Source: Candidatus Eiseniibacteriota bacterium
GTDB taxonomy: Bacteria; Eisenbacteria; RBG-16-71-46; CAZAMP01
Direction of reading: 5' to 3'
Assembly: GCA_965224245.1 (NCBI GenBank)
Contig: OZ245046.1
Location: 2,944,001 to 3,008,000, forward strand
Length of the DNA stretch: 64,000 bases
Positions 1 through 64,000 of the stretch are shown here, in pieces. Under the pieces are notes generated by a model. The model had not been told where the DNA came from. It made no database searches and was given only the letters and a program-made list of their open reading frames with translations. Each line of letters opens with the position of its first letter. Within the stretch, counting starts at the first letter, position 1. The translations under genes and the position numbers were made by a program.

Positions 1-437
1 GTCGGGATCGCGACCCCGGGGATCCCGAAGTCCTCCAGGGACCAGGGATCGTCGCCGAGCCGAAGATCGACCTCCGCCGGCGACAGACGGATCAGCGGAC
101 GGGCGAGGCGGTGCATCGCCATGAAGACGCGGCCCCATGTCGTCAGTCCGGGCGGGAGCGGTGGGTTTCCCTCCTCGACCCAGCTCGCCTCTCGCTCGTG
201 CACCGCCAGCGGCGCACCCGTGAGGGAGCGGATCGCGGCGGCCGAGCCCATGTGGTCCCAGTGGGCGTGCGTCAACAACACGAGCCCCACCTCGTCCGGC
301 CGAACTCCAGCTCGCTCGAGGCCCCGGAGGAAGGCCGGCGCACGGCTGGGCTGCCCCGCGTCGATCGCGACCACGCCCCGAGCTCGCAGCACCCAGCACG
401 TGTCGAAGCCCAGTGGAATCTCGTGAATCTCCGTCAC
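1..437 (-). CDS. MBL-fold metallo-hydrolase (partial, not in ORF track)
   Basis: Manual translation from GTG 437: MTEIHEIPLGFDTCWVL...IDAG...LLTHAHWDHMGS (HxHxDH). Confidence 0.85.
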   Translation of the reverse strand, partial: MTEIHEIPLGFDTCWVLRARGVVAIDAGQPSRAPAFLRGLERAGVRPDEVGLVLLTHAHWDHMGSAAAIRSLTGAPLAVHEREASWVEEGNPPLPPGLTTWGRVFMAMHRLARPLIRLSPAEVDLRLGDDPWSLEDFGIPGVAIP

Positions 438-519
438 ACCCACCTCGTGAGGGCCGGTCCGTCGGTCCACGCACCCCTCTCGATGCCGGAGCTCTGACCG
501 GCCACACATTCCGGCTCAG

Positions 520-1068
520 CTACCGGGACCTTACCTCCAGCGTGAACACGTCGTCTGTCGCCGCGTCGGTCGACGCACCGGTCGACACGGCCCGAACGAA
601 CCCGCACTTCTCGAGCACGCGACGCGAAGGCGGGTTGTTCGTGGCCACTCCGCCGATGATCCGGGTCACGCCCACGCCGCGGCACCAGTCCACGAACCCC
701 CGAATCAGCTCGCTGGCCAGGCCGCGTCCCCAGGCCGCCTCGGCCAGCAGGTAGCCGAGACGGAGCACCACTCCGTCCCCCCTCTCCCCGTCCTGAAGCA
801 AGATGACGAGGCCGACGGCGCGTCGCGAGGACCGCTCGACCACGAGAAGCGTGACGCCCTCCTCGTCGCGTGCCCGGATCCAGTCTCTCGCGCGGGCGAC
901 CGAGTAGGCACCGTGCCACTCCGGCGGCAGAGCGCGCGTGACCTCCTCGGTGAGGATCGACATGACCGCGTGCTCGAGATCGCCTTCACCCGGGTCATGA
1001 GACGACAGCGAGTGCCACTCCCCGACCATGAGGCGCGGCGTCTCGAACCTGCAAGTCGTGAGATCCAT
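520..1068 (-). CDS. GNAT acetyltransferase (RimJ/RimL type)
   Basis: LGYLLAEAAWGRGLASE and NPPSRRVLEKCGF motifs. Confidence 0.85.
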   Translation of the reverse strand: MDLTTCRFETPRLMVGEWHSLSSHDPGEGDLEHAVMSILTEEVTRALPPEWHGAYSVARARDWIRARDEEGVTLLVVERSSRRAVGLVILLQDGERGDGVVLRLGYLLAEAAWGRGLASELIRGFVDWCRGVGVTRIIGGVATNNPPSRRVLEKCGFVRAVSTGASTDAATDDVFTLEVRSR

Positions 1069-1117
1069 CCGGGCTCTCCCTGGAAAGACTGGAGCCGATG
1101 CTGACGGCTGCGGCCGG

Positions 1118-1966
1118 TCAGACCGTCTTGCGCGCGACCCGGGACGCCAGATGCAACGAGACACCGAGGAGCACACCCAACGCCGCGGTCACCAGGCTGA
1201 ACGTCCGTGGATCGTAGAACGATCCGTCGATCGGAAACAGCTGCCACGACACGTTGATCATGGCGTGGAACACCGACGCGGCAAAGACGCTGTCGCCGGC
1301 ACGGACATAGAGCCACACCATGATGACTCTGAGGCAGAGCGTACCCAGGGACCACCACGCGATCCACTCGATCGAGCGACCCATCTGGAGGAGAGGGACG
1401 ACGTGGAACGCCACCCACACCGACCCGAGCAGTACGCCCCCCGTCAGGACTCCACGACGCCGAAGCAGCGGCTCCGTGGCGTAGCCCGTCCAGCCCATCT
1501 CTTCTCCGAGTGCCGCCGTGAAGAAGACGGCAAGCAGAGGCACAACGGCAAGCGTCAACGATGGGGGATGAGGGATCGCGGTGCCCATGCTGCGCATGAT
1601 GTAGAAGGAGAGGACGGCAACGGCCGGGTTGAACAGCACGAGGAGGACGTACCACCTCTCGTCCCGGACGTGCCCGGCATCGAACGACCGGCGTAGCAGG
1701 CTCCTGACGGCGGCGACTCGACCCTCTCGGTGGACGAGTATGACGGCGGCGACGGCGGGAGTGAACGCGGCCAGCGCACCGATGGGAAGGCCCGGCAGCA
1801 GCTGGATCTCGAGGAGACTTCCCAGCGCCCAGAGGGGAGCCGACAGGGCAAACGTCAGGACGAAGAAGCCCCTGAGAGTCCTGCGTTCAGAGAGCAAGCG
1901 ACCGCCTCGCTGTCCGATGCTCGCGCTCACCGGCGTCGGCAGCCGGTGCGCGGAGTACCGGCGCAA
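1118..1966 (-). CDS. CPBP (CAAX/Abi) intramembrane protease; start uncertain
   Basis: GEEMGWTG, WVAFH and FHAMIN motifs, multiple TM segments. Confidence 0.85.
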   Translation of the reverse strand: MRRYSAHRLPTPVSASIGQRGGRLLSERRTLRGFFVLTFALSAPLWALGSLLEIQLLPGLPIGALAAFTPAVAAVILVHREGRVAAVRSLLRRSFDAGHVRDERWYVLLVLFNPAVAVLSFYIMRSMGTAIPHPPSLTLAVVPLLAVFFTAALGEEMGWTGYATEPLLRRRGVLTGGVLLGSVWVAFHVVPLLQMGRSIEWIAWWSLGTLCLRVIMVWLYVRAGDSVFAASVFHAMINVSWQLFPIDGSFYDPRTFSLVTAALGVLLGVSLHLASRVARKTV

Positions 1967-2022
1967 GCCACGTGCAAGAGACGTCCGTCGTCCGGTCGAG
2001 CACCTGCTCGTGCCCAGCGGTC

Positions 2023-2436
2023 CTACCTGACGGAGTCGACATACTCGACCGGGAACTTCAGGTCCGCGAGGACGTTCCGAAGACGCGTCGCATACTCGGG
2101 GTTCCGCTCATGCGGCTCGGGCGCTCGAACCAGGTTGTAGCACAGTGCGGGAACGGCCTTGCCCTCGAGGGGATGCGCGACCACCGCTTCCGGACGATAG
2201 GCGTCCAGGCCCGGCGCACCATAGAGGTGTTCAAGCTCCGCGTGCGTCAGCGCGATCAGCATTCCGTATGCACGAGCGCCCGGGGACGGCACCAACGTGG
2301 CGCGCTGGCCGATCCGCAGCGCGAAGTCGGCCACATACGCACGACGGAAGTTGGACGGCCTCGTTCCCGCCTGGCGAAGTACCTGAACGTCCATGAACAA
2401 GCCGTAGAAGAAACCGTCGATCCGCCGGGGATCCAT
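2023..2436 (-). CDS. Gamma-glutamylcyclotransferase-like protein
   Basis: FFYGLFMD N-terminal motif; GGAGG RBS before ATG 2436. Confidence 0.7.
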   Translation of the reverse strand: MDPRRIDGFFYGLFMDVQVLRQAGTRPSNFRRAYVADFALRIGQRATLVPSPGARAYGMLIALTHAELEHLYGAPGLDAYRPEAVVAHPLEGKAVPALCYNLVRAPEPHERNPEYATRLRNVLADLKFPVEYVDSVR

Positions 2437-2506
2437 GCACTCACCTCCTCCGCTCATGACGGACGACGGCGACCCGCTGCCGGGGACGGAGCCACGCCCT
2501 TCCCGG

Positions 2507-3037
2507 TCAACCGAGGCTGTCGTGCTCGGCGTCGTCCAACTCCTTGCGGTAGCGAACGGCCTCCAGGGGTGCACCAGGCTCGTGTGTCGTCGTGGCGCCA
2601 TCCGCTTCGAAGCCCATGGCCTCGTAGAAGCGTCTCGCCTGTGGGTTGCCGGCAAACACCCATAGGGTCGTCACGCGATATCCGCGTGCCTCGAGCAAGC
2701 GTTCCCCGTACCGGCAGAGGGCGGTGCCGATCCCTTTCCGCCAGTGCTCCGGTGCGAGGTAGATACCCCAGATCTCCCCGGTTGCCTTCCTGTCCACGTC
2801 CGCATCGCGGCATGCGCCGAGTGTGAGGAAGCCGAGGATCTCCCCGTCTCGCTCTGCGAGGTAGGTCTCCTCGGCATTCTCCGCCAGGGATTCGCGGAAG
2901 CGCCGCGCACGCCGCTCGCAGTCCAGGCCGTCCAGGTGAGCATCCGGCACGAGACCTCGGTACGCGGAACGCCACGAGTCGATGTGCAGCCGGGCAATGG
3001 CGTCTGCGTCATCGGCGGTTGCACGACGGATGTTCAT
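2507..3037 (-). CDS. GNAT acetyltransferase
   Basis: IYLAPEHWRKGIG and NPQARRFYEAMGF. Confidence 0.9.
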   Translation of the reverse strand: MNIRRATADDADAIARLHIDSWRSAYRGLVPDAHLDGLDCERRARRFRESLAENAEETYLAERDGEILGFLTLGACRDADVDRKATGEIWGIYLAPEHWRKGIGTALCRYGERLLEARGYRVTTLWVFAGNPQARRFYEAMGFEADGATTTHEPGAPLEAVRYRKELDDAEHDSLG

Positions 3038-3068
3038 TCTCGGCTCCCGCGTCGGGTGAGGCGGTCGG

Positions 3069-3635
3069 TCAAGCGGTTCGCCCTCCGGGTGGCCACTCCC
3101 GCGAGAGGAGACCGTAGAGAGCCGAGTCCGAGACCTCCTCGCCCACGATCCAGCGCTCGCGTAGCAGGCCTTCGCGCCGAAAGCCGAGCTTCTCCAGGCT
3201 GCGCGCCGAGCCGACGTTTCTCGGGTCGATGTCGGCTTCCAATCGGTTGAGCGAAAGCTCGACGAACGCGAACGTGATCAGGGAGCTGACGGCTTCGAAC
3301 ATGTAGCCCTTGCGCCAGTGATCGCGGGCAATACCGTAGCCCAGCTCCGCACGACGACACTGCTCGTTGAAGTTGAACAGGGAGCTCGTGCCCACCAGTC
3401 GCGGCTCCTCCCGGAGAAAGACGCCCAGGCGAAGGTGCTCGCCCGCGGCGAGCGCGCGGCGATCGTCTTCGATGAGCGCGACTGCTCGATCCACGGACGT
3501 CCACGGCTCCGAGCTCCAGAACCGCATGAACTCGGGATCGGAGAAGATGCCGAAGAGCGCCTCGGCGTCCGGGATGCACAGCGGTCGAAGACTCAGCCGC
3601 TCGGTGGAAATCGAAACCCCGGAGAACGACCGCAT
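3069..3635 (-). CDS. GNAT acetyltransferase (RimJ/RimL type)
   Basis: ELGYGIARDHWRKGYM and NVGSARSLEKLGF. Confidence 0.9.
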   Translation of the reverse strand: MRSFSGVSISTERLSLRPLCIPDAEALFGIFSDPEFMRFWSSEPWTSVDRAVALIEDDRRALAAGEHLRLGVFLREEPRLVGTSSLFNFNEQCRRAELGYGIARDHWRKGYMFEAVSSLITFAFVELSLNRLEADIDPRNVGSARSLEKLGFRREGLLRERWIVGEEVSDSALYGLLSREWPPGGRTA

Positions 3636-3799
3636 GGCTCCCTGCGCTGTTGGAGATCAGCGGGTATCCCTCAGTCGTGACACACGAACACCTCGACGAG
3701 TGACTCGACCGTACCAGATACCCATCGCAGCCGTCGATGAGGGCGGTGACCGATCCGCTCTGCGCACTCGTCGGCACCTCGACGCCCGGCAGGGAGCGT

Positions 3800-4261
3800 C
3801 TACGCCCCCGCTTCCCGGAAGCGCCCGGGGACGTGCGCCAGGTAGTCCTCCGGGCGTGCGGGGCCGGACATCATCGTCGCGATCCACGCCTGTCGCTCCT
3901 CCCACACCACCTCCAGGTCCCACACACAGACCGACTCGCCGTCGACGGCCGGTCGCCACTCCTCGCCTTCGCGACGCACCCACACCCTGATGGGCAGCTC
4001 GTTCTCGTTACTCCACCACGCGAGGATCAGGTAGTTCTCCGCGCGACCCTGGTGGGCGACGAGAAAGCCGAGACCCGGTCGTCCCCGGTCGGGGTCGGGA
4101 CCTGGCAGGCCGTCCGATGCCATGCCCATGGGCAGCTCGAAGTCCTCGACGTCGAAGGCTGCGCCGCCGTAGACCACGCTGAAGAGCTTGAGAGACCAGC
4201 CTCCGCGGCTCCGGATGCCCCGAAAGCGGGTCTCGCGTGGTGCAAACCTCTGCAGCTCCAT
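3800..4261 (-). CDS. Hypothetical protein
   Basis: Protein-like composition, GGAGG RBS, cassette-sized. Confidence 0.7.
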   Translation of the reverse strand: MELQRFAPRETRFRGIRSRGGWSLKLFSVVYGGAAFDVEDFELPMGMASDGLPGPDPDRGRPGLGFLVAHQGRAENYLILAWWSNENELPIRVWVRREGEEWRPAVDGESVCVWDLEVVWEERQAWIATMMSGPARPEDYLAHVPGRFREAGA

Positions 4262-4440
4262 GGTCCCTCCGTGGGTGACTCGTCCGATCCATCTTGCTGG
4301 TGATGATGTCGGTGCGATCAGGCCGGGTCCAGCGTTCAGGAGCGGTCCGGAGAACTCCGGTCATGGGAGGTCGAATCCGCCCGAAGAGCCTCGACCGCGC
4401 GCAACGCCACCCGCTGCATGCTCTCGGAGGCGGAGCCAGA

Positions 4441-5430
4441 TCACGTGCCGCCAACGTGGAGCTCGGCCTGATCGGATCCGGACGCGATCGTGAGCTCGAG
4501 GTTCTCTCCGAGCTCGAGACGCAGCTCATGATCGACGGGTCTCGACAGAGAGAACTGAATGGAGGTGATCCCATACCTCGGTTGCTCGGACCTCCGAACG
4601 GCGATCGTGCAGTTGGGCCCCTGGAACTGCTCGACAGCACCACGAATCGTGCGATCAAACCCGGCCGCCATCAGAAGCACCGCCAACGCATCGGCGTCCG
4701 ACAACGAGGCGACCACCTCGATACCGGCGATGTCGTCGAACAGTACGTCGCCTAGCGAGGCATCCGGCTTCAGCATCTCGACCGTCGCCACCATCTGGTG
4801 ACTGCGCGGCGCGAAGCCCGCGGCGTCCCGCTCGACCCCGAGGTAGTCCGCCGGCCGGTCCTGGTGATCCTCCATCAACCACGAGTAGAGCCTCGGCCAG
4901 CCCTCCGCCATCGACACTTCCCAGTACAGCGGTGTGTCGTGATCTTCGCCGGGTATCGCCTCCAGACGTCGAGTGACCGCCTCACCATGTACCTTGTGCA
5001 GGCGTTCATACACCACATCGAGCTCGCCCAGGGTCTGGCTGCTCAAGGCGACGCCGGCGAAGCCGACCTGGACGTCCTTCGGGGCATTCGAGCCCAGCAG
5101 CTCCACGTAGGCATTTCGCCCCATGAGGTAGATGGCGGTGAACGGGCCGCTCTCGATCGTCTGAGTCAGCTCGAGCAGGACGGAGAATTGCTCCCCGAGG
5201 AACTCCGACTCCAGGACCGCCTCGTAGTCCTCCTTCTCCAGAGCAACAAACAGGTGGTTCACCTCGAGCATGGGCCCATCCGCTCTCCCGGCATCATCCG
5301 CGACCGTGACTCCGCCCTCTCGAGGACTCGGGTCCGCGCTACCGATCACGTGCGTGGCGAGTCCGAGCAGCAGCAGTGTCGTGGCACGAACCACGGTGCT
5401 CCGAGTGACGTTCAGGCGGTCGCCTCCCAT
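4441..5430 (-). CDS. Exported DUF5829-like protein
   Basis: Signal-like N-terminus; NHLFVAL..EDYEAVLESEFL and IYLMGRNAYVEL. Confidence 0.6.
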   Translation of the reverse strand: MGGDRLNVTRSTVVRATTLLLLGLATHVIGSADPSPREGGVTVADDAGRADGPMLEVNHLFVALEKEDYEAVLESEFLGEQFSVLLELTQTIESGPFTAIYLMGRNAYVELLGSNAPKDVQVGFAGVALSSQTLGELDVVYERLHKVHGEAVTRRLEAIPGEDHDTPLYWEVSMAEGWPRLYSWLMEDHQDRPADYLGVERDAAGFAPRSHQMVATVEMLKPDASLGDVLFDDIAGIEVVASLSDADALAVLLMAAGFDRTIRGAVEQFQGPNCTIAVRRSEQPRYGITSIQFSLSRPVDHELRLELGENLELTIASGSDQAELHVGGT

Positions 5431-6229
5431 CGCCGTCTCCAATCCCGCTCTTCATGTTCACCTGCGAGCTGTCTCCAACATCGGACCGCTCACACACCCC
5501 CGGATCGTCCACCCCGAAGACGAAGACCATCTCTCTCGCCTGCCGGTGATCGAAGTCCCGGCGGTCCCAGTCCCCGTAGAGCGACAGATGCCTCAGGCCC
5601 GCCTCTCCGGCGAGACGCGCGACCTCATCGACCTGCCAGAATCGAATGCGGCTTCGCGACGTCAGAGCCTCATCAGGAAACTCGTAGTGCAGGTCGAACA
5701 GCATCAGGCTGCCCTCCATTCCCACGAACTCCCGGGTCTCCCGAACCACTCCCTCTTCTGTCTCGAGGTCGACGCTGTAGTTCCACATCGCGGGCCAGCT
5801 CAACGCTGGATTCCGGGCCTCGAAGACCACCCTACCACCCCGCTGGAGGTGATTCCGAGAGTGCCGAAAGAACGCGAGTACCTGATCGTCCCGCACCAGA
5901 GCCTGGAACGCATTCCCGGTCATGATGATCAGGTCGTACCGGGTGGCACTCTCGTACTCCTCGGCCGAGGATTGCACCCACTCCACCCTGTCCCCGCCAG
6001 GTCGGGCCCGGGCCACGTCGAGCATCTCCCTGGCAGGATCAACGCCCGTGACCCGATTGCCGCAACGGGCAATGGCCGACGCGACCAGACCCGTTCCGCA
6101 TCCCATGTCCAGCACGCGTATGCCTGGCCCTCGTGAAACGTCGAGATAGAACTGTCGGTCTCTCGACCACGGGCAGCTCGTGTCGTAGAGGGCGCAGAGA
6201 CGAGGGGTGACGTAGTGCACGTCCAACAT
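5339..6229 (-). CDS. Class I SAM methyltransferase (C-terminal read-through overlaps next gene)
   Basis: VLDMGCGTG, VTGVDP. Confidence 0.85.
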   Translation of the reverse strand: MLDVHYVTPRLCALYDTSCPWSRDRQFYLDVSRGPGIRVLDMGCGTGLVASAIARCGNRVTGVDPAREMLDVARARPGGDRVEWVQSSAEEYESATRYDLIIMTGNAFQALVRDDQVLAFFRHSRNHLQRGGRVVFEARNPALSWPAMWNYSVDLETEEGVVRETREFVGMEGSLMLFDLHYEFPDEALTSRSRIRFWQVDEVARLAGEAGLRHLSLYGDWDRRDFDHRQAREMVFVFGVDDPGVCERSDVGDSSQVNMKSGIGDGDGRRPPERHSEHRGSCHDTAAARTRHARDR

Positions 6230-6347
6230 GTTCCTCGCCCTCTTCTCGCCGGTCGACACGCGATGCGTCGGCTCCCTGCGGCCCGACGACCCCACGCTTC
6301 TGCGTCCAGCGCGAGCTCGTCCGGTGCGAGCGCTGGCTGGCGGCACG

Positions 6348-7151
6348 CTACGCCCCAGCTCGTGCTGCCCAGGCTCTCGCGGTCAATGGTATCGCCCCGT
6401 CCTCGTTCCGGGGCAACGTTGCCGCCAGACGGCTCGCGAGCTCCTCCTGTCTCCGGGCGGAGAGTGAGGACAGATAGCCCGGAGCCGGACCGGGGCCGCC
6501 CACAAATGGGCTCCAGTAGTCATCGAAGTCCTGGAAGCGTGTCGTGACCTCGATCGCCTCGACTCCGATCCGGGAAAAGCCCGCCTCTCGGAATGCGGCT
6601 TCCAGCCCGGAAGGGGAGCAGATCGGGAAGCGCTCACCCTCATCGTACTGACGAGCGGCAGGGTCGAGCTCGACCGCGGCATCCCAGAACCGGCGGAGGA
6701 ACTCCATGCCTCCGGCATAATCCCAGACACACGCGGCTACCACGGCGCGGTCGGCGGCGAGCGACCTCATTGCACGGAGGGCCGCCACCGGCTCCGGAAT
6801 GAAGTTCAAGACGAGAGAGGAGATCACCACGTCGTAGCCATCCGCCCGGGTCGGTAGCTCGTCCGCGCTCGCGGTGAGGAGCTCGACCCGGTGATCGTCG
6901 AGCGCGGCGCGCGTGTGTGCGACGAACTGCTCCGAGGAGTCCGTCGCCACCACGGAAGCGGGGTCCCCGATCTCGAGTATCTTCGACGTCAACGCCCCCG
7001 TGCCGCAGCCGACCTCGAGCCAGTGGCGGCCCCGAGGCACGTCCAGCCAGGTGACGAAGACGCGTGCCAGCTCCCGGCTCCATCGCCCCATGAAGCGCTC
7101 GTATGCGCTCCCGCTCTCCCAGACATCGCGTGGCGAATCGTCACGTACCAT
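6348..7151 (-). CDS. Class I SAM methyltransferase
   Basis: WLEVGCGTG, YERFMGRWS. Confidence 0.9.
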   Translation of the reverse strand: MVRDDSPRDVWESGSAYERFMGRWSRELARVFVTWLDVPRGRHWLEVGCGTGALTSKILEIGDPASVVATDSSEQFVAHTRAALDDHRVELLTASADELPTRADGYDVVISSLVLNFIPEPVAALRAMRSLAADRAVVAACVWDYAGGMEFLRRFWDAAVELDPAARQYDEGERFPICSPSGLEAAFREAGFSRIGVEAIEVTTRFQDFDDYWSPFVGGPGPAPGYLSSLSARRQEELASRLAATLPRNEDGAIPLTARAWAARAGA

Positions 7152-7217
7152 TCTCACTCCTGACCTCGTGGTGTGGACTGACGGCAGCGAGCTCAGCTCC
7201 ACCATCCCGGGATCTGC

Positions 7218-7766
7218 TCACTCATCAGCCTTCGGTGCACTGAAGGCCTTGCTGTAGAAGCCCGATGGATCGAAGCAGCACACTCGCTTCTTCCCCGAGG
7301 CGAGCATGTCACATGCGTCATCGATTCTCTCGCTGCGGGTCGTCGCCCGTTTCGCTGACGTGATCCAATGGACCCAATCGACGCGGGCAATGGTCGTCGT
7401 CGCGTCCCAGGTGGCTCGGGCCCCGGGAGCGGAGGCCAGCGCCAGAGCGAGATCATCTGGAACCTCCGGCTCGGGCTCCTCGGTGGCCATGATCTCGAAA
7501 TGGGCGATGTCGCCGATCCTCGCGCCCGATGCCGCGAGCAGCTTCGGCTCGATCCGCAACCAGTGACTCTTCTGGCCATCCGGCTCGAGCAAGACCTCGA
7601 ACGGGTGGCCGTTGAGGGTCCCCGACACCGTCGTGCGGCCGCGCCGCGGCAGTCTCCTGCTTGCATCATCGGGCAAGACGACGAATGCCCACTCGCCACC
7701 GCCTCCCGGCTCCTTCGGGCGAAGCAGTCGCGCGTCGAACCTGGATCTCGTTTCCTGCTTCTTCAT
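7218..7766 (-). CDS. DUF1905 / YdeI-OmpD-associated family protein
   Basis: VSGTLNGHPF, VPDDLALAL, WITSAKRATTR. Confidence 0.8.
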   Translation of the reverse strand: MKKQETRSRFDARLLRPKEPGGGGEWAFVVLPDDASRRLPRRGRTTVSGTLNGHPFEVLLEPDGQKSHWLRIEPKLLAASGARIGDIAHFEIMATEEPEPEVPDDLALALASAPGARATWDATTTIARVDWVHWITSAKRATTRSERIDDACDMLASGKKRVCCFDPSGFYSKAFSAPKADE

Positions 7767-7791
7767 GAGCCCAACGACCTCACCCAGACAT

Positions 7792-7860
7792 GTCCAACGT
7801 CCCCCTTGCTCAGCCGCGGGCGGAGTGGTCGCCCGTCGGCTGGAGCGCCCGCTGCTAGCC
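7792..7860 (-). repeat. Degenerate attC site
   Basis: + strand GTCCAAC...CTCAGCCGCGGGCG..CGCCCGTCGGCTGGAG...GCTAGCC palindrome. Confidence 0.6.
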
Positions 7861-8361
7861 GGTTTCCTGGCGACCGGGCGCGTCGCTCCTCCTGGGCTTC
7901 AGCCAGCCTCGCCGTTCCGGATGAAGCGCGAGCCTCGCCGAGTCACCCTCGTAGCCGGCGTTGTCCCCCGTGAACCGGCTCTCGACGACGAAGCCCTCAC
8001 TCTCGTACAGACCGAGGGCCGCGTCGTTGTTGCCGCACGCAAGCGTCCAGGCATCCTCGTCCAGGCGAGCGAGGCAGTGCCTCAGGAGCGCCCGACCCAC
8101 TCCGCGCCTGTAGTAGGCGGGATCGACGTAGAGCCAGGCCAGGTACGGCTCGTCGATGCCCGCGAATCCCAGAATCTCGTCGCCCTGCTGAGCGACGAAC
8201 ATGGTACAGGACTCGACGTACTCGCCCTCAGGATCATCGGCCAGAGGAATGAACGCCCGCACATCGAAGGATCCACGCAGCTCGTCGGGTCGCGAGCGGT
8301 CATGCACGCGGCAAACGGCCGGCCAGTCCTCTGGCCGATAGTCTCGGATGATGAAGTCCAT
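7855..8361 (-). CDS. GNAT acetyltransferase
   Basis: LYVDPAYYRRGVG and NDAALGLYESEGF; start ATG 8361. Confidence 0.85.
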   Translation of the reverse strand: MDFIIRDYRPEDWPAVCRVHDRSRPDELRGSFDVRAFIPLADDPEGEYVESCTMFVAQQGDEILGFAGIDEPYLAWLYVDPAYYRRGVGRALLRHCLARLDEDAWTLACGNNDAALGLYESEGFVVESRFTGDNAGYEGDSARLALHPERRGWLKPRRSDAPGRQETG

Positions 8362-8499
8362 GGGCACCCTTCCGACTCTCGAGAGACACCTGACCAACGG
8401 ATCCGGGCCTCTGTTGCGCGACCATGATGCCCCCGCGGGGCCGCGAGCTGCAAGGTGAGTGGCTCCGGACCTCACGGCGTACTGCGGCGCCGCAACCTG

Positions 8500-8672
8500 T
8501 GTCAGGGGGCGCCGTCCCGACGAACCCCTCGCTCGAGAGAACGCCTCGGATGAACCGTGACTTCCCTTCGATGTAGAAAGGACGATCACGAGGAAAACGG
8601 CTCGCCAGCTCCTCCTCGAGCTCGGCGTACGCCGACTACCTCGCCGCGCCTGAGTCCCAGCGGTTCCGTCAT
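8500..8672 (-). pseudogene. GrpB (UPF0157)-like remnant with large internal deletion
   Basis: MTEPLGLRRGEVV joined out of frame to AYAELEEELASRFPRDRPFYIEGKSRFIRGVL. Confidence 0.6.
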
Positions 8673-8696
8673 GGTACTCGCTCCGGTTGCCGCGCT

Positions 8697-8761
8697 CCCT
8701 GACGTTCCCCGGCTCAGCTGCGGGCGGCGTAGCCGCCCATCGGCCACACGCGCGGTTAGCA
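8697..8761 (-). repeat. Degenerate attC site
   Basis: CCCTGAC...CTCAGCTGCGGGCGGC GTA GCCGCCC...GTTAGCA. Confidence 0.6.
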
Positions 8762-8810
8762 GCCCTGCGGGGCGGCAGCAAACGCGTGTCAGAATGCGAC
8801 CCACGCCCAG

Positions 8811-9566
8811 TCACCGACCATCGCTCGCGGAACCCGACCGGATGAAGGCGATGATGTCGTCGGCCCTGGTACGCATCTGGTCGATCACGCGAAGGTTGAA
8901 GGTGTGATGCTGAACGATCGCAGGCAGTTCGTCACGAGCGGCACGCCTCGCGGCAAAGGCCCCGGCAATCTCCACCGCGCGATCGGGTTCGAGGGTCAAC
9001 TTGCCGTAGTCTCCTCCGGCGAGCTCCACTGCTTCCAGCTCGTCGATACTCAGCAAGCCTGCCACTGCAGCGTCGAAGCGTTGCTGTGCCATCAGGTCTT
9101 CACCGACCCTGGCGTCGTGTTGCAGGGCCGTGTAGTGCGCGGCCAACCTGCGACGCAACGGCTCGGAACGTATCAGCGCCAACCTCCCTGTACTCTGAAG
9201 CTCGTGGTAGACGAATGCGTTGATCCGGGGAAACGAGCGCCAGCTCACCGTTTCGATGGCCCACGGCACTCGGGCAGGCTGGTCGGAGGCCAGCGCCGGA
9301 TCTACCGCCATGCGCTCGAGGAGGCGAGCGGCCTCGATCCGGTCGCGGGCATACTCCTCTGCATCGTCCATTCGTGTGCGCTCAGCCATCAGGTCCTCTG
9401 CCAGGCGCTCCAGGTACAGATCCTCGAGCCTGAGCTCTTCTCGGTGCTTGGCCCACGCATCGAGCTGAAGTGCCAGCAGGATTCCGACGATCACGACGAC
9501 GAGCTCGATGAGAACACCGAACCAGGAGTAGCCTTTGATCCGCCCGAAGATCCGTCGGATTAGCAT
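8811..9566 (-). CDS. Membrane-anchored hypothetical protein (DUF6090-like)
   Basis: IELVVVIVGILLALQLDAW anchor, ELQSTGRLALI. Confidence 0.7.
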   Translation of the reverse strand: MLIRRIFGRIKGYSWFGVLIELVVVIVGILLALQLDAWAKHREELRLEDLYLERLAEDLMAERTRMDDAEEYARDRIEAARLLERMAVDPALASDQPARVPWAIETVSWRSFPRINAFVYHELQSTGRLALIRSEPLRRRLAAHYTALQHDARVGEDLMAQQRFDAAVAGLLSIDELEAVELAGGDYGKLTLEPDRAVEIAGAFAARRAARDELPAIVQHHTFNLRVIDQMRTRADDIIAFIRSGSASDGR

Positions 9567-9604
9567 GCCTCACTCCTCGCGGTCCCACGCCCGGCTGTGT
9601 CGCG

Positions 9605-9662
9605 TCCCGACAACGAGCATCAACCGGCGCGTGGCGGCGTCAGCTGCATGCGCTCGTCGAGC
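9605..9662 (-). repeat. Degenerate attC site
   Basis: GCATCAAC...CGTCAGCTGCATGC, same layout as the attC at 17655. Confidence 0.6.
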
Positions 9663-9679
9663 GGCGCGCTCGAGCTACC

Positions 9680-9781
9680 CACCAGCGCCGCTCCCGACCC
9701 GGGATTGTCGATGTCCTGACCCGGCGCGGCTACGTATCCGTCGAGTGAGATGATGAAGCTCTCCACTCGGACCCGTGTCAT
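9680..9781 (-). pseudogene. Dihydrofolate-reductase/RibD-C family N-terminal remnant
   Basis: MTRVRVESFIISLDGYVAAPGQDIDNP then runs into attC. Confidence 0.6.
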
Positions 9782-9828
9782 CTTCAGACCTCGATTGTGA
9801 CGGCCGGCGTCGGTCCGCCTCACCTCTG

Positions 9829-10371
9829 CTAGCTGGTTGTCGATCCCAGGATCTCGTCCACGAGCTCTCCCGCCGGCCTCTCCGAGTCCATCCGCATGAT
9901 GGGACATTCCAGGCAGCTCATCCAGCGCTCGTGCAGCTCCAGGCTCCGGATGGGAGGTCGGGCGTCGTCGTAGCTCCGCGCCCAGGCCATGAAGTCGAGG
10001 TGCTGGGGGTGCATGTCCCCTCCAGGTAGAATCCGGGATCCGTAGCGCCGCCTCTCGCGCGCGAGGAGCCTGGCCATTCGTATACCCGGGTCGAGGTACA
10101 GGAACACGGCGAGCGTGAAGCGATCGAGCAGGGGGTCTCCCCAGCTGCAGATGGACCCGGACAGGACCCAGCTCGAGACCCCTTCGATGTCTCGTTCGAT
10201 GAGGGCGACGCGAGCTTCCGGATCACGCTTCGTCGTGAATGGTGGATCGGTGTCGATCCAGTAGTAGTCGTCGGTGTCCAGATGGAGCGCGCCGGTCGCG
10301 GTGGCGAGCCGATGTCCCAGAGTGGATGATCCCACGCCGGACGCACCGAAGACATGGATACGGGATGACAT
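9829..10371 (-). CDS. Adenylate-kinase-like P-loop protein
   Basis: GASGVGSST (Walker A Lys replaced by Ser), LDTDDYYW, WVLSGS. Confidence 0.8.
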   Translation of the reverse strand: MSSRIHVFGASGVGSSTLGHRLATATGALHLDTDDYYWIDTDPPFTTKRDPEARVALIERDIEGVSSWVLSGSICSWGDPLLDRFTLAVFLYLDPGIRMARLLARERRRYGSRILPGGDMHPQHLDFMAWARSYDDARPPIRSLELHERWMSCLECPIMRMDSERPAGELVDEILGSTTS

Positions 10372-10412
10372 CTCACAGCCGCCTGGCCGAGTAGCGGTTC
10401 AGCCGTCCGGGG

Positions 10413-10742
10413 TCACGTCTCGAGCAGGGTGTTCAGAAAGTCTTCGGTGCCCGGCGGGCCGGTCACCTCGAGCCAGATCGGGCCCCCGCTGGGCTCCACG
10501 GACAGGACGAACCTGAGGAACCGGCAGCAGTGCCGCTCCGCTTCGATGACCGTCGCGACCCGGCTCAGTAGATCTTCGCTCGCATCGAATCGCCAGCGAA
10601 ACCCACCCGGAACGGGCTCCCTTTCGGTCGCCGCGGCCAGGAGGCCCGGAAGGAGCTGATCACGCCTGGCCGCGAGCTCGCCTGGAGTGAGTGTGCACGC
10701 GATGGGAGGATCCGAGCTCTTCCCGCGACTGTCGCTCATCAA
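10413..10742 (-). CDS. Hypothetical protein (PIACTL...ERHCCRFL type)
   Basis: Cys motifs, GGAGG RBS. Confidence 0.7.
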   Translation of the reverse strand: MMSDSRGKSSDPPIACTLTPGELAARRDQLLPGLLAAATEREPVPGGFRWRFDASEDLLSRVATVIEAERHCCRFLRFVLSVEPSGGPIWLEVTGPPGTEDFLNTLLET

Positions 10743-10863
10743 GAACCTCCAGGTGCGTCAAAACGCGTTGCGCTGCACCCGCGGGCACCTCCGTCGACTG
10801 CAAGCGCCGGGCAGCTCGCATCCTCTGCTGGTACGCCAGCCTTCCAAGCAGCCGGACGAGGAA

Positions 10864-11304
10864 CTACAAAGCGATCCAGCAAAGCAACGCTATCCAGACC
10901 ACCTGCAACGGCAGCCGAAGAGCCAGTGGCGTTGCCGGCCGTCCCCCGAGGGTTCCACTCGTCCGCGCAGCATGAACGTTCGCGGGAAACAGCGCAACCA
11001 GGAGAAGCGCCAGCCCGAAGGCTGACCAGCGCGAAAGAGGCGGTACCAGCAAGCCGAGTCCGCCGACGATCTCAGCGATGCCCGTCAGCGTGACCAGTAG
11101 CGCCGGATCTGGAAGACCCGGGGGCACCATCCGGATGAGATCCGGTCGCATCCGATTGAAGTGCGCGGTCGCGGTGAACATGAACATGACGGACATGCCC
11201 GCACGCGTGGCCGCCAGGAATCCGTGGCATCTACGCCGAGAACGCCGGCTACTCTCGCCGCGGCGATTGCGATGAGCATGACGAAGAACGGAATGATGAC
11301 CCAC
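10864..11304 (-). CDS. DoxX-like membrane protein
   Basis: TATAHF, TGIAEIVG, FPANV. Confidence 0.8.
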   Translation of the reverse strand: MGHHSVLRHAHRNRRGESSRRSRRRCHGFLAATRAGMSVMFMFTATAHFNRMRPDLIRMVPPGLPDPALLVTLTGIAEIVGGLGLLVPPLSRWSAFGLALLLVALFPANVHAARTSGTLGGRPATPLALRLPLQVVWIALLCWIAL

Positions 11305-11435
11305 CGACCTCTCGCCGGGCTAGCGACCCGCGCTTCGGGTTCGCGGCCTCATCAGCACTCTGCGCAAGACACGCCCCGTGCCACCAACGCATGTCAGTAG
11401 CAAGCGCATGTCAGACGGCGCCCCCCGCTCATGCG

Positions 11436-11987
11436 TCAAGTGGCCCGGTCCATCAGCGGCCGATAGCGCTCCTCGATGACGCGGTGATGGTGGAGCTCGT
11501 GCCCCGCGACATGGAAGGCGAGCCCTCTGGCCGAGGCGGAGTACCCGTTCACCCGACCACGGCGTGTCCACGCGCCCTCGGGCAGGTGCAGCAGCATCGA
11601 GATCGTCGCCGCGCGGACCGCGGCGTACTCGTTCAGAAGACTGGGGACCGTACGGCTCTCGAAGTCCGCCGACGCGACGTAGAGCTTCTCGTCGAAGCCG
11701 GGGAGATCGAGCGTCTCCCCGCGGGCCAGACACAGGATCCGGTACGAGAAGATTCGCTCGTCGTCGATGAGGTGGCCCAGGATCTCCTTGAGCGTCCACT
11801 TCCCGGGGGCGTACGTGGCCCCGCTCTCCACCAGGACCCGCAGGGATTCGAAGAGCTCTCGTGTCCTGGGCTCGAGCTCGACGAGGGCCTCCACCGCATC
11901 GTCGCCCCGGACCGCATCGATGTCCGGCGCCGCGTAGTCCGCGAACTCGCCACTCTCGGCGCGCCCGGTCGGAAGCCGATCCGCCAT
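11436..11987 (-). CDS. DinB family protein
   Basis: YAPGKWTLKEILGHLIDDERIF, GHELHH. Confidence 0.9.
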   Translation of the reverse strand: MADRLPTGRAESGEFADYAAPDIDAVRGDDAVEALVELEPRTRELFESLRVLVESGATYAPGKWTLKEILGHLIDDERIFSYRILCLARGETLDLPGFDEKLYVASADFESRTVPSLLNEYAAVRAATISMLLHLPEGAWTRRGRVNGYSASARGLAFHVAGHELHHHRVIEERYRPLMDRAT

Positions 11988-12055
11988 TGGCCTGACCGCC
12001 TTTCGCTAGCTAGAAGTCCACAGGATCGTGCGATTGCTCATGCCGATCGATCGTC

Positions 12056-12119
12056 GCCTGACGCATGATCAGCATCATCGGCGGCGCACCGCGCCGTCCG
12101 CCGCACGCTGTCGCTGGAC
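12056..12119 (-). repeat. Degenerate attC site, read through by upstream ORF
   Basis: GCCTGAC...GGCGG..CCGCC...GCTGGAC. Confidence 0.55.
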
Positions 12120-12797
12120 GGCGTCTGGCTTGATGATCTCACAAAAGACGCTGGAGGCATCGACTTCGCAGACGTGGGCTTTCACTTCAACCTTCGCACA
12201 GAGCGTGCGAAACATGTCGGGAGTCATTCGTCCCGCCCGGAAGCCATCCTCGCAGACGATGACACCGTGGGTGGACGCCACGCGATCGACGCGCCCGATG
12301 AGACCCTCCGCCGCCTGGACGTCGAACCAGGCCAGCCGATCCGACCAGAACCTATCCGAGTACGAGGACAACAGCACGAGCCCGCCCGGTCGGGTGACCC
12401 GCAGCGCCTCCTCCAGAAGGCATACCTGATCGACTCCGAATGAGCAGATGCCGTTTTGCAAGCAAAGGACCACGTCGAACGAACCGGCCGGGAACCGCAA
12501 GTCGATGGCGTCCATGCACAGGTACTCGCAACGATCATCGCCCCGGGACAGACGGCGCGCGAGCTCGAGGTTTTGCGGGGCGGTGTCAATGCCGACCACA
12601 CGGTGGGCGACACGCGCAAGCCGCTCCATGATCCGCCCATAGCCACATCCGAGCTCGAGGACCTGGTCCGCTGGTCGAAGGCGCCCGAGAGCGTGGAGAA
12701 TCTCTGCTTCGAGGTACTGACATACTCTCTCGGGGGCGACCTCGTAGCAGCGTCGCAACCGCTCCCCCGACAGCTTTTCCGCGTAGTACCTGCCCAC
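12075..12797 (-). CDS. Class I SAM methyltransferase
   Basis: VLELGCGYG. Confidence 0.85.
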   Translation of the reverse strand: MGRYYAEKLSGERLRRCYEVAPERVCQYLEAEILHALGRLRPADQVLELGCGYGRIMERLARVAHRVVGIDTAPQNLELARRLSRGDDRCEYLCMDAIDLRFPAGSFDVVLCLQNGICSFGVDQVCLLEEALRVTRPGGLVLLSSYSDRFWSDRLAWFDVQAAEGLIGRVDRVASTHGVIVCEDGFRAGRMTPDMFRTLCAKVEVKAHVCEVDASSVFCEIIKPDAVQRQRAADGAVRRR

Positions 12798-13143
12798 GCA
12801 GCACGTTTTCCTTCGTCCGACCGACGTCCCGAGGTACGGCAGGCCGCGGAGCGAACCGACCGCGGCAACCCGACGTTGCTTGCCGTGACCTATGCCGTAA
12901 GCCGGAACCGACGCACGGCGATGATATCACCGTAATCGACCGGACGGACATCCCTGGTCGCCAGCGTCAAGAGGGTCTTTGTACTCCCCGGTGCGGTAAC
13001 AGACTCGACCTCCAGGTGGCCGCATCGCATACCTCGGCGGCAGCGCCGAGATCACCTGATCGGACTCCGAGCTCGCCCCAACACGAGATGTTGCGCCCGC
13101 AACGCTTCCGTAAGCTCCGGCCAGTCACTCGACGTAACCCTCA

Positions 13144-13210
13144 ATCTAACGTTCTGGCATTCACCTGCAGCGCGCGAAGCGCGCTCGTCAGGTGAGACGC
13201 CTTGCTAGGC
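13144..13210 (-). repeat. attC site
   Basis: ATCTAAC...TCACCTG..GCGCGC GAA GCGCGC..CAGGTGA...GCTAGGC. Confidence 0.85.
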
Positions 13211-13224
13211 CGCTGCACCTTTCT

Positions 13225-14022
13225 CTATCCCGGCACCAGCGCCAGGCACGCCCCGACCGGATCCTGGACAGCCGCATACGCGTGCTCTCCATCCGTCCCC
13301 CGTGACGCCTCGATGACCTTGCCCCCTTCCTCTCGTACGCGACGGAGACTCTCGGCGAGGTCGCCAACGGGAAGGTAGATCATCCAGACAGGCGGCAGAT
13401 CCTGGTTCACGCCGCGTGCATGACAGACGCCCGCCGCCGGGTTTCCATCACCACCCAGCATGTTGTAGTCGGCGTAGCGCTCGCTTGCTTCCTCCATCTC
13501 GACATCCTGCACCGACCAGCCAATGACCTGGCGATAGAAGTCACGGGTCGCCGAGGCGTCGGAGACCGTCACGTCGAGCCAGGAGATGCAACCCACACGC
13601 GCCCCGGCGTCGCACGATACGGCACCCTCGGTCGGGGAATGTGCCTCGGCGGAAACGACCGGGATGATCCCGAACGCCGCGCCATTCGGATCGAACAGAG
13701 CCGCCCACTGGCTCTCTCCATCGTCGTCTTTGCCATGCATGAGCTCGCTCCCACCCAGCTCGAGCGCGCGTTCGGCACTCGCTGCGACATCCGCGACCAG
13801 AATGTGCGGCATCCATTGCAGCGGGAGGTCCACATGCTCCGCGGTACGCGCGCCCAGGCCGATGATCGGCATGCCTCGGTTGTTCAGCAGATCTTCGCGC
13901 CAGAGCGGATTGGCGCCCGTGCAGAGTACACGTGAGTAGAAGCGCATCTCACGCTCGTGTTCGGGAACGGCAATGTCGGCGCTGAGGATTCCGCCGACGC
14001 GTGGGACGAAGGGGTCACTCAT
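13225..14022 (-). CDS. Two-domain VOC/glyoxalase family protein
   Basis: WMPHILVADV, WMIYLPVGDL, DPNGA/DPVGA; true start ATG 14022. Confidence 0.85.
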   Translation of the reverse strand: MSDPFVPRVGGILSADIAVPEHEREMRFYSRVLCTGANPLWREDLLNNRGMPIIGLGARTAEHVDLPLQWMPHILVADVAASAERALELGGSELMHGKDDDGESQWAALFDPNGAAFGIIPVVSAEAHSPTEGAVSCDAGARVGCISWLDVTVSDASATRDFYRQVIGWSVQDVEMEEASERYADYNMLGGDGNPAAGVCHARGVNQDLPPVWMIYLPVGDLAESLRRVREEGGKVIEASRGTDGEHAYAAVQDPVGACLALVPG

Positions 14023-14042
14023 GGGTTTGCATCCTGGTTGAC

Positions 14043-14154
14043 ACCGAACCAGCCAAACCGCCCGCTCGTGGACCTCGGGGGAGAACCTGATTGAACGTCC
14101 CATGGGCTCCATCCTCTCGAGGAATCGGCCCTCCGGCAAACCCGGGGCGGTTCA
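14043..14154 (-). mobile_element. IS3-family stub (left end plus start of orfA)
   Basis: TGAACCGCCCCGGGTTTGCCGGAGG terminus; MGRSIRFSPEVHERAVWLV. Confidence 0.75.
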
Positions 14155-14158
14155 GACA

Positions 14159-14425
14159 TCAGGCAGCGGACTCCTTGTTGACATCCCAGTTCGGGAACAC
14201 CAGTACCGCGGGGTGACACTTGAGCGCGCGAGCGATGATCTTCGCCCGCTCGACCCCGAGGTTGACCCGATCGTTCTCGATGGCCGAAATCGTCGACTGC
14301 GGAATGCCCGTGAGTTCCGCAAGCGCGTTCTGACTCAGATCCTGCAGCTCACGGATGATCCGAACCGACTCCCCAACGGAGACATCGACTGTCTTCCTCG
14401 CGCGGCGAAGGTCCTTGCCACTCAT
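14159..14425 (-). CDS. XRE/HTH antitoxin (HigA-like)
   Basis: LSQNALAELTGIPQSTISAIEN HTH, 3 bp downstream of toxin. Confidence 0.85.
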   Translation of the reverse strand: MSGKDLRRARKTVDVSVGESVRIIRELQDLSQNALAELTGIPQSTISAIENDRVNLGVERAKIIARALKCHPAVLVFPNWDVNKESAA

Positions 14426-14428
14426 TCC

Positions 14429-14710
14429 CTACTTCCTCCGATAGTCGTGAGGGGTGATATCCAGAACGAGGACGAGAACCCGGTCCGCCTCTACCCGGTA
14501 GATGACTCCGTACTGACCTCCAAGGCGAGATGACCGGTGTCCAGCCCACTCTCCCCGAAGCGCCTCGCCATGGAACCCCTTGATGAGGCGAAGGCCCTTG
14601 GGGCCCGACAGACGCACGATGTCCTTCCACTTCTCGTACCGCTCGAGGACCTCGACAGGCAGTCGCGACAGGCGCCGTCCAAGACGCCGATGCTCGAGGA
14701 CCTCCCACAT
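14429..14710 (-). CDS. RelE/HigB/YafQ-like mRNA interferase toxin
   Basis: EALRGEWAGHRSSRL..YGVIY. Confidence 0.8.
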   Translation of the reverse strand: MWEVLEHRRLGRRLSRLPVEVLERYEKWKDIVRLSGPKGLRLIKGFHGEALRGEWAGHRSSRLGGQYGVIYRVEADRVLVLVLDITPHDYRRK

Positions 14711-14716
14711 GACCCA

Positions 14717-14745
14717 AATGTACTATACTCAATATGGTATGTCTA
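14717..14745 (-). promoter_or_regulatory. Sigma70-type promoter of TA cassette
   Basis: TAGACA-17-TACATT, 6 nt before ATG. Confidence 0.65.
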
Positions 14746-14763
14746 CCCAGTTGCGTGTGGGCG

Positions 14764-14823
14764 GCCCAACGCTTGGCTTCAGCTGCAACGCGAAGCGTTG
14801 GCGGGTGCAAGCCGTCATTCGGC
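14764..14823 (-). repeat. attC site
   Basis: GCCCAAC...GGCTT..CAACGC GAA GCGTTG..AAGCC...ATTCGGC. Confidence 0.8.
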
Positions 14824-14850
14824 TTCCGCTCGGAGCGGGGTCGCCTGAGA

Positions 14851-15387
14851 CTACCCGGCCAAGTGCGTCGCCTCGAAGCGTCGCCCTGCAAGCACGAGGT
14901 GAGCGCGGCGGTCGGTAGATGGTAGAAGGCCATACGGCTCGAGTAGCGGCTCCAAACCCGGCTCTACGGGAACTTCAAGCGCCTGGACGAGGGGATGCCC
15001 AGTGACCGGGGCAGCCTCGCGGATTTCCAGCAATGTACCGACCCCGGGCCTTGCAAGCCATGCCGTGCGATGCTTCGCAACGCTCTCGAGGCTCCTCGGA
15101 TGGAGGAACCAGCCGCTAACCCGGGCAAGATGCTCCTCGAGGGCCGTGACGTTGACTGCGACATGGTGCAGGCCCGGCCCACGGGAGGCGAGAGCACGCG
15201 CGTACGGCCCCTCGGTTCCAAGGGCCTGCATGAGAAGCAACCGCCCCCCGCTCTCTGGTGCGCCGACGTACGCTTCGCGCGTACCTTCAGCAGGAAACTC
15301 CTCAACGGGTCCGACTGAGAGGCCGAGCGGCTCGAGCCGCGAGAGAACCGTCTGCACGTTCGCAACCAAGAGGGCAACGTGGTCCAT
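14851..15387 (-). CDS. VOC / methylmalonyl-CoA epimerase-like protein
   Basis: DHVALLV, GPGLHHVAVNV, LLEI. Confidence 0.8.
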   Translation of the reverse strand: MDHVALLVANVQTVLSRLEPLGLSVGPVEEFPAEGTREAYVGAPESGGRLLLMQALGTEGPYARALASRGPGLHHVAVNVTALEEHLARVSGWFLHPRSLESVAKHRTAWLARPGVGTLLEIREAAPVTGHPLVQALEVPVEPGLEPLLEPYGLLPSTDRRAHLVLAGRRFEATHLAG

Positions 15388-15467
15388 CGCAGCATGCTCC
15401 TTTCACACCGTCTCAACAGGTTGTCGGCAGCAACATGTGAGAGTCCGGAGGTCTGCTGGGATCTATC

Positions 15468-15575
15468 ACCGAACGGATCTGCCGTTAGGCTGCGGACGCA
15501 ACTCAATCGAGTGCAAGCCGGAACGGCTTGCACTCCTTAGAAACGCGAGCCGTCAGCTTAAACGGCTTGTTAGAC
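15468..15575 (-). repeat. attC site
   Basis: ACCGAAC...GCCGTT...GAGTGCAAGCCG GAA CGGCTTGCACTC...AACGGC..GTTAGAC. Confidence 0.85.
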
Positions 15576-15597
15576 GGTCGGCCCAGATTACCGTGTC

Positions 15598-16248
15598 CTA
15601 CCCCCAGCCTGCGTGAAGCCGATCCCGCACGTCGGGGAAGCGAGCAGCGATTGCCGCGAGACCGGTGGTGCATGAGGACACTAGCGTCGGCACGCTGCCC
15701 GAGGCGACGAAGAATGTGACGTTTGCCGCGATCCCTACCATTCCGGCGACACCAGGGGCGATGTCTCGGATGCTGATCTTGTACTGGGCCGCCTGAAGGT
15801 CGCGGAGGACGTGCGAGACGAAATGGTCGTAAGCGGCGCGCACGTTGAGGCCGTTTAGGTCAAGCGCCTCCTTCCAGGCCATCAGGTCGTCGAACTCCTG
15901 CTTGGTGTATCCGAGTTCCCGATAGATCTCCTCCTCGTGCTCCACCTTCGTCAGCGCCAGTCCAGGGGCGCCCGCAATCTGGGCGCCTATGAATGCAAGA
16001 GGGTCCTCGTAGGTGCTGAATGCGACCGAGTCGTCCGCGTGCAAGTAGTCGTGGCGAATGGTGTAGGTTCTTATTGACGCGTCGAGCAGTGCCAACTCCC
16101 GCCCCAACTCTGCTAGCGTACCTTCAAGCGGCTCTACGGCTCCGTGCTCGATCGCATGTCGGAGTTTCCGTATCCTTAGCCGCGCCGCGTCGGACCGTTC
16201 TTTGAGGCGTTCAATCGCCGCATGCGAGTTGTGATTGACGAACGGCAT
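15598..16248 (-). CDS. Orphan protein, N-terminal coiled coil and C-terminal hydrophobic helices
   Basis: ATG 16248 after GGAGG RBS; fills the cassette. Confidence 0.7.
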   Translation of the reverse strand: MPFVNHNSHAAIERLKERSDAARLRIRKLRHAIEHGAVEPLEGTLAELGRELALLDASIRTYTIRHDYLHADDSVAFSTYEDPLAFIGAQIAGAPGLALTKVEHEEEIYRELGYTKQEFDDLMAWKEALDLNGLNVRAAYDHFVSHVLRDLQAAQYKISIRDIAPGVAGMVGIAANVTFFVASGSVPTLVSSCTTGLAAIAARFPDVRDRLHAGWG

Positions 16249-16292
16249 TTGTCCCTCCCCCCGGCCAATGCCTACCCGCTCGGCGTTCCGCC

Positions 16293-16331
16293 GTCTAGCG
16301 AACGATGAAGCGATGAGCCGCGTCGTTATGT
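16293..16331 (-). repeat. Internally deleted attC (39 bp)
   Basis: Minus strand ACATAAC...CGCGGCTCATCGC...GCTAGAC; contains stop of DUF2442 gene. Confidence 0.6.
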
Positions 16332-16607
16332 GGGTGGCCGACTCTGTCGCCCTTGCCTCCCGGGCACATCTGGAAGAGCAAGCAGCGCTTCCGGCGCGAG
16401 ATCCGCGCCGTTCGGCCAAACGACCGTCCGTGACCCGGGGTCAATAGCCACCTGTGCAAAGAACTCAGGCTCCCGCACGGCGGCAAACATCGGACCCGTG
16501 AGCAACTCGGTCAGGTCGACGATTCGGCGTACGCCGTTATCGAAAACCACTTCGAGCACCCGCCCGCCACGAGGCGTCGCCTTGACAACATGTGGAATGC
16601 TACTCAT
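16326..16607 (-). CDS. DUF2442 protein (TA partner)
   Basis: LEVVFDNG, TVVWPNGADLAPE. Confidence 0.85.
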   Translation of the reverse strand: MSSIPHVVKATPRGGRVLEVVFDNGVRRIVDLTELLTGPMFAAVREPEFFAQVAIDPGSRTVVWPNGADLAPEALLALPDVPGRQGRQSRPPT

Positions 16608-16613
16608 CTGCTT

Positions 16614-16874
16614 CTACTCCAGAGGCGCGATCACAGCGAGTAGTTCGCCGTTCTGCGCCCGCTGCCAGTTGGCGGCAAGCTCCGCCTGGTGATGACGTGC
16701 CCACGTACGAACCAGTCGGTGCGCACGGCGTGGCAACCGCCCGGCCACAACGCGTGCTGACACGATCGCCACCTCGGCCTCGTACTGAGCGTAGATCGCG
16801 TGGAAGTGAGGCGGCGCCTGGTCTCGCCAGTACATGTAGATCGCAATGCCATAGAACTCCAAAACCCTCGGCAC
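16614..16874 (-). CDS. DUF4160 protein (TA partner)
   Basis: MPRVLEFYGIAIYMY..PPHFHAIY. Confidence 0.85.
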   Translation of the reverse strand: MPRVLEFYGIAIYMYWRDQAPPHFHAIYAQYEAEVAIVSARVVAGRLPRRAHRLVRTWARHHQAELAANWQRAQNGELLAVIAPLE

Positions 16875-16946
16875 GGACTCCCCAAGCAGTCTGGGGAGAG
16901 AAAGGCGTCGCGGGGTTCATGGCTTGTCGACCTTTGCTCCTACTCC

Positions 16947-17012
16947 ACATAACGTCTTCTCGTTCACCTGCGGGCCGGGGAGCGGGCCGTCAGGTGCAAC
17001 GGCTCATCATGT
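16947..17012 (-). repeat. attC site
   Basis: ACATAAC...CGTTCACCTG...CAGGTGCAACG...ATCATGT. Confidence 0.8.
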
Positions 17013-17031
17013 CCGTGCGATACTAGGAGCA

Positions 17032-17238
17032 CTACGAAAGACCGTGGCCACGGGCGGCCACGTGCGGTCTACCAGCCTGTGTAACGCCCCCTGCCATTCC
17101 AAAACGCTCGAAGTAGTAGCGCTCTCCTACGAGGAACGGCTGGTCAGCGAGCCAGAGAGCTGGCGGGTGCTCGTAGGGAGGGGCGTACTCGTACCAGCGC
17201 CGCAGATCGCTGAAGTCCTCGTTATTGAAGAACGACAT
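17032..17238 (-). CDS. Small hypothetical protein, possibly truncated
   Basis: GAGG RBS, 68 aa, fills the cassette. Confidence 0.45.
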   Translation of the reverse strand: MSFFNNEDFSDLRRWYEYAPPYEHPPALWLADQPFLVGERYYFERFGMAGGVTQAGRPHVAARGHGLS

Positions 17239-17249
17239 GACTGTCCTCA

Positions 17250-17328
17250 GTCTGACGTTGCCTTAACCTGCGGGCGCGACCCTAGCGCAAGCAAGGGCGT
17301 GACCGACAGGTTCGAGGTAGTGTTAGAC
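17250..17328 (-). repeat. attC site
   Basis: GTCTGAC...AACCTG...CAGGTT...GTTAGAC. Confidence 0.85.
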
Positions 17329-17340
17329 GACCCCCGCGCT

Positions 17341-17631
17341 TCACGCGCCATCGTAATGATGGACGACGGTGTGCTTGAGAAGGTGTGCTTCATCGGGATC
17401 AATCACTGCCTCCCACCAGCTGGTACCGGCGAAATCCTCAAGTGCTTCCAGATCACGCCACATCGTGATCATGAGAAACTCATTCGGTGACGAAGGGAGG
17501 GGCGTGCCGATCCGCGCCTCAAGCACTCCATGTTGAGCTTGAAGCATGGGGAGTGCCTTGTTGACAAAGAACGCCTCGAACGCTTCTTGCTTGCCATCAT
17601 GCACCGTTGCTCGGAAAACCCGAATGATCAT
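17341..17631 (-). CDS. Antibiotic biosynthesis monooxygenase (ABM) domain protein
   Basis: EFLMITMWRDLEALEDFAG. Confidence 0.8.
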   Translation of the reverse strand: MIIRVFRATVHDGKQEAFEAFFVNKALPMLQAQHGVLEARIGTPLPSSPNEFLMITMWRDLEALEDFAGTSWWEAVIDPDEAHLLKHTVVHHYDGA

Positions 17632-17654
17632 CCGGTCACATCCTCTTCAAGTTC

Positions 17655-17720
17655 GTCTAGTGCCCAGCGCATCAACTGCGGCCGGCGCAGCCGGCCGTCA
17701 GCTGCATGCCGCCGTTAGGC
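17655..17720 (-). repeat. attC site
   Basis: GTCTAGT..GCATCAACTG CGGCCGGC GCA GCCGGCCG TCAGCTGCATGC..GTTAGGC. Confidence 0.8.
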
Positions 17721-17721
17721 G

Positions 17722-17997
17722 CTACGATGCCTTGTCAAGCTCCTCGCGAATGCGCTCGGCGAGGAAGATCTTGAGCAAAGACTGATACGGAACATCCCGC
17801 TTGTTCGCCAGAAGCTTGAGCTCCTCGAGAAGTGATTCTGGCAGCCGGAGGGAGATGGTCTTTGTTGAGGGCTTGAGGCCAGAGAACCGAACACGCTTCC
17901 CCTTCGACCAGTCCACGTAGTCCGTGGAGTCGTTCTCCGACCAGAACTCGCGTTCGCGTTCCTCACTCCGGTGACGCGGTATCTTCTTCTTGGGCAC
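17722..17997 (-). CDS. BrnA/CopG-like antitoxin
   Basis: TISLRLPESLLEELK..VPYQSLLK. Confidence 0.85.
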   Translation of the reverse strand: MPKKKIPRHRSEEREREFWSENDSTDYVDWSKGKRVRFSGLKPSTKTISLRLPESLLEELKLLANKRDVPYQSLLKIFLAERIREELDKAS

Positions 17998-18295
17998 TTT
18001 CGTATGCCTTTCGTTCGCGCCGGCTCATGTCGCGGGCAGAGATGACTCGAATGAGACCATCCCGAAGGGTGAAGACCAGGAACAGCCTGCGCCCTCCGTC
18101 TGTCTGCCCCAGAGCAAGATACCGACGCTCCTGCATGGAGTGCTTGTCGTCTACCACCGTTACCAGGGGCAGGTTGAAGAACGCTTGCTCGCACTCGGCC
18201 CTTGATACTTCGTGGCGATGCCAGTTCTTCTCGGCGTTCCCCTGGCCCCACCGGAACCCGGTACACCGTGCGAGTTCATCCCGTGGCTCGGCCAT
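17963..18295 (-). CDS. BrnT family toxin
   Basis: FRWGQGNAEKN..H, IRVISARDMSRRERKAYE. Confidence 0.9.
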   Translation of the reverse strand: MAEPRDELARCTGFRWGQGNAEKNWHRHEVSRAECEQAFFNLPLVTVVDDKHSMQERRYLALGQTDGGRRLFLVFTLRDGLIRVISARDMSRRERKAYESAQEEDTASPE

Positions 18296-18301
18296 GGGTA
18301 A

Positions 18302-18330
18302 AGTATATTGCTAACATATACATATGTCAA
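18302..18330 (-). promoter_or_regulatory. Near-consensus sigma70 promoter with operator-like palindrome
   Basis: TTGACA-17-TATACT; ACATAT/ATATGT inverted repeat; 6 nt to ATG. Confidence 0.8.
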
Positions 18331-18364
18331 TTGCCACGACTCCGCCGAGGGAGCCTTCCTGTGC

Positions 18365-18437
18365 GCCCAACGACTGGAATCCAGCGGCCCGGCCGGGCGC
18401 GAAGCGCGGTCGGGCCCGCTGCAATGACTTGTTAGGC
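18365..18437 (-). repeat. attC site
   Basis: GCCCAAC...CAGCGG...CCGCTG...GTTAGGC. Confidence 0.9.
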
Positions 18438-18457
18438 GGCGCGTCCCCAGCTTCCAA

Positions 18458-18907
18458 TCAGCTGAGACTCTTGGTTAAACGACGGCGCGAAAGAGGACTG
18501 AAGCCGGATCGTTCGTAGAGCGCCTGTGCTCGAGGCCTGTGCGGCTCCACTTCGAGATGAAGAGCCCGGACACCACATTCGCGGCAGAAAGCCTCCGCCA
18601 CTTCGAGTGCCTGGGACCCGATGCCGAGCGAACGGAAAGGCGCTGAAACATACAGTTCATCGAGGAAGGCGTCGCGGCCACCATACTCGAGGCTGAAACC
18701 AAAGGTCACAGCGAAGTACCCTGCCAAGGTGCCATCCGAGTTGGCGATAACCCAGAGACGTCCAAGGTTGTCGTTGGACTGCAGTTCCTTTAGTGCGGTA
18801 ACGGCAGACTGTGGATCGAAGGAGTAGCGATCGTTCTGATAGTAGCTGGCCTGTAGCTGCGCCACCAACTCGACATCGGCTTCTCTTGCAGGTCGGATGT
18901 GTGGCAT
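18458..18907 (-). CDS. GNAT acetyltransferase
   Basis: LDELYVSAPFRSLGIG, ALYERSGF. Confidence 0.9.
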   Translation of the reverse strand: MPHIRPAREADVELVAQLQASYYQNDRYSFDPQSAVTALKELQSNDNLGRLWVIANSDGTLAGYFAVTFGFSLEYGGRDAFLDELYVSAPFRSLGIGSQALEVAEAFCRECGVRALHLEVEPHRPRAQALYERSGFSPLSRRRLTKSLS

Positions 18908-18926
18908 GAGGCTCTCGCGGAGTGAC

Positions 18927-18994
18927 GCCTAAACATTCCACGCGATGAGCCGCGGGCGCCGAAGGCGACCGACGGCTCCATTGCGCAGTTAGGC
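18927..18994 (-). repeat. attC site
   Basis: GCCTAAAC...GAGCCG...CGGCTC...GTTAGGC. Confidence 0.85.
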
Positions 18995-19001
18995 TGGCGA
19001 G

Positions 19002-19292
19002 TTACGCAGCCGAGTCGAGGTACTCGCGGATGATCCGAGGATGCCTTGCCGCGATGCGCAGAAGCGCAATCGCCGGCCCTTCGGGCAAGCGGCGATCTTG
19101 CTCCCAATTGCGCAGCGTGTGAACGCTGATCCCCATCGCCTCCGCGAACCGCACCTGCGTCAACCCTACGAAACGACGAAGTGCTAGAACATCCGCACCG
19201 GACTCGAACTTGCCAGCCACCAGGCGCTTCCTAACCCGCGCCGGAATGGCTCGCGCCAGCTGTTTTGCACTAAGCTCAGGAATGTCACTCAT
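19002..19292 (-). CDS. XRE/HTH antitoxin
   Basis: LTQVRFAEAMGISVHTLRNWEQDRRLPEGPA. Confidence 0.85.
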   Translation of the reverse strand: MSDIPELSAKQLARAIPARVRKRLVAGKFESGADVLALRRFVGLTQVRFAEAMGISVHTLRNWEQDRRLPEGPAIALLRIAARHPRIIREYLDSAA

Positions 19293-19578
19293 CTTCGTTT
19301 TCCCAGGAATGCCTCATAATGCTCACGCTCACGTCTGGTCGCAGGCCGAACGCTGATGATTCGCAGAACATCCTCGTCTTCTTCGGTCCACACGACCAGT
19401 ACGACACCTCGGTTCTCGGGCCGAGCGCGATGAACCGCTCCTCATCCTCCGAATGACGCTCGTCGAAGAGTTCCAGATAGTCCACCCCGGACGTGAAGAG
19501 CCGGCTCGCCTCCTCGAAGGAGAGCCCGTGCTTGGTGACGTTGGCGCGGTTCTTCTCCTCATCCCATGTGACTTCCGT
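19289..19578 (-). pseudogene. BrnT family toxin, frameshifted near 19412
   Basis: WDEEKNRANVTKHGLSF...ALGP continues in another frame as RGVVLVVWTE..LRIISVRPATRRERE, ending in ATGA overlap with antitoxin. Confidence 0.8.
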
Positions 19579-19585
19579 GTGCAAC

Positions 19586-19617
19586 AATATACGCCATTGG
19601 CTTACTACGTCAATGGC
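19586..19617 (-). promoter_or_regulatory. Sigma70-type promoter with inverted-repeat operator
   Basis: TTGACG-16-TATATT; GCCATTG...CAATGGC. Confidence 0.65.
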
Positions 19618-19632
19618 TTATTTACAGTCTCA

Positions 19633-19731
19633 GCCTAACGTTGCGTTTCAGCAGCGGGCGCCTCTGGCGCGGCCCTGGCTCTGCCAGGGCCGTGACAGAG
19701 GTGATCCGTCCGCTGCAGACGCTTGTTAGGC
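19633..19731 (-). repeat. attC site
   Basis: GCCTAAC..GCGT..CAGCGG...GGCCCTGGC TCT GCCAGGGCC...CCGCTG..ACGC..GTTAGGC. Confidence 0.95.
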
Positions 19732-19785
19732 GACTCCCCACGACACCTCTGATTCTTGCGGGACGCTGCGTTCGCAACTGCACGT

Positions 19786-20184
19786 CTACCTAGGAATACG
19801 TGGATCTGAGTCCGGAATCCGTCGGATCTTCGCATGCACGATGCAGGTTCCCTCAGGAGATCCGAATTGCTTGGGCCGACCGTCACTCTCGGGTGCCTTG
19901 CACACCTCCAGCGTTTCCCCAGCGAAGCGATAGATGGTCAGTTCACGACCTCGAACCCCGAGCACGTGGTGATCTTCCTGCACGTTCGTGAAGCCGGGTG
20001 GGTCAGTCTGAAAGTCCTTGTGCCTGCCGGCGGCGATTCGCACCCCGTTCCGATACGCCTCAAAACGCCCGTCGGAATGAATGCGCTCGATGGTTCCGCC
20101 CAGGTCCTCGGCCTTGCCGCCACGCACATAGGAGACGAGCTCCCACCAGCCGACGAATTCTGATGGCTGTCCGATTCTTGTCAA
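19786..20184 (-). CDS. TIGR03067-like / lipocalin-like hypothetical protein (first cassette)
   Basis: GWWELVS..., IYRFAGETLEVC...RPKQFGS; GAGGAG RBS. Confidence 0.6.
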   Translation of the reverse strand: MTRIGQPSEFVGWWELVSYVRGGKAEDLGGTIERIHSDGRFEAYRNGVRIAAGRHKDFQTDPPGFTNVQEDHHVLGVRGRELTIYRFAGETLEVCKAPESDGRPKQFGSPEGTCIVHAKIRRIPDSDPRIPR

Positions 20185-20207
20185 TGTTCAGCTCCTCAAT
20201 TGTCGCC

Positions 20208-20247
20208 GCCTAACGTATCGAGGCTCACCTGCGAGGCGCGCCTCACA
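20208..20247 (-). other. Array-head recombination site: half attC or attI-like
   Basis: Minus strand CAGGTGAGCC...GTTAGGC with no matching upstream arm. Confidence 0.55.
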
Positions 20248-20427
20248 CCGACGTGTCGCGAAGCTCTCCTCTCCCGATGCCCGGAGGCATCGTGAATCGA
20301 CGAAGAGGAGAGAGAATCAGAGTACCGCCTCGAGCCGGAGTGCCACCGGAGCACCGAGGCGGGGCGTACGCGCCACAGGGGGCCGAACACATGTTACTGG
20401 GCACCGTGCCCAAACCGGCGCTGCCGG

Positions 20428-23109
20428 CTAGGATGGTGCCGACGTCGCCGCGGAGACCCGGAACACCAGCCCTTCTTCATCGCGGTCCAGCCGCACCCGC
20501 GATCCATCCCGGATCTCCCCCGCGATGATCTTCCTACTGATCGGCGTCTCCACCTGCGTCTGGATCACCCGCCGTAGCGGCCGCGCCCCGTACTGCGGGT
20601 CATACCCCCGCTCCGCGAGAAGCTCCCGCGCCTCGGGCGTGATCTCGAGCACGATCCGCCGCTCCGCCAGACGCCGAGCCAGATGGCCGATCTGGATGTC
20701 GACGATCCCGCCGATCTCCGCACGCGCCAGCGTGTGGAACACCACCGTCTCGTCCACGCGGTTCAGAAACTCCGGACGGAAGTGAACCCGCAGCTCGGCC
20801 ATGATCTTCTCGCGCATCGCCTCGTAGTCCTCATCCCCGCGCGAGGAGTGCGCCAGGATCTCGTGACTCCCGATGTTCGAGGTCATGATCAGCACGGTGT
20901 TCCGGAAGTCCACGGTGCGACCCTGCGAGTCAGTGAGGCGACCGTCGTCGAGGATCTGGAGGAACGTGTTGAACACGTCCGGGTGCGCCTTCTCGATCTC
21001 GTCGAACAGCACCACGCTGTACGGGCGCCGCCGCACCGCCTCGGTGAGCTGTCCGCCCTCGTCGTAGCCGACGTACCCGGGTGGCGCACCCACGAGGCGC
21101 GAGACCGTGTGGCGCTCCTGGTACTCGGACATGTCGATGCGAATCAGGTTTCGCTCGTCGTCGAACAGATGCGCGGCCAGCGCCTTGGCCACCTCGGTCT
21201 TCCCCACCCCGGTCGGCCCGAGGAAGATGAACGATCCCACCGGTCGATCGGGATCCTGGATGCCCGCACGCGAGCGCAGCACGGCGTCGGCCACCGCGCG
21301 CACCGCATCGTCCTGACCGACGACGCGCTCGTGGAGGATCGCCTCCAGACCGAGGAGCTTCTCGGCCTCACCCTCCACGAGCTTCGACACCGGGATCTTC
21401 GTCCAGCGCGAGACCACCTCCGCGATGTCGGTGGCGGTCACGACCTCGTGAAGAAGCCGTCCGCGGCCCTCGGCGCCGCCGGTCCCGGCGGCGCCGTCGG
21501 CCCCGGCCTCACCGGACCCATCGCCGTCGGCGGCTCCCGCCTCGGTCTCGTGCTCGGACTCGGCCAGACGCTTCTCCAGCTCGGCCAGGCGCCCGTAGCG
21601 CAGCTCGGCCACCTTGCCGAGATCGTACGCGCGCTCGGCCTGCTCGATCTGGCGGCGCACGTCGTCGATCGCCTTCTTCAGCTCGCCGACCTCGGCCAGC
21701 TTGGCCTTCTCGGCCTTCCAGCGCGCGGTCAGCGTCTCGGCGGTCTCCCGGAGATCGGCCAGCTCGGACTCGAGCGCCTTCAGCCGCTCCTTCGACGCGG
21801 CGTCCTTCTCCTTTCGGAGCGCCTCGCGCTCGATCTCGAGGCGCATCACCTTGCGGCTCACCTCGTCGAGCTCGGTGGGCATCGAGTCGATCTCGGTGCG
21901 AAGCCGCGCCGCCGACTCGTCCACGAGGTCGATCGCCTTGTCGGGCAGGAACCGGTCGGCGATGTACCGGTGGCTCAGCGTGGCCGCGGCCACGAGCGCG
22001 GCGTCGGCGATGCGGACGCCGTGGTGCGCCTCGTAGCGCTCCTTCAGCCCGCGGAGGATCGAGATCGTGTCGGTCACCGAGGGCTCGTCCACCACCACGG
22101 TCTGGAAGCGTCGCTCCAGCGCCGGGTCCTTCTCGATGTGCTTGCGGTACTCGTCGAGCGTGGTCGCGCCGATCGCGTGCAGCTCACCGCGGGCCAGCAT
22201 CGGCTTGAGGAGGTTCGACGCGTCCATCGCGCCCTCGGCGGCGCCGGCGCCGACGACCGTGTGCAGCTCGTCGATGAACAGGATCACGCGACCCTCGGCG
22301 GCCTGGATCTCCTTCAGCACCGCCTTCAGCCGCTCCTCGAACTCACCGCGGAACTTCGCGCCGGCGATCAGCGCGCCCATGTCGAGCGCGGTCAGGCGCT
22401 TGTCCTTCAGCCCCTCGGGCACGTCGCCGTTCACGATGCGGAGCGCCAGCCCCTCGGCGATCGCGGTCTTGCCCACGCCGGGCTCGCCGATCAGCACGGG
22501 GTTGTTCTTCGTGCGCCGCGAAAGGATCTGCATGACCCGGCGGATCTCGTCGTCGCGTCCGATGACCGGGTCCAGCTTGCCGTCCCGCGCCAGCGCGGTC
22601 AGGTCGCGGCCGTACTTCTCGAGCGACTGGTACGTGCTCTCGGGGTTGTCGCTGGTCACGCGCTGGTTGCCCCGCACGCTCGCGAGCGCCCTCAGGAGAG
22701 CGTCGCGAGTGACGCCGGTCTCCGCGAGAATGCGGCCGAGCGGCGTGTTCCGGCCCTCGGCGGTGGCGGCCAGGAGCAGGTGCTCCACGCTGACGTACTC
22801 GTCCTTGAGCGCCTTCGCCTCGTCCTCGGCCTTGGCCAGGAGGCGCAGTGTGCGCTGTCCCATCACGAGATCGCCTGGCGTGCTCGAGAACGTGGGCAGC
22901 GCCTCGACCGCGCGCTCGACCTCCTGGGTGATCGTGTCCACCGGCGCCCCGGTCGCCTCGAGGACGGGGCGGCTGATGCCGCCCTCCGCGGTGATCAGCG
23001 CGAGCATCAGCTGCTCGGGCTCGAGGTGGGTATGGTTGCGTCGAAGCGCAATCGCCTGCGCACTGGACAGCGCTTCGCGCGCGCGCTGGGTGAGTCGGTC
23101 CATGTTCAT
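20428..23109 (-). CDS. clpB: ATP-dependent chaperone ClpB
   Basis: [16 protein letters not shown], coiled-coil middle domain, GARPLRR. Confidence 0.97.
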
Positions 23110-23134
23110 GTCGAACCTCCGTGCCGTGCTCCGA

Positions 23135-24373
23135 TCAGGACCGGGACGGCGCCGAGACGAGCACGATGACTCGCGGCAGGCCGTGTCCCTCGTCCTTGAC
23201 CGGGATGAGACGAACGGAGAGCGGGTCCCCCTCCGGTCCGGACCCATTCGTCCATGTGAACTGGTCGTCTGTCTTCTCGTGCTGCACGCGCTTGAGGAGC
23301 TCGAGGGCGTCGGGCCCGAGCACCTCGTCGATCCGGTGGCCCTCGCAGTCGTCGGACTCGATCCCGAGCTGCGATCGGAACGTCGCGTTCGCCTGCGACA
23401 CGATCGCGGCCGGGTTCACCAGCGCGACGCCGATCTCCCCGTCGCTCGCGGCCAGGAGCGCGTCGACCATCCGTCGCTCCTCGCGCACGCGCTTGGTCTT
23501 GAGGGTGTCGAACACCCGGAGTCGTCCGAGGGTCCGTCCCAGGCCGCCGGCCAGCGCGTCGGCCTCGTGGAGCCCGGTGCGGACGACGGCGACGTTGTAG
23601 TTGCCGTCGGCCGCCTGGTGGAGGATGCGGCCGAGCACCCCGAGCGGCCGGCGGATGCGCCGCGTGGCCCACACCCCGACGGCGATCGCCACGACGAGGG
23701 CCAGCACGAGACCCAGCGCCGTATTCCGGAGCGCACGGAGTGCGGCCTCCCGCCCCGCCATCTCCGCAGCCCGGGTGAACGCACCGGCGCCCAGGCCTGC
23801 AACCTGGTTCAGCGAAGCCACTTCGGACCGAAGCGCCTCGCACCGGCCCGCCGGCAGGTCGCCGCCCGTGACGGCGCCCGCCTCGGGCGCCAGGTAGCGG
23901 AGCGTCCCGATGCGTTGTACCACGTCGGCGAGGTACGGGTTCGCGTCGGCGAGCGCCCGCACCGGGCTGCTCGTCGCCGGCGCGCCCGCCGCGTCGCCGG
24001 GGCCGCTCGTGGCTGGATGCGTGACCAGTCCCAGAAGCGACACGCGCCGCTCGCCGAGCGCGGTGATGATCTCGCCCACGCGCGCGGCGTCGTCGCACGT
24101 CCGGGCCACCGCGGCCAGCTCGAGCCCGAGAGCATGGATGCGGGTCAGGTCGTGCTGGATTCGCTCGGCGCGAGCATGCTCGGCGCTCTCGGGCGAGCGC
24201 GCCAGCTCGCGCAGGTACAGGAGTCCCATCAGCGACGGGAGCGCCGCCACCCCGAACACCACGCCGAGGCTCAGCGCGAGGATGCGCGAGACCGAGGCCA
24301 GCACCCGCTTGCGGGGCGCCGCGGCCGCGGTCGCGGCCGCCGGGTCGTTCTGCTCGTGGCGTCGGCGGGCCAT
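23135..24373 (-). CDS. Membrane sensor-like protein (2 TM, HAMP, PAS-like) with no output domain
   Basis: TM-periplasmic-TM, [22 protein letters not shown]-like. Confidence 0.6.
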
Positions 24374-24380
24374 CGCGCGG

Positions 24381-25073
24381 TCAGGACCCGGTGGCGCCGA
24401 GCGCGTCGATCCGCTCGGCCGGGCCCATGACGATGAGCACGTCGCCCTCGGCGAGCGTGTCCTCGGCGCCGGGCAGATCGTTGACGACGTTCTCGGTGAC
24501 GTTGCTGCCGTCCTCGGAGACCGCCGGCTCCACACGCTTGACCCCGATGACGTTCACGCCCAGCTCGCGGCGGAAGCCGACCTCGCCGATCGTCCGGCCC
24601 ACCCAGTCGGGCTGCACGCCGATCTCGACCACCTTGCGCCCCGATCGCAGCGTGATGATCTCGCTGAAGTCGGGCGCCACCAGCCGGTTGGCCACCTGAA
24701 CGCCGATCTCGTCCTCCGGAAACACGACCTCGTTGGCGCCGATCAGGGTCAGGATGCGGGCCTGGATCGGCGTGGTCGCCCGGGCGACGATGCGCGGCAC
24801 GCCGATCTGCCGGAGGATCGCCGTGCCCAGGATCGTCACCAGCTGCTGCTCCCCGATGGCCACGACGGCCGCGTCGACCTCGTCCAGGGCGATCCCGCGC
24901 ATGGCGTCCTCGTCGGTCACGTCGGCGGTCACCGCGAGCGCGACCCGGTCGCGGAGACGCGCCACGACGTCGGTGTCGTGGTCGACCGCGAGCACGTCCT
25001 GACCCCGATCGGCCAGCTCCAGCGCCACCCGACTCCCGAACTGTCCGAGCCCCAGCACCGCGATCTTGCTCAT
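24381..25073 (-). CDS. trkA: TrkA/KtrA potassium uptake NAD-binding subunit
   Basis: GLGQFG, RCK_N and RCK_C. Confidence 0.92.
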
Positions 25074-25118
25074 CGAGTCGCTCCTCGGCACCGAGCCGGC
25101 CGCCGTCCTCGGCGCGGA

Positions 25119-26789
25119 CTAGCCGACGATCACGTGCCCTTCGGGGTACTGGAAACGAACCGATCGCGCACGCGCGCCGACGGCCAGGACGAGCGTGAGG
25201 GGCCCCACACGACCGAGAAACATCAGTGCGATGATAAGAACGCGTCCGGGGTCGGTCAACGTGCCGGTCACGCCGGTGGAGAGTCCCACGGTGCCGATCG
25301 CGCTGATCGTCTCGAAGAACAGCCCCAGGAACGGCGCCGACTCGGTCCGCGCGAGCACGACCAGCGACACCAGCGCGAGCGCCACCGCCAGGAGCGTCAG
25401 CGCGATCACCTTCTGCACGATCATCCCCGACACGCGTCGACCGAACGCCTCCACCTCGGGGCGCTCGTGGAGGTAGCTCCTCACGGTCAGGACGAGCACG
25501 CCCAGCGTGGTCACCTTCACCCCGCCCCCAGTGGACGCAGGGCCGGCCCCCACGAACATCAGCGCGATCACGACCAGGAGCGCCGCCGGGCCGAGCCGCT
25601 CGGTGGGCAGGGTCTCGAACCCCGCCGTACGCGCCGTCACCGACTGGAACGTGGCGGCGAGCACCTTGGCTCCCGGCGACAGCTCGGCCAGCGCGTGGTC
25701 GAACTCGAGAAAGTACACGACCGCGGCGCCGGCCACGACCAGCACCGCGGACACCGTCAGCGTCAGCCTCGCGTGAAACGACAGCCGCCGCGTCCGCCTC
25801 CCGTGGGCGCGGGCTCGCACGCGTTCCCCGAGCTCGTCGAGAACCGGGAACCCGAGACCGCCCGCGACGATGAGCGCCATCATCACGATCGACACGCCCG
25901 GGTCGCCGGCGAACGCCCGGAGGCTGTCGGAGTAGAGCGAGAACCCCGCGTTGCAGAACGCGGAGATCGCGTGGAACACCGCCGACCACAGCGCCTCCAC
26001 CGGCGGCGCGTATCGCGACAGCACGCCCCACAGGCACACCGCGCCGATGGCCTCGGTCACGAGCGTCCAGACCACCACGTGACGGATCAGTCGCCGCAGC
26101 ACGCCGAGCGACTCGGGCTCCCACACGCCGCTCAGCGCGGCCTCCTCGCGAAAGCCCATGCGCCCCCCGACGAGGATCAGGATGCCGGCCCACAGCGTCA
26201 TGATGCCGAGCCCACCCACTTGGATCAGGACCAGGATCACCGTCTGACCGAGCGGGCTCCAGTGCGTGGCGGTGTCCACGACGATCAGCCCGGTCACGCA
26301 GACCGCGCTCGTGGCGGTGAAGAGCGCGTCGAGCGCGCGCGTCCCGGTGCCCCCGACCGTCATCACCGGGGATGCCAGGAGCGCCCAGCCGAGGAGGATC
26401 AACGCCCCGAACGTGACCACGATCAGGACCGACGGCCGGCGACCCACCGCGTCGGCCGGACGCGAGAACTCGGGCCAGGTGAGCCACGCGCGGGCCGTGG
26501 CCACCGCCTGCGCCACGACGAGCGCGACGTGATGTCCGCGGCCGACCCCCACCAGCGCCAGCACGCCGGCCACCAGGACGAGGTCGACGAATCGCGTTCG
26601 TCGGGAGCCCCGCCGGGCGAGGGCGCCCGCGACCGCGCGCCACGCGAACAGCGCGAGCACCACCGTGATCGCCGCGATCGGGATGGCATCGGGCCAGCCG
26701 TCGAAGCGGTAGTGCCGGACGATCCGGAACCCCGCGGCCGCCGCCCCCACGAGCAAGACCAGCGGGCCGAGACGCGAGGAGGACGGCAC
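25119..26789 (-). CDS. trkH: TrkH/KtrB potassium uptake membrane subunit
   Basis: SAVCVTGL, SAFCNAGF, RTAGF, STGGGVK, GTVGLS. Confidence 0.92.
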   Translation of the reverse strand: MPSSSRLGPLVLLVGAAAAGFRIVRHYRFDGWPDAIPIAAITVVLALFAWRAVAGALARRGSRRTRFVDLVLVAGVLALVGVGRGHHVALVVAQAVATARAWLTWPEFSRPADAVGRRPSVLIVVTFGALILLGWALLASPVMTVGGTGTRALDALFTATSAVCVTGLIVVDTATHWSPLGQTVILVLIQVGGLGIMTLWAGILILVGGRMGFREEAALSGVWEPESLGVLRRLIRHVVVWTLVTEAIGAVCLWGVLSRYAPPVEALWSAVFHAISAFCNAGFSLYSDSLRAFAGDPGVSIVMMALIVAGGLGFPVLDELGERVRARAHGRRTRRLSFHARLTLTVSAVLVVAGAAVVYFLEFDHALAELSPGAKVLAATFQSVTARTAGFETLPTERLGPAALLVVIALMFVGAGPASTGGGVKVTTLGVLVLTVRSYLHERPEVEAFGRRVSGMIVQKVIALTLLAVALALVSLVVLARTESAPFLGLFFETISAIGTVGLSTGVTGTLTDPGRVLIIALMFLGRVGPLTLVLAVGARARSVRFQYPEGHVIVG

Positions 26790-26794
26790 GGCGG

Positions 26795-28921
26795 CTACGT
26801 CTCCGGCCGTGCGTCGACCGGACGCCCCACCAGCCGCACGACGGCGATCACCGCCGCGACGCCGATCCCGATCGACATCCACGCCGGGAGCCCGACCGCC
26901 GACGGCAGGTCCCCGACGAGGATCGCGATCGCGGCGGCGGTCAGCGCGTACGGGAGCTGTGTCCGTACGTGATCCATGTGATCGGCTCCGGTGGCGAGCG
27001 ACGAGAGCACCGTCGTATCGGAGATCGGCGAGCAGTGGTCACCGAACACCGACCCGGCGAGCACGCCCGACACCGCGCCGAGGAGAATGTGCTCGGAGCC
27101 GTTCCCGACCTGGTAGCCGAGCGGCACCACGATCGGCACCAGGATCGCCATCGTCCCCCAGCTGGTTCCGGTCGCGAACGACACGAGCGCGCTCATCAGG
27201 AACACCGCGGCCGGGAGCAGCGCCGCCGGAAAGCGATCCCCGAGCGCGCCGACCAGCACGTCGGCGGTGCCCATCGCGCCGCAGACCGCGCCGATGCCCC
27301 AGGCCAGGACGAGGATCACCATCGCGGTCGTCATCGCCCGCACGCCGTCGACCCAGGCCGACATCGCCTGGGCGAGCGAGAGCGCGCGCCGGCCCACGCC
27401 GAGGACGATGGCCACGATCGATCCCCAGGCCCCCGCCCACAGCAGCGCGGTGTACGAGTCACCCTCGCCGAACGCGGCCGAGATCGTGCGGCCGCCCTCG
27501 GGCAGCGCGTTCCACCCCGTCATCGCGATCCCCAGCAGCGTGACCAGGATGACCACGACGATCGGCGCGAGCGCGTTCGACGCGTGTGCGTGCTCGAGCA
27601 CGTGCGGCGGGACCGCTCCCTCCATCGTGTCGGCCATGGGATCGGCGCCCTCGCGCACGACGCCGTGGCCCCGGCGGGCGCGGCGCTCGGCGGTGAGCAT
27701 CGGTCCGAAGTCGCGCCCGGTCAGGATGACCCCGAGGCCCAGGATGAGCGCGAAGATCGGATAGAACCGGTACGGGATCGAGGCCACGAACACGCCGTAC
27801 GCGTCCCGCTCGACACCGATGCCCGAGAGCGCGCCGGCGATGAGCCCCACCTCGAAGCCGATCCAGGTGGAGATGGGCGCGATGCTGGCGACCGGCGCCG
27901 CGGTGCTGTCGACGAGGAACGACAGCTTCTCGCGCGAGACGCGGAGCTTGTCGGTGAGCGCCCGCATCGTGTTGCCCACGATCAGCGTGTTGGCGTAGTC
28001 GTCGAAGAACACGACGAGGCCCATGAACCACGTCCCGAGCTGCCCGCCGGTGGCGGTGCGCACCCGCGCGGCGAGCGCGCGCACCATGGCCTGCCCACCG
28101 CCTCCCCGGGAGACCACGCCGCTCATGCCCCCGAGGATCAGCGCGATGAACGCGATCGTCACGTGGTCGTCGTCGAACATCGCGCCCACCACGTACGTGC
28201 TCAGCGTGCGGCTGAACGCCGTGACCGGCTGGAGCCCGGAGAGGAGCAGCGCCCCGATGAAGATTCCCGACAGGAGCGACACGACGACCTGTCGCGTGAT
28301 CAGCGCCATCCCGATCGCGATCAGCGACGGCAGGAGCGTCAGCCATCCCGGCCACACGCGCACGTCGAGGGTGTAGCGCGCGCCGTCGACCGAGATCGAT
28401 ACGTCTGCAGGATGGCGGGGCGTGTAGGAGACGTTGGTGCTCTCGCCGACGCGCAGCACGACGTTCGTGACCTCTCCGCCCGCCTCGATCGGTACGCGGA
28501 CGGGCAGGCCGCCCACCTCCTCCTCGTCGACCGCGGGGGTGACCGAGATCGTGATCGGTGCGCCGAGGAACGTGACCGGCGGCGTCTCCAGCGTGACCGG
28601 CATCGCGAGCACGCCGATGCGGGTCAGGGGCAGCCCGGGCTCGGGTTCGGCCACGGACTCCATGTCGTCGTCGAGGGTGGCCGGTGGGATGCCCTGGGCG
28701 CGAACGAGGGTGACGCCGCCGATCGCCAGCGTGAGGAGGACCGAGGCCTGGAGCACGACGTCGAGCAGCCACCCGGTGCGGCGCGGCCCACGCGAGCGCG
28801 GCTCTCGGGCCTGGGTGGCTCTCGGACTGATGGCCGACCTCCGGGTGACGCACGTTCGACAAACGACCGGGAGGGAACCGGCGTTCGGCGTTCGGATGCG
28901 GGACACTAGCACCTCGACCAT
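26795..28921 (-). CDS. NhaC-family Na+/H+ antiporter; start uncertain
   Basis: FFDDYAN, DSTAAP, GTSWGT, GDHCSPISDTT. Confidence 0.88.
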   Translation of the reverse strand: MVEVLVSRIRTPNAGSLPVVCRTCVTRRSAISPRATQAREPRSRGPRRTGWLLDVVLQASVLLTLAIGGVTLVRAQGIPPATLDDDMESVAEPEPGLPLTRIGVLAMPVTLETPPVTFLGAPITISVTPAVDEEEVGGLPVRVPIEAGGEVTNVVLRVGESTNVSYTPRHPADVSISVDGARYTLDVRVWPGWLTLLPSLIAIGMALITRQVVVSLLSGIFIGALLLSGLQPVTAFSRTLSTYVVGAMFDDDHVTIAFIALILGGMSGVVSRGGGGQAMVRALAARVRTATGGQLGTWFMGLVVFFDDYANTLIVGNTMRALTDKLRVSREKLSFLVDSTAAPVASIAPISTWIGFEVGLIAGALSGIGVERDAYGVFVASIPYRFYPIFALILGLGVILTGRDFGPMLTAERRARRGHGVVREGADPMADTMEGAVPPHVLEHAHASNALAPIVVVILVTLLGIAMTGWNALPEGGRTISAAFGEGDSYTALLWAGAWGSIVAIVLGVGRRALSLAQAMSAWVDGVRAMTTAMVILVLAWGIGAVCGAMGTADVLVGALGDRFPAALLPAAVFLMSALVSFATGTSWGTMAILVPIVVPLGYQVGNGSEHILLGAVSGVLAGSVFGDHCSPISDTTVLSSLATGADHMDHVRTQLPYALTAAAIAILVGDLPSAVGLPAWMSIGIGVAAVIAVVRLVGRPVDARPET

Positions 28922-28986
28922 CCGGGCTCAATCGACGAGACGACGCGGGTCTTTCCGCCGCTGATCACGACTGGTAACGTCGTCGG

Positions 28987-30390
28987 ATGCGAACGCGTCG
29001 TTGTGCTCGTACCGCCGGCGCCGCCACCTCGTGCGCGGTCGTCGCGCTCTCGATCGGTCTCGTGCTCGTGTCCGGATGCGCGCGCTACCGCGCCTCCTCG
29101 CCCGGACTCGTCGCGCTGGATTCCCTGACCCCCGATTCCTCGATCGCCGTCACCGGCGATCCGCCCTTCACGATCTTCGCGCTGGGCGACTGGGGAACCG
29201 GTGACGATCACCAGCGCGCGGTGGCCTCCGCCCTCGCGGCCGAGGTGGCCGAGCTACCGTCGTGGGCTCGCCCGCCGGTCGTGCTCGAGCTGGGCGACAA
29301 CGTCTACGAGCACGGGCTCCCCCGGGGACGCCCCTGGAACGCGCCGGAAACGCGCGCGCTCCTCGACCGCACGTTCGGCGACGTCTACGGCGACGTGCGC
29401 TTTCACGGCGAGCCGGTACGGTTCGGCGTCGTGGCCGGCAACCACGATCACGGGCGCATGTTTCCCGTCCGGGAGAAGGACGACTGGGGCGACGTCGTCC
29501 CACACGAGACGCTGGCCGAGAGCCTGTGGGTCAACTACCGGCACTACCCGCTTCCGCACGCGCGGGTGGGCCTGTCGGACTCGAACGACCGCGCCGAGTT
29601 CGAGGCGCTGTCCGATCCGTCGGTGCGATTGACCGACCTGATGCTGCCCGAGCGGATCGACGTCGGGGACGATCGCGTGTGCGTGATCGCGCTGGACACG
29701 CAGCTGATCCTGAACCTCTACGAGCAGGCGGGGCCGCCCCGGCGCGAGGTCCCCGCGGCCGAGCGGCACTGGGCCGAGCTGGCGCGTCTCCTCGACGAGC
29801 GGTGGCGAGGCGACCCCGGGAGCCGGGCGGCATGGACGATCGTGATCGGCCACCATCCGGTTCGCACGTACGGCTGGCACGGCGGCCTCTCCGGCCCCAA
29901 GCAGTGGCTCTGGAGCGGTGCGCGCGACTCCTTGCCGTGGTACCTGCGCGTGCTGCCGCCGGTGCTGTGGGCCGTGGTCACGAACGTGTACGACGTGTGC
30001 GTGGACGATCTCCAGGACCTGGATCACGGGGCCAATCGCGCGTTCCGAGAGCGGCTCCACCGGATCCTGGTCGAGCACGACGTGGACGTGTACGCGTCGG
30101 GGCACGATCACAACCTCCAGCTCGTGCACCTCGGGACGCCCGACGACCGCGTCGAGGACGGACGTCTCCTGCAGATCGTCTCGGGCTCGGCGTCCAAGCT
30201 GGAGCCGATCGCCCGGGGTGGCGACGAGCTCCTGTTCTCGAGCTCGTCGTTCGGATACGTCCGGCTGGACGTCTCGCGGGCCGCGCTGGGGATCACCGTC
30301 GTGGGGGTCGACACCGGGACGTTCCGGGATCGCGGCTCGGTGCACGGGACCACGCTCGCGTCGTATCGACTCCAGCGCACGCCGTCCTAG
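28987..30390 (+). CDS. Lipoprotein metallophosphoesterase (purple acid phosphatase-like)
   Basis: VSGC lipobox; GDWG, GDNVY, GNHD, GHH, GHDH. Confidence 0.88.
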   Translation: MRTRRCARTAGAATSCAVVALSIGLVLVSGCARYRASSPGLVALDSLTPDSSIAVTGDPPFTIFALGDWGTGDDHQRAVASALAAEVAELPSWARPPVVLELGDNVYEHGLPRGRPWNAPETRALLDRTFGDVYGDVRFHGEPVRFGVVAGNHDHGRMFPVREKDDWGDVVPHETLAESLWVNYRHYPLPHARVGLSDSNDRAEFEALSDPSVRLTDLMLPERIDVGDDRVCVIALDTQLILNLYEQAGPPRREVPAAERHWAELARLLDERWRGDPGSRAAWTIVIGHHPVRTYGWHGGLSGPKQWLWSGARDSLPWYLRVLPPVLWAVVTNVYDVCVDDLQDLDHGANRAFRERLHRILVEHDVDVYASGHDHNLQLVHLGTPDDRVEDGRLLQIVSGSASKLEPIARGGDELLFSSSSFGYVRLDVSRAALGITVVGVDTGTFRDRGSVHGTTLASYRLQRTPS

Positions 30391-30395
30391 CGGTT

Positions 30396-30428
30396 CCGCG
30401 GGCGATCCCGCGGGCGATCCCGCGGGCG
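30396..30428. repeat. 12-bp tandem repeat (CCGCGGGCGATC x2.7)
   Basis: Read directly; fills the gap between convergent genes. Confidence 0.8.
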
Positions 30429-30430
30429 CA

Positions 30431-31789
30431 TCAGGGCAACCGGGCCGCCCGCTTGCCCACGCGGCGCCGGAAGATGTCCTCGACTCGCCGCTTCTGACGC
30501 GCGCGTACCGGTCCGATCACCGCCAGGTAGCGATTGGCGGGACGGAACACGTCGGCCACCACGCGCTCGAGGTCGCCCATGTCGACCGCGAGGTAGCGCT
30601 CGGCCTCGCGGCGCGGGTCGGGCAGCTCGGCCGGCGAGTCCAGGGCCTCCACGCGGCCGAACCAGTCACAGATCTCCAGCGGGTTGTCCAGGAGGAAGTC
30701 GGCCGTCGCGCGCGACACGCAGCGCGCGCGCTCGAGCTCCTCCCCGGTGACCCCGGACTCCCGGATCTCGTCCAGCGTGTCGAACAGTGCGATCAGCGTG
30801 GGCTCGGTGTTCTGCTCGCCGCAGTACGTGGAGATCGTGATCGCGCCGACGTCACGGAACGTCTCGACGTCGGCCCGGACGTCGTACACGAGGCCACGCT
30901 CCTCGCGCACGCGCTGAAACAGCCGGCTCGCCGCGCCGCCGCCGAGGACGCCGGCCAGCACGGCCGACGCCGGATAGTCGGCGTGTCCCAGCGCGTACGA
31001 GCGCATGGCGACGCACAGGTCGACCTGGGTGCCGTCGAAGTAGCGCACGATGGACGCGGGGCGATCGTCGCGCGGATCGATCGGGCGGTACTCGCCGACG
31101 CGCGGGCCCGTCAGCCCGGCGAACACCTCGGCCACCCGCTCGACGGCCGCCTCGGTCTCGAGATCCCCGACCACGACCACCACGGTGTTGCCGGCGGTGT
31201 AGTAGTGCTCGTAGAAGTCGAGCACGCGCGCCCGATCGAACGACGAGAGGTTCCGGAACAGGACCCCCATGTCGACCTGCGCCAGCTCGTCGCCCCACAG
31301 GAGCTGGTAGGCCAGCTCGTGCAGGTTCACGTTGTCACCACGGGAGTCGGTGTACTGCCCCATCTCCTCGACGAGGATCGCGCGCTCGATCTCGACCTGC
31401 TCGTCGGTGAACGTGGGCTCCAGCAGGAGCTCGCCCAGGAGCCCGATACCGTCTCGCCAGTGGTCGCGATGCACGTCCACGATGTAGTCGGTCAGCTCCT
31501 GATGGACGCCGGCGTCCACGTAGCCGCCGAGCCGCTCCACCGCCCGCGAGAGGTCGATGGAGTCGGCATGGCGGCTGGATCCCCGAAACAGAAGATGCTC
31601 GAGGAAGTGGGCGAGCCCGAGCTCGGCCCGGGTCTCGTAGCGCGACCCGATCCGGAGGAACGCACCCAGGGCCACCGAGTGCACGTGCGGCCGGCGCACG
31701 ACGATCACGGTGAGCCCGGAGTCGAGCACGCGCCGGGTGACCTGGATCGCGCTCGCGTTCGGGTCGGGCCCGCCGGTGTCGACCGTCAT
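30431..31789 (-). CDS. M16 family zinc peptidase
   Basis: HFLEH; SRLFQRVREERGLVY. Confidence 0.92.
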   Translation of the reverse strand: MTVDTGGPDPNASAIQVTRRVLDSGLTVIVVRRPHVHSVALGAFLRIGSRYETRAELGLAHFLEHLLFRGSSRHADSIDLSRAVERLGGYVDAGVHQELTDYIVDVHRDHWRDGIGLLGELLLEPTFTDEQVEIERAILVEEMGQYTDSRGDNVNLHELAYQLLWGDELAQVDMGVLFRNLSSFDRARVLDFYEHYYTAGNTVVVVVGDLETEAAVERVAEVFAGLTGPRVGEYRPIDPRDDRPASIVRYFDGTQVDLCVAMRSYALGHADYPASAVLAGVLGGGAASRLFQRVREERGLVYDVRADVETFRDVGAITISTYCGEQNTEPTLIALFDTLDEIRESGVTGEELERARCVSRATADFLLDNPLEICDWFGRVEALDSPAELPDPRREAERYLAVDMGDLERVVADVFRPANRYLAVIGPVRARQKRRVEDIFRRRVGKRAARLP

Positions 31790-34452
31790 CCCGTCGCGGT
31801 CGGCGCCGGCGACAGGATCGCCGTGACCGAGCGTTTCAGATCGAGCGTCTCCGCCGCCGCGGCCACGACCTGCTCCACGGTGACCGCCCGGATCCGGTCC
31901 GGATAGGCCAGGACGTTCGCATGTCCGAGCCCCAGCGCGTCGGCCCGGGCGAACGCGGCGGCCTGACTGCCGCTGCGCTGGAGACCGATCAGGTGCGCGC
32001 CGGTCAACGAGTTGATGGCCCGCTCCATCTCCTCGGACGTGGGGGGATCGGTCACCACGCGGGTGAGCTCCGCGCGCAGCGCCTCGAGCGCACCGTCGAC
32101 GAGATCGGGGCTCGTCCCCACGTAGGCGCCGAAGCTCCCGGCGCCGTCGAGCGACGAGTAGAAGCTCCCGGTGTAGTAGCAGAGGTGGCGCTCGTCGCGG
32201 AGCACGGTGAACAGGCGTGCGCCCATGCCCGAGAGCACCGAGTTCAGCACCGCGTGCGCGAACCGGGTGGGCGAGTGCACGTCGGGGGCCGGCACGGCGA
32301 GCACGAGGACGCTCTGCGCCTTGTCCTTCTCGATGCGGGTGAGCACGGGCTCGGCCGGCGGTGTGAACACCCACGGCGGCGCCGCCGCCATCTCGCCGCG
32401 CGGCAGTCGTTCGAGCCGCTCGGAGAGCGTGGCCGCGAGCGCGGACCCGTCGACGTCGCCGACGGCAGCGAACGTGAGGTTCTCGGCCACGAAGAACCGC
32501 CGGTGCCAGGCGATCAGATCGTCCCGGGTGATCGACGCCACCGTCTCGGGGGTGCCGAGCGGGTTCGCCCCGTATGGATGGTCTCCGTAGAGCTCGGCGC
32601 GGAGCGCGTCCATCGTGATCGCCATCGTGTCGTCACGCTCCTGCTCGATGTCGATCAGGAGCATCCGGCGCTCGCGCTCGACCTCGTCCTCGGGGAACGA
32701 CGCGTCAAGCAGGATGTCGGCGAACAGATCGAGCGCCTGATCCAGGCGATCGGTGAGCGCCTCCAGGTAGAAGCCGATGGTGTCGCGATCGGTGAACGGA
32801 TAGAGCGTGATGCCGTGACGGTCGATCTCCTCGGCCAGCGCAGCGTAAGAGTGCCGGGTGGTCCCCTTCACCAGCGTGCGGCTGGTCAGGATGCCCACGC
32901 CCCGTCGGTCGCGAGGCTCGAAGCGGATTCCGGCCCGACCGTAAGCCGCCAGCGCCACCATCGGTGTCTTGCGGTTCTCGCGGAACACGAAGCGGCTGCC
33001 ACCGGCGAGCTTGGTCTCGGAGACGGCGCCGGGCCGTTCCGCGCGCCCGTTGGCGCGCACGCGGGGGATCGAGAGCTTCTTCGAGGCGTGCTTCGGGGCG
33101 GTCGCGGCCGCGTCCGACGCCGCGGCGGTCACGTCGGCGAGCCGGGCCTCGAGGCGGGCCGCGTACGCGGCCTCTCCCGACCGATCCGGCCCGGTCTTGG
33201 GGCCGGGCAGGTACGTCATCACGGTGCTGCCGTCGAACGTCAGGTACTCTCGCGCCACGCGAAGGACGTCGGCGGCGGTGACGTGCCGCATGCGCTCGAC
33301 GTGCTCCTCGGCGAGATGGTAGCCGCCCAGGTGCTCGAATCGCCCCATGACGTTGGTCTGGCCCTGCACGGTCTCGAGCGCCGAGACGAAGTCGACGATG
33401 ACGTTCGTGACCGCCTTCTCGAGCTCGCGGTCGGTGACCGGCTCCAGGCTGAAGCGTCCGATCTCCTCGTAGACGGCGGCGATGGCGGCCTCGACGTTCT
33501 CGGGCTTGCTCACCGCGTCCACCAGCAAGATCCCCGGATCCCGCCCGGACTCGGCCGAGACGCTGATCTGCGACACGAGCGCCTTCTCCTCGAGGACCCG
33601 CTGCTGCAGGCGCGAGGAGCGCCCGACGCCGAGAAGATGGGCCAGCACGCCCAGCGGCGCCGAATCGGCGTGAAGCTCGGCCGGTACGTGAAAGCCGATC
33701 TTGAAGTATCCGAGCTCGACGTCGCCGGTGATGGCCACGTGCCGGAACCGGTCCTGCGCGGGCTCGGGCTCCGAGCGTGGCAGGTCGACCGGTCGCTCGG
33801 GAATCCGACCCACGGTGCGGGTCAGCGCGGCGATGGCCTCCTGGGTGTCGACGGCCCCGGCGACCGTGTAGATGATGTTGCCCGGCGCGTAGCCGCGATG
33901 GAAGTAGTCGACGATCCGATCGCGTGGCGTCTCCCGCAGCGTGTCCTCGGTGCCGATGATGGACCGGCCGTACCGGTGCCGCGTGAACGCGACGCTCATC
34001 AGGATGTCCCAGGTGAACCCGAAGCCCTCGGGCACGTCCTGGTACATCTGGAGCTCCTCGATGATGACGTTGCGCTCGGCATCGAGAGCGTCGGGGTCGA
34101 AGCGGGAGTTCATCAACGCGTCGGCGTGGATGTCGAGTGCCTGCTCGAAGCCCTCGACCGGCAGGCACACGTAGTAGTGGGTGCTCTCGTAGCCCGTGGC
34201 GGCGTTCAGCTCGCCGCCCAGCCGCTTCACCTCGCGGGCGATGTCACCGACGCCGCGCCGTTTCGTGCCCTTGAAGAGCATGTGCTCGATTCCGTGTGAC
34301 CACCCCCACACGTCGTCCGTCTCGGTGTTCGAACCGACCCCGACGTAGAAGTTGCAGCAGACCACCGGGCACGAGAAATCTTCCTTGATCAGGACCGTCA
34401 TTCCATTGGGGAGGGTCGTCTTGGTCACGTCGGAGAACAAACCGGAGGCCAT
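31786..34452 (-). CDS. M16 family zinc peptidase, double-length
   Basis: HGIEH in N-half, inactive C-half; ATGA overlap with next gene. Confidence 0.92.
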   Translation of the reverse strand: MASGLFSDVTKTTLPNGMTVLIKEDFSCPVVCCNFYVGVGSNTETDDVWGWSHGIEHMLFKGTKRRGVGDIAREVKRLGGELNAATGYESTHYYVCLPVEGFEQALDIHADALMNSRFDPDALDAERNVIIEELQMYQDVPEGFGFTWDILMSVAFTRHRYGRSIIGTEDTLRETPRDRIVDYFHRGYAPGNIIYTVAGAVDTQEAIAALTRTVGRIPERPVDLPRSEPEPAQDRFRHVAITGDVELGYFKIGFHVPAELHADSAPLGVLAHLLGVGRSSRLQQRVLEEKALVSQISVSAESGRDPGILLVDAVSKPENVEAAIAAVYEEIGRFSLEPVTDRELEKAVTNVIVDFVSALETVQGQTNVMGRFEHLGGYHLAEEHVERMRHVTAADVLRVAREYLTFDGSTVMTYLPGPKTGPDRSGEAAYAARLEARLADVTAAASDAAATAPKHASKKLSIPRVRANGRAERPGAVSETKLAGGSRFVFRENRKTPMVALAAYGRAGIRFEPRDRRGVGILTSRTLVKGTTRHSYAALAEEIDRHGITLYPFTDRDTIGFYLEALTDRLDQALDLFADILLDASFPEDEVERERRMLLIDIEQERDDTMAITMDALRAELYGDHPYGANPLGTPETVASITRDDLIAWHRRFFVAENLTFAAVGDVDGSALAATLSERLERLPRGEMAAAPPWVFTPPAEPVLTRIEKDKAQSVLVLAVPAPDVHSPTRFAHAVLNSVLSGMGARLFTVLRDERHLCYYTGSFYSSLDGAGSFGAYVGTSPDLVDGALEALRAELTRVVTDPPTSEEMERAINSLTGAHLIGLQRSGSQAAAFARADALGLGHANVLAYPDRIRAVTVEQVVAAAAETLDLKRSVTAILSPAPTATG

Positions 34453-34585
34453 GTCGGCTCCTCGTGGGGCATTGTTGGGAAGAACGGTGACTCGCCGCCC
34501 GGCCGCCCGTCGCGGTCGCTCGCGGCATTCGCATGGGTCCCGAGGGCGGGTCATTCTAGGCGGAGCCGGGGCCGGCCTCAAGTGC

Positions 34586-37500
34586 TCACGCGCGACGCCC
34601 CCCGGCCCGGAGGCGCGCGAACCGGGCCTCGTCCAGGCGGCCGGCCAGGAGGTCCGCCACGCGCTGCCTCCGCTGCGCGGCGCTCGTGGCCGGCGGAAGG
34701 CCGACGCGGTCCCGCCGGGCATCCGCGGCGCCGAGAAACCGGGCGGCCAGCCGCGGATGGGAGTCCGCGAGGAGCTCCGCCACCGCCTCCAGCGTATCGG
34801 CCTCCCCGACCGTGTCCCCGATGTCGCGCCGCTGGCGGAGGCTCTCGAAGAGATGCGCGCGGGCGGCGTCTCGGTCGCCACGGGCGAACGCGATCGCCCC
34901 CAGGTTGTGATGGGTCTCCGCGGTGCCGCGGCGGTCGTCGAGCGTGCGCCGTACCGACAGCGCCTCCTCGTGGTACTGCCACGCCCGATCCAGGTCACCC
35001 AGGCGCTCGGCCACCGTGCCCAGGTTGTTCAACGAGTTGGCCTCCGCGACCCGGTCGCCGAGGTGCCTGCGCAGCTCGAGGCTCTCGAGATAGTGTCGCT
35101 CGGCGGTCGCGTAGTCGCGCTCGCGCTCGGCGACGACGCCGAGGTTCAGGAGCGACGTCGCGACCTCGCCGTCGCGTCCGGCCTCGCGATGCATCGCGAG
35201 CGTCGTCTCGAACGCGCGCCGAGCCTCGTCGTGGCGGCCCGCGAAGATGTGCACGACGCCGAGGTTCCCCATCGCCCGGGCCACCAGGAGCTCGTCGTCC
35301 AGCCGGCGTCCACGTGCGATGCACGCCCGATAGCGCGCGGCGGCCGCGTCGACGTCGCCCTGATCCAGCGCCAGGTTGCCCTCCCAGTTGAGGGCGTTCC
35401 CCAGGACCGTGGGCGCCGCGTCGTCGGGAACGGCCGCGATGGCCTCGCTGAGACGGCGACGTCCCTCGGACCAGAGGCCGCGGACGTGCCAGTACTGGCC
35501 CATCCACGTGGCCACGCGCAGCGCGACGACCGGATCGTCGGCGAGCGCCCGCTCCATCGCGACCACCACGTCGGGAAGCGCCTCGTCGATCCGGCTCAGC
35601 CAGGCCGCCTGCTCGGGGCCACGCACCCCGTCGGCCGCCCGCGAGACGAGATCCACGACGACCGCACGGTGCCGCTCCACGAGCGCGGCGTCGGGGGTCG
35701 ACGTGCGGACGGCGTCCGCGACGCGCGCGACCACGCGATAACGGAGACCCGACGCATCGGGTGAGGGCTCGTTCCGCCCGCTGGCCGGAACCGCGTCGAC
35801 CAGCGCCATGTCGCAGAGCTCGAGGAGCGCCGGCATCAGCCGCTCGGGCGGCAGCGCGTCGTCGGCGCAGACGCGGACCAGGGCGTCGGCCCCCGCCGGG
35901 GACGCGAAGATCGGCATGCGCGACACCAGGCATCGTGCGCCGGCCGACAGACGGTCGAGGCTCCAGGCGATGGCGCGGGTCACGGCGTCCTCGGCGTCCG
36001 GCGGTGCGAGGGTGTGGAGCGCGGCCTGCACGCGCGACCGTGCCGCCGCCGCCAGCTCGATCGCGAGCGGGAACCCACCCACGCGGCGGCAGACCTCGGC
36101 CACCTCGGCCAGCTCGACGGGATCGGCCGGATCGAGGACGCTTCCGTCGTCGGGGGACCGCGCCGGCTCGGCTCCACTCGCGTCGCGCGATGCCACGTCG
36201 AGAAACAGCGCGATCGCGGGCGAGCGCGCGAGCGTGGCCGCATCCCCGCCCGGGGGCGGCACCGGCAGCGCGCGCACACGCACCGTGGTCGCCGAATCGA
36301 GCGGCGCGCGCGACGTGACGAGAAGACGGGCCCGGGGACCATCCGCGAGATCGGTGACGAGTCGGGCGACATCCTCGAGGAGCGCATCGGCCTGGTCGAG
36401 GACGACGAGCCGGCCGGTGGCCTCGATCGCATCGCGCACGGCGCCCTCGAGCGAGCGATCGCGCCCCTCGCCCACGGCGAGAGCGCGGGCCACCCGCAGC
36501 AGCACATCCGACCGGTCCCGTGCGCCGGCGAGATCGACGACCACCGACCCGCCGGGCGCGACCGACCGGTCCCCGTGCACGGCGCGGGCCACCTCTAGGG
36601 CCACGCGCGTCTTGCCGACCCCGCCGGGCCCGACCAGCGCGACGCACCGATGCGTCACCAGAAGCGCGGATACCATCGCGATCTCGTGCGCCCGCCCCCG
36701 CGTCGGCGTGCGAGCGCCGTCCACCGCGGGATCCATCGGCGGCACACCCGCGTCCGCGCCGGTCCCCGGCGGCTGCCGCGCCAGGGCGAGCGCCTCCGAG
36801 AGGATCCGGCGGCACGCGTCGGCGCTTCGGGGGCGGTTCGACGGATCCTCGTCCAGCGCTCGATCGATCATGTCCGTGACGGCCGGGACCCCGTCGAGGG
36901 ACGCCGGCCAGGGCGGGCGCGCGGGGCCTTGCCCCGTCACGTCGGCCCAGCGGGATCCGGTCAGGCACTCGAAGAGCACGACCCCGAGCGACCACACGTC
37001 GGCGCGGGTGTCGATCTCGTCGCCGCGGCGCGCCTCGGGGCTCACGTACCCGGGCGTGCCCACCGGCAGCGCCGACTCGCCGCCGAGCTGCGCGATCCCG
37101 AAGTCGAGGACCTTCGCGGTGCCGGCCGGTGTGACCACCACGTTGGACGGCTTCAGATCGCGGTGCACGAGCCCCCGGGCGTGGGCTTCGGCCAGCGCGA
37201 GCGCGACGTCGTGTCCGACGGCGAGCGCCCGCTCGAGCGACATCAGCCCCGCGTCCAGGACCGCGCGGAGCGTGCGCCCCTCCACGTACTCCACGACGAG
37301 CCGGGGCTCGGGGTCGGACACCTCGAGCGCCAGCACGCGCGCGATCGCCGGATGGTCGAGCGACGCCAGCACTCGGGCCTCGCGGGCCAGTCGGCGCCGG
37401 GCCGACCGGGCACGCGGCTCGTCGAGGAACTTCAGCGCAACGCGGCGACCGGACTCGTGCCCGGTTGCCAGCCACACTTCTCCGGCGCCGCCCGCGCCGA

Positions 37501-38158
37501 GACGTTCGACGAGCACGTAGCTGCCCGAGCGCGCGCCCGGGATCCGCCCCCGCGAGGGGGTCGGCTCCCCGGCGGCCTCGTCGTCTCGGTCACCTTCGGT
37601 CGGCTCACCCAGACGCTCGCTCAGGAACTCCCGCGCACGCGCCCAGTCGCGCTCGATCGTGCGCGAGGTGACACCCAGGAGCTCGGCGGCGTCCGCCGCA
37701 CGGAGCCCGCCCAGACCGATCAGCTCCACGACGCGCGCCTGGCGCGGGGACAGCCGCCCGAGCTCGGCGAGCGCGTCCTCCAGCGCGATCGCGTCGCACA
37801 CGTCGCCCGGCGGCGTGCCCCCGATCGACGACAGCGACACGTGCGTGACGTTGCCGCCCCGCTTGCGCCGTCCCTTGCCGCGCGCGTGATCCACCAGCAG
37901 CCGTCGCATCGCCTTCGCGCTGAGCGCCAGGAACTGCCGCCGCGACCGGGCCGACACGTCCGCGCCGGCGCTGACCCGGATGAACAGCTCGTTCACGAGG
38001 CCCGCGGGATCGAGCGTATGATCGCGGCGTTCGCCGATCATCTGTCGCCGCGCGATGGACAGCAGCTCGTCGTAGGCCGCGGCGAACGCATCGGACAGGA
38101 CCGACCGGGCCGGGGCGTCGGTGTCGAGACGCGCGAGCAGGCGTGTGATCTCGGTCAT
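34586..38158 (-). CDS. ECF sigma factor - Ser/Thr kinase - STAND ATPase - TPR fusion
   Basis: YDEL..AMRRLLVDHAR..KRGG; GAGGAG, HRDLKPSN, DFG; GPGGVGKT; repeated LNNLG TPRs. Confidence 0.88.
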   Translation of the reverse strand: MTEITRLLARLDTDAPARSVLSDAFAAAYDELLSIARRQMIGERRDHTLDPAGLVNELFIRVSAGADVSARSRRQFLALSAKAMRRLLVDHARGKGRRKRGGNVTHVSLSSIGGTPPGDVCDAIALEDALAELGRLSPRQARVVELIGLGGLRAADAAELLGVTSRTIERDWARAREFLSERLGEPTEGDRDDEAAGEPTPSRGRIPGARSGSYVLVERLGAGGAGEVWLATGHESGRRVALKFLDEPRARSARRRLAREARVLASLDHPAIARVLALEVSDPEPRLVVEYVEGRTLRAVLDAGLMSLERALAVGHDVALALAEAHARGLVHRDLKPSNVVVTPAGTAKVLDFGIAQLGGESALPVGTPGYVSPEARRGDEIDTRADVWSLGVVLFECLTGSRWADVTGQGPARPPWPASLDGVPAVTDMIDRALDEDPSNRPRSADACRRILSEALALARQPPGTGADAGVPPMDPAVDGARTPTRGRAHEIAMVSALLVTHRCVALVGPGGVGKTRVALEVARAVHGDRSVAPGGSVVVDLAGARDRSDVLLRVARALAVGEGRDRSLEGAVRDAIEATGRLVVLDQADALLEDVARLVTDLADGPRARLLVTSRAPLDSATTVRVRALPVPPPGGDAATLARSPAIALFLDVASRDASGAEPARSPDDGSVLDPADPVELAEVAEVCRRVGGFPLAIELAAAARSRVQAALHTLAPPDAEDAVTRAIAWSLDRLSAGARCLVSRMPIFASPAGADALVRVCADDALPPERLMPALLELCDMALVDAVPASGRNEPSPDASGLRYRVVARVADAVRTSTPDAALVERHRAVVVDLVSRAADGVRGPEQAAWLSRIDEALPDVVVAMERALADDPVVALRVATWMGQYWHVRGLWSEGRRRLSEAIAAVPDDAAPTVLGNALNWEGNLALDQGDVDAAAARYRACIARGRRLDDELLVARAMGNLGVVHIFAGRHDEARRAFETTLAMHREAGRDGEVATSLLNLGVVAERERDYATAERHYLESLELRRHLGDRVAEANSLNNLGTVAERLGDLDRAWQYHEEALSVRRTLDDRRGTAETHHNLGAIAFARGDRDAARAHLFESLRQRRDIGDTVGEADTLEAVAELLADSHPRLAARFLGAADARRDRVGLPPATSAAQRRQRVADLLAGRLDEARFARLRAGGRRA

Positions 38159-38216
38159 GCGCCAGTGTACTGCGCGTCCCCGGGCGACCGCGCGCGAGAT
38201 CTTCCGCCCACGGCGG

Positions 38217-38744
38217 TCAGAGGATGCGGGTCAGTGAGACACCCGAGATGGTCGCGCCGATCAGGAGCTTGATCCAGACCGCACCGAGCTTGCCCACGAA
38301 GGCACCCCAGCCGGCACGCGCGCTCTCCCCGAGCCCGCCGGTGTCCCGGCGGCGGCGAGCCCACTCCAACGCGAAGGCCCCCAGAAACGCCCCGGCGAAC
38401 GACCCCAGGAGCGTGCCCACGATCGGGACCACACCGCTCCCGAGCGTGGCCCCGGCGATGCCGCCCACGAACGCGCCGGCGATCCCCCAGCGTCCCGCGC
38501 CGTACCGGCCCGCCATCGCGGCCCCCAGGATCGACTCCAGGATCTCGCCGATCACGACGAGCCCGGCGAAGATGCCGAGCCAGACCCACCCGACCACGTC
38601 GAACCCGTGGATCCAGTCGTAGAGCACGGTCGCGCCGAGGATGATGAACGTGCCGCCGAGCCCCAGGGGAATGGCCACGAGCCCGACGACGTAGACGGCG
38701 ATCAGCACGACCGTCGCCAGGACGGCACCAATGGATTCCCACAC
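38217..38744 (-). CDS. DUF456 family membrane protein
   Basis: Gly-rich TM pattern, GAFVGGIAG. Confidence 0.8.
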   Translation of the reverse strand: MWESIGAVLATVVLIAVYVVGLVAIPLGLGGTFIILGATVLYDWIHGFDVVGWVWLGIFAGLVVIGEILESILGAAMAGRYGAGRWGIAGAFVGGIAGATLGSGVVPIVGTLLGSFAGAFLGAFALEWARRRRDTGGLGESARAGWGAFVGKLGAVWIKLLIGATISGVSLTRIL

Positions 38745-38745
38745 G

Positions 38746-40095
38746 TCAGGTCACCAGCGGCAGGATCAGCTCGGCCAGGGACAGGTAGACCAGGATCCCG
38801 AGCACGTCGTTCGCGGTGGTCACGAACGGACCGGCGGCCAGCGCCGGATCCACGTTCATGCGATCCAGCAGCACCGGGACCAGCGAGCCGACGGTGGTGG
38901 AGAGCAGGATCACCGAGAACAGCGCGACCCCGACCAGGAACGCCAGCCAGAACCCGTGTAGCCACAGCCCGACCACGACCGCGATCAGGGTCCCGCACAC
39001 GAGCCCGTTGAGGACGCTGACCAGGAACTCCTTCCAGACCCGGCGCCCCAGAGCCCGGTAGGCGCCGGGGCCGGTCGCGAGGCCCCGCACGGCGATGGAT
39101 GCGGACTGCATCGCGACGTTTCCTCCCATCGCGTTGATCACGGGCACGAAGAACGCGAGGCTGACGATCTGGGTCAGGCTCAGCTCGAAGCGACTGAGCA
39201 CCCGGGCCGCCAGGAGACCCCCGGCCAGTCCCACGAGAAGCCACGGGAGGCGGCGCCCGGTGGCATGCAGCACCGTGTCCGCCGGATCCTCGTCGCCGGT
39301 CCCCGCGAAGCGACCGATGTCCTCCTCGGCTTCCTCCTCGAGCACGTCGACGACGTCGTCGACGGTGATCACCCCGAGCATGCGACCGGACGCATCCACG
39401 ACCGGCGCCTCGAGCACGTCGTACTGCCGGAACCGCCGCGCGACCTCCTCCTGGTCCAGATCGGGCTGAACCACGAGAACGGGATCGGTGGCGATCGTGG
39501 ACAGCGGGGTCCCCGCCGCCGAGACGAGGAGCTGACGGAGCGTGACCAGACCGGTCAGCGGCCCATCGGGCTCGGACACGTACACGACGTGCGGATCGGG
39601 GATGTCGTCGGCGGAGGCCCGGATCTCGTCGATCGCATCCTCGACGGTGGCCCGTGGCGAGAGCTCGAGGTACTCCGAGGCCATGATGCCGCCGGCGGTG
39701 TCCTCGGGGTACTCGAGGAGCAGTCGCAGCTCGGCCGCGTCCTCGGCGTCGAGACGTCCGAGCACCTGCTCCTGCACCGGCTCGTCGAGCGTTCCCACCA
39801 GATCGGCGGCGTCGTCGGAGTCGAGGTGCTCGACGAGCTCGGAGATCTCGCCGGGCTCCATCTCCTCGACGAGCTCGTCGCGGTGGCGCTCGTGGACCTC
39901 GAGGAGCACGTCCGAGCGCTGCTCGTTGCCGAGCAGCTCGAACACGAAGGCGCGATCGTCGGCGTCGAGGAGATCCAGCACGTCGGCGATGTCGGCCGAG
40001 TGCATGTTCGGAAAGAGATTGCGGAGCCATGCGGAAGCCCGCTGCTCGACGAGTCCGAGCACGTCCTCGAGAGCGTCCGGGGAGAGTTCGGCCAT
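38746..40095 (-). CDS. mgtE: Magnesium transporter MgtE
   Basis: YPEDTAGGIM, CBS pair, MGGNVAMQS, DPALAAGPFVTTAND. Confidence 0.95.
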   Translation of the reverse strand: MAELSPDALEDVLGLVEQRASAWLRNLFPNMHSADIADVLDLLDADDRAFVFELLGNEQRSDVLLEVHERHRDELVEEMEPGEISELVEHLDSDDAADLVGTLDEPVQEQVLGRLDAEDAAELRLLLEYPEDTAGGIMASEYLELSPRATVEDAIDEIRASADDIPDPHVVYVSEPDGPLTGLVTLRQLLVSAAGTPLSTIATDPVLVVQPDLDQEEVARRFRQYDVLEAPVVDASGRMLGVITVDDVVDVLEEEAEEDIGRFAGTGDEDPADTVLHATGRRLPWLLVGLAGGLLAARVLSRFELSLTQIVSLAFFVPVINAMGGNVAMQSASIAVRGLATGPGAYRALGRRVWKEFLVSVLNGLVCGTLIAVVVGLWLHGFWLAFLVGVALFSVILLSTTVGSLVPVLLDRMNVDPALAAGPFVTTANDVLGILVYLSLAELILPLVT

Positions 40096-40225
40096 GATCG
40101 CTCGTGTCCTGACGTCGGCGGGAACGAACACGCGTCGGTGAACCGTCCGGCATGATGCGGGGAGAGGACCGAGCGGATCAACCGTTCAATGGCCTCGCGT
40201 GGGCTCCGGCGACCGCGCGCGACCG

Positions 40226-40906
40226 CTACGCCACGTGGGCGAGCGGTCGCTTGGTCGCCGGTGCGAGCTTCCCGTCGTCGGTCACGCGCCGATCGAAGTA
40301 CAGCGCCAGCTCCTTGCGGAGAAACAGCCGCGCCCGGTGCAGCCGGCTCTTGACCGCCGGCAGCGACAGACCGAGGAGCTCACCGATGTCCTTGTTCGGC
40401 AAGCCCTCGACGTCGGCCAGCACCAGGACGGGGCGGAACTTCTCTGGCAGCTTCTGGATCGCTCGGCGGATGACCCCGTGTCCCTCCTCGGAGAGAAATA
40501 CCGCATCCGGCACCTTCGACCAGTCGGGCGCGACGTGCGCGACGTGACCGTCGTCGGTGTCGGCGCCGGTGACGTCGAGGTCCTGGTGCTGGTGCTTCTT
40601 CGAGCCACGGACCAGCATCAGCGCCGAGTTGACGGCCACCCGGTAGATCCACGTCTTCAGGGCCGAGCGGCCCTGGAACCGATCCAGCTTGCGCGCCAGG
40701 TTCAGGAACGCATCCTGTGTCGCGTCCTCGGCATCTTCTCGATTGCCGGTGATCTTGTATGCGAGGTTGTAGACCATGCTCCGATAGCGGTGCAGGATCT
40801 CCAGAAACGCACGATCCTCACCGGCGACGTATCGCTCGACGAGCTCGGCGTCGGTCGCCGTCTCGAACGACGTGCGCACGTGCGCGAGCTGAGATGAGGA
40901 AGTCAT
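40226..40906 (-). CDS. ECF RNA polymerase sigma factor (RpoE-like)
   Basis: DAEDATQDAF, TWIYRVAVN, VKSRLHRAR. Confidence 0.92.
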   Translation of the reverse strand: MTSSSQLAHVRTSFETATDAELVERYVAGEDRAFLEILHRYRSMVYNLAYKITGNREDAEDATQDAFLNLARKLDRFQGRSALKTWIYRVAVNSALMLVRGSKKHQHQDLDVTGADTDDGHVAHVAPDWSKVPDAVFLSEEGHGVIRRAIQKLPEKFRPVLVLADVEGLPNKDIGELLGLSLPAVKSRLHRARLFLRKELALYFDRRVTDDGKLAPATKRPLAHVA

Positions 40907-41219
40907 GGAAAGAAGTCACCTTTCGTCCGATTTGTCGGGGCCCAGCCTTGGAACGACGGCCCCGGCCGGCTGCACTGGCGCTCCCGTGCGTCGGTCCCCG
41001 GATCCACCCCTACCCGCGGGTGGGATCCAGCAGCCGGCCTGTCGCTCCGGGACATCGATGAGTGACGCGAGCGGCGCGTTCATTACACGCCGCCGCGAGA
41101 TCCGCGGCCACGCGGGCCCCACCGCGCCCGGCCGGTCGAGACGGGGCCCCGGCGTCGGGCTCGAGGACGCCGGACCGAACTCCAAGGGAATCAAATACAA
41201 CGTCTTACGACGTCGATCG

Positions 41220-42608
41220 GTGGACACCGTCGTCGGCCTCACGTGGCTCCTGGGCCTGGCCTGTGCGTCGCCCCACCTCCCGACCCACCGAGAATCCGAA
41301 CGCACGTTCGAGGTCAGCGAGATCGACAACCCCGTCGAGTGGGTGTGGTCGGGGGCGCTGACCCCCCGATCGATCCGGGTTCGGGCGCGGGTCTCGCGTC
41401 CCTCGGCGAGCGTCCGGCTGATCCTCACCCCGACGACGACCGATGGCGCCCCGGGGGTACCTGTGCGCGCGGTCAGCGCGGTGGCCGACGACGCCTCGCT
41501 CCGGGTGGCCACCTTCGACGTGGACGCGCTCACACCGGATACGCGGTACACGTACGCCGTGGAGGTGGACGGACAGATCGACGCCGCCCGGATGGGCGGG
41601 TTCCGCACGCCGGCAGCCGGTGCGTTCGACTTCACGGTCGCGTTCTCGGCCTGCGCCCGCACCGGCAGCAACGGCGCCGTCTTCGACGAGATCGCCTCGC
41701 ACGATCCGATCCTCTACATCGCCACCGGCGATCTCTTCTACGGCGACTTCACCGTCAATCGACCCGAGTGGTTTCGCGACGCGTACACCGAGGTCCTCAC
41801 CGCGCCGGCGCAGGCGTCCCTGTACCGTCACGTCCCGATCGCCTACGTGTTCGACGATCACGACTTCGGCCCCAACAACGCGTCCGGGAGATCCCCGTCG
41901 GCCCCGGCGGCGCAGGAGACGTTTCGCGCCTTCGTGCCGCACGCCCCCCTCGTCGAGGAGAGGGGGCCCATCCACCGGGCGTTCACGATCGGGCGGGTCA
42001 CGTTCGTCGTGACCGATCTCCGCTCGCGGCGCGATGCGCCCGACCGCGCGGTCATGCGCCCGCCGCGCTCGACGATGGGAGAGGCTCAGCGCGAGTGGTT
42101 CCTGGGAACCGTGCGCGAGGCGAGCCGCACCGCGGCGCTGGTGGTGTGGGTGAACACCTCGCCGTGGATCGCCGACGGTGGCCTCTTTCAGGATCACTGG
42201 GGGAAGTACGCCGAGGAGCGTCGGCTGATCGCCGACGCGTTCGAGAACGACGGTGTCCGGAACCTGGTCATGCTCTGCGGCGACGCGCACATGCTGGCCA
42301 TCGACGACGGATCGCACAATCGCTATGCGTCATCGGGTCGACCGGGCTGCCCGGTCTTCAACGCCGCCCCGCTGGATCGCGAGGGCTCGTTCAAGGGGAA
42401 CGGCACGTACACGTGGGGACCGGAGCTCGAAGGCGGGCAGTACGGCCTGATGACGATCCGAGACGACGGCGGCGAGTCGATCGGCGTCACCTGGCAGGGC
42501 TTTCGCGTGGACGCCGGGGAGCGCATGCGGCTCGACATGGAGGTGTCCCGCGCCGGCGGTATCCGGATCGTCTCCAACCCGACGACGCCCGGCGGATCGC
42601 CCCCTTAG
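41220..42608 (+). CDS. phoD: PhoD-like alkaline phosphatase; start uncertain
   Basis: GDLFYGD, DDHDF, DLRSRR, GDAH. Confidence 0.85.
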   Translation: MDTVVGLTWLLGLACASPHLPTHRESERTFEVSEIDNPVEWVWSGALTPRSIRVRARVSRPSASVRLILTPTTTDGAPGVPVRAVSAVADDASLRVATFDVDALTPDTRYTYAVEVDGQIDAARMGGFRTPAAGAFDFTVAFSACARTGSNGAVFDEIASHDPILYIATGDLFYGDFTVNRPEWFRDAYTEVLTAPAQASLYRHVPIAYVFDDHDFGPNNASGRSPSAPAAQETFRAFVPHAPLVEERGPIHRAFTIGRVTFVVTDLRSRRDAPDRAVMRPPRSTMGEAQREWFLGTVREASRTAALVVWVNTSPWIADGGLFQDHWGKYAEERRLIADAFENDGVRNLVMLCGDAHMLAIDDGSHNRYASSGRPGCPVFNAAPLDREGSFKGNGTYTWGPELEGGQYGLMTIRDDGGESIGVTWQGFRVDAGERMRLDMEVSRAGGIRIVSNPTTPGGSPP

Positions 42609-42667
42609 CCACGCCGAACGCAAGACGGCCGCGCCCCATGGGCGGGGACACGGCCGTTCGGGGTGGA
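42609..42667. terminator. Long hairpin between convergent genes
   Basis: CCAC..CCGAACG..ACGGCCG...CGGCCGT TCGG..GTGG. Confidence 0.5.
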
Positions 42668-42673
42668 GTCGAT

Positions 42674-44035
42674 CTACCAGTGGCGGATCATCTCCATGTA
42701 TGTCTTCGCATCGAAGTCGGGCGAGTTCGCCTGATCGTGGCAGCTCGTGCAGGTGTTGGCGGTGAGCAGCGTCTTGTCGCCCGGATGGAGCGTCCCCATC
42801 TGGTGACACGCCTCGCACTGCACGGCGGTGAGATCGGGCTTCATCGTGGCGCTCTGGAAGCCGGTCTTGGCGCCCTTGCCGGTGACGTGACAGGACACGC
42901 AGTCGTCGTTGGACTCCATGCCCATGTCGACCAGCGTGGCCCAGGCCCTCGCGTGCGGTCCCTGCTGCCACTTCTCGAACTCGGTCTGGTGGCACCGCGC
43001 GCACGTGTCGGCCCCGAGGAACCGATCGACCTCCTGCTGGTTCTGGAACTCGGCCTGCTTCGCCAGGCGCTCTTCCTTCTGAATCCGCTTGATCTCGGCG
43101 TCCATCTCGTTGACGAGCGTCTGGACGTGCGGATCCTTGCGCGCGGCCTTCTCGTCGAGCTGCTGCGAGCGTCCGTCGTACTGCACGACGGTGCCGGTCT
43201 CATCGACCTCCATCTCCAGCCACGCGATGTACTGCCCTCGCGTACCCGGCCGCACGATGATCGTGCTGCCGACGGTCGTGTGCGTGGCGCGCAGCCCGCC
43301 CCGGTGACCGAGCACGGCCACGTCGATGTCGGGTTGACGGCGCACGACCGAGTCGGTGAACGCCAGCTCCATCTGCGAGAGCAGCACGAGCACGTCGCAG
43401 CCCGCGTCCTTGAGGTCGCTCACGATGCGGTCGGCGCTGGTGAACACGTCGTCGGCGACCAGGGGCTGAGGCGCCTGGACCGCGCGTTCGACGACGTCGC
43501 TGTGCATCAGGCTGAAGATCCCGACCTTGTGGCCGTCCATCTCACGAATCGTGTACGGCTCGGACACGGGGGCCCGCACGCCGTTCCTCTCCGTGTAGAC
43601 GTTGCTCAGGAGCACCGCCGGCTGCCCCTCGGCCAGCTCCGCGAAGTGTTGCACGTCGCGGCGGAGCTCGCGCTCGCCGGGAGACACGGCGTCGTAGCCG
43701 ATGCGCTTCATCGTCTTGAAGATGAAGTCGGACTTGAGCTCGCCCCACGTGGGGTTCAGATCACCCCAGTTCCCCGCATCCACGACGAGGGTGTTCTCGG
43801 TGATCGCGCGAATCGAATCGACGAAGGTAGCCCGCCGGGCCAACCCACCTTTCTGGTTCTTCTTTCACCCGCACTCTTCGATCTCGCCGTTGTTCGAGGC
43901 CGTGGCGAGAACGTACATCTTGGTGACCTTGCCGGTGGGCTGTGCCGCCTGGGCGAAGTGAGGGCCGATCGCGAGCGTTCCGATCGCGAGGCCGCCGAGC
44001 GCGATCGCACTCAGCAGCGCGTGTGGCTTCTGCAC
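42674..44035 (-). CDS. Secreted UshA-like selenoprotein with tetraheme cytochrome c domain (TGA at codon 57)
   Basis: GAAGGAG RBS, GTG, signal peptide, GEIEECG-TGA-KKNQKGGLARR in frame; CARCH, CVSCH, CEACH, CTSCH. Confidence 0.85.
43824..43851 (-). promoter_or_regulatory. Candidate bacterial SECIS hairpin
   Basis: AAGGU..GGCCC GGC GGGCU ACCUU starting 13 nt after the UGA. Confidence 0.5.
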
Positions 44036-44255
44036 GAGTTGAGCTCCTTCGTGAGAGACGAACGATCCGGATCATCTTCCCGGGTGGTTCGAAGCGTGCG
44101 ATACCCTATCAGAGCGCGGGCGTGCGAGTCGAGCGCCACCACCCGGTGGTGCGCCGACATCCGCCGCCGACGCCGACGCCGAACGTTAACAATCCAGATC
44201 GGCTCCTGGATCGCCCGCTCGGGCGTATTTACATGGCCTTTACGACGACCGCGGG

Positions 44256-45689
44256 TCACTCGGACCGGACCGGCTCGTCTCCGCCGGCCGGTCGGTGCAG
44301 GATCCTCGTCCAGTACGACGCCGGGTCGAACGCCGGGGAGTTCTCCGCGTCGTGACACCGCCGGCATCGCGACGGCTCCACCGGCGGAACGGCGCCCCGA
44401 TCCGGATGACCATCCGGCACGGCGTGACACGCCGCACACGCGACGCCTCGCGCCCGCGAGCGTCGCTCCGAGGCGCTGGCACCGTCCGGCTCATCGGTCA
44501 CCTCGCCCGCGCCGGCGTGATCCGGTGGCCCGGGCGAGGTATCGTGACAGCTCACACAGGCCGCCTCGTCGGGGAATCCTGCGTCCACGAGCGTCTCGAA
44601 TGCGCGGGCATGCCGCGTGGTGCGCCAGTGGGCGTGCTCCGTCTCGTGGCACGACGCACAGGCCGCGTCCCCGGACCCGGCGGGCGACCGCTCGGAACCG
44701 GCTCCCCGGGCGCGCGCCGCCGCTTCGAGCAGCTCCCGTCGGTGGGCGGCGGCCCGCCGGGCCTCGATCTCGCGTACCCAGCGGTACACGGCCACATCCT
44801 GGGGAAAGCTCTCCAGGAGACCGTGCGTCCGCCCCGCGACCTCGGCCAGGCCGGCGGCGTCCATGCGCAGGACCACCTCGGCCAGGTAGCGACCGCGATC
44901 GCCCGGATGAACGTACACGGTGCCGTCCGCGACCCCATGCGTCGGATCGGCGGGGGGCGAGTGGCTCGACACCACCACGTCGAATCCGGCACGGCGGCCG
45001 AGCGGTCGCACGTCGCGGTGCGGCACGTGGGCGAACAGGACGAGCGCATCCGCGCCCGCGGCGCGCATGTCGGTCGCCACGGCCCGAGCGGCCTCGGCCG
45101 GATCCCGGACCAGGAACCCACCGACCGGCGGCGGGAGCTCGTCGACGAGCCGGGGGGCGATCACCGACGAGACCCCGACCACGAGGTCCCCCATGGGAAC
45201 CAGCACGTACGGACGGAAGGCCGCCCGGACGCTGTCGCCGGACTCCCGGAACAGGTTCGCGTTCACGAAGGGAGGTCCGGCCGGGTCCTCGGCGGCGCCG
45301 CGGGCGAGCTCGAGCGGGCCCACGCCGGCTGCCCGGTAGCCTTCGCGGGCCAGGTACACCCGGATGGAATCGGAGACACCGATCGCATCGTCCCCGCGCA
45401 CGCTGAAGTCGCCGGCGTCGAGCAGGACGAGCTCGCCCCGGAGTCGCAGCGAGTCCACGAGCGCCGAGCGCCGCGCGAGCCCGCCCTGCGGGCCGGACCG
45501 GCACCCGCACTCGGCGATCTCGCCCGCGACGGCCGCCGTGACCGCGAAACGCGCCTCGCGATATCGACCGGCACCCGGCGGCGTGCGGGCGGCACACGCG
45601 AGCCACGAGCACGCGACCACGACCGCCGTGATCCTCGCCAGGCGGGCCGTTGCGGGCGCGCCGGCGCGCGACTCAGCCCTCCTGCTCAT
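44256..45689 (-). CDS. UshA-like lipoprotein with tetraheme cytochrome c domain (Cys paralog)
   Basis: WLAC lipobox; GEIAECGCRSGPQGGLARR; DAGD; CASCH, CVSCH, CAACH, CRRCH. Confidence 0.85.
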   Translation of the reverse strand: MSRRAESRAGAPATARLARITAVVVACSWLACAARTPPGAGRYREARFAVTAAVAGEIAECGCRSGPQGGLARRSALVDSLRLRGELVLLDAGDFSVRGDDAIGVSDSIRVYLAREGYRAAGVGPLELARGAAEDPAGPPFVNANLFRESGDSVRAAFRPYVLVPMGDLVVGVSSVIAPRLVDELPPPVGGFLVRDPAEAARAVATDMRAAGADALVLFAHVPHRDVRPLGRRAGFDVVVSSHSPPADPTHGVADGTVYVHPGDRGRYLAEVVLRMDAAGLAEVAGRTHGLLESFPQDVAVYRWVREIEARRAAAHRRELLEAAARARGAGSERSPAGSGDAACASCHETEHAHWRTTRHARAFETLVDAGFPDEAACVSCHDTSPGPPDHAGAGEVTDEPDGASASERRSRARGVACAACHAVPDGHPDRGAVPPVEPSRCRRCHDAENSPAFDPASYWTRILHRPAGGDEPVRSE

Positions 45690-48600
45690 AGAAGATCTCC
45701 GGCAGCGCCTTGACACCGATCCAGAACTGGTAGCTCACCGCCGACCCCAGGAGCTGTCGCGAGAAGCGCGCCTCCCAGCAGTGGAGATCGCGCACGATCG
45801 ACAGCGTCGAGCTCGTGACCTCCGTCTCTCGCAGATCGGCCGACAGGTTGTAGCGCACGCTCCACTTCGGGGTGACGGGAACGGTGAAGCTCCCGTTGGC
45901 CGTGCTCGTGTAGTTGCTGGGATCGGCGCCTCGCCGGTACGTGGCGCGGAGCGTGGCCGCCCAGGGCAGTCCGGGCTGCGCGCGTTCGCGATCGCCGAGG
46001 AGATCGCGACGGCGCTCCGGCACGTCCGACACGTCCTCGGCCAGGAAGTCCGATCCGGCGGGGAGCGCACCCGCGGTCTTGCCGCTGAGGCTCAGGTTGC
46101 CCGAGATCGACAGGCTGGTGAGTCCTTCGCCGTAGACACCCTGGGTCCCCGAGAAGTCGAGGTTGAACAGCCGGTGTGGCCGCAGACGTCCGCTGGCCGT
46201 GATCGGGGACCAGGGCTGCTCGTCGTCCTCGAAGTCGTAGCCCGAGGACAGGTTGATCGACATGAAGTCCTTCACCGTCCGGGGCTCGTCCTCGCCGGAG
46301 GCGAGCCTCGCATCGAAGCTGTTGTTCAGCGTCAGCGAGAGCCGGCGCGACAGTGACGAGCCGCCGAACGAGATGCCGCCCACGGACGGGAACCGGCTCC
46401 GGCGGATTCCGTCGTCGTCGACGTAGGAGCCGGCGGTGTTCTCGGGCGTGTACGTGAACGTGGCGGCCGGCTGCATCACGTGACGAAGCGCCACGATGGG
46501 CCCCACTCGGCGGTTGAACGTGCCGTAGACGGTCGTGCTGGTGCGCGCGCCCGCGGACCAGCGTCCGGCGCGTTGCCACTTCTCGCCCCGGTTGTCCTCA
46601 TCGAACAGGAACTCCGAGTAGCTGAAGCGAGGCGACACCGCGAGCGGTCCCAGGCTGCGGTTGTCGGAGACGTCGACGTTGTGACGGGCGGCGAACGCCG
46701 CGGAGGCGGGGCCCTCCTCGATCTCCTGCTCGATGCGCGACGCCCGGAACGCGTATCCCCAGCGCATCGTGCTCAGCAGCGGCAGGAAGCCGCCGTCGCG
46801 TCCCGAAGCCTCGCGCCCGATCGGACGCTGGCTGAGGCTGAACGACACCGTCGGGAGCGTGTTCGTGACCGCGACGCGGCCGGAGTCGGCCTCGAGGTCC
46901 TGCGTGCGCGACAGGTTCAGCCCCAGCGACGCACCGGTCCACCGGCGTGAATAGGCGAGGTTGGACGTGAGCACGCGATCCACCTGCTGCTCGATGTTCT
47001 CGCCGAGGCCCTGGTCCAGAAGAAACCGGCTGCTGCTGACGAAGTTCGCGTCCACGGTCAGCGTTTGATCCGGTCCGAGATCCTGCGCGTGCCGGGCGCG
47101 GAACTCCCAGTCCCGGCTGCGCGGCTCGGCGTCGGTGTAGAACCGCTCGCGCGGGGGGCCCTCGGCCGACAGCGAGGTGTACACGGCGCCTTCGAAGGCG
47201 TGCGTGAGCTTGTAGCGCGTGTCCAGGTACCCGATCCAGCGGGGGCCCTGGGCGCGGGAGCCCGAGAAGCCGGGCGCCTCGAAGTCGACCCACGCACTGA
47301 GATCCGCGTAGTCGCTGAACGCCCAGTAGTAGCCGACGTTCCGGAGATAGCGACGCCGGTCGTCGATGCCGATCTCGTAGCCGAAGCGCAGCCAGCCCGA
47401 GCGCCGTCCGCGCTCGATCGGAAACAGGAAGTACGGAACGGCGAGAATGGGAATGTCGGCGACGTGCAGCACCACCGGCCGTCCCACGACCTTGTCCTTC
47501 AGCCGGATGCGCACCTGGGGGATCAGGAAGTGGAAGTGCGGGTCGTCACGATCGCAGGTGGAGTACTTGCAGCTCTCGACGTAGAGTGTCTCGTCGTCGA
47601 TCTTCTTGATGCGACGTCCCTGGAAGTAGCCGCCGTCGAGCTCCGTCTTGCCGTGATGCACCACCCCCTGCTTGGCCTCGACGTCGTAGTCCATGGCGAC
47701 GCCGGTGACCACGCCGCCGGGATCCTCGAGCGACGGCTCCTCCGAGGCGACGATGGTCTGGTTCCGGGTGTCGAAGACGACGCGGCCGGCGCGCAGCCAC
47801 GCGTCCTGGTACTGCACGGACGCGGCGTCGCTCAGCATCAGGTCGCGAGTGGTCATGTCGTAGGTGACCTCCTCGGCCGCGTACGTGACCTCGTCCATGC
47901 CCCCGGGAAACAACGAGTCGGGCGGGACGACCGACTCGAGGGGCGCGATGCGGGCCGCCCAGGCCACCGAGTCCGAGACCGCGGAATCGGGCGTGGCGAC
48001 GACCGGCTCCGGCTTCGCCGCGAAGACGTCGCCGAGTCGCAGCACGCTCACCGAGTCCGCTCCGGCGCTCTGGCGGCCGGGCTCCAACGCATCTCCGATC
48101 GAGACCGAATCGGGCGCAGCTCCCGGGCCGGACGCCTCCCGGCCCAGCGGCGGGCCGGCGTCGCCCGGCGGGGCGGCGCCGGACCCGGCGTCGGCCGTCT
48201 CGCCGGCATCCGTGCCGGACATTGCGCCGGCGTCCGTGCCGGGCATTGCGCCGGTGTCGGCATCGGGCGGCGTGCCGGCGTCGGTGTCGGGCGTCGCGCC
48301 GGCGTCGGTGTCGGGCGGCGGCGTGTCGCGCTGCTCGTCCGTCGCCGGAGATCCTTCCTCCTCGCCGGGCTCGATCCCATCCGCGGCGCCGCGATCCCGC
48401 GCGCGATCCCGCGCGCGATCGCGCGCGGGTTCTGCCGTCGCCGCCGTGTCGGGTACCGCCGGGGCCGTGCCGTTCTCCGCCGCGAACCAGTAGCGGCCGG
48501 TCGCGTTCCCCTCCAGGATCACCGTCGACACCTGCCCCTCGTGGAACAGGAGCCGGATGCGATCGGCGTCCGCGTGATTGGCGCCCGTGCCGAGGGCCAG

Positions 48601-49719
48601 GTCGAACGGGGACGGCGTGTAGTCGCTCGTCGCGTTCCCCTCGAGCTGGAGGCTGTCCATCACGCCCTCCGAGAAGTGCGCGACGGCGTCGTCACCGTAG
48701 GCGATCGTGCGCTCGCCGCGCTTCTGCCCGGTCTTGGGCTCCTGACGGACGATCACGCGTCCGTGCGCCTCGAGGCGCTCGATCTCCTGATTCCGGTGGA
48801 ACACGACGAGCGTGTCGGCGCGGATGTTCGCCACGGGGTCCCAGGCCTCGGGCGATCCGGTGAGCCGGACGTAGCCGGCGTCCTCGTCGAGGAGCGCGTG
48901 GTCGGCCCGCGCCTGCACGTCGCCCTGCCAGATCCGGACGGTGCGGAGCGCCTCGGCCCGGGCCGCCTGACGGGCCAGCCGGAGCTCCTCGGCCCGCACG
49001 CGGAGCGGCCGGGTGGTGCCGTCGCTCGTGGTCTGGAGGATGGGGTCGCCGGTGACGATGGTCAGGTCGGTGTCGGCGTTGTAGACCATGCGCTCGCCGG
49101 TCACGCGGGAGCCGGACTCGACGTCCCGGGCCACGACGTCCACGCGCGCCACCGCCACCCCCGACGCTCGGTCGTAGTCCAGGCGACGCGCCGTGATCGT
49201 GCCCACCGTGTCGGCCACCGTCACGTGCCCCCACATCCTGACACGCTCCTCGTCGCGCCACACGTGGGCGGTGTCGGCCTCCGCCCGGAAGAGGCCGTCG
49301 TGAGCGCGCACGTCGCCGACCAGCACCGCGAACGCGTTCCGGCGGTGGTAGACGAGGCTGTCGCAGCGGACGGTCGAGGAGCCCTCGACCAGGAGGACGT
49401 GCCCCACGAGCGTGGCGATCTCGCGCCGGTTGTCCCAGCGCCCGCGATCGGCGGTGACGGTGAGGGAGTCGTGCGTGATCCGGACGTCGACGAGCTCGCC
49501 GACGTCCGCAGCGCCGCGGGAGCCCCTGAACGTGTCGGCCTCGATCGTCCAGGATCGTTCCGAGCGCTGGGCGGCGAACACATCGCCGATCGCGCCGATC
49601 CAGAGCGCCGCCACCACGCCGAGGAGCGTCGCGCGCGCGCGACGCCTCGCACACGCGGCCCTCCGGGCACGGTCGCGCTCGGGGTGGCGGCGGTCGGTCG
49701 AACGAAGACGCTGGATCAT
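45673..49719 (-). CDS. lptD: LptD-like LPS assembly protein with multiple N-terminal LptA/OstA-like domains
   Basis: YSTCD..PHF, RRSG, RDLHCWE; repeated L.G.V/A jellyroll strands; signal peptide. Confidence 0.8.
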   Translation of the reverse strand: MIQRLRSTDRRHPERDRARRAACARRRARATLLGVVAALWIGAIGDVFAAQRSERSWTIEADTFRGSRGAADVGELVDVRITHDSLTVTADRGRWDNRREIATLVGHVLLVEGSSTVRCDSLVYHRRNAFAVLVGDVRAHDGLFRAEADTAHVWRDEERVRMWGHVTVADTVGTITARRLDYDRASGVAVARVDVVARDVESGSRVTGERMVYNADTDLTIVTGDPILQTTSDGTTRPLRVRAEELRLARQAARAEALRTVRIWQGDVQARADHALLDEDAGYVRLTGSPEAWDPVANIRADTLVVFHRNQEIERLEAHGRVIVRQEPKTGQKRGERTIAYGDDAVAHFSEGVMDSLQLEGNATSDYTPSPFDLALGTGANHADADRIRLLFHEGQVSTVILEGNATGRYWFAAENGTAPAVPDTAATAEPARDRARDRARDRGAADGIEPGEEEGSPATDEQRDTPPPDTDAGATPDTDAGTPPDADTGAMPGTDAGAMSGTDAGETADAGSGAAPPGDAGPPLGREASGPGAAPDSVSIGDALEPGRQSAGADSVSVLRLGDVFAAKPEPVVATPDSAVSDSVAWAARIAPLESVVPPDSLFPGGMDEVTYAAEEVTYDMTTRDLMLSDAASVQYQDAWLRAGRVVFDTRNQTIVASEEPSLEDPGGVVTGVAMDYDVEAKQGVVHHGKTELDGGYFQGRRIKKIDDETLYVESCKYSTCDRDDPHFHFLIPQVRIRLKDKVVGRPVVLHVADIPILAVPYFLFPIERGRRSGWLRFGYEIGIDDRRRYLRNVGYYWAFSDYADLSAWVDFEAPGFSGSRAQGPRWIGYLDTRYKLTHAFEGAVYTSLSAEGPPRERFYTDAEPRSRDWEFRARHAQDLGPDQTLTVDANFVSSSRFLLDQGLGENIEQQVDRVLTSNLAYSRRWTGASLGLNLSRTQDLEADSGRVAVTNTLPTVSFSLSQRPIGREASGRDGGFLPLLSTMRWGYAFRASRIEQEIEEGPASAAFAARHNVDVSDNRSLGPLAVSPRFSYSEFLFDEDNRGEKWQRAGRWSAGARTSTTVYGTFNRRVGPIVALRHVMQPAATFTYTPENTAGSYVDDDGIRRSRFPSVGGISFGGSSLSRRLSLTLNNSFDARLASGEDEPRTVKDFMSINLSSGYDFEDDEQPWSPITASGRLRPHRLFNLDFSGTQGVYGEGLTSLSISGNLSLSGKTAGALPAGSDFLAEDVSDVPERRRDLLGDRERAQPGLPWAATLRATYRRGADPSNYTSTANGSFTVPVTPKWSVRYNLSADLRETEVTSSTLSIVRDLHCWEARFSRQLLGSAVSYQFWIGVKALPEIFYEQEG
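48200..48316. repeat. About 5 imperfect 24-bp coding repeats (PDTDAGAT-like)
   Basis: Visible in DNA and protein. Confidence 0.75.
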
Positions 49720-49912
49720 GCGGCCATCTACGCTTCGAGGTGTCGGTCGATCGAGACGCGGGGGTCCGCGCCGTCGGACGGAGCGCGAGCGCTGGGACGA
49801 TACCCGGCCGGGGCCCAGAGCGCGACCCTCCTCGACACCGCACCGGTGAGACGCGTCGATCCCGCTGCCGGTTCCGCACCGTCGAAGGCGCGGCCCGCTC
49901 CGCCGGGCCGCC

Positions 49913-50857
49913 TCAGCGGACCGCGAACTCGTTCGCGTACATCGCCGCGCCGATCGCGCCGGCCTCGGCTCCGAACGCGGACGGCACCACACGCGGCTTC
50001 TGATCGGTGGGCGCCATCGTGTGCGCGTGCACCGCCTCGGCGACCGGCCCGAGCAGCACGTCCCCCGCGCGGGCCACACCCCCACCGATCACCACGCGAT
50101 CGACGCTCAGGAGATTGCAGACCCCGGCGAGCGCGATGCCGAGGATGCGCCCGGTCTCGTCGAACGCCCTCCGCGCGGCCCAGTCGCCGCCGGCGGCGGC
50201 CTCGGCGATGCGCTTGGGGGTCAGCGCGTCGATCTCCGACCCGAGAATGCTCTCGGCGCCGCTCTCGACGAGACGCCGCGCCCGCTCCACGATCCGCGCG
50301 TTGCCCACGAACATCTCGAGACACCCCCGTCCACCGCACGGGCAGCGCGGCCCGTCCACGTCGACGCACATGTGACCGATCTCGCCCGCGGTGCCGAACG
50401 CACCCCCGAAGAGTCGACCGCCGGCCACGATGGCGCCGCCGACGCCGGTGCCGAGCGTGACGTACAGCCCGCACCGCGCGCCGTGCCCGGCGCCCAGCGC
50501 GGCCTCGCCGAACGCGAACGCGTCGGCGTCGTTGATCAGGGTGACCGGCAGGCCGGCGGCCTCGGCCAGGAGATCGCGCAGCGGCACGTCGCGCCAGCTC
50601 GGGAGATTCGGGGAGAGGCCGACGATGCCGCGCTCGACGTCGATGAGCCCGGCGCACCCGACCCCGATCGCGGTGGCCTCGGAGCCGGCGAGCTCGGCGA
50701 CCTCGGCCACGGCGGCGGCCAGCTCGGCGATCAGCCGGTCGACGTCCTCGCCGGAGCCGGTGGGCACGCTACGGGTCAGCCGGACCCCGTCCGCCGGCGC
50801 CATGGCGACCAGCTTCACGTGCGTGCCGCCGACGTCCATGCCGACGACGAGGCTCAC
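49913..50857 (-). CDS. ROK family sugar kinase
   Basis: DVGGT, NDAD, GTGVGG, GEIGH, CPCGGRGCLE. Confidence 0.92.
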   Translation of the reverse strand: MSLVVGMDVGGTHVKLVAMAPADGVRLTRSVPTGSGEDVDRLIAELAAAVAEVAELAGSEATAIGVGCAGLIDVERGIVGLSPNLPSWRDVPLRDLLAEAAGLPVTLINDADAFAFGEAALGAGHGARCGLYVTLGTGVGGAIVAGGRLFGGAFGTAGEIGHMCVDVDGPRCPCGGRGCLEMFVGNARIVERARRLVESGAESILGSEIDALTPKRIAEAAAGGDWAARRAFDETGRILGIALAGVCNLLSVDRVVIGGGVARAGDVLLGPVAEAVHAHTMAPTDQKPRVVPSAFGAEAGAIGAAMYANEFAVR

Positions 50858-52173
50858 GACGCGGCCCCCGACGGCGTCCGGCGAGCGCCCGCGGCGATCG
50901 GCGTCGCCCGCGGGATGATCGGCGCGATGCCCAGATCCGACATCGCCTGCCCGACCGTGAACAGCGATCCCGTCACGAGCACCGGCATCGTCGTCGGCGA
51001 CTCCGCGATCGCCGTCCGGACCGCTCGGCCCGGCACGGGCTCGACGAGACAGCGAAACCCGCGCGCCCGGCAGAGCTCGGCCATGTCCGCGGCCTCGAGA
51101 CGGCGCTCGGGGTGCCCGGGCGTGGTGACCACGAGGAGCTCGGCCCAGCCCGAGAGCACGTCCAGGACGGGATCGTGCGGCTTGTCGGCGAGCATGCCGA
51201 ACACCATCACCGGACGGAGGTCGCCGTACCGGGCCCTCCACAGCCGCTGGATGGCCGCAATGCCCGCCGCGTTGTGCGCGACGTCGAAGATGACGTCGCG
51301 GCCGTCGACCGGGCGCCGGTCGAACCGGCCGGGCCAGCGCGCGGTGGCCAGCCCGATCCGACGGGCCTCGTCGGGTACCTCGAACGCGGTGTCGCCGAGG
51401 CGATCGATCAGCGAGAGAGCCAGCGCGGCGTTCTCGGCCTGGTGGTCGCCGGGGAGCGAGAGCGCGTACCGGCGCCGATCGGGACCGAAGACGAGGCCGG
51501 TGTCGGTGGGCTCGAAGTCCGATCCGCGATCCACGAACGTAAGATCGGCGCCCCGTGCCAGCGCGATCGCCTGCAGGACCGCCCGCGCCGCGGGCTGCGT
51601 GGCGGTGGACACGACCGGCGCCCGCTTGATGATGCCGCCCTTCTCGCGCGCGATGTCCGCGATCGTGTCCCCGAGGATGCGCGTGTGCTCGAGACCCAGC
51701 GAGGCGATGGCCGAGCCGATCGGCTCGATCACGTTGGTGGCGTCGAGGCGCCCCCCGAGTCCGACCTCGAAGACCGCCACGTCGACGCCGGTCCGCGCGA
51801 ACGCCTCGAACGCCAGCATCGTCGTGGCCTCGAAGAACGAGGCGTCGACGCTCTCCAGCGCGGGGCGGATCTCGTCGAGGACGACGGCCAGCATTCCCTC
51901 GTCCGCCGGATCGCCGTTCACGCGAACGCGCTCGGCGAACGACACCAGGTGCGGCGACGTGTTGAGGCCGACGCGAAAGCCCGCCGCCTCGAGCATGGCC
52001 GCCAGGAACGCGGCGGTGGAGCCCTTGCCGTTGGTCCCGGCCACGTGGAGGCTCGCGTAGCGTCGCTCGGGATGGCCGAGCCGGTCGCAGAGCGCCACCA
52101 TGCGCTCGAGGTCGTACTTGATTCCCTGGCGGCGCAGCGACGTGATCGCGCGCTCGAACTCGGTGAGACTCAT
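50854..52173 (-). CDS. folC: Folylpolyglutamate/dihydrofolate synthase
   Basis: GTNGKGS, EVGLGGRLDATN, DVAHN. Confidence 0.95.
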   Translation of the reverse strand: MSLTEFERAITSLRRQGIKYDLERMVALCDRLGHPERRYASLHVAGTNGKGSTAAFLAAMLEAAGFRVGLNTSPHLVSFAERVRVNGDPADEGMLAVVLDEIRPALESVDASFFEATTMLAFEAFARTGVDVAVFEVGLGGRLDATNVIEPIGSAIASLGLEHTRILGDTIADIAREKGGIIKRAPVVSTATQPAARAVLQAIALARGADLTFVDRGSDFEPTDTGLVFGPDRRRYALSLPGDHQAENAALALSLIDRLGDTAFEVPDEARRIGLATARWPGRFDRRPVDGRDVIFDVAHNAAGIAAIQRLWRARYGDLRPVMVFGMLADKPHDPVLDVLSGWAELLVVTTPGHPERRLEAADMAELCRARGFRCLVEPVPGRAVRTAIAESPTTMPVLVTGSLFTVGQAMSDLGIAPIIPRATPIAAGARRTPSGAAS

Positions 52174-53036
52174 CCCTCGACCGTGGCTCCACCGCCCCCG
52201 GTCGTCGGGTTCGCTCGCTCGCGCGCGGACGCGAAGAACCCGAGCAGTCGCGCGAGGTTGTCGTGCATCTGACGCCGGTCGACGATCTGATCCACGTGTC
52301 CGTGCTCCAGGAGGAACTCCGAGCGCTGGAATCCCTCGGGCAGCTCCTGGTTGATCGTCTCGCGGATCACGCGCGGCCCCGCGAAGCCGACGAGCGCCCG
52401 CGGCTCGGCCAGGATCACGTCCCCGAGCGTGGCGTAGCTCGCGGTGACCCCACCGGTGGTCGGGTGCGTCAGGACCGAGATGTACGGAAGGCCTACGTCG
52501 CGCAGACGTCCGAGCATCGCGGAGGTCTTGGCCATCTGCATCAGCGAGAGGACGCCCTCCTGCATCCTGGCACCACCCGACGCCGACACGATGACGATCG
52601 GGCATCGCTCGGTCAGCGCGTCGTCGATGGCCCGCGCGATGCGCTCGCCGACGACCGACCCCATCGATCCGCCCATGAAGCTGAAGTCCATCACGGCCAT
52701 CGCCGTGCGGTGACCGCCGATGGTCGCCATCCCGGTGACCACGGCATCGGTGGCCGGTGACTTTTCGAGGGCCAGCTTCAGCCGTTCGGAGTACTTCTTG
52801 GAGTCCTTGAACTTGAGCGGGTCGGTGGAGCGCAGCTCGTCGTGGCGCGGCTCGAAGGAGTCGGGGTCGGTGAGGATCGCGACGAACTCGGTCGATCCGA
52901 TGCGGAAGTGATGCGCGCAGACCGGACACACCCACGACTGGCGCGCCAGCTCCTTGCGATACTGGATCTCGCCGCACCCGTCGCACTTGACCCAGGCGTC
53001 GCTGGTCGCATCGCTGCCGTTTCGGCTCGGTACCAC
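52170..53036 (-). CDS. accD: Acetyl-CoA carboxylase carboxyltransferase beta
   Basis: Zinc ribbon CDGC/CPVC, GGSMG, SGGARMQEG. Confidence 0.96.
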   Translation of the reverse strand: MVPSRNGSDATSDAWVKCDGCGEIQYRKELARQSWVCPVCAHHFRIGSTEFVAILTDPDSFEPRHDELRSTDPLKFKDSKKYSERLKLALEKSPATDAVVTGMATIGGHRTAMAVMDFSFMGGSMGSVVGERIARAIDDALTERCPIVIVSASGGARMQEGVLSLMQMAKTSAMLGRLRDVGLPYISVLTHPTTGGVTASYATLGDVILAEPRALVGFAGPRVIRETINQELPEGFQRSEFLLEHGHVDQIVDRRQMHDNLARLLGFFASARERANPTTGGGGATVEG

Positions 53037-53158
53037 GCTGACCTCCGCGGTTGCGCGCGCCGCGCGCGCCCCCCATCCCGACGCGGCGCATCTTACTAGA
53101 GCGGCCGCCGCCGTGTGTGGAAATTCCGGCCGCGCGGCCCGCGCGCCGCCGACGAGGC

Positions 53159-53635
53159 TCAGCCGTCTCCCAGCAGGAGATCGAACAGCAGCGCGTCCTC
53201 GCGGGACGGCTCGGTGTAGTAGCCTCGCCGCACCCCGACCTCGACGAATCCGAACGCCCGGTAGAGCGCGACCGCGGCCACGTTGGAGCGTCGCACCTCG
53301 AGCGTGACCCGGCGCTGACCCCGTGTCCGTGCCGTCGAGACGATCGCGGCGACCAGGTGCCGGCCGATTCCCGCCCGGCGACGGGCGTCGGCCACGGCCA
53401 CCTTGGCGAGCTGGGTCTCGTCCAGGACGTGCCAGGCGATGGCGTATCCGGCCACACCATCGGCGTCGGCGGCGACCAGACAGGAGGCCGTGGACGGGGG
53501 CTTCAGCGCCTCGCTGCGGAGTGCGGCCAGGCTCCACGGCGACCTGAACACGGCGGACTCGATGGCCGCCACCTCGGGCAGGTCACTCTCGCGCATCGTG
53601 CGAACCCGGACGCCGGATGCCGGGAACGGCGTCAC
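53159..53635 (-). CDS. rimI: RimI-type N-acetyltransferase
   Basis: LEVRRSNVAAVALY..GF..VGVRRGYY. Confidence 0.88.
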   Translation of the reverse strand: MTPFPASGVRVRTMRESDLPEVAAIESAVFRSPWSLAALRSEALKPPSTASCLVAADADGVAGYAIAWHVLDETQLAKVAVADARRRAGIGRHLVAAIVSTARTRGQRRVTLEVRRSNVAAVALYRAFGFVEVGVRRGYYTEPSREDALLFDLLLGDG

Positions 53636-55185
53636 CGCGGCGTGAGCACGCTGATCGGCAGCACCATCTCCTCCAGCGACACCCCACCGTGCTGGAACGT
53701 GTCGCGGAACTGCCGCTCGTAGCGGTTGAAGTTGTTCGGATAAACGAAGAAGTTGCTGTTCTTGGCCAGGATGTAGTGCTTGGTCGGCGAGTCGTCCGGA
53801 AGCATGTAGTCGCCGGGCCGGCGCACGTGTATCGCTCCCTTGGCGTCCACCTTCAGGTTGGATCCGTACTTGTACCGGAGGTTCGACGAGGCCTCGCGTC
53901 CGGCGTTCACCAGCGACCCCTTGTTCACGAGGATCGCGCCGTGATCGGTCGTGACGACGACCTTCGCGCCGACCGACGCGATCGTGCGCAGGGTGTCGTA
54001 GAGCGCCGAGTGCTCCAGCCAGGTCACCAGCATCTTGCGGAAGGCGGTCTCGTCGGGCGCCAGCTCCTGGAGGATGTCGGACTCCGAGCGCCCGTGCGCC
54101 ATGATGTCGAAGAAGTTGTACACGAGCGCCACGAAGTCCAGCGACCCGAAGGACGCGGCCTGCCGGCGCACCAGCGCGGACTCCTCCTGCGAGAACGCCC
54201 GCTGGTACTTCCACGATCCGAGCGACACGCCCTGCCGCCCCATGTTGGCCTCGAGGAGCTCTCGCTCGTGCCGATTGCGACTGCCCTCGGTGTGCGGATC
54301 CTCCACCCAGTAGTCGGGGTGATGGGCCACGATGTCGCGCGGGAACAGCCCCGCGAAGATCGAGTTGCGGGAGTACGGGGTCGCCGTGGGCAGGATGGAG
54401 TAGTACAGGCGCTCGTCGATCGTGAAGTGCCGCTCGATCAGGGGCCTCATGGCCAGCCAGTGATCGAGCCGCATGCAATCGATCAGGACGAACACCACGC
54501 GCTCGCCGTCTCGCAGCATGGGGAACACGACCTCGCTCATCAGGTCGGGACTCATCAGCGGACGCTCGTGCGACTGCACCCAGCCCGCGTAGTGCTCCTC
54601 GACGTAGCGGCAGAACAGGTCGTTGGCCTCGCGCTTCTGATCGAGGTGGCTGTCGCGCAGACCGGCGTCGGCGATGCGTGTCATCTCCAGATCCCAGGCG
54701 GCCAGGCGGGCGCCGATGGTGAGCCACGCCTCGGGCGTGTGCGCGTCCGCGATCGCGGACGAGACGTCGGCCAGGTGCCGCACGAAGTCGCGCGTGAGCG
54801 TGTCGCGCCGGATCCCCTCGCCCTCGAAGATGCGCTTGAGCGCCAGCAGGATCTGGCTGGGATTGACCGGCTTGATCAGGTAGTCGCGGATCTGCTGCCC
54901 GATCGCCTCGTCCATGATCTGCTCTTCCTCGCTCTTGGTGATCATGATGACGGGCAGCGTGGGGTTGGACTCCTTGATGACCGAGAGCGTCTCCAGCCCG
55001 TCCTTGCCGGGCATCATCTCGTCCAGGAGCACCGCATCGAATTCCTGAGCCTCGACGGACGAGATCGCGTCGTCGCCGTTGGAGACCGGCGTGACCTCGT
55101 AGCCCTTGCCCTCCAGGAACAGGATGTGGGGCCGGAGGAGATCGATCTCGTCGTCGGCCCAGAGGATCTTTTTTACAGGTTTCAT
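53632..55185 (-). CDS. PorX-like response regulator with PglZ domain
   Basis: WADDEID, LLDEMMPG, LPTATPYSRN, TDHG, FQHGGVS. Confidence 0.9.
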   Translation of the reverse strand: MKPVKKILWADDEIDLLRPHILFLEGKGYEVTPVSNGDDAISSVEAQEFDAVLLDEMMPGKDGLETLSVIKESNPTLPVIMITKSEEEQIMDEAIGQQIRDYLIKPVNPSQILLALKRIFEGEGIRRDTLTRDFVRHLADVSSAIADAHTPEAWLTIGARLAAWDLEMTRIADAGLRDSHLDQKREANDLFCRYVEEHYAGWVQSHERPLMSPDLMSEVVFPMLRDGERVVFVLIDCMRLDHWLAMRPLIERHFTIDERLYYSILPTATPYSRNSIFAGLFPRDIVAHHPDYWVEDPHTEGSRNRHERELLEANMGRQGVSLGSWKYQRAFSQEESALVRRQAASFGSLDFVALVYNFFDIMAHGRSESDILQELAPDETAFRKMLVTWLEHSALYDTLRTIASVGAKVVVTTDHGAILVNKGSLVNAGREASSNLRYKYGSNLKVDAKGAIHVRRPGDYMLPDDSPTKHYILAKNSNFFVYPNNFNRYERQFRDTFQHGGVSLEEMVLPISVLTPR

Positions 55186-55415
55186 ACCACCGCCGGGCTT
55201 CGCCCGCGCCGGTGGAACTGACCGGGGCGCGCGGGGTTACTGATGTCTGGTCGCGGGCGCCAGAGTAGGGAGACCGGGTTCGGCGGTCAACCGAAACCCG
55301 GATTTGGGGCGCTCGGTCACGATGCGTATACTTCGACCCGCGCGAGTTTGCTCCAGGCATCGACCGGAGCCTCGCGCGGCACTTTCCATCGGATTCTTCC
55401 CATCGGGGGTGTAGC

Positions 55416-56219
55416 GTGTTTCGTACGTGGGCAACCGTGAGCGTGATCTCCGTCGTGGCCTGGACCACGACGACCGAGGCCGACGCCGCCACCACCTGGC
55501 GCGAGTTCGGCGGACTCAAGATCATCGTCGGCGACAGCGTCGACACCGAGGGGCAGGTCTACGTGGCGCGTGGGCACTTCCTCGCGGCACCCAGCGGGTC
55601 GGAGCACGTCTACGTCCTCGCGCCCAAGGAGTACACGGTCCACCGTGTCCCGCGCTCCGCCCTCGAGACCACCGAGAAGGGCCCCGCACTGGACATCGAC
55701 GACAAGAGCGGGTTCACCTCGGTCGGCGTGCTCGAGAAGGACGCGGATGCCATGAAGTGGAGCGACGGCGAGCAGCGCTACTCGCTGTCGGCCAAGCCGC
55801 CGCTGATCGGTCGCGTCACGCTCGAGGAGCTCCTCGCTCACACCAAGAAGTACGACTTCGACATCGAGACGTACGAGCCACGCGCGGCAGCACTATCGGC
55901 GCTGGCCGGCGTCGAGACGCCGGTCGACATCGCCGTGGCCTTCGGCACGTGGTGCTCGGTTTGCGCACACTGGTTGCCCCACTTCATCAAGACCGTCCAG
56001 AGTGCGGACAATCCCAACCTGCGCGTGACCTACGTGTCGGTCAACGAGGATCTCGACCAGCCGGCCGATCTGATGAAGACGTACGCATTCGACGGCGTCC
56101 CCATCTTCTCGGTTCGCCGCGACGGCCAGGAGATCGGTCGCGTGACGGGCGAGGACCTCGAGGAGGATCCGGACGCGGTGCTGGAGCAGAGCCTTGCCGA
56201 CATCATCACCGGCAGCTGA
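55416..56219 (+). CDS. Exported thioredoxin-family protein
   Basis: Signal-like start; GTWCSVC; GVP cis-Pro; EIGR. Confidence 0.8.
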   Translation: MFRTWATVSVISVVAWTTTTEADAATTWREFGGLKIIVGDSVDTEGQVYVARGHFLAAPSGSEHVYVLAPKEYTVHRVPRSALETTEKGPALDIDDKSGFTSVGVLEKDADAMKWSDGEQRYSLSAKPPLIGRVTLEELLAHTKKYDFDIETYEPRAAALSALAGVETPVDIAVAFGTWCSVCAHWLPHFIKTVQSADNPNLRVTYVSVNEDLDQPADLMKTYAFDGVPIFSVRRDGQEIGRVTGEDLEEDPDAVLEQSLADIITGS

Positions 56220-56241
56220 CCCGACGAGCACGACGCCGTCG

Positions 56242-57162
56242 ATGACCGGTGTCGCCGTCGTGTGGATCGGGCATCTGGCCCGCCTCGCGCTGGCCCTCGT
56301 GTACCTGGCCGCCGTCGCCACCAAGTCCGTCGACGTCTCGTACTTCGCCGAGCAGATCGCCGAGTACGGTGTCACCCCGGCCGCGTGGGCGGTCTGGCAG
56401 GCGCCGTTGCTGCTGGCGCTGGAGCTCGTCATCGGCGTCGCGCTCGTGGTGAACTTCCGGCCGCGCCTGACGGTTCCGGCGGCCGCCGCGCTGATGCTCG
56501 TCTTCATCGGCGCGATCTCCATCGCCTGGTCCCGGGGCTACACCGGAGGCTGCGGCTGCTTCGGTGGCGCGGTGTACCGGACCCCCGCCGCGACGTTGCT
56601 CGAGGACGTGCTGTTCCTCGGGCTCGCCGGCCTCGCCTACCTCGGGGCCATCCGGCGTGAACGCGGCTCGACGCGGCACGGTGGCCACCGGTGGCAGGCG
56701 GTCGCGGTCCTTCTCGCCGTGGTGCTCGGACTCTCGGCACCGCGAGTGGCGCCGGCCATCGCGCCTCCGGGCTGGGCGACCGCCGGCGTAACCGGGGGAC
56801 GGTTCGATCACGTGGTGGTGGAGGAGGTCGACGCCAGGATCGATCACGGGGATCTGGTGCTTGCTCTTCTCGATCCGGCCGGCGACGAGTCGATCGCGGC
56901 GCTCGGCCCGGTCGGCGATCTCGTCGGCCTGGACGGCGTGCCGCCGGTGGTGGGGGTGTTCCAGGGCACGAACGAGGACATGGTGGGTGTGCTGTTCGAG
57001 CACGCGCCCGCGTTCGATCACATGGGACACGCGTCACGATCACAGCTCCGACGCTTCTACCGCGAGCTTCCGGTCGTGCTCGCGCTTCGCGACGGTGAGA
57101 TTCTCGCCGCCTGGCACGACACGATCCCGTCGGCCGAGGACATCGCGTCCGCGTACCGCTAG
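56242..57162 (+). CDS. MauE/DoxX-family redox membrane protein
   Basis: CGCFG motif, TM segments. Confidence 0.8.
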   Translation: MTGVAVVWIGHLARLALALVYLAAVATKSVDVSYFAEQIAEYGVTPAAWAVWQAPLLLALELVIGVALVVNFRPRLTVPAAAALMLVFIGAISIAWSRGYTGGCGCFGGAVYRTPAATLLEDVLFLGLAGLAYLGAIRRERGSTRHGGHRWQAVAVLLAVVLGLSAPRVAPAIAPPGWATAGVTGGRFDHVVVEEVDARIDHGDLVLALLDPAGDESIAALGPVGDLVGLDGVPPVVGVFQGTNEDMVGVLFEHAPAFDHMGHASRSQLRRFYRELPVVLALRDGEILAAWHDTIPSAEDIASAYR

Positions 57163-57214
57163 CCGCCGCCCGGAGCGCGGATGGCACCCGCTTCGTCGTA
57201 CCCGCCGCCGGATG

Positions 57215-58492
57215 TCACACGGGGAACTGCACCACGAACGTCGTGCCCTCGCCCGGGGCCGACCGCTCCAGGAGGAGCCGGCCGCCGTGGTACTCCTCGA
57301 CGATGCGCCGGCTCAGCGACAGCCCCAACCCCCATCCGCGTCGCTTGGTCGAGTATCCCGGCTCGAACACGCGCCGCTGCTCGGCCGCGGTCATCCCGCG
57401 CCCGTTGTCGGTGATGCGGATGTCGACGGTCTCGGTGTGGGGCTCACGCTTCACCTCGACGTGGATGTGACCGTCCTCGCGGTCGACCGAATCCAGCGCG
57501 TTCTTGAGCAGGTTCTCCATCACCCACTCCATGAGCTCGCGGTTGATGTTGACCGGCGGAACCTCTTCCAGGTGCTCGGTGATCTCGACCGACGACTTCA
57601 TGTGCGGGAGACGGCGCATGAGATAGTGCGTGGCCTCCCCGACCACGGGAACGATGTCCTGTTGCAGGAGTCGCGGCGCCGACCCGACGTTGGAGAACCG
57701 GGCGGCGATCTTCTCCAGCCGTGCCGCGTCGTTGTCCATCTCCGACAGCACGTCGTCGAGGAACGTCCGGTCCAGGGCGACCGCCGCCGGTGACTGCTGC
57801 CCCTCCTCGGCCGACCGGACCTGCTCGCGCAGCACCTCCAGCCAGCCCATCAGCGACGAGATCGGGGTCCCGAGCTGGTGCGCGGTCTCCTTGGCCATGC
57901 CGACCCACACGCTGCGTTGCTCGTTCTCCTTGATCGAGCGGTAGCCGAGCACAGCCAGCAGCATGAAGATCGAGACCATCGAGAGCTCGATCAGCGGGAA
58001 GAACCGGAGCTGCCGGAGCAGCGGCGAGGTGCCGTAGTGCACGTGGCCGAAGTCGTTGAGATCGCCGGGCCGCTGGATCGGAATCGGATCGTTCTGCGCG
58101 TCCAGATCGGCGAGCTTGTCCAGCACGACGCGCAGCGCGCCCGTCTCGGGAGGGTTCTCGGGGTCGAGCGCGGAGATCTCGAAGTCGGTGACCTCGTCCA
58201 TCTCGACCCCGACGTGGCGCCACACGCGCGGCGTGCCGCTGCGATCGGTCAGGATCAACGGGAAGTCGATCTGCGAGATCACGTCCCGGTACGTCTGCTG
58301 GACCTTGGGGTCGGTCTCGCCGCTTCCCGTGGTCGACGCGGTGTTCGCGGCGAACTGCGCGAAGATGAACGAGACCGCCCGCGACTCCTCCTCGAGACGA
58401 CGCACGATGCGATCGGTGACGATCAGGAGTCCGGCGATGAGGACGATCCCGCCGATGAAGAGATAGTTGCGGAGCAGCTGTGACTTCTGCAT
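57215..58492 (-). CDS. Sensor histidine kinase (PorY-like)
   Basis: ETAHQLGTP, ENLLKNA, DNGRG, GWGLGLS. Confidence 0.92.
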   Translation of the reverse strand: MQKSQLLRNYLFIGGIVLIAGLLIVTDRIVRRLEEESRAVSFIFAQFAANTASTTGSGETDPKVQQTYRDVISQIDFPLILTDRSGTPRVWRHVGVEMDEVTDFEISALDPENPPETGALRVVLDKLADLDAQNDPIPIQRPGDLNDFGHVHYGTSPLLRQLRFFPLIELSMVSIFMLLAVLGYRSIKENEQRSVWVGMAKETAHQLGTPISSLMGWLEVLREQVRSAEEGQQSPAAVALDRTFLDDVLSEMDNDAARLEKIAARFSNVGSAPRLLQQDIVPVVGEATHYLMRRLPHMKSSVEITEHLEEVPPVNINRELMEWVMENLLKNALDSVDREDGHIHVEVKREPHTETVDIRITDNGRGMTAAEQRRVFEPGYSTKRRGWGLGLSLSRRIVEEYHGGRLLLERSAPGEGTTFVVQFPV

Positions 58493-58505
58493 GACACCCC
58501 GCGAC

Positions 58506-59372
58506 CTACTGCTCGACGAGCGCGGCCTTTCGCTGAGCCAGAAGCTCTTCCGCGAGCGAGCGGGCCAGCATCAGCGACTCGTCGCGCGGGCCGTCGATCG
58601 CGTGATGGAAGCGGCGTCGCCCGCCGAAGTCGACGACGGTCGCCTCCAGGTGGAGGGTCTCTCCCTGCTGCGTCATCAGCGCGGCGGCCAGCGTGGGACG
58701 TCCCTCTTTGAGCATGCGCACACACAGGCGCTCGGCCTCGACCTCGCGCCGGGCCAGTCGATCGTCGAGCTTGTGGGCCAGCGCCTTCAAGTTGTCGTCT
58801 CCCTCCCGCCCGACCAGCGACAGGGTTCCCTGGCCCGCGACCGGCATCATCAGGTCACTCGGGAGAATCTCGCTGACGCGATCCTGGATGCCCAGCCACT
58901 CGGCGTATGAGGCCGGCATGATGAGCGCGTCGATCTCCTCGTTCTCGAGCACCTCGAGACGATCCCGAACCGCCCCCGAGACGGTGACGACGCGAAGGTC
59001 GGGCCGGTAGAACAGGATCTGTGCGGCCTGGAGCGGGCCGTCGACACCGATGACCGCCCCCGCGCCGAACTCGTCCAGGAGGATCGCGTCGTCGGCCACG
59101 ACGGCCGAGAGCGGCGTGCGGCGCGGCGCGACCGCGAAGAGCGCCACGCCCTCGGGGAGCGTGAGTGGAAGATGGCGCGTCGGCATCACGACGCCGTCGT
59201 GGCTGCCGCGCACCAGTCGATCCAGCAGGACCTCGCTGTGGTCCATGGTGTTCGGGCGACCGAGGACCTCGGTCTCCACGTCGATCGGCGCGATACGCTC
59301 GGCCAGGAACCGCCACTGCTCGATCCCGAGGTCACCGGTGCCGATGCCGAGACGGATTCGGGCTGATGTCAT
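58506..59372 (-). CDS. HemC (porphobilinogen deaminase)-fold protein lacking catalytic residues
   Basis: RPDL, PVAGQG and AER scaffold present; SLKD, SSLRR, RGN and GGC motifs absent. Confidence 0.75.
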   Translation of the reverse strand: MTSARIRLGIGTGDLGIEQWRFLAERIAPIDVETEVLGRPNTMDHSEVLLDRLVRGSHDGVVMPTRHLPLTLPEGVALFAVAPRRTPLSAVVADDAILLDEFGAGAVIGVDGPLQAAQILFYRPDLRVVTVSGAVRDRLEVLENEEIDALIMPASYAEWLGIQDRVSEILPSDLMMPVAGQGTLSLVGREGDDNLKALAHKLDDRLARREVEAERLCVRMLKEGRPTLAAALMTQQGETLHLEATVVDFGGRRRFHHAIDGPRDESLMLARSLAEELLAQRKAALVEQ

Positions 59373-59516
59373 GGATCGAGATGCTCCAGAGCCGCCGGAG
59401 GCGGCGCAGTGGGTGGCCTAAAACTCCGCAAGACTTCGTGTTACCGCGAAGCTAGCACAGCCCTCCGAGAGAGGTCAATTCGCCGCTTCGACGGCGTTGC
59501 GGCGCTCGCCGCCGCG

Positions 59517-60572
59517 CTATCCCGGCGTCGGCCAGCGAGCCATCCGCCGCCCCAGCTCGAGCCCGGCGATCACGAGCACGCACAGCGCGGCCGCGGCGGC
59601 CGGACCGGTCAAGACCAGTCCCGTCACCGCGAGCACGATCCCCACGACCCAGAACGTCACGAACGTCGCGGTGACCGAGCCCTGCCTGGCGAACAGGCGA
59701 TGCGTCGTGTGGTCGCGCCCCCCCTGGGCCGGACTCCGGCCGGACGCGAGGCGCGTGACGACGACGAACGTGATGTCGGCGACCGGAACGAGGACCACCA
59801 CTGCGATCGCGCATGCATCCCAGAGCCCACCGGACAGCGCGATCGCACCCAGAGAGAAGTACCCGACGGCCTGCCCCAGCATCAGGGAGCCGGCGTCTCC
59901 CAGAAAGAGCTTGGCCCTGGACGTGACGTTGTACGGCAGGAATCCGATCGTGCCCAGCGCGAGCGCACCCGCCACGGCCGCGGCGGGATCGCCGGCCCAG
60001 AAGAGAGACAGTCCGGCCAGCGCGATCGCGGCGGTCCCGGGCGAGACGCCGTCGATGTTGTCGAGGAAGTTCACGGCGTTCTGAAACGCCGCGATCCAGA
60101 TCGTGCCGAGCGCGATGACGAGCGGGGCCGGTAGCCGGGATCCGAGCCCCACGGGCGCGCCCGGTGCCCCCGGGCCGCCGCCGGTCTCCAGCCACCCGGT
60201 GCCGGCGACCACGGCACACGCACCCAGTGCGGACGCGATCAGCTGACCGACGAACTTCTGCCGGGGGGAGAGCGGTGTTCGGTCGTCCACGAAGCCGACG
60301 ATGAACGCGACCGCGAGGCCGAGGACGGCCAGCCACGCGGTGACCCCCTGCGTGGCGGCGACCACGGCGGGAAGCGATGCCACGGCGATGGCGACGCCCC
60401 CCATCTTGGGCGTGACGACGCGATGGAAGCGATCGGGACGTGGCCGGTCGACGAGACCGAGCGTCGGGGCGAGGCGTCGGACGAGGGGAGTCAGGACCAG
60501 GGCCAGAGCGAGCGACGACCACACGACGAGCGATCCGAACGGACCGGGAAACGCGCGAGCGGCGTCGCTCAC
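59517..60572 (-). CDS. WecA/MraY-family polyprenyl-phosphate sugar-phosphate transferase
   Basis: GFVDD, NAVNFLDNIDG, FLGDAGS, DHTTHRL. Confidence 0.9.
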   Translation of the reverse strand: MSDAARAFPGPFGSLVVWSSLALALVLTPLVRRLAPTLGLVDRPRPDRFHRVVTPKMGGVAIAVASLPAVVAATQGVTAWLAVLGLAVAFIVGFVDDRTPLSPRQKFVGQLIASALGACAVVAGTGWLETGGGPGAPGAPVGLGSRLPAPLVIALGTIWIAAFQNAVNFLDNIDGVSPGTAAIALAGLSLFWAGDPAAAVAGALALGTIGFLPYNVTSRAKLFLGDAGSLMLGQAVGYFSLGAIALSGGLWDACAIAVVVLVPVADITFVVVTRLASGRSPAQGGRDHTTHRLFARQGSVTATFVTFWVVGIVLAVTGLVLTGPAAAAALCVLVIAGLELGRRMARWPTPG

Positions 60573-60588
60573 GACGGTCGCCGGCAGG

Positions 60589-61689
60589 TCAGTCGCGGAC
60601 GCTGGCCGATGCCGCCTGCGCGGCGTACGCAGATGGATCGGCGATCGACGGATCGGTCGCGCGCTGGGAGTCGATGTCCATGTCCGTGCTCAGCGACGTG
60701 AGCAGCGTGTGCGACGTGTCGCCGTTCTCCAGGAGAACGTGCTCGACGGTGCGCCGCAGCAGCGTGTCCAGATCGACCCGGGGGCGATACCCGACCATGC
60801 GGTTGATCTTGGTGAGGTCGGGTACCCGGCGCCGCACATCCTCGAAAGGCTGGTCGTAGACGGCGTCGAGCGGCATCCGCTCGATGATGGAATCGGACTG
60901 GACGATGTCGCGGATGCGCTCGGCCAACCCGACGATCGTGACCTCTTGGTCGGTGCCGATGTTGAAGACCTCGCCCACGGCCTCGTCGCAGTCGGCCAGC
61001 ATCTGCACGCCCCGCACGACGTCGCCGACGTACGAGAAGCAGCGAGACTGCCCGCCGTCACCGAACACCGTGATGGACTCGCCCGAGAGCGCCTGCTTCA
61101 CGAAGCGCGGGATGACCATGCCGTACTGCCCCACCTGCCGGGGACCGCACGTGTTGAAGCACCGGACCACGACGACCGGGAGGCTCTTTTCGCGGTAGTA
61201 GGCCATGGCCAGGAACTCGTCGACGGCCTTGCCCGCGGCGTACGCCCACCGCGACACGCTGGATGCACCGAGCACCGAGTCGTCGGACTCGCGAAGCGGC
61301 CGATCCGACCCCTTGCCGTACACCTCGGAGCTCGAGAACAAGACGACCTTCCGGACACCGGCCTCCGAGCACGCCCGAAGGACGATCTCGGCCCCCGAGA
61401 CGTTGTTGAGCAGGGATTCCAGGGATCTCTCGACGATGCGCTTGACCCCGACGGCCGCCGCCAGGTGAAACACGCGATCCATCGACGCGACGACCTCGTC
61501 GACGAGCGGGGCATCGAGGACGCTGCCTTCGATGAATCGAACGCTGTTCGCGTCTAGCAGGTGCTGGATGTTCGAGAGGCGGCCGGTGGAGAGGTCGTCC
61601 AGGATGGTCACGTCGTGCCCCAGGTTGACCAGATCATCGACCAGGTGGGATCCGATGAAGCCGGCGCCCCCAGTGACGAGTACCTTCAT
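60589..61689 (-). CDS. NAD-dependent NDP-sugar epimerase/dehydratase
   Basis: GGAGFIGSH, SSSEVYG, YAAGK. Confidence 0.92.
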   Translation of the reverse strand: MKVLVTGGAGFIGSHLVDDLVNLGHDVTILDDLSTGRLSNIQHLLDANSVRFIEGSVLDAPLVDEVVASMDRVFHLAAAVGVKRIVERSLESLLNNVSGAEIVLRACSEAGVRKVVLFSSSEVYGKGSDRPLRESDDSVLGASSVSRWAYAAGKAVDEFLAMAYYREKSLPVVVVRCFNTCGPRQVGQYGMVIPRFVKQALSGESITVFGDGGQSRCFSYVGDVVRGVQMLADCDEAVGEVFNIGTDQEVTIVGLAERIRDIVQSDSIIERMPLDAVYDQPFEDVRRRVPDLTKINRMVGYRPRVDLDTLLRRTVEHVLLENGDTSHTLLTSLSTDMDIDSQRATDPSIADPSAYAAQAASASVRD

Positions 61690-61871
61690 CTTAGGTTTCT
61701 CCCGCGCAATTCCGGCGGAGGCAGGTCCAACCGAGGTAAAGCGCCGAAAGCTCGTCCAGGTTCGGCGAATCAACCCCGGGAACCTATGTAACCCGGAGTC
61801 GAGTGTCAAGTTTCCAATCAATCGCGTGAAACCTACGAAGTTACAGTCACATGCGTCGACACGAGCCTCTT

Positions 61872-62996
61872 TTAGCCGACGCGGGAGACGTTCGCAACAT
61901 ATCTTTCGCGCAAATGCCCGGCGATGCGTGACGAGGCCTTCCCATCCCACAACCGGGGCATCGGGGTTTCGACGCCGGGATGAACCACTGCCCGCTCGAT
62001 CCCCTGCCGGATGCGAGACGGGTCGGTCCCCACGAGCTGATTGGTCCCTTCGTATATGGTGATCGGCCGTTCGGTGCTTTCCCTGACCGTTACGCACGGA
62101 ACCCGGAGATACGTGGTCTCCTCCTGGATGCCGCCGGAGTCGGTGATCACCAGTCGTGCGTCACGGGTGAGCCTGAGAAAGCTGTGATAGCCCTCCGGCT
62201 CCACCACCCGGAGGTCGCCGGCGGCCTCGATCAGGTCGTCGAACGGCGCGAGGCGCGCGCGCGTCCGCGGGTGCACCGGCAGCAGCACCGGAAGCTCGGC
62301 GGACAGCCGCGCGAGCTCTCCCAGGATTCCGGCCAGCACGTCCGGATCGTCCACGTTCGACGGTCGATGGAGCGTGCAGAGCGCGTAGCGTCCGGCCTCG
62401 AGGCCCAGACGCGTCAGCACGTCGTCCGCCTCGGCGGCCGGGAGGTGCCGGATCAGGGAGTCGATCATGACGTTGCCCACGAACGCGATCCGCGCGGCGT
62501 CGATGCCCTCGGCCAGGAGGTTCGGGGCCGCGTCCTCGCAGGACGTGTAGAGCCAGTCCGAGATCTGGTCGGTCAGGACGCGGTTGATCTCCTCGGGCAT
62601 CGAGCGGTCGCCGCTGCGGAGCCCGGCCTCGACGTGAACGACGTCGATTCCGGCGCGCTGGGCGACCAGTGCGCACGCGAGGGTCGAGTTGACGTCCCCG
62701 ACCACCAGCACGACGTCGGGGGCGAAACGGGTCAGAGCGGATTCGAACGCGACCATGATCGCCGCCGTCTGCCGCGCGTGCGTGTCGGATCCGACCTCGA
62801 GGTTCAGGTCGGGCTCTGGCAGGCCCAGCTGGTCCAGGAACACCTGGGACATCCGGCGATCGTAGTGCTGACCGGTATGCACGACGATGGGCTGGACTCG
62901 GTCCAGGCGCGAGAGCTCGGCATGGATGGGCGCGATCTTCATGAAGTTCGGTCGCGCGCCGGCGACGAGCACGATGCGGACGTTGTGATCGGACAC
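61872..62996 (-). CDS. wecB: UDP-N-acetylglucosamine 2-epimerase (non-hydrolysing)
   Basis: GARPNFMK, HVEAGLRS, DSGGIQEE. Confidence 0.95.
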   Translation of the reverse strand: MSDHNVRIVLVAGARPNFMKIAPIHAELSRLDRVQPIVVHTGQHYDRRMSQVFLDQLGLPEPDLNLEVGSDTHARQTAAIMVAFESALTRFAPDVVLVVGDVNSTLACALVAQRAGIDVVHVEAGLRSGDRSMPEEINRVLTDQISDWLYTSCEDAAPNLLAEGIDAARIAFVGNVMIDSLIRHLPAAEADDVLTRLGLEAGRYALCTLHRPSNVDDPDVLAGILGELARLSAELPVLLPVHPRTRARLAPFDDLIEAAGDLRVVEPEGYHSFLRLTRDARLVITDSGGIQEETTYLRVPCVTVRESTERPITIYEGTNQLVGTDPSRIRQGIERAVVHPGVETPMPRLWDGKASSRIAGHLRERYVANVSRVG

Positions 62997-63000
62997 GACC

Positions 63001-63456
63001 CTATCCCTCACGCAGTGACCAGTCGTAGGGGACCTCGTCGGACCTCGGCGCCACCCGGAACTCGTCGGGCTCGTCGTAGTTGTAGGGCTCGGTCGGGATG
63101 TTGATCAGGTACGCCGGCTCGGCCGAGATGCCCTTCATGCCATGCAGCACGAGAGGAGGGATCGTGACCAGCGTCGGGTTCTGCTCGCCGAGAAAGAACT
63201 CGGCGACGTCCCCGTGCGTCGGGGAGTCGGGGCGGCGATCGTACAGCACCACCTTGGCCATTCCCTTGACGATCACGAAGTGATCGGTCTGGATCGTGTG
63301 ATAGTGCCACCCCTTGACGACCCCGGGGTTGACGACGCTCAGGTATACCTGCCCGAACTTCTGGAAGAACGGATCGTCGCAGCGCAGCATCTCCATCAGG
63401 AACCCCCGCTCGTCGGGGATCACCTTGAGTCGTTTCGTATTGACGCCGTCAATCAC
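63001..63456 (-). CDS. dTDP-4-dehydrorhamnose 3,5-epimerase family (cupin)
   Basis: DERGFL, VKGWHYH, HG. Confidence 0.88.
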   Translation of the reverse strand: MIDGVNTKRLKVIPDERGFLMEMLRCDDPFFQKFGQVYLSVVNPGVVKGWHYHTIQTDHFVIVKGMAKVVLYDRRPDSPTHGDVAEFFLGEQNPTLVTIPPLVLHGMKGISAEPAYLINIPTEPYNYDEPDEFRVAPRSDEVPYDWSLREG

Positions 63457-64000
63457 CGCGCGGCACTCCGCGTCCGATGCCGATGTGCGTGAAGCCGAGC
63501 TCGGCCATCACCGAGGGCTCGTAGATGTTCTTGCAGTCGACGAGAATGGGCGTTCTCATGATGCGGTGGATCGCCTGAAGGTCGAGGTGGCGGAACTCGT
63601 TCCACTCGGTGGCGATCACCAGCGCATCGGCGCCCACGGCCACGTCCTCGGCCCGGCGACACGCGGAGAAGATGGAGCCGAGCTCGAGCGCCGCGTTCTC
63701 GGTGGCCACCGGATCGAACGCCTTCACCTCGGCGCCGTCCGCGTGCATGGCCCGGATCACGTCCAGCGCGACCGACTCGCGCACGTCGTCGGTGCCCGGC
63801 TTGAACGACAGTCCCAGGACGCCGACCACCTTGCCCTTCGCCGCGCCGAGCGCCTCCTTGAGCCGCGCGATGACCCGCCGCCGCTGCTCCACGTTGACCC
63901 GGATGGTGGCCTCGACCAGCTCCATCGGGTAGCCGTACTGGCGGCTGAAGAAGGCGAGCGCCCGGGTGTCCTTGGGAAAGCACGAACCGCCGTAGCCGGC
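63449..64000 (-). CDS. UDP-glucose/GDP-mannose dehydrogenase (partial)
   Basis: GYGGSCFPKD at window edge, GLSFKPGTDDVRES, TEWNEF. Confidence 0.93.
   Translation of the reverse strand, partial: AGYGGSCFPKDTRALAFFSRQYGYPMELVEATIRVNVEQRRRVIARLKEALGAAKGKVVGVLGLSFKPGTDDVRESVALDVIRAMHADGAEVKAFDPVATENAALELGSIFSACRRAEDVAVGADALVIATEWNEFRHLDLQAIHRIMRTPILVDCKNIYEPSVMAELGFTHIGIGRGVPRGD

Follow-up and report, generated by a model that had tools for sequence, protein, structure and literature searches.

Domain organization of the sigma-kinase-STAND-TPR protein

The minus strand of the window (the whole stretch of 64,000 nucleotides that was analyzed) carries at positions 34586..38158, stop codon included, a single-frame gene for a protein of 1190 amino acids, referred to here as P0001, which consists, from the N to the C terminus, of an ECF43-type sigma domain, a Hanks kinase, an NB-ARC/STAND NTPase, and TPRs. 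The open reading frame (ORF) has no internal stops and begins with the ATG at 38158, the first start codon of a stop-to-stop frame that extends to position 38230. GC3 is between 0.84 and 1.00 in all 23 consecutive 50-codon windows, which indicates one coding frame across all domain junctions. No membrane segment was found in the protein: Kyte-Doolittle means over 19 residues peak at 1.65, on the strand entering the P-loop. The first-pass annotation of this DNA, which listed an uninterrupted 1190-residue ORF without transmembrane segments, was correct on both points, and its other statements on sequence and domains also hold up below, the exception being the implied singularity of the fusion. 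At 90% identity, P0001 clusters with no other protein, and its closest relative is about 39 to 42% identical.

The sigma domain (sigma2 and sigma4, residues 1-182; 37613..38158, on the minus strand as are all features described here) matches the Sigma70_ECF model PF07638 in Pfam with 130 bits (cut-off 21.1) over profile positions 1-182 of 185 and the NCBIfam model TIGR02999 with 147.1 bits, above the curated cut-off of 126.15, in agreement with its initial description as an N-terminal sigma of the kinase-associated type. A PDB sequence search with this domain returned nothing significant (best E value, 0.032). In its AF2 model (pLDDT, 77.8), residues 103-120 are below 50. The best PDB fold matches of the model are ECF sigmas, namely, SigW, RpoE, SigK, CnrH, and the Mtb ECF sigmas in initiation complexes, but with weak E values, of which the best is 2.6e-3 and none reaches 1e-3; at that level of support, the domain fits the two-domain ECF fold, in which a flexible linker connects sigma2 and sigma4. 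The helix-turn-helix consensus of region 4 is kept.

An acidic, Pro/Gly-rich linker (residues 183-213; 37520..37612), recognized from the sequence and from the alignment with homologues and corresponding to the site near 37600 that the first-pass annotation had singled out for a possible stop, separates the sigma domain from the Hanks-type Ser/Thr kinase (residues 214-447; 36818..37519; Pkinase, 134.8 bits in Pfam). In a 60-row family alignment that includes P0001, kinase residues K243, E260, H332, D334, N339, P374, E375, D387, and R442 are invariant and the D352-F353-G354 triplet and T368 are nearly so. Every catalytic residue is present, and the kinase is intact, as had been claimed for it. 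Its in-frame attachment to the sigma domain corresponds to the adjacent cognate kinase that is typical of ECF43.

The NB-ARC/STAND NTPase (residues 488-910; 35429..36697) comprises the nucleotide-binding domain, helical and winged-helix parts, and the arm, as delineated by the AAA_22 match, the AF2 model, and Foldseek. The AAA_22 match covers residues 502-606 (35.3 bits, cut-off 27 in Pfam). The Walker A motif is GPGGVGKT (residues 510-517; 36608..36631), Walker B corresponds to D588, and the GxP motif corresponds to G695-P697; residues G510, G513, G515, K516, D588, G695, and P697 are invariant in the same 60-row alignment. The AF2 model of this module (pLDDT, 87.1; pTM, 0.83) retrieved Apaf-1 (1z6t, 1.4e-9) and a STAND-TPR protein (6mfv, 1.8e-9) in Foldseek, with further matches to CED-4, the plant NLR resistosomes NRC2, ZAR1, and Sr35, and MalT (8bob). 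Both the invariant motifs and the predicted fold are those of the Apaf-1/CED-4/R-protein-type NTPases, so that the Walker A motif and the NLR-like module of the first-pass annotation can be retained, with Apaf-1 as the nearest fold.

The predicted sensor region (residues 919-1139; 34742..35404) is made up of TPRs, also as previously noted, with TPR_12 scoring 103.3 bits in three stretches, along with matches to TPR_10, TPR_1, and TPR_2. This region is kept in the family consensus, and a conserved C-terminal tail follows it. The protein thus has the tripartite layout of NLRs, with the sigma and kinase domains as the effector, NB-ARC in the middle, and TPRs at the C terminus. A complex prediction that paired the sigma domain (alignment A1) with residues 470-1190 (alignment A3) gave no answer, with a score of 0.00 in both runs, which had no controls, and so speaks neither for nor against docking within the chain.

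Fused and split relatives and the gene neighborhood

Five other proteins, P0122, P0123, P0127, P0205, and P0225, share the domain order of P0001 and have a comparable linker in the same place. Among the 149 other best representatives from the full-length search, 4 combine sigma, kinase, NB, and TPR, 1 combines sigma, kinase, and NB and ends inside the NB part, and 137 combine kinase, NB, and TPR without sigma. The chromosome OZ244990.1 of a "Candidatus Eiseniibacteriota" MAG carries an ORF (locus L034) whose product matches P0122 with 100% identity. The first-pass annotation had suggested a domain-architecture search and had regarded the absence of the fusion from every other genome as evidence against it; the same four-part order recurs among the best representatives, with five other proteins and one MAG chromosome on record. 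P0001 belongs to a small clade and is less singular than that annotation implied. Moreover, sigma-kinase-TPR fusions without the STAND module form a second, larger family, represented by 23 other clusters in a 10-sequence profile search whose census of fusions is incomplete, as it missed all five four-domain proteins named above despite their presence in the query alignment. A word-indexed search for longer proteins with the sigma domain alone as the query returned only the query itself. No paper describing a Sigma70_ECF-kinase fusion was found in the literature searched; two papers outside it, by Jogler et al. (J Bacteriol, 2012) and Iyer et al. (Nat Microbiol, 2020), may mention such proteins.

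In related genomes, the sigma and kinase genes are usually separate. A same-strand kinase domain follows the sigma gene within 900 nt in 58 of 79 related loci, consistent with the earlier statement that such sigmas are normally encoded on their own, so that the P0001 gene represents a fusion of a known pair. In two of these loci (L005 and L062), the kinase gene that follows the sigma gene also codes for NB-ARC and TPR, which represents the ancestral, split form of the fusion. The loci come from a genome scan with the pattern [AV]MR[RQH][IV]L[VI][DE][HY]A, which yielded at least 584 matches, the best 80 of which were used. P0001 itself has no match to this pattern, so the genome of the window and its very close relatives were not retrieved, and the single fused locus among the 79 (L034) is not usable as an estimate of frequency.

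This prevalence of the split arrangement would also suit an artifact, in which a mis-assembly or a sequencing error joined adjacent sigma and kinase genes, a concern raised in the first-pass annotation. However, five independent proteins contain the same junction, which counters this concern indirectly, and the coding signal is continuous across P0001. Further, an N-terminal helical motif of ∼45 residues is found in 66 of the 80 kinase ORFs in sigma loci, as well as in 37 of the 144 listed representatives other than the four-domain proteins, but in none of the six fused proteins, so the loss of a stop codon alone does not account for the fusion. An artifact is extremely improbable: the gene is real, and its product is an ECF43-type sigma covalently fused to its cognate Hanks kinase of the soluble NB-ARC/TPR class. 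The helical motif, carried by partnered kinases and lost in the four-domain fusions, is a candidate sigma-docking element.

Free trees place the six fused proteins in three groups; the first was built from 79 of the 145 available rows (with the first 70 of the 136 unfused proteins), and the second, like the AU test, was built from 32 rows. With the six proteins constrained to one clade, the AU test gave a p value of 0.653, and the constrained tree had the higher likelihood. A single origin of the fusion is not rejected by these sequence trees, and no repeated fusion is claimed.

The neighbors of the P0001 gene are housekeeping genes, encoding MgtE, DUF456, M16 peptidases, PhoD, and LptD. Comparison of 10 window neighbors with every ORF in the 79 loci revealed no shared context, with the only matches coming from an unrelated canonical ECF sigma. 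With no neighbor common to the related loci, no regulon can be proposed. The published ECF43 promoter motif, "GTC" at -35 and "CAG" at -10 (excerpts of PMC7826278), is too weak for scanning DNA with a GC content of 70 to 76%.

Immediately downstream, the same strand carries two M16 peptidase genes. This arrangement, together with the low-complexity linker at the sigma-kinase junction and the precedent of proteolytic removal of the long extensions of the ECF sigmas IutY and SCO4117 (excerpts of PMC8999054), might suggest that the linker at residues 183-213 is cut after STAND activation and a small sigma is freed. Against this, a 133-nt gap and its own ribosome-binding site set the M16 gene apart from the P0001 gene, M16 genes adjoin none of the related loci, and neither a cleavage motif nor a protease partner is conserved, making such release distinctly improbable.

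The tripartite layout and the resemblance of the NB-ARC fold to resistosomes could also be read as signs of an NLR-like anti-phage protein of the Avs/bNACHT kind, in which the kinase would be the effector and the sigma would have an accessory role, and two kinase models of PADLOC, PD-T4-6 and mad6, indeed match P0001 strongly. However, all PADLOC matches listed (25 of 35) are within residues 194-566, and 24 of these 25 end by residue 496, i.e., cover the kinase domain and its edges. Only one of those listed, PDLC04043 (residues 207-566), reaches the start of NB-ARC, and the rest of the STAND/TPR part is uncovered among them. Thus, the combination of a defense-model match to the STAND or sensor part with a defense-island context was not seen among the matches listed. 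With housekeeping genes around it, four neighboring proteins that have no PADLOC match, and split relatives in the standard sigma/kinase signaling arrangement, a defense function appears highly improbable.

The region 2.2 acceptor and the state of the sigma domain

According to the excerpted texts of PMC8999054, PMC8103513, and PMC7826278, the ECF43 sigmas have no DAED motif, and phosphorylation of a Thr residue activates them; as a trait of the group, DAED is replaced by uncharged Ser/Thr residues that include the phospho-acceptor. In P0001, the region 2.2 segment H47-E57 (HTLDPAGLVNE; 37988..38020) has no DAED motif and also departs from that trait, reading D50-P-A52-G, with A52 (codon 38003-38005) at the position of the family phospho-acceptor Thr. 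Across 124 family sigma domains, the acceptor column contains Thr in 114, Ser in 7, Pro in 2, and Ala in 1, so that Thr or Ser is present in 121 of the 124 and the sole Ala is that of P0001. The suspicion raised in the first-pass annotation, that the acceptor Thr may be lost, is borne out by this alignment. Phosphorylation at that site cannot occur in P0001, and the loss removes the one experimentally established activation step, so the chain from sensor to kinase to phosphorylated sigma cannot be assumed for this protein.

For EcfK, a phosphate on T51 or on the linker residue T106 is enough, and the T51A substitution does not abolish transcription (excerpts of PMC13147305). The sigma2-sigma4 linker of P0001 (residues 101-122; 37793..37858) is predicted to be disordered, and its T105, S108, S110, S111, and T115 are candidate alternative phosphosites, likened to the EcfK linker by analogy and not by alignment. 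The column of T105 contains Thr in only 6 of the 124 relatives, so a site in the linker is not a conserved trait of that set.

Could the sigma domain be a noninitiating remnant or a regulatory decoy, serving as a pseudo-substrate or docking module in a soluble STAND kinase that acts on other substrates, possibly on a stand-alone sigma elsewhere in the genome? A52 equals a phospho-ablative substitution, the 137 sigma-less proteins among the 149 top relatives work without such a domain, and the score of the P0001 sigma with a profile built from 85 stand-alone relatives, 191 bits, is at the low end of the range of the other four-domain proteins (189 to 226). However, of the 44 columns with at least 85% conservation among stand-alone relatives, P0001 retains 35; its 9 deviations are within the range of the Thr-bearing fused relatives (5 to 10), and stand-alone sigmas deviate in at most 11 columns, with a median of 3. 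By this comparison of sequences, the sigma domain is not decayed and is as conserved as in the fused relatives. Its score above the curated TIGR02999 cut-off, the intact region 4 consensus, and the persistence of transcription in EcfK T51A also argue against a remnant or decoy, which is rather unlikely.

Proposed mechanism and comparison with known systems

The domain architecture suggests, with an estimated probability of about 0.55, a cytoplasmic pathway in one polypeptide that runs from TPR/STAND sensing through the kinase to activation of the sigma, with the last step rewired in P0001. In the family as a whole, a cytoplasmic inducer would be bound by the TPR/arm region, and the STAND module would switch from ADP to ATP and multimerize, in line with the inducer-dependent multimerization that activates STAND proteins, including PknK, cited as a STAND kinase (excerpts of PMC4381067). 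The clustered kinase domains would then be activated and could phosphorylate the attached sigma at the region 2.2 Thr, providing the negative charge that the sigma family lacks for binding to RNA polymerase beta-prime. Transcription might be directed either by the whole protein, with the sigma followed by a 1000-residue C-terminal body, or by a released sigma fragment. For P0001, the most likely alternatives, judged by analogy, are phosphorylation in the S/T-rich disordered linker (T105, S108, S110, and S111, similarly to EcfK T106) and STAND-driven control, in which release or assembly alone might suffice and D50 could supply part of the missing charge. Judged only from its architecture, the protein may be an NLR-like receptor with direct transcription initiation as its output, as the first-pass annotation proposed.

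A more radical version, unlikely in our opinion, is that P0001 has given up the phospho-switch: inducer-driven oligomerization of the STAND module would expose or cluster the sigma and recruit RNA polymerase, and the kinase would be kept for feedback or for other targets. If true, this would be a resistosome-like assembly with a polymerase subunit as the effector, the first NLR-type receptor in bacteria whose output is transcription initiation itself, and an example from nature of a sigma that has evolved from kinase dependence to kinase independence.

To our knowledge, phosphorylation of ECF sigmas by Hanks kinases has been established only recently and is known from only a few membrane-kinase pairs. 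If the proposed one-polypeptide pathway is correct, sigma phosphorylation gains a cytoplasmic branch, with an NLR-type STAND sensor instead of a membrane receptor. The recurrent fusion of the whole pathway, present in several lineages, provides "Rosetta-stone" evidence that soluble STAND kinases act on the neighboring sigma. The fused forms should be tractable for studies of substrate recognition, in-cis versus in-trans phosphorylation, and STAND control of the kinase, and P0001 is a natural experiment, with a T-to-A change at the canonical site of an otherwise conserved sigma, which can reveal a takeover by secondary sites or phosphorylation-independent gating.

P0001 adds a STAND/NB-ARC-bearing fused form to the known sigma/kinase pairing. 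Its sigma is of the same family as those in the EcfP-PknT pair of Vibrio parahaemolyticus and the EcfK-PknS pair of Xanthomonas citri, matching Sigma70_ECF rather than the usual r2 and r4 models, and a single membrane helix is present in 87.8% of the ECF43 kinases (excerpts of PMC7826278). Like these pairs, P0001 has no DAED motif in region 2.2, no anti-sigma factor, and a Hanks kinase as the partner, which is normally encoded at +1 in the ECF43 pairs. Unlike them, it unites sigma and kinase in one polypeptide, has Ala in place of the acceptor Thr, and contains a soluble kinase with NB-ARC and TPRs, in contrast to their single-pass membrane kinases with outward-facing TPRs.

The order of kinase, NOD, and sensor repeats is the same as in the soluble STAND kinases of the Mycobacterium tuberculosis PknK type and in the large kinase-NB-ARC-TPR family. 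Atlas clusters of 50 to 355 members show this kinase-NB-ARC-TPR layout; unlike P0001, the soluble STAND kinases have no sigma domain. Placement of a sigma and its regulator on one chain, in a "one-component" sigma system, is shared with ECF41, ECF42 (which has a C-terminal TPR), and ECF57, in which the extensions are nonenzymatic and act by direct contact, and neither a kinase nor a STAND NTPase is reported for any of them in the excerpts of PMC8999054. The cyanobacterial "SigR" pattern, r4_2*NB-ARC*TPR_MalT, likewise fuses a sigma-derived domain to NB-ARC and TPR but, as given in the excerpts of PMC11119718, contains region 4 only, with neither sigma2 nor a kinase, and comes from a different sigma family.

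In the STAND transcription regulators MalT and AfsR, as in the pathway proposed for P0001, an NTP-driven oligomerization switch and a repeat sensor govern a transcription output domain on the same chain. In these two regulators, a DNA-binding activator domain (LuxR-type or SARP) serves as the output, whereas that of P0001 is a sigma, i.e., a polymerase subunit, with the kinase inserted between the output and the switch. The NCBIfam match of P0001 to AfsR is weak and partial (45.9 bits, cut-off 1430). AfsR is itself phosphorylated by AfsK.

Domain architecture and coding of the fused protein

The 1190-aa protein P0001 is encoded by a single ATG-initiated ORF of 1190 codons at window positions 34586 to 38158 (minus strand), in a region of 74 to 76% G+C. 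Long spurious ORFs are common in DNA of such high G+C. In each of the 23 consecutive 50-codon windows of this gene, GC3 is 0.84 to 1.00 and codon position 2 is the lowest in G+C, so the ORF, initially described as uninterrupted, can be accepted as real coding sequence over its full length. The 58-nt spacer that separates it from the upstream DUF456 gene (38159 to 38216) contains no visible Shine-Dalgarno-like sequence before the ATG; at its start is a short inverted repeat rich in G+C (CCGCC-GTG-GGCGG), which lacks a T-run.

In Pfam searches, residues 1 to 182 cover the whole Sigma70_ECF profile (PF07638, 130 bits), followed by Pkinase (residues 214 to 447, 134.8 bits), a P-loop NTPase (residues about 488 to 614, AAA_22, 35.3 bits, over its cut-off), and TPR repeats (residues 919 to 1139, TPR_12, 103.3 bits). 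The NCBIfam model TIGR02999 (Sig-70_X6) gives 147.1 bits against a cut-off of 126.15, in agreement with the first-pass annotation of an N-terminal sigma domain of the kinase-associated type. The C-terminal TPRs noted there are likewise present, as is the absence of a transmembrane segment: no 19-residue window is sufficiently hydrophobic for a membrane helix, and the maximum (1.65) falls on the β-strand preceding the P-loop. In a 60-sequence alignment of P0001 with its relatives, the kinase residues K243, E260, H332/D334/N339, D352-F353-G354, T368, P374-E375, D387, and R442 are invariant or nearly so, and so are Walker A (G510-K516), Walker B (D588), and the GxP motif (G695-P697) of the NTPase. 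The canonical residues of both domains are therefore present in P0001, and its description as carrying an intact Hanks kinase and a Walker A motif stands.

The AlphaFold2 model of residues 470 to 910 is confident (pLDDT 87.1, pTM 0.83), and the PDB structures closest to it are ADP-bound Apaf-1 (E value 1.4e-9), the prokaryotic STAND-TPR protein 6mfv, CED-4, plant NLR resistosomes, and MalT. Given this model and these matches, the middle part of P0001 is a genuine NB-ARC/STAND module, which justifies the term “NLR-like” for its architecture. In the model of the N-terminal sigma domain (pLDDT 77.8), a disordered linker (residues 103 to 120) connects two helical domains; the best fold matches of this model are ECF sigma factors, with weak E values (the best is 2.6e-3, and none reaches 1e-3).

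Recurrence and origin of the fusion

A full-length phmmer search with P0001 covered 1.84 billion cluster representatives and gave a list of 150 proteins, of which the 149 other than P0001 itself were annotated for each of its four parts. Kinase, NB-ARC, and TPR without the sigma domain are found in 137 of these; four (P0122, P0123, P0127, and P0225) have the complete sigma-kinase-NB-ARC-TPR order, and P0205, probably partial, has sigma, kinase, and NB-ARC and stops within the NTPase. The rest comprise NB-ARC-TPR proteins (three), TPR-only proteins (three), and one protein with only the kinase. An ORF on the Candidatus Eiseniibacteriota MAG chromosome OZ244990.1 (locus L034) encodes a sequence 100% identical to P0122, and the position of the sigma-kinase linker is the same across all four-domain proteins. 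Two objections had been anticipated, namely, that an assembly error had joined two genes and that the fusion occurred in no other genome. Both are removed by its recurrence, at L034 and in P0123, P0127, P0205, and P0225, with the linker at the same place, and the sequences make it very unlikely that P0001 is an assembly artefact. The four-domain form is probably uncommon, since the nearest Atlas clusters with at least 50 members all have the kinase-NB-ARC-TPR layout, and PF07638 is not one of the three families listed for any of them.

When longer proteins were searched with a sigma-domain profile, 30 clusters were returned, and 24 of these (23 besides P0001) combine PF07638 with a kinase. They include a second fused family, in which PF07638, kinase, and TPR are joined without a STAND module (P0031, P0271 to P0286, P0288, and P0291; most of these clusters are about 950 to 1000 aa long, and one protein is named as coming from a Longimicrobiales MAG). 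Several other arrangements were also seen. The 1070-aa protein P0057 has the reversed order, with a kinase, a hydrophobic stretch, and TPRs followed by a C-terminal sigma; at locus L046 (5091 to 8564), the frame of the sigma overlaps that of the kinase-TPR ORF preceding it. P0287, of 543 aa and encoded on a 2446-bp contig, combines a PF07638 sigma with AAA_22/AAA_16 and no listed kinase domain; it may be either a fragment or a sigma-STAND fusion that lacks the kinase.

The first-pass annotation also stated that such sigmas are normally encoded apart from their kinases. This holds in a sigma-profile scan that covered one genome from each GTDB species. Of at least 584 matches, the best 80 were taken, which gave 79 loci; at 58 of these, a kinase domain on the same strand starts within 900 nt downstream of the sigma gene. 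A separate kinase lies somewhere within the locus in 69 of the 79, the kinase is fused in one (L034), and nine have none, several of these being truncated by the end of the contig. The ECF43 arrangement described in the literature is the same: according to the PMC7826278 supplement, the sigma is matched by the Pfam Sigma70_ECF model and not by the r2/r4 models, the kinase lies at +1, and there is no anti-sigma. In two loci, L005 (Gemmatimonadota) and L062 (Bryobacteraceae), the kinase downstream of the sigma is itself a kinase-NB-ARC-TPR protein, that is, a split version of the P0001 gene.

In trees of the kinase plus NB-ARC regions, the six fused proteins fall into one clade together with unfused ones, as three groups. 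Monophyly of the six was not rejected by the AU test (p = 0.653) and the constrained tree has the higher likelihood, so that a single ancestral fusion is compatible with the data; repeated fusion is not claimed. A helical motif of ∼45 residues just before the kinase domain is found in 66 of 80 kinase ORFs of the sigma loci, including those of L005 (ORF 8399 to 11881, residues 59 to 102) and L062 (ORF 8553 to 12008, residues 13 to 52), and in 37 of the 144 listed representatives other than the four-domain proteins. It is absent from all six four-domain proteins, so the fusion did not arise by recent loss of a stop codon. The motif may be the sigma-docking element, which covalent attachment would have made superfluous.

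The building blocks of P0001 and their logic are already known from ECF43 sigma/kinase pairs, STAND kinases, transcription regulators of the STAND type (for example, MalT), ECF sigmas with fused regulatory extensions, and a cyanobacterial region-4-NB-ARC-TPR pattern (PMC11119718). No published description of a fusion between an entire ECF43 sigma and its kinase, whether a STAND module is present or not, was found in the part of the literature covered. In the databases, such proteins bear generic names, for example, “ECF-type sigma factor” or “serine/threonine protein kinase.”

The phospho-acceptor position and possible modes of activation

According to reviews and primary work (PMC8999054, PMC8103513, PMC13147305), ECF43 sigmas are devoid of the acidic β′-contacting DAED motif of region 2.2, and a Thr residue at its position is phosphorylated by the partner kinase, restoring the charge. 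In EcfP, the partner of PknT, DAED is replaced by STTA (PMC8999054, PMC8103513); in EcfK, the partner of PknS, the phosphorylated residue is T51 (PMC13147305). In P0001, this column is occupied by A52. The 124 sigma domains aligned to the family profile comprise 88 from loci and 36 from protein searches; one sequence is included twice, as L034 and as P0122. Of the 124, 114 have Thr in the acceptor column, 7 have Ser, and 2 have Pro, and P0001 is the sole sequence with Ala. The suspected loss of the acceptor Thr is thus real. In the two Pro cases, a shifted IDPSS-type segment places a Ser adjacent to this column; all five four-domain relatives of P0001 keep HTLQPT, and all members of the second fused family have Thr. 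Region 2.2 of P0001 departs from the consensus in three codons (Q to D, T to A, and A to G), which makes a single sequencing error unlikely.

The rest of the sigma domain is not degenerate. In 85 stand-alone sigmas, 44 columns reach a conservation of 85% or more; P0001 deviates at 9 of them, compared with 5 to 10 for its fused relatives and a median of 3 (maximum 11) for the stand-alone sigmas; four of its deviations (H75, R147, F149, and W178) are at positions where other four-domain members also deviate. With the stand-alone sigma profile, P0001 scores 191 bits and the other four-domain proteins score 189 to 226. The lost phospho-acceptor, unique among the 124, is the most interesting single feature of P0001.

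The simplest model for the family would combine two established mechanisms. ECF43 sigmas gain the ability to bind polymerase on phosphorylation, and clustered Hanks kinases activate through trans-phosphorylation. PMC4381067 describes STAND proteins, including Ser/Thr kinases such as PknK, as closed when ADP-bound; once an inducer binds to the sensor, they adopt an open, ATP-bound form and multimerize. In the family, inducer binding by the sensor would cause the ADP-to-ATP switch and multimerization, the clustered kinase domains would activate, and the phosphorylated ECF43 sigma would become competent for polymerase binding; the fusion would turn this pathway into a soluble one-polypeptide system.

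Because the acceptor Thr is lost, the last step must differ in P0001. It could involve a secondary phosphosite, with T105, S108, S110, S111, and T115 in the disordered linker as candidates, by analogy with EcfK, in which phosphorylation at either T51 or the linker residue T106 suffices and transcription survives the T51A replacement (PMC13147305). However, the T105 column has Thr in only 6 of the 124 relatives. Alternatively, the sigma could be gated by the STAND module independently of phosphorylation, with D50, a column that has Asp in 10 of the 124 sequences, giving part of the missing charge. A third option, in which the sigma would no longer initiate transcription and would act as a decoy, is ranked below these two taken together, since the P0001 sigma domain is as well kept as those of its Thr-bearing relatives. 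Proteolytic release of the sigma domain and an anti-phage role of P0001 are weaker rivals.

Gene neighborhood

Upstream of the P0001 gene are the genes for DUF456 (38217 to 38744) and MgtE (38746 to 40131). Two genes for M16 (insulinase-type) peptidases lie directly downstream on the minus strand, the first (31786 to 34452) encoding an 888-aa protein with two M16 + M16_C units and the second at 30431 to 32374. The probable start of the first, at 34452, is preceded by a GAGGAG ribosome-binding site and follows the P0001 gene after a 133-nt gap. None of the neighbors recurs beside the related loci, so no regulon can be proposed, and the window has no further member of the P0001 sigma family and no kinase related to that of P0001. 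A canonical ECF sigma (Sigma70_r2 + r4_2) is encoded at 40226 to 40906 (minus strand). The MgtE gene follows it after 95 nt, an interval that contains no anti-sigma gene, and a gene for a PhoD-like phosphatase is divergent from this sigma gene. Also nearby is a very long LptD-family gene (45673 to 50085, minus strand, 1470 aa). The host is therefore a bacterium of high G+C that possesses an outer membrane. Next to the LptD-family gene are two multi-haem cytochrome c-type ORFs (42674 to 45716, minus strand). Farther along, a response-regulator receiver-PglZ fusion is encoded near a histidine-kinase ATPase-domain protein (53632 to 55185 and 57215 to 58492, both on the minus strand).

Follow-up and report, generated by a model that had tools for sequence, protein, structure and literature searches.

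A predicted UshA-like tetraheme selenoprotein hidden from gene calling by an in-frame UGA

In the window, by which we mean the whole 64,000-nucleotide stretch of DNA that was analysed, a minus-strand gene publicly called as a 389-residue protein is most likely the downstream part of an exported, 453-residue UshA-like tetraheme selenoprotein, with selenocysteine (Sec) inserted at an in-frame UGA under the direction of a hairpin and with a redox-active C-x-U site linked to the hemes. We place the probability of this reading as a whole at about 0.85. Its firmest part, which comparison of the sequence with its relatives supports well, is a secreted two-domain protein with a predicted Sec, a conserved Sec/Cys site and four conserved heme sites. 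According to this reading, the UGA at 43867-43865 would be decoded as Sec by SelB and tRNA-Sec, which would be recruited by a hairpin at 43846-43824 lying in the codons for G-G-L-A-R-R-A. The mature protein would then consist of a nucleotidase-fold domain carrying the C-G-U/C triad, a long linker helix and a c554-like tetraheme domain. We suspect that the C-x-U pair cycles between the selenolate/thiol and a selenenylsulfide or substrate adduct and that it exchanges electrons with a respiratory or periplasmic chain through the four hemes, acting perhaps on a thiol or on a small sulfur, selenium or oxyanion compound of the periplasm. A periplasmic redox enzyme that joins a selenol to a heme chain in this manner would fit the anatomy of the protein.

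The gene is a single minus-strand reading frame that runs from a GTG at 44035-44033 to a TAG at 42674 and, as read from the sequence, is interrupted only once, by the TGA at 43867-43865. The features of the locus are:

44256..45716, minus strand: tandem paralog directly upstream, with Cys (ECGC) where the target has Sec and with four CxxCH motifs; 141.9 bits against NF041198
44044..44050 (44050-44044), minus strand: Shine-Dalgarno-like GAAGGAG, 8 nt 5' of the GTG, read from the sequence
42674..44035, minus strand: full coding sequence of the predicted selenoprotein, 453 residues plus the TAG stop, with the TGA at 43867-43865 read as Sec
43946..44035, minus strand: residues 1-30, a predicted signal peptide of the Sec type with AQA at its end, as judged by eye
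43136..43930, minus strand: domain of 5'-nucleotidase/UshA (calcineurin-like) fold, residues ~36-300, with non-conserved metal ligands
43865..43867, minus strand: predicted UGA Sec codon, giving residue 57 of the C55-G56-U57 motif; the homolog column holds TGA, TGC or TGT
43824..43846, minus strand: SECIS-type hairpin, GGGTTGGCCC, loop GGC, GGGCTACCTT, indicated by covariation and by codon choice in Sec versus Cys forms
43841..43843, minus strand: TTG start of ordinary gene calling, located in the 5' arm of the hairpin and yielding a 389-residue product
42677..43033, minus strand: cytochrome c554-like tetraheme domain, residues ~335-453, four CxxCH motifs; PF13435, E 8.2e-14

The initial annotation of this DNA, made from the letters alone, had proposed that the listed open reading frame starts at 43843, that the frame extends upstream through a single TGA to a GTG at 44035 with a GAAGGAG in front of it, and that standard annotation would truncate the gene. 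These coordinates were verified: both the open reading frame listing and the public gene call give 42674..43843 on the minus strand, a 389-residue product with a TTG start and no signal peptide. The signal peptide ending AQA that had also been proposed agrees with the N-terminus (VQKPHALLSAIALGGLAIGTLAIGPHFAQA/AQ), which by eye resembles a Sec signal peptide, and the AlphaFold2 model of the selenoprotein has a helix at residues 4-21 followed by low-confidence residues at 24-29. Alignments to homologs cross the TGA and span residues 1-453. As a correction to the existing annotation, the gene at 42674-44035 is sound.

The only domain that Pfam detects in the protein is of the cytochrome c554 type (PF13435, 52.8 bits versus a cut-off of 20.8). 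The four c-type hemes claimed at the outset could be located as CxxCH motifs at residues 345-349, 379-383, 407-411 and 429-433, all of which are invariant among 40 relatives, and the heme domain taken alone matches cytochrome c554 (1bvb) over residues 5-101 and three CxxCH motifs with an E-value of 4.1e-10. The proposed UshA-like fold of the remainder was borne out by an AlphaFold2 model made from an alignment of 40 sequences (mean pLDDT 87.5, pTM 0.72), for which Foldseek ranks CD73 and bacterial 5'-nucleotidases as the best matches in the PDB (E 2e-21, TM 0.55 on the query, ~317 columns). With a profile of the family, hits were likewise obtained to the T. thermophilus 5'-nucleotidase (2.4e-37), cytochrome c554 (6.5e-22) and SoxB (~1e-19). 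The attachment of c-type heme happens only after export, and a signal peptide is missing from the truncated product; we therefore read the locus as encoding one protein and not two. Ccm-type genes for cytochrome c assembly were found in the source genome.

The N-terminal domain has the same metallophosphatase fold as the 5'-nucleotidases UshA, CD73 and the T. thermophilus enzyme (2z1a, 2ush, 4h2i), and it has in common with them the motifs GG-x-A-R-R and DAGD along with the Gly and Glu of GNHE. It differs from these enzymes in that most of the metal ligands are not conserved and the C-terminal substrate-binding domain is missing, and in place of these features it has the C-G-U triad and the tetraheme domain. 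Nitrosomonas cytochrome c554 (1bvb, 1ft5) also has four hemes, but it is a free cytochrome, whereas the c554-like part of the target is a fused domain. Another relative is the SoxB thiosulfohydrolase (TIGR04486; 2wdc, 4uwq), which belongs to the same superfamily and is periplasmic. With 62.2 bits (profile E 1e-19), the target falls far under the 550-bit cut-off of TIGR04486, and SoxB differs from it in keeping a dimanganese site and in having neither hemes nor CxU.

Conservation within the N-terminal domain centres on the triad. Across the 40 relatives, the only invariant residues of this domain are C55, G56, U/C57, G63, G64, R67 and G88, with D86, the bridging Asp of motif II, being nearly so. 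The positions of the DxH His, of the GNHE Asn and His and of the later His ligands vary in this set, and in the family-profile alignment to 2z1a the DxH and GNHE of the 5'-nucleotidases are replaced by TASNNG and GERE, as the initial annotation had proposed. The Cys-Gly-Sec/Cys triad is the one family-specific invariant feature of the domain, and it lies in a loop beside the former metal site when aligned to 2z1a.

That location gives some weight to a different view of the site, in which the gene does encode a genuine selenoprotein, but the C-x-U pair and Asp86 bind a metal or a metal/sulfur species and the hemes shuttle electrons there. The view is strengthened by the near-invariance of D86 as well as by the count of conserved non-proximal His residues, which in the 40 relatives are only H361, H417 and H452 for four hemes. 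However, no other conserved ligand set is visible, and CxC and CxU motifs are redox-active dithiol mimics. We therefore think metal binding unlikely, although it is the alternative that deserves to be taken most seriously, and we favour a redox-active C-x-U pair that would be served by the hemes.

Since only three distal His residues can be assigned to four hemes, one heme is left with no assigned sixth ligand. Heme II of cytochrome c554 is five-coordinate. One attractive but distinctly speculative elaboration of the redox reading, which we would rate as improbable, is that the C-G-U triad shares a composite active site with the one heme for which, as in the c554 fold, no distal His is conserved. 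If this were true, the site would be a heme-selenolate or heme-adjacent selenol centre built on a gutted nucleotidase scaffold, and the protein would represent a periplasmic enzyme of a new kind, with a role in the chemistry of sulfur, selenium or oxyanions. Such an enzyme might act as a Sec/Cys heterodimer with the product of the tandem paralog.

Less probable again is that the N-terminal domain is still a phosphoesterase, either a nucleotidase or a SoxB-like hydrolase, in which the Sec is incidental. The homology to 5'-nucleotidases and SoxB is clear, but the dimetal ligand set to be expected of an active phosphoesterase (DxH, GD, GNH, H, GHxH) is not conserved, the losses in the 40 relatives extending to the DxH His, the Asn and His of GNHE and two later His residues, and what is invariant is the C-G-C/U triad. 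Because the ligand positions vary in this way, the domain is not a conserved dimetal phosphoesterase, which makes this alternative very doubtful.

One line of support for reading the UGA as Sec is the behaviour of this codon among homologs. A scan of one genome per species gave 80 loci, 74 of which provided 76 homologous genes, and the Sec column in these genes reads TGA in 34, TGC in 21 and TGT in 21, with no other codon. The alternation of TGA with Cys codons that the initial annotation had suggested looking for is thus seen at a common column. The nearest of the 80 loci come from metagenome-assembled genomes (MAGs) labelled Candidatus Eisenbacteria, and others are labelled Krumholzibacteriia, Scalindua, Blastocatellia, Planctomycetota, Armatimonadota, Nitrospirota and more. 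Within the class, a match was found in 40 of 41 genomes when the source genome is included, that is in 39 of its 40 relatives, and the best match contains exactly one TGA in 37 of these 39. The two exceptions are a genome whose best match is without a TGA (G016) and one in which it is a fragment with two TGA codons and one TAA (G019). When 25 genes from 20 class loci were aligned, C-G-U fell at the common column in 23. The target, in which the TGA has the context GEIEECG-U-KKNQKGGLARR, carries E-C-G-U as opposed to the P-C-G-U of most relatives. Its closest full-length homologs in the database (53-56% identity) have Q-C-G-C, and a 59%-identical database protein starts MARRATF, truncated in the same way as the public call of the target.

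The same alternation is seen inside the source genome, where six genes have the motif, three with TGA and three with Cys. The TGA-bearing trio reads E-C-G-U in the target, P-C-G-U at C1:2360077 and P-C-P-U at C1:5175300. It had been claimed that the TGA of the target aligns with a Cys of the neighbouring paralog, and indeed the gene at 44256-45716 on the minus strand carries GEIAECGCRSGPQGGLARR, G-E-I-A-E-C-G-C, opposite this codon. Elsewhere in this genome TGA is an ordinary stop that terminates both the 44256-45716 paralog and the one at C1:5533, and we rejected an alternative genetic code for the TGA at 43865-43867 because TGA ends these other genes.

The genome (6.94 Mb, 97% complete), in which the window occupies C1:2944001-3008000, also has the means to decode a Sec codon. 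Its tRNA-Sec reaches 71.9 bits, where the gathering score is 47, and is called by ARAGORN as a tRNA-SeC with anticodon tca; SelB reaches 324 bits, or 353.4 when its C-terminal stretch is included, against a cut-off of 242; and SelA (515.8 bits) and SelD (378.4 bits) are over their cut-offs, the SelD gene having one in-frame TGA of its own. All four components sought on the advice of the initial annotation are therefore present. A sequencing error at the codon was the other concern raised there, in the form of reads with TGC or TGT, and independent contigs show no variant at this codon. Logan contigs X1 and X3, from two runs of one sample that may be the source sample, have no differences across the whole 1701-nt stretch, and a 151-nt contig from another sample (X4) spans 43813-43963, again with no differences. 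No variants at 43865-43867 are listed in four runs.

Bacterial SECIS elements of the fdhF type are hairpins that lie within the coding sequence just 3' of the UGA and have a G in the apical loop. The candidate element of the target at 43846-43824 is a 10-bp helix that starts 18 nt past the UGA, with its apical loop 28 nt past the UGA, and it sits within the codons for G-G-L-A-R-R-A-T. It thus resembles the fdhF type in its position inside the coding region, in the distance of its loop from the UGA and in the loop G; it differs in having a G-G-N apical triloop, in having a helix encoded by a conserved protein motif and in matching nothing in Rfam. A stem-loop beginning 13 nt downstream of the TGA had been proposed: the hairpin itself is upheld by comparative evidence, but its start is not, the helix beginning at 18 nt. 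Folded alone, the 71 nt around the TGA are no better than shuffled sequences (z = 0.12), and an Rfam scan of 43700-43950 at E <= 10 returned no SECIS or other relevant family.

It is the comparison among Sec forms that makes the case for this hairpin, and for it we used all 61 Sec forms collected (59 of them distinct), the misfitting ones included. Paired cells amount to 86.6% in these sequences versus 78.2% in shuffles, none of 500 shuffles reaching the observed value, and when the partner strand is slid along the alignment no more than 56.1% of cells pair. Changes on both sides of a pair are found at 6 of the 10 helix pairs, in 43 cells in total; in other phyla, for example, GCCC/GGGC becomes GCAC/GTGT or GCTC/GAGC. 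Apical pairs of the common hairpin are broken in three of the 61 forms, L095, L104 and L123. The motif G-G-x-A-R-R also belongs to ordinary 5'-nucleotidases (GGVARR in 2z1a), so that part of the nucleotide conservation reflects a constraint on the protein. The signal of an RNA structure is carried instead by synonymous sites. In 23 class sequences, the last base of the Leu codon pairs with that of the second Ala codon as GC in 12, GU in 5, CG in 4, UG in 1 and AU in 1, with no broken pair. Codon choice follows the same line: among 27 Sec forms the Ala codon is GCC in all 27 and the first Arg codon is CGG in 25, whereas the GCC and CGG pair occurs in none of 8 Cys forms, which have GCG for Ala in 5 cases and CGC for Arg in 6. 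A covarying SECIS-type hairpin, which had been among the suggested checks, is thus found across the Sec forms, and a SECIS helix written in the codons of a conserved motif, with covarying synonymous sites, offers a practical marker for such forms.

These features bear directly on the possibility that a near-cognate tRNA, or some other form of recoding, inserts Cys, Trp or Arg at the UGA. Cys forms are common (42 of the 76 genes), which indicates that Cys is functional at the Sec site and would be compatible with such an insertion. Against this, the spacing between the UGA and a hairpin with a G-G-N loop is constant, the hairpin covaries only as an RNA structure would, its GCC-CGG codon pair is absent from all 8 Cys forms, and tRNA-Sec, SelA, SelB and SelD are present, which together leave readthrough of this kind very improbable. 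The least probable alternative is that the TGA is a true stop, either dividing a 56-codon leader ORF or dead N-terminus from a 389-residue cytochrome gene that begins at the TTG at 43843 or marking a fresh nonsense pseudogene: standard gene calling does yield exactly this 389-residue product, and TGA does end the 44256-45716 and C1:5533 paralogs, but in 34 of 76 homologous genes the TGA sits at a single column, which reads TGC or TGT in the rest, conservation continues across it, the truncated product would have no signal peptide yet four CxxCH motifs, the TTG falls within the conserved hairpin and the genome has complete Sec machinery. On these grounds we rejected both an ordinary stop and a pseudogene.

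The predicted selenoprotein belongs to a family that has already been catalogued since 2008 and is no new discovery. Zhang and Gladyshev described a CxU selenoprotein family in that year under the name 'COG0737, UshA-like', counting 76 sequences with Sec and 92 with Cys in the GOS data (PMC2398784), so the earlier statement that UshA-like selenoproteins have been reported was correct. The target resembles this family, as it is presented there, in its COG0737-type homology, its CxU motif and the alternation of Sec with Cys; the table and discussion passages on the family mention neither a heme domain nor a function. An UshA-like selenoprotein family is also tabulated in a review (PMC9312934), and a table of a 2026 review lists 'UshA-like protein, NF041198, CxU' (PMC13188914). 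Our literature search returned catalogues only and no functional study of UshA-like selenoproteins; searches combining selenocysteine with nucleotidase and multiheme, or Eisenbacteria with selenocysteine, found nothing.

Among NCBIfam models, the best match is NF041198, 'UshA-like (seleno)protein' (UshA_like_PCGU), which scores 235.5 bits (E 1e-69) over two separate stretches. In the genome-frame search these correspond to positions 12-284, the N-terminal domain, and 361-517, the heme region, of the 519 positions of the model, which therefore covers the whole architecture, hemes included. The two-domain architecture is alike in model and target and Cys-Gly-Sec/Cys is equally placed, the difference being that the target has E-C-G-U rather than the P-C-G-U that we read from the name of the model. 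The score of 235.5 bits is below the curated cut-off of 275 bits, and the target is, strictly, a close relative outside the NF041198 equivalog. None of 10 other class members tested passes this cut-off either, the best reaching 268.2 bits; because these members score under it, the NCBI naming rule probably neither names nor rescues these genes. A second model, NF049981 ('UshA-like (seleno)protein family 2'), matches the N-terminal domain weakly (36 bits, E 4.9e-9, cut-off 140), and it differs in having CxxU where the target has CxU and in covering 262 positions without a heme domain.

Among 1.84 billion cluster representatives at 50% identity, 377 relatives of the target were found at E <= 1e-30. 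Within the best 150 of these, 87 cover the motif, 71 of them reading C-G-C and most of the others different CxC variants, and the remaining 63 are gene calls that begin past the Sec column. The late starts are consistent with Sec forms being routinely truncated, although a few or more of these sequences may be fragments from contig ends. Selenoproteins of the Eisenbacteria type are probably missed systematically, their clade lying just under the NF041198 cut-off. Being nearly universal in the class and present in MAGs labelled as many different phyla, with no function recorded in our searches, the family makes a worthwhile target for biochemistry. Its gene neighbourhood, surveyed at 81 loci, gave no obvious clue to a redox partner or substrate: the recurrent neighbours are LptD (17 loci), a ROK kinase (10) and, in other phyla, a DUF1573 protein (19), and they are lineage-bound only. 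A DUF1573 match in the source genome falls below its cut-off. The target itself is flanked by LptD, the tandem paralog, a convergent PhoD-like gene, an ECF sigma factor and MgtE.

Two further paralogs of the UshA-like selenoprotein gene in the source genome (G000) carry a TGA, and the hairpin core GCCCGGCGGGC is common to both of them. The same genome encodes a SelD whose gene, recognized by a TIGR00476 match of 378.4 bits, contains a single in-frame TGA, and we therefore infer that SelD is itself probably a selenoprotein.

Further TGA-bearing, probable selenoprotein genes of G000
G000:C1:4218184-4219107 (locus L018), plus strand: selD
G000:C1:2360077-2361276 (L025:601-1977), plus strand: family paralog with a P-C-G-U motif and four hemes
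G000:C1:5175300-5176079 (L029:1384-2394), plus strand: lipoprotein-like family paralog with a P-C-P-U motif, without hemes

In the main gene, gene callers begin the truncated ORF at a TTG that is itself part of the SECIS hairpin, in its 5' arm. Three Sec forms from other genomes, in MAGs labelled Deltaproteobacteria, Deferrisomatales and proteobacterium, fall outside the common hairpin register and have the motif variants G-G-L-A-K-R or G-G-L-S-R-R, and they may rely on a SECIS that is shifted or of a different type.

Hairpin-related features
Window 43841-43843, minus strand: TTG start of the truncated ORF
L095:5160-5231: Sec form outside the common register
L104:6133-6204: Sec form outside the common register
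L123:508-579: Sec form outside the common register

Tandem pairs recur across the family, second copies adjoining the main gene in loci L036, L044, L045, L046, L051, L071 and L073. Such pairs often consist of a long form with hemes and a short heme-less form (321-362 aa), and Sec may be present in both members of a pair, which might conceivably associate as a heterodimer. The homologs P0121, P0126 and P0153 are long forms of 1188-1207 aa, in which an N-terminal extension of ~800 residues comes first and the family region is confined to the last ~400.

The gene immediately upstream of the two tandem paralogs encodes an LptD-like protein and is itself preceded by a ROK-family kinase gene; the longest ORF of the Cys paralog has a 44-nt overlap with the LptD stop. 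This order is conserved in Eisenbacteria- and Krumholzibacteria-type MAGs, with LptD in 17 of the 81 neighbourhood loci and the ROK kinase in 10.

Upstream genes
Window 45673-50085, minus strand: LptD-like protein, 1470 aa, LptD_N and LptD_2 domains
Window 49913-~50900, minus strand: ROK-family kinase
L093:4781-5827, same strand as the family gene: DUF1573 protein

A gene for a DUF1573 (Ig-like) protein stands directly upstream of the family gene, on the same strand, in 19/81 loci (L093 above, with L078, L097, L101, L103, L116, L121, L125, L127, L129, L131, L136, L138, L139, L141, L146, L147, L149 and L150); the MAGs they come from carry labels such as Planctomycetota, Armatimonadota and Nitrospirota. 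DUF1573 in G000 was below the cut-off. It is possible that the DUF1573 protein is a partner of the family protein in the lineages of those 19 loci.

Elsewhere in the window, 34586-38158 (minus strand) encodes a 1190-aa protein in which ECF sigma-factor, Ser/Thr protein kinase and AAA domains are combined with TPR repeats.

What the first reader, a model, noticed from the sequence alone, without database searches (positions are those of the whole stretch)
57215..59372. Catalytically dead HemC abutting a sensor kinase
Seen: a full-length HemC scaffold in which MPTRHLP replaces HSxKDxP (catalytic Asp), GVDGPLQ replaces GTSSxRR, SGAV replaces RGNV, and the cofactor-binding GGC Cys is absent. The ORF is intact, has no hem neighbours, and ends 13 bp before the PorY-like kinase. 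Known: HemC domains 1-2 have a type II periplasmic-binding-protein fold. Inference: a pseudoenzyme repurposed as a ligand sensor or kinase modulator.
Basis: partly seen in the sequence, partly recalled or inferred. Interest (0 to 1): 0.7.

Follow-up and report, generated by a model that had tools for sequence, protein, structure and literature searches.

The report
Dead HemC relic kept beside PorXY
This gene encodes a haem-pathway enzyme (HemC) that has lost its chemistry but has been kept intact by selection across a whole bacterial class, always next to the secretion-control genes porY and porX, so it has probably taken on a new, still unknown, non-enzymatic job.

Summary
The ORF at 58506-59372 (-) is an intact 288-aa protein with the full three-domain HemC fold (pLDDT 94; TM 0.88 to E. 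coli HMBS). It lacks the cofactor Cys, the catalytic Asp, most pyrrole-binding Arg/Ser/Lys and the lid loop. It ends 13 nt before a sensor kinase gene. A canonical hemA-hemCD-hemB cluster lies elsewhere in the genome.

The variant is not a one-off. Cys-less HemC descendants, in at least six sequence groups, sit in one fixed slot (GT4 - [slot] - serS - PorY-like kinase - PorX) in all 28 other loci inspected. In 7 further genomes the same slot holds a real hemC followed by hemD and hemB. The variant is therefore the relic of an ancestral hem operon.

Its dN/dS is 0.08-0.39, similar to serS and porX. It persists in 14 genomes where no hemB was found. It is therefore a selected pseudoenzyme whose role does not need the cell's own tetrapyrrole synthesis.

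Its contact with the kinase gene is secondary: only this genome lost the serS gene that lies between them elsewhere. The linkage is explained by descent. "Kinase modulator or ligand sensor" remains an untested possibility. It is made interesting by the published hemin response of PorXY in P. gingivalis.

The parts
58506..59372 (-). HemC-derived pseudoenzyme gene (288 aa, group A of the Cys-less HemC family)
   Evidence: ORF. PF01379 80.6 bits. TIGR00212 113.7 bits, under the 164 cut-off. AF2 model pLDDT 94.1. Best fold match is E. coli HMBS 1ah5, TM 0.88. No hydrophobic segment, so predicted soluble.
59166..59186 (-). Residues 63-69, M-P-T-R-H-L-P, in place of H-S-x-K-D-x-P (catalytic Asp position is His67)
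   Evidence: Alignments. This position varies within group A (H/Y/F/Q).
59028..59048 (-). Residues 109-115, G-V-D-G-P-L-Q, in place of G-T-S-S-x-R-R
58968..58979 (-). Residues 132-135, S-G-A-V, in place of R-G-N-V
58698..58706 (-). Residues 223-225, E-G-R, in place of G-G-C (cofactor Cys absent)
   Evidence: The Cys is lost in all five degenerate groups tabulated.
58493..58505 (-). 13-nt spacer between the HemC-like stop codon and the kinase start codon
57215..58492 (-). PorX-cognate (PorY-like) sensor histidine kinase, 425 aa. Two hydrophobic segments (residues 5-31 and 162-185) flank an outside domain of about 130 aa, followed by the His box (H205) and the ATPase domain
   Evidence: Pfam HATPase_c and HisKA. 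Hydropathy scan. Conserved ETAHQLGTP motif in 17 of 17 aligned orthologues. It sits next to porX in the relatives.
53632..55185 (-). PorX response regulator (receiver + PglZ domain)
   Evidence: NF052313, 648.4 bits against a cut-off of 300. Pfam Response_reg + PglZ.
55416..57162 (+). Thioredoxin-like gene (55416-56219) and MauE/DoxX membrane protein gene (56194-57162), on the opposite strand between the kinase and porX
   Evidence: Pfam. The same pair lies between kinase and porX in G001 and was not detected at the other loci.
59517..60572 (-). GT4 (WecA/MraY-family) glycosyl-phosphate transferase gene. It forms the upstream border of the slot and is separated from the HemC-like start by 144 nt
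   Evidence: PF00953 93.5 bits. TIGR02380 85 bits, under its cut-off. A homologue lies upstream of the slot in many relatives.

Best explanation
What it is (shown). The ORF encodes a soluble protein that keeps the whole three-domain fold of hydroxymethylbilane synthase (HemC) but can no longer be that enzyme. The Cys that carries the dipyrromethane cofactor is replaced. So are the catalytic Asp and almost all the Arg, Ser and Lys residues that hold the pyrrole carboxylates. The loop over the cleft is deleted.

Where it comes from (shown). It is this genome's copy of a family of Cys-less HemC descendants. Across a whole class these occupy one fixed slot: GT4 gene - [slot] - serS - PorY-like kinase - porX. 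In other families of the same class the slot holds a genuine hemC followed by hemD(/cobA), hemB and usually hemL. The variant is therefore what remains of an ancestral hem operon.

Why it is not junk (shown). The relic is held by purifying selection about as strong as that on serS and porX. It is also kept in genomes where neither hemB nor a real hemC was found. Its present role therefore needs neither HMBS catalysis nor the cell's own tetrapyrrole synthesis.

Why it touches the kinase gene (shown). In this genome the slot serS is missing and a distant serS lies elsewhere. That loss brought the relic to within 13 nt of the kinase gene.

How it works (inferred). It acts as a non-catalytic binding protein made together with serS, the kinase and PorX. 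It would use either the remodelled two-lobe cleft or residues that are conserved only in the slot lineage of HemC. Its ligand or partner is unknown. A direct action on the kinase is one possibility among several.
For: Fold and lost residues. AF2 pLDDT is 94.1 and pTM 0.92. Foldseek's top hits are HMBS structures, TM 0.81-0.88 at 22-25% identity. Of the positions conserved in at least 85% of 32 canonical HemCs, group A keeps almost none of those in the catalytic and cofactor-binding motifs. The Cys position is lost in 5 of 5 degenerate groups. The score is under the hemC equivalog cut-off.

Canonical copy elsewhere. TIGR00212 scores 284 bits at G000:C1:3735849-3736703. This is a 552-aa hemC-hemD fusion carrying all the motifs, flanked by hemA-like and hemB-like ORFs that I named from their translations.

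Family and slot. I inspected 47 genomes plus one metagenome contig.
- 28 genomes (window included) plus the contig L088 carry a Cys-less HemC-type gene in the slot.
- 7 carry a canonical hemC followed by hemD and hemB; hemL was detected in 5 of the 7.
- 11 carry no HemC-type gene in the slot, and 1 is cut by a contig end.
- serS follows the Cys-less gene in 28 of 28 loci other than the window. The kinase follows serS in 27 of 28; the remaining contig ends inside serS. PorX was seen in 22 of 28.
- The gene names were checked with Pfam.

Selection. dN/dS (Nei-Gojobori) of the Cys-less gene in eight pairs is 0.079, 0.161, 0.393, 0.290, 0.102, 0.188, 0.175 and 0.267. For comparison, serS gives 0.098-0.228 and porX 0.113-0.299 in the same pairs. 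Thirteen group-A proteins of 285-314 aa share 51-61% identity with the window protein.

Independence from haem synthesis. hemB (PF00490) was found in 1 of 5 f11 genomes, 0 of 5 f18 genomes and 0 of 5 group-E f9 genomes. Their completeness is 88-98%. The model rings in 11 of 14 control genomes. In the same four f11 genomes, hemE and a canonical hemC were also not found.

Tree. Slot-type HemCs, canonical and Cys-less, stand apart from a clade of 25 rows (SH-aLRT 99) that holds 24 of the 25 non-slot canonical HemCs, this genome's hemCD among them, plus one slot copy, G010.

serS loss. The only serS match in the window's genome is at C1:5728671-5730062 and is 38% identical to the slot serS of G001.
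Against: - No experiment or expression data bear on the protein. No RNA run is listed for this DNA.
- The residues of the old cleft differ between the groups, so no common ligand site can be named. The family may therefore not have a single function.
- The kinase-PorX pair exists without any HemC-type gene in the slot in 11 inspected genomes. In addition, 69 of 201 sampled genomes had no HemC-type match at all. Whatever the relic does is therefore dispensable in many lineages.
- 'No hemB found' in draft genomes is not proof of absence.
- dS is saturated in the window/G001 pair (1.31). The selection argument for group A itself therefore rests mainly on 13 intact proteins of equal length.
Confidence: 0.7

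Rival explanations
1. First reader's reading. The dead HemC is a cytoplasmic ligand sensor or modulator that binds the PorY-like kinase (or PorX) and tunes its phosphorylation, possibly reporting a tetrapyrrole such as haem.
For: - The gene sits on the same strand as, and close to, serS-kinase-porX in 28 of 28 other loci. Spacers to serS are only a few nt in group B.
- The kinase has only a His box and an ATPase domain in the cytoplasm, so a cytoplasmic input would need an accessory protein.
- In P. gingivalis, PorX/PorY-dependent genes respond to hemin in a dose-dependent way, and it is not known whether PorY binds hemin (PMC8050853, passages read).
- The relic is kept in genomes where no hemB was found. 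Such genomes would depend on outside haem (inference).
Against: - The gene order is inherited from a hem operon, and a housekeeping serS sits in the same string, so linkage carries little functional weight.
- Kinases of genomes with and without the relic have the same length and similar scores.
- The positively charged cleft residues that would hold a tetrapyrrole's carboxylates are the ones lost in group A.
- The one ligand described for PorY acts in the periplasm: the C-terminal domain of PorA (abstract of PMC12152298).
Confidence: 0.2
2. A tetrapyrrole (haem or porphyrin) carrier, buffer or chaperone that works independently of PorXY. It would be kept because many members of the class must handle imported haem.
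For: - The fold is built to enclose a linear tetrapyrrole (HMBS structures).
- The gene is retained in 14 genomes where no hemB was found.
- Groups B, D and E still keep parts of the Lys-Asp and Arg-Arg motifs.
Against: - Group A, the window's own group, has lost nearly all carboxylate-binding residues and the lid, and the window's genome makes its own haem precursors.
- No residue that could serve as a common axial ligand is conserved across the groups.
Confidence: 0.15
3. It is still an enzyme, with changed chemistry or a non-covalently held cofactor.
For: - Strong purifying selection.
- The G-Q-G motif and several structural residues are invariant in all groups.
- Group C proteins still score just over the hemC cut-off, 164-175 bits.
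Against: - The positions of the catalytic Asp and its neighbours vary even within group A (H/Y/F/Q), and they differ between groups. This is not the pattern expected of a new active site.
- The cofactor Cys is absent from every member.
Confidence: 0.07
4. A 'prozyme': a dead paralogue that binds and regulates the active HemC of the same cell.
For: Such pairs are known for other enzymes, for example the trypanosome AdoMetDC and deoxyhypusine synthase prozymes (titles and abstract starts seen in the listing). The window's genome has both copies.
Against: 4 of 5 f11 genomes have the dead copy and no canonical hemC. The f18 and group-E f9 genomes tested gave only one HemC-type match and no hemB.
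Confidence: 0.03
5. A decaying pseudogene or a chance ORF in GC-rich DNA.
For: The window is 66-75% G+C, where long spurious ORFs are common.
Against: - HMM E-value of 8.3e-33 and a confident fold.
- 13 intact group-A proteins.
- dN/dS of 0.08-0.39 in eight pairs.
Confidence: 0.01

Closest known systems
Hydroxymethylbilane synthase / porphobilinogen deaminase (HemC; e.g. E. coli 1pda and 1ah5, B. megaterium 4mlq)
   Same: Same three-domain fold over the whole length: TM 0.81-0.88 with 279-314 aligned columns. The sequence is recognisably homologous. By position and by the tree, it descends from the class's own hemC.
   Different: - It has no cofactor Cys and no catalytic Asp.
- The S-x-K-D, T-S-S-x-R-R and R-G-N motifs and the N-terminal Arg/Ser are replaced, and the lid loop is deleted.
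- It scores under the equivalog cut-off.
- It is no longer next to hem genes.
- It is kept in genomes where no hemB was found.
PorX/PorY two-component system of Porphyromonas gingivalis
   Same: A PorX equivalog (648 bits) and a membrane sensor kinase lie in the same gene string. The genome holds at least 150 type IX secretion C-terminal domains. In P. gingivalis the system responds to hemin (PMC8050853, passages read).
   Different: - I recall that porX and porY are unlinked orphan genes in P. gingivalis; this was not checked here.
- Among the 15 papers listed of the 54 that hold at least two of the terms PorX, PorY and hydroxymethylbilane synthase, none contains the third term.
- Orthology of this kinase to P. 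gingivalis PorY was not tested.
Catalytically dead paralogues ('prozymes', pseudoenzymes) such as trypanosome AdoMetDC prozyme
   Same: An enzyme fold that has lost its catalytic residues and is kept by selection.
   Different: Prozymes act on their active paralogue. Here the dead copy persists without any active copy. These papers were seen only as a search listing.
Type II periplasmic-binding-protein / Venus-flytrap sensor domains (e.g. BvgS VFT2, MetQ)
   Same: HemC domains 1-2 share this two-lobe architecture. After the HMBS structures, these are the next structural matches.
   Different: The resemblance is weak (TM 0.37-0.50). The protein here is cytoplasmic, stands alone, and has a third domain. 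No ligand is known.

Membership tests
HemC / hydroxymethylbilane synthase (TIGR00212 equivalog, EC 2.5.1.61) | Three-domain HMBS fold | tested here: met
   pLDDT 94.1. TM 0.88 to 1ah5.
HemC / hydroxymethylbilane synthase (TIGR00212 equivalog, EC 2.5.1.61) | Score at or above the curated equivalog cut-off (164 bits) | tested here: not met
   113.7 bits. The genome's canonical copy scores 284.2 bits.
HemC / hydroxymethylbilane synthase (TIGR00212 equivalog, EC 2.5.1.61) | Cys in the G-G-C loop of domain 3 that carries the dipyrromethane cofactor | tested here: not met
   E-G-R at residues 223-225. Cys is present in 97% of 32 canonical rows and is the consensus in 0 of 5 degenerate groups.
HemC / hydroxymethylbilane synthase (TIGR00212 equivalog, EC 2.5.1.61) | Catalytic Asp in H-S-x-K-D | tested here: not met
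   His67. Asp is present in 100% of canonical rows. The position varies within group A.
HemC / hydroxymethylbilane synthase (TIGR00212 equivalog, EC 2.5.1.61) | Arg/Ser/Lys set that binds the pyrrole acetate and propionate groups (N-terminal R-x-S, T-S-S-x-R-R, R-G-N) | tested here: not met
   G11/G13, V110/G112/L114/Q115 and S132/A134. The roles of these residues are recalled from the HMBS literature, not tested.
HemC / hydroxymethylbilane synthase (TIGR00212 equivalog, EC 2.5.1.61) | Makes hydroxymethylbilane; complements a hemC mutant | not testable with these tools
   Needs a bench assay.
Pseudoenzyme (catalytically dead homologue kept by selection) | Homologous fold, catalytic residues lost, active homologue known | tested here: met
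Pseudoenzyme (catalytically dead homologue kept by selection) | Purifying selection on the dead copy | tested here: met
   dN/dS 0.079-0.393 in eight pairs, with neighbouring genes as yardstick.
Accessory protein of the PorY/PorX two-component system | Conserved linkage to the kinase and PorX genes | tested here: met
   28 of 28 other loci. The linkage is, however, explained by descent from a hem operon.
Accessory protein of the PorY/PorX two-component system | Physical or functional interaction with the kinase or PorX | not testable with these tools
   Needs binding and phosphorylation assays.
PorY (kinase at 57215-58492) | Cognate sensor kinase of PorX | tested here: inconclusive
   It is adjacent or near to porX in the relatives inspected. 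No PorY-specific model is among the best 25 NCBIfam hits. No comparison with P. gingivalis PorY was made.

The most novel reading that the evidence does not exclude
The dead HemC is a cytoplasmic tetrapyrrole (haem or porphyrin) receptor that reports haem status to the PorY-PorX system. It would thereby influence type IX secretion. It would have been retained from an ancestral hem operon precisely in lineages that became dependent on outside haem. This would supply a missing link for the hemin response of PorXY seen in P. gingivalis, and it would be the first signalling role described for the HMBS fold.
Probability: 0.12. Interest if true: 0.85.

Novelty: new variant of a known kind. Interest (0 to 1): 0.58.

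Why it matters
1. Database names. These proteins are named 'hydroxymethylbilane synthase' in the source databases (5 of the 14 close relatives carry that name, and group C even passes the NCBIfam cut-off). As a result, haem-pathway reconstructions for this class will wrongly score hemC as present in genomes where no hemB was found.

2. Pseudoenzyme evolution. This is a clean natural case: one slot in one gene string holds a working enzyme in some families and a selected, dead descendant in others. Degeneration happened once or twice. That makes the age and order of residue losses traceable.

3. PorXY signalling. The gene is co-located with the PorY/PorX regulators of type IX secretion, whose cytoplasmic inputs are unknown. 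The gene is therefore an obvious candidate to test.

I found no description of a dead bacterial HemC. The searches cover only open-access PMC papers and bioRxiv.

Tried and rejected
- Co-folding. I submitted the kinase's cytoplasmic part (residues 186-425, two copies, alignment A4) with the HemC-like protein (alignment A3). The verdict was 'no answer' (score 0.00, controls not run). I do not use this either way.
- ESM Atlas look-alikes with the HemC families excluded. The best scores were 0.87, to unnamed archaeal clusters, which is below the level worth following.
- Sequencing runs. No RNA holder is listed. Four runs from one study hold the DNA.
- Sigma-70 promoter and intrinsic terminator scan of 56900-59800. 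It found 0 promoters and 0 terminators. This is uninformative for an organism whose promoter type is unknown.
- Scan of species genomes with alignment A1. It returned only the G001 contig already held.
- Metagenome scans. P0040 found nothing. P0039 gave one useful locus, L088.
- Earlier findings of this scan. Nothing by place, by sequence or by words.
- GldM model (TIGR03517) in the window's genome. No match, but the model rang in no control genome either, so the result is uninformative.
- Naming the organism or phylum. No tool output names it. The related record is titled only 'uncultured bacterium'.
- One origin versus several for the Cys-less state. The free tree needs two changes. Holding all 33 Cys-less rows together costs 11.7 log-likelihood units and is not rejected (AU p 0.238). 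The question stays open.
- Rejected ideas: a decaying pseudogene, and a prozyme acting on the canonical HemC.
- Supplementary files of papers were not consulted. None bears on a claim made here.
Full report
OBSERVATION

The ORF at 58506-59372 on the minus strand is intact and encodes 288 aa. It is clearly homologous to hydroxymethylbilane synthase (HemC):
- Pfam PF01379 scores 80.6 bits.
- NCBIfam TIGR00212 scores 113.7 bits with E 8.3e-33, but the equivalog cut-off is 164.
- 17 solved HMBS chains match at E down to 2.6e-22.

- M63-P-T-R-H67-L-P stands for H-S-x-K-D-x-P.
- G109-V-D-G-P-L-Q stands for G-T-S-S-x-R-R.
- S132-G-A-V stands for R-G-N-V.
- E223-G-R stands for G-G-C.
- G11/G13 stand for the N-terminal Arg/Ser.

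About 17 alignment columns of the loop before residue 44 are missing. The functional roles of these residues in HMBS are recalled knowledge, not something I tested.

An AlphaFold2 model built on 24 relatives is confident (pLDDT 94.1, pTM 0.92). Its best structural matches are all HMBS structures (E. coli 1ah5, TM 0.88, 25% identity). Periplasmic-binding-type proteins follow far behind, at TM 0.37-0.50.

The protein has no hydrophobic segment, so it should be cytoplasmic.

The stop codon is followed by 13 nt and then the ATG of a 425-aa histidine kinase. That kinase has two hydrophobic segments (residues 5-31 and 162-185), a His box and an ATPase domain.

A PorX equivalog (648 bits against a cut-off of 300) lies at 53632-55185. 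A thioredoxin-like gene and a MauE/DoxX gene on the other strand separate it from the kinase.

A REAL hemC ELSEWHERE

The window's genome has 6.94 Mb in 27 contigs and is 97% complete. It has a second HemC-type match of 284 bits at C1:3735849-3736703. This is a 552-aa hemC-hemD fusion carrying every canonical motif. The ORFs on either side look like hemA and hemB in translation (those two names are my reading of the sequences). The window itself holds no hemB, hemL, hemD or serS homologue.

THE VARIANT BELONGS TO A FAMILY WITH A FIXED ADDRESS

The 5.8-billion-protein collection holds 13 further proteins at 51-61% identity. Twelve of them are full length (285-314 aa) and one is a 216-aa piece. 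The 13 aligned full-length proteins, including the window's, share 62% mean column identity. The position of the catalytic Asp varies among them (H/Y/F/Q).

Among 41 related genomes, 32 had a match to the variant. Reading the motifs of 31 HemC-type ORFs showed 13 without the cofactor Cys and 18 canonical.

I then fetched the surroundings and identified neighbours by phmmer with the window's own proteins. I confirmed the gene names with Pfam (seryl-tRNA synthetase, TP_methylase+HEM4, ALAD, class-III aminotransferase).

In all 12 loci around Cys-less genes the order is HemC-like - serS - kinase, on one strand. PorX follows in 11 of the 12; the twelfth contig ends there.

A profile search of 201 genomes drawn from the phylum gave HemC-type matches in 132. 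All 201 were labelled 'same class' or closer. That tally includes one genome flagged unpublished, G044, from which I fetched nothing.

Seventeen further loci from that search gave the following:
- 15 more Cys-less genes directly before serS-kinase. These form two new sequence groups: D in family f18, joined by G006 (family f6) from the first set of loci, and E in part of f9.
- 2 canonical genes.

One metagenome contig of lower G+C (59%) carries yet another Cys-less group in the same position.

Altogether:
- serS follows the Cys-less gene in 28 of 28 loci other than the window.
- The kinase follows serS in 27 of 28; one contig ends inside serS.
- PorX was seen in 22 of 28. In five of the rest the contig or the fetched stretch ends first. 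In one locus (L076) no PorX lies within about 6 kb.

The window is the only case seen in which the HemC-like gene touches the kinase gene.

WHERE THE LINKAGE COMES FROM

PorX is present in 41 of 41 relatives. In 7 genomes from five families the same slot holds a canonical hemC. It is followed by hemD (alone or fused to a methylase) and hemB in 7 of 7, with hemL detected in 5 of 7. Then come serS, the kinase and PorX. A GT4 homologue was detected upstream of hemC in 3 of these 7. In 11 genomes the slot holds no HemC-type gene, and one locus is cut by a contig end.

A maximum-likelihood tree of 65 HemC-type proteins gives the following picture:
- A clade of 25 rows (SH-aLRT 99) holds 24 of the 25 non-slot canonical HemCs, this genome's hemCD among them, plus one slot copy, G010. 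The other slot HemCs, canonical and Cys-less, lie outside it.
- Groups A-D sit in a 28-row set with the slot-canonical genes of G002 and G003 (SH-aLRT 95).
- Group E sits beside the slot-canonical genes of family f16 (SH-aLRT 87).
- The Cys-less state needs two changes on this tree. A single origin is not rejected (AU p 0.238).

This was a 'quick' tree with long branches, so I treat the details as provisional.

The simplest reading is that the ancestor of the class had hemC-hemD-hemB-(hemL)-serS-kinase-porX. The Cys-less genes are then the hemC of that operon, left behind after the other hem genes were lost or replaced. The linkage to the kinase is thus inherited, and serS shares it. By itself it does not argue for a functional tie.

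In the window's genome the slot serS is gone. The only serS match lies 2.7 Mb away and is just 38% identical to the slot serS of the nearest relative. That loss is what created the 13-nt junction.

IT IS KEPT BY SELECTION AND DOES NOT NEED THE HAEM PATHWAY

I computed Nei-Gojobori dN/dS for the Cys-less gene in eight pairs of genomes (seven of them same-genus; G118/G120 are from two genera):
- The values are 0.079, 0.161, 0.393, 0.102, 0.188, 0.175 and 0.267, plus 0.290 for the window against G001. In that last pair dS is saturated at 1.31.
- In the same pairs serS gives 0.098-0.228, porX 0.113-0.299 and the kinase 0.111-0.333.
- In two pairs the dead HemC is at least as conserved in protein sequence as serS.

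In family f11, 4 of 5 genomes have only the Cys-less gene. A canonical hemC, hemB and hemE were not found in them, whereas the fifth genome has all three. hemB was also not found in 5 of 5 f18 genomes or in 5 of 5 group-E f9 genomes.

These 14 genomes are 88-98% complete. The hemB model rings in 11 of 14 control genomes. Absence in drafts is not proof, but 14 of 14 is hard to put down to gaps.

The dead HemC therefore survives where the rest of tetrapyrrole synthesis is missing. That rules out a role as helper of an active HemC. It shows that the protein's present job needs no endogenous porphobilinogen.

WHAT THE SEQUENCE SAYS ABOUT MECHANISM

I took the positions conserved in at least 85% of 32 canonical HemCs:
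- All five degenerate groups have lost the Cys, the Gly before it, the Asn of R-G-N, the N-terminal Ser and one Thr.
- The other catalytic and binding residues are lost group by group. B and D keep Lys-Asp and Arg-Arg. C and E keep the Asp. Group A, the window's, keeps practically none.
- So there is no common remodelled site in the old cleft.

Conversely, a dozen residues are shared by at least four of the five degenerate groups and are rare in non-slot HemCs. In window numbering these include T86, I98, D100, E101, Y122, A154, E158 and Q163. Most of them are also the majority residue in the slot-canonical genes.

This fits, but does not show, a lineage-specific surface that predates the loss of catalysis. 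I could not map these residues in space.

My best account is therefore a non-catalytic binding protein co-expressed with serS, the kinase and PorX, with partner or ligand unknown.

It gains interest from two points:
- PorX/PorY-dependent genes in P. gingivalis respond to hemin, and it is unknown whether PorY binds it (PMC8050853, passages read).
- Many carriers of the dead HemC appear unable to make haem.

Against it stand four points:
- The linkage is inherited.
- The kinase-PorX pair has unchanged architecture in genomes without the gene.
- Group A has lost the carboxylate-binding residues.
- The one ligand described for PorY acts in the periplasm (abstract of PMC12152298).

COMPARISON AND NOVELTY

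The protein has the HemC fold and descent but fails every tested defining feature of the enzyme family, so I do not file it as a hemC. It is a pseudoenzyme in the usual sense.

It differs from prozymes (seen only as a search listing) because it persists without an active partner.

The literature searches gave the following:
- Full-text searches for PorX/PorY together with hydroxymethylbilane synthase: 54 papers hold two of the three terms. None of the 15 listed holds the enzyme term.
- Porphobilinogen deaminase with paralog or pseudoenzyme: none of the 15 listed holds the enzyme term.
- 'HemC-like' and similar names: 4 papers, all on animal gene lists.

So I found no description of such a protein. 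The library covers only open-access PMC and bioRxiv.

In a profile search of 1.84 billion representatives the family is small. Four of the five clusters scoring 336-388 bits are Cys-less; the fifth, P0028, is a slot-type canonical HemC. Three further Cys-less clusters appear among the 14 sequences I read. After that the list runs into ordinary HemCs.

VERDICT

The pseudoenzyme claim is supported and extended: it is a class-wide, selected relic of an ancestral hem operon, kept even without a haem pathway. The abutment to the kinase is a local accident, and a kinase-modulating role is unproven.

Interest is moderate to fairly high. The main values are the clean case of pseudoenzyme evolution, a correction for pathway annotation, and a testable candidate input to PorXY.

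Noticed in passing
G000:C1:5728671-5730062 (locus L087); window 58493-58505: The window's genome lacks the serS that sits between the HemC-like gene and the kinase in 28 of 28 other loci. Its only serS match lies elsewhere, in a 475-aa open frame, and is 38% identical to the slot serS of the nearest relative. This looks like replacement by a distant serS followed by loss of the native one.
   Followed up: partly
window 55416-57162 (+); L033 6109-7849: A thioredoxin-like gene and a MauE/DoxX membrane-protein gene are wedged, on the opposite strand, between the kinase and porX. This is seen in this genome and in its family-mate G001, and was not detected at the other loci.
   Followed up: partly
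whole genome G000: At least 150 matches over the cut-off to the type IX secretion C-terminal sorting domain (TIGR04183). The search scored only 150 of 415 candidates, so the true number may be higher.
   Followed up: no
genomes G011, G018, G025, G031 (f11); G111, G100, G089, G069, G082 (f18); G055, G118, G043, G120, G178 (f9): No ALAD (hemB) match in 14 genomes of 88-98% completeness. In the f11 four, hemE and a canonical hemC were also not found. Large parts of this class may be haem auxotrophs. In addition, 69 of 201 sampled genomes had no HemC-type match at all.
   Followed up: partly
L088 10768-12267: In the metagenome contig an HDOD + GGDEF (diguanylate cyclase) protein of 500 aa sits between the kinase and porX. 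This may be relevant because PorX carries a PglZ phosphatase-type domain.
   Followed up: no
L056 (G020:C10:240500-255000): A second genome without serS in the string. GT4, kinase and porX lie in a row with neither serS nor a HemC-type gene between them.
   Followed up: no
L065-L069 (family f11): Group C Cys-less proteins score 164-175 bits on TIGR00212, at or just over the equivalog cut-off of 164. Automatic annotation will therefore call them hydroxymethylbilane synthase even though they lack the cofactor Cys.
   Followed up: yes
P0040, P0033 (protein representatives): Two further HemC-type representatives without the cofactor Cys have unknown gene context. P0040 found no contig in the metagenome scan. 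P0033 contains an internally repeated stretch and may be an assembly artefact.
   Followed up: partly
window 49913-53537: Several very long overlapping ORFs on both strands (up to 868 aa) are typical of the high G+C here (70-75%). ORF length alone is no evidence of a gene in this window.
   Followed up: no
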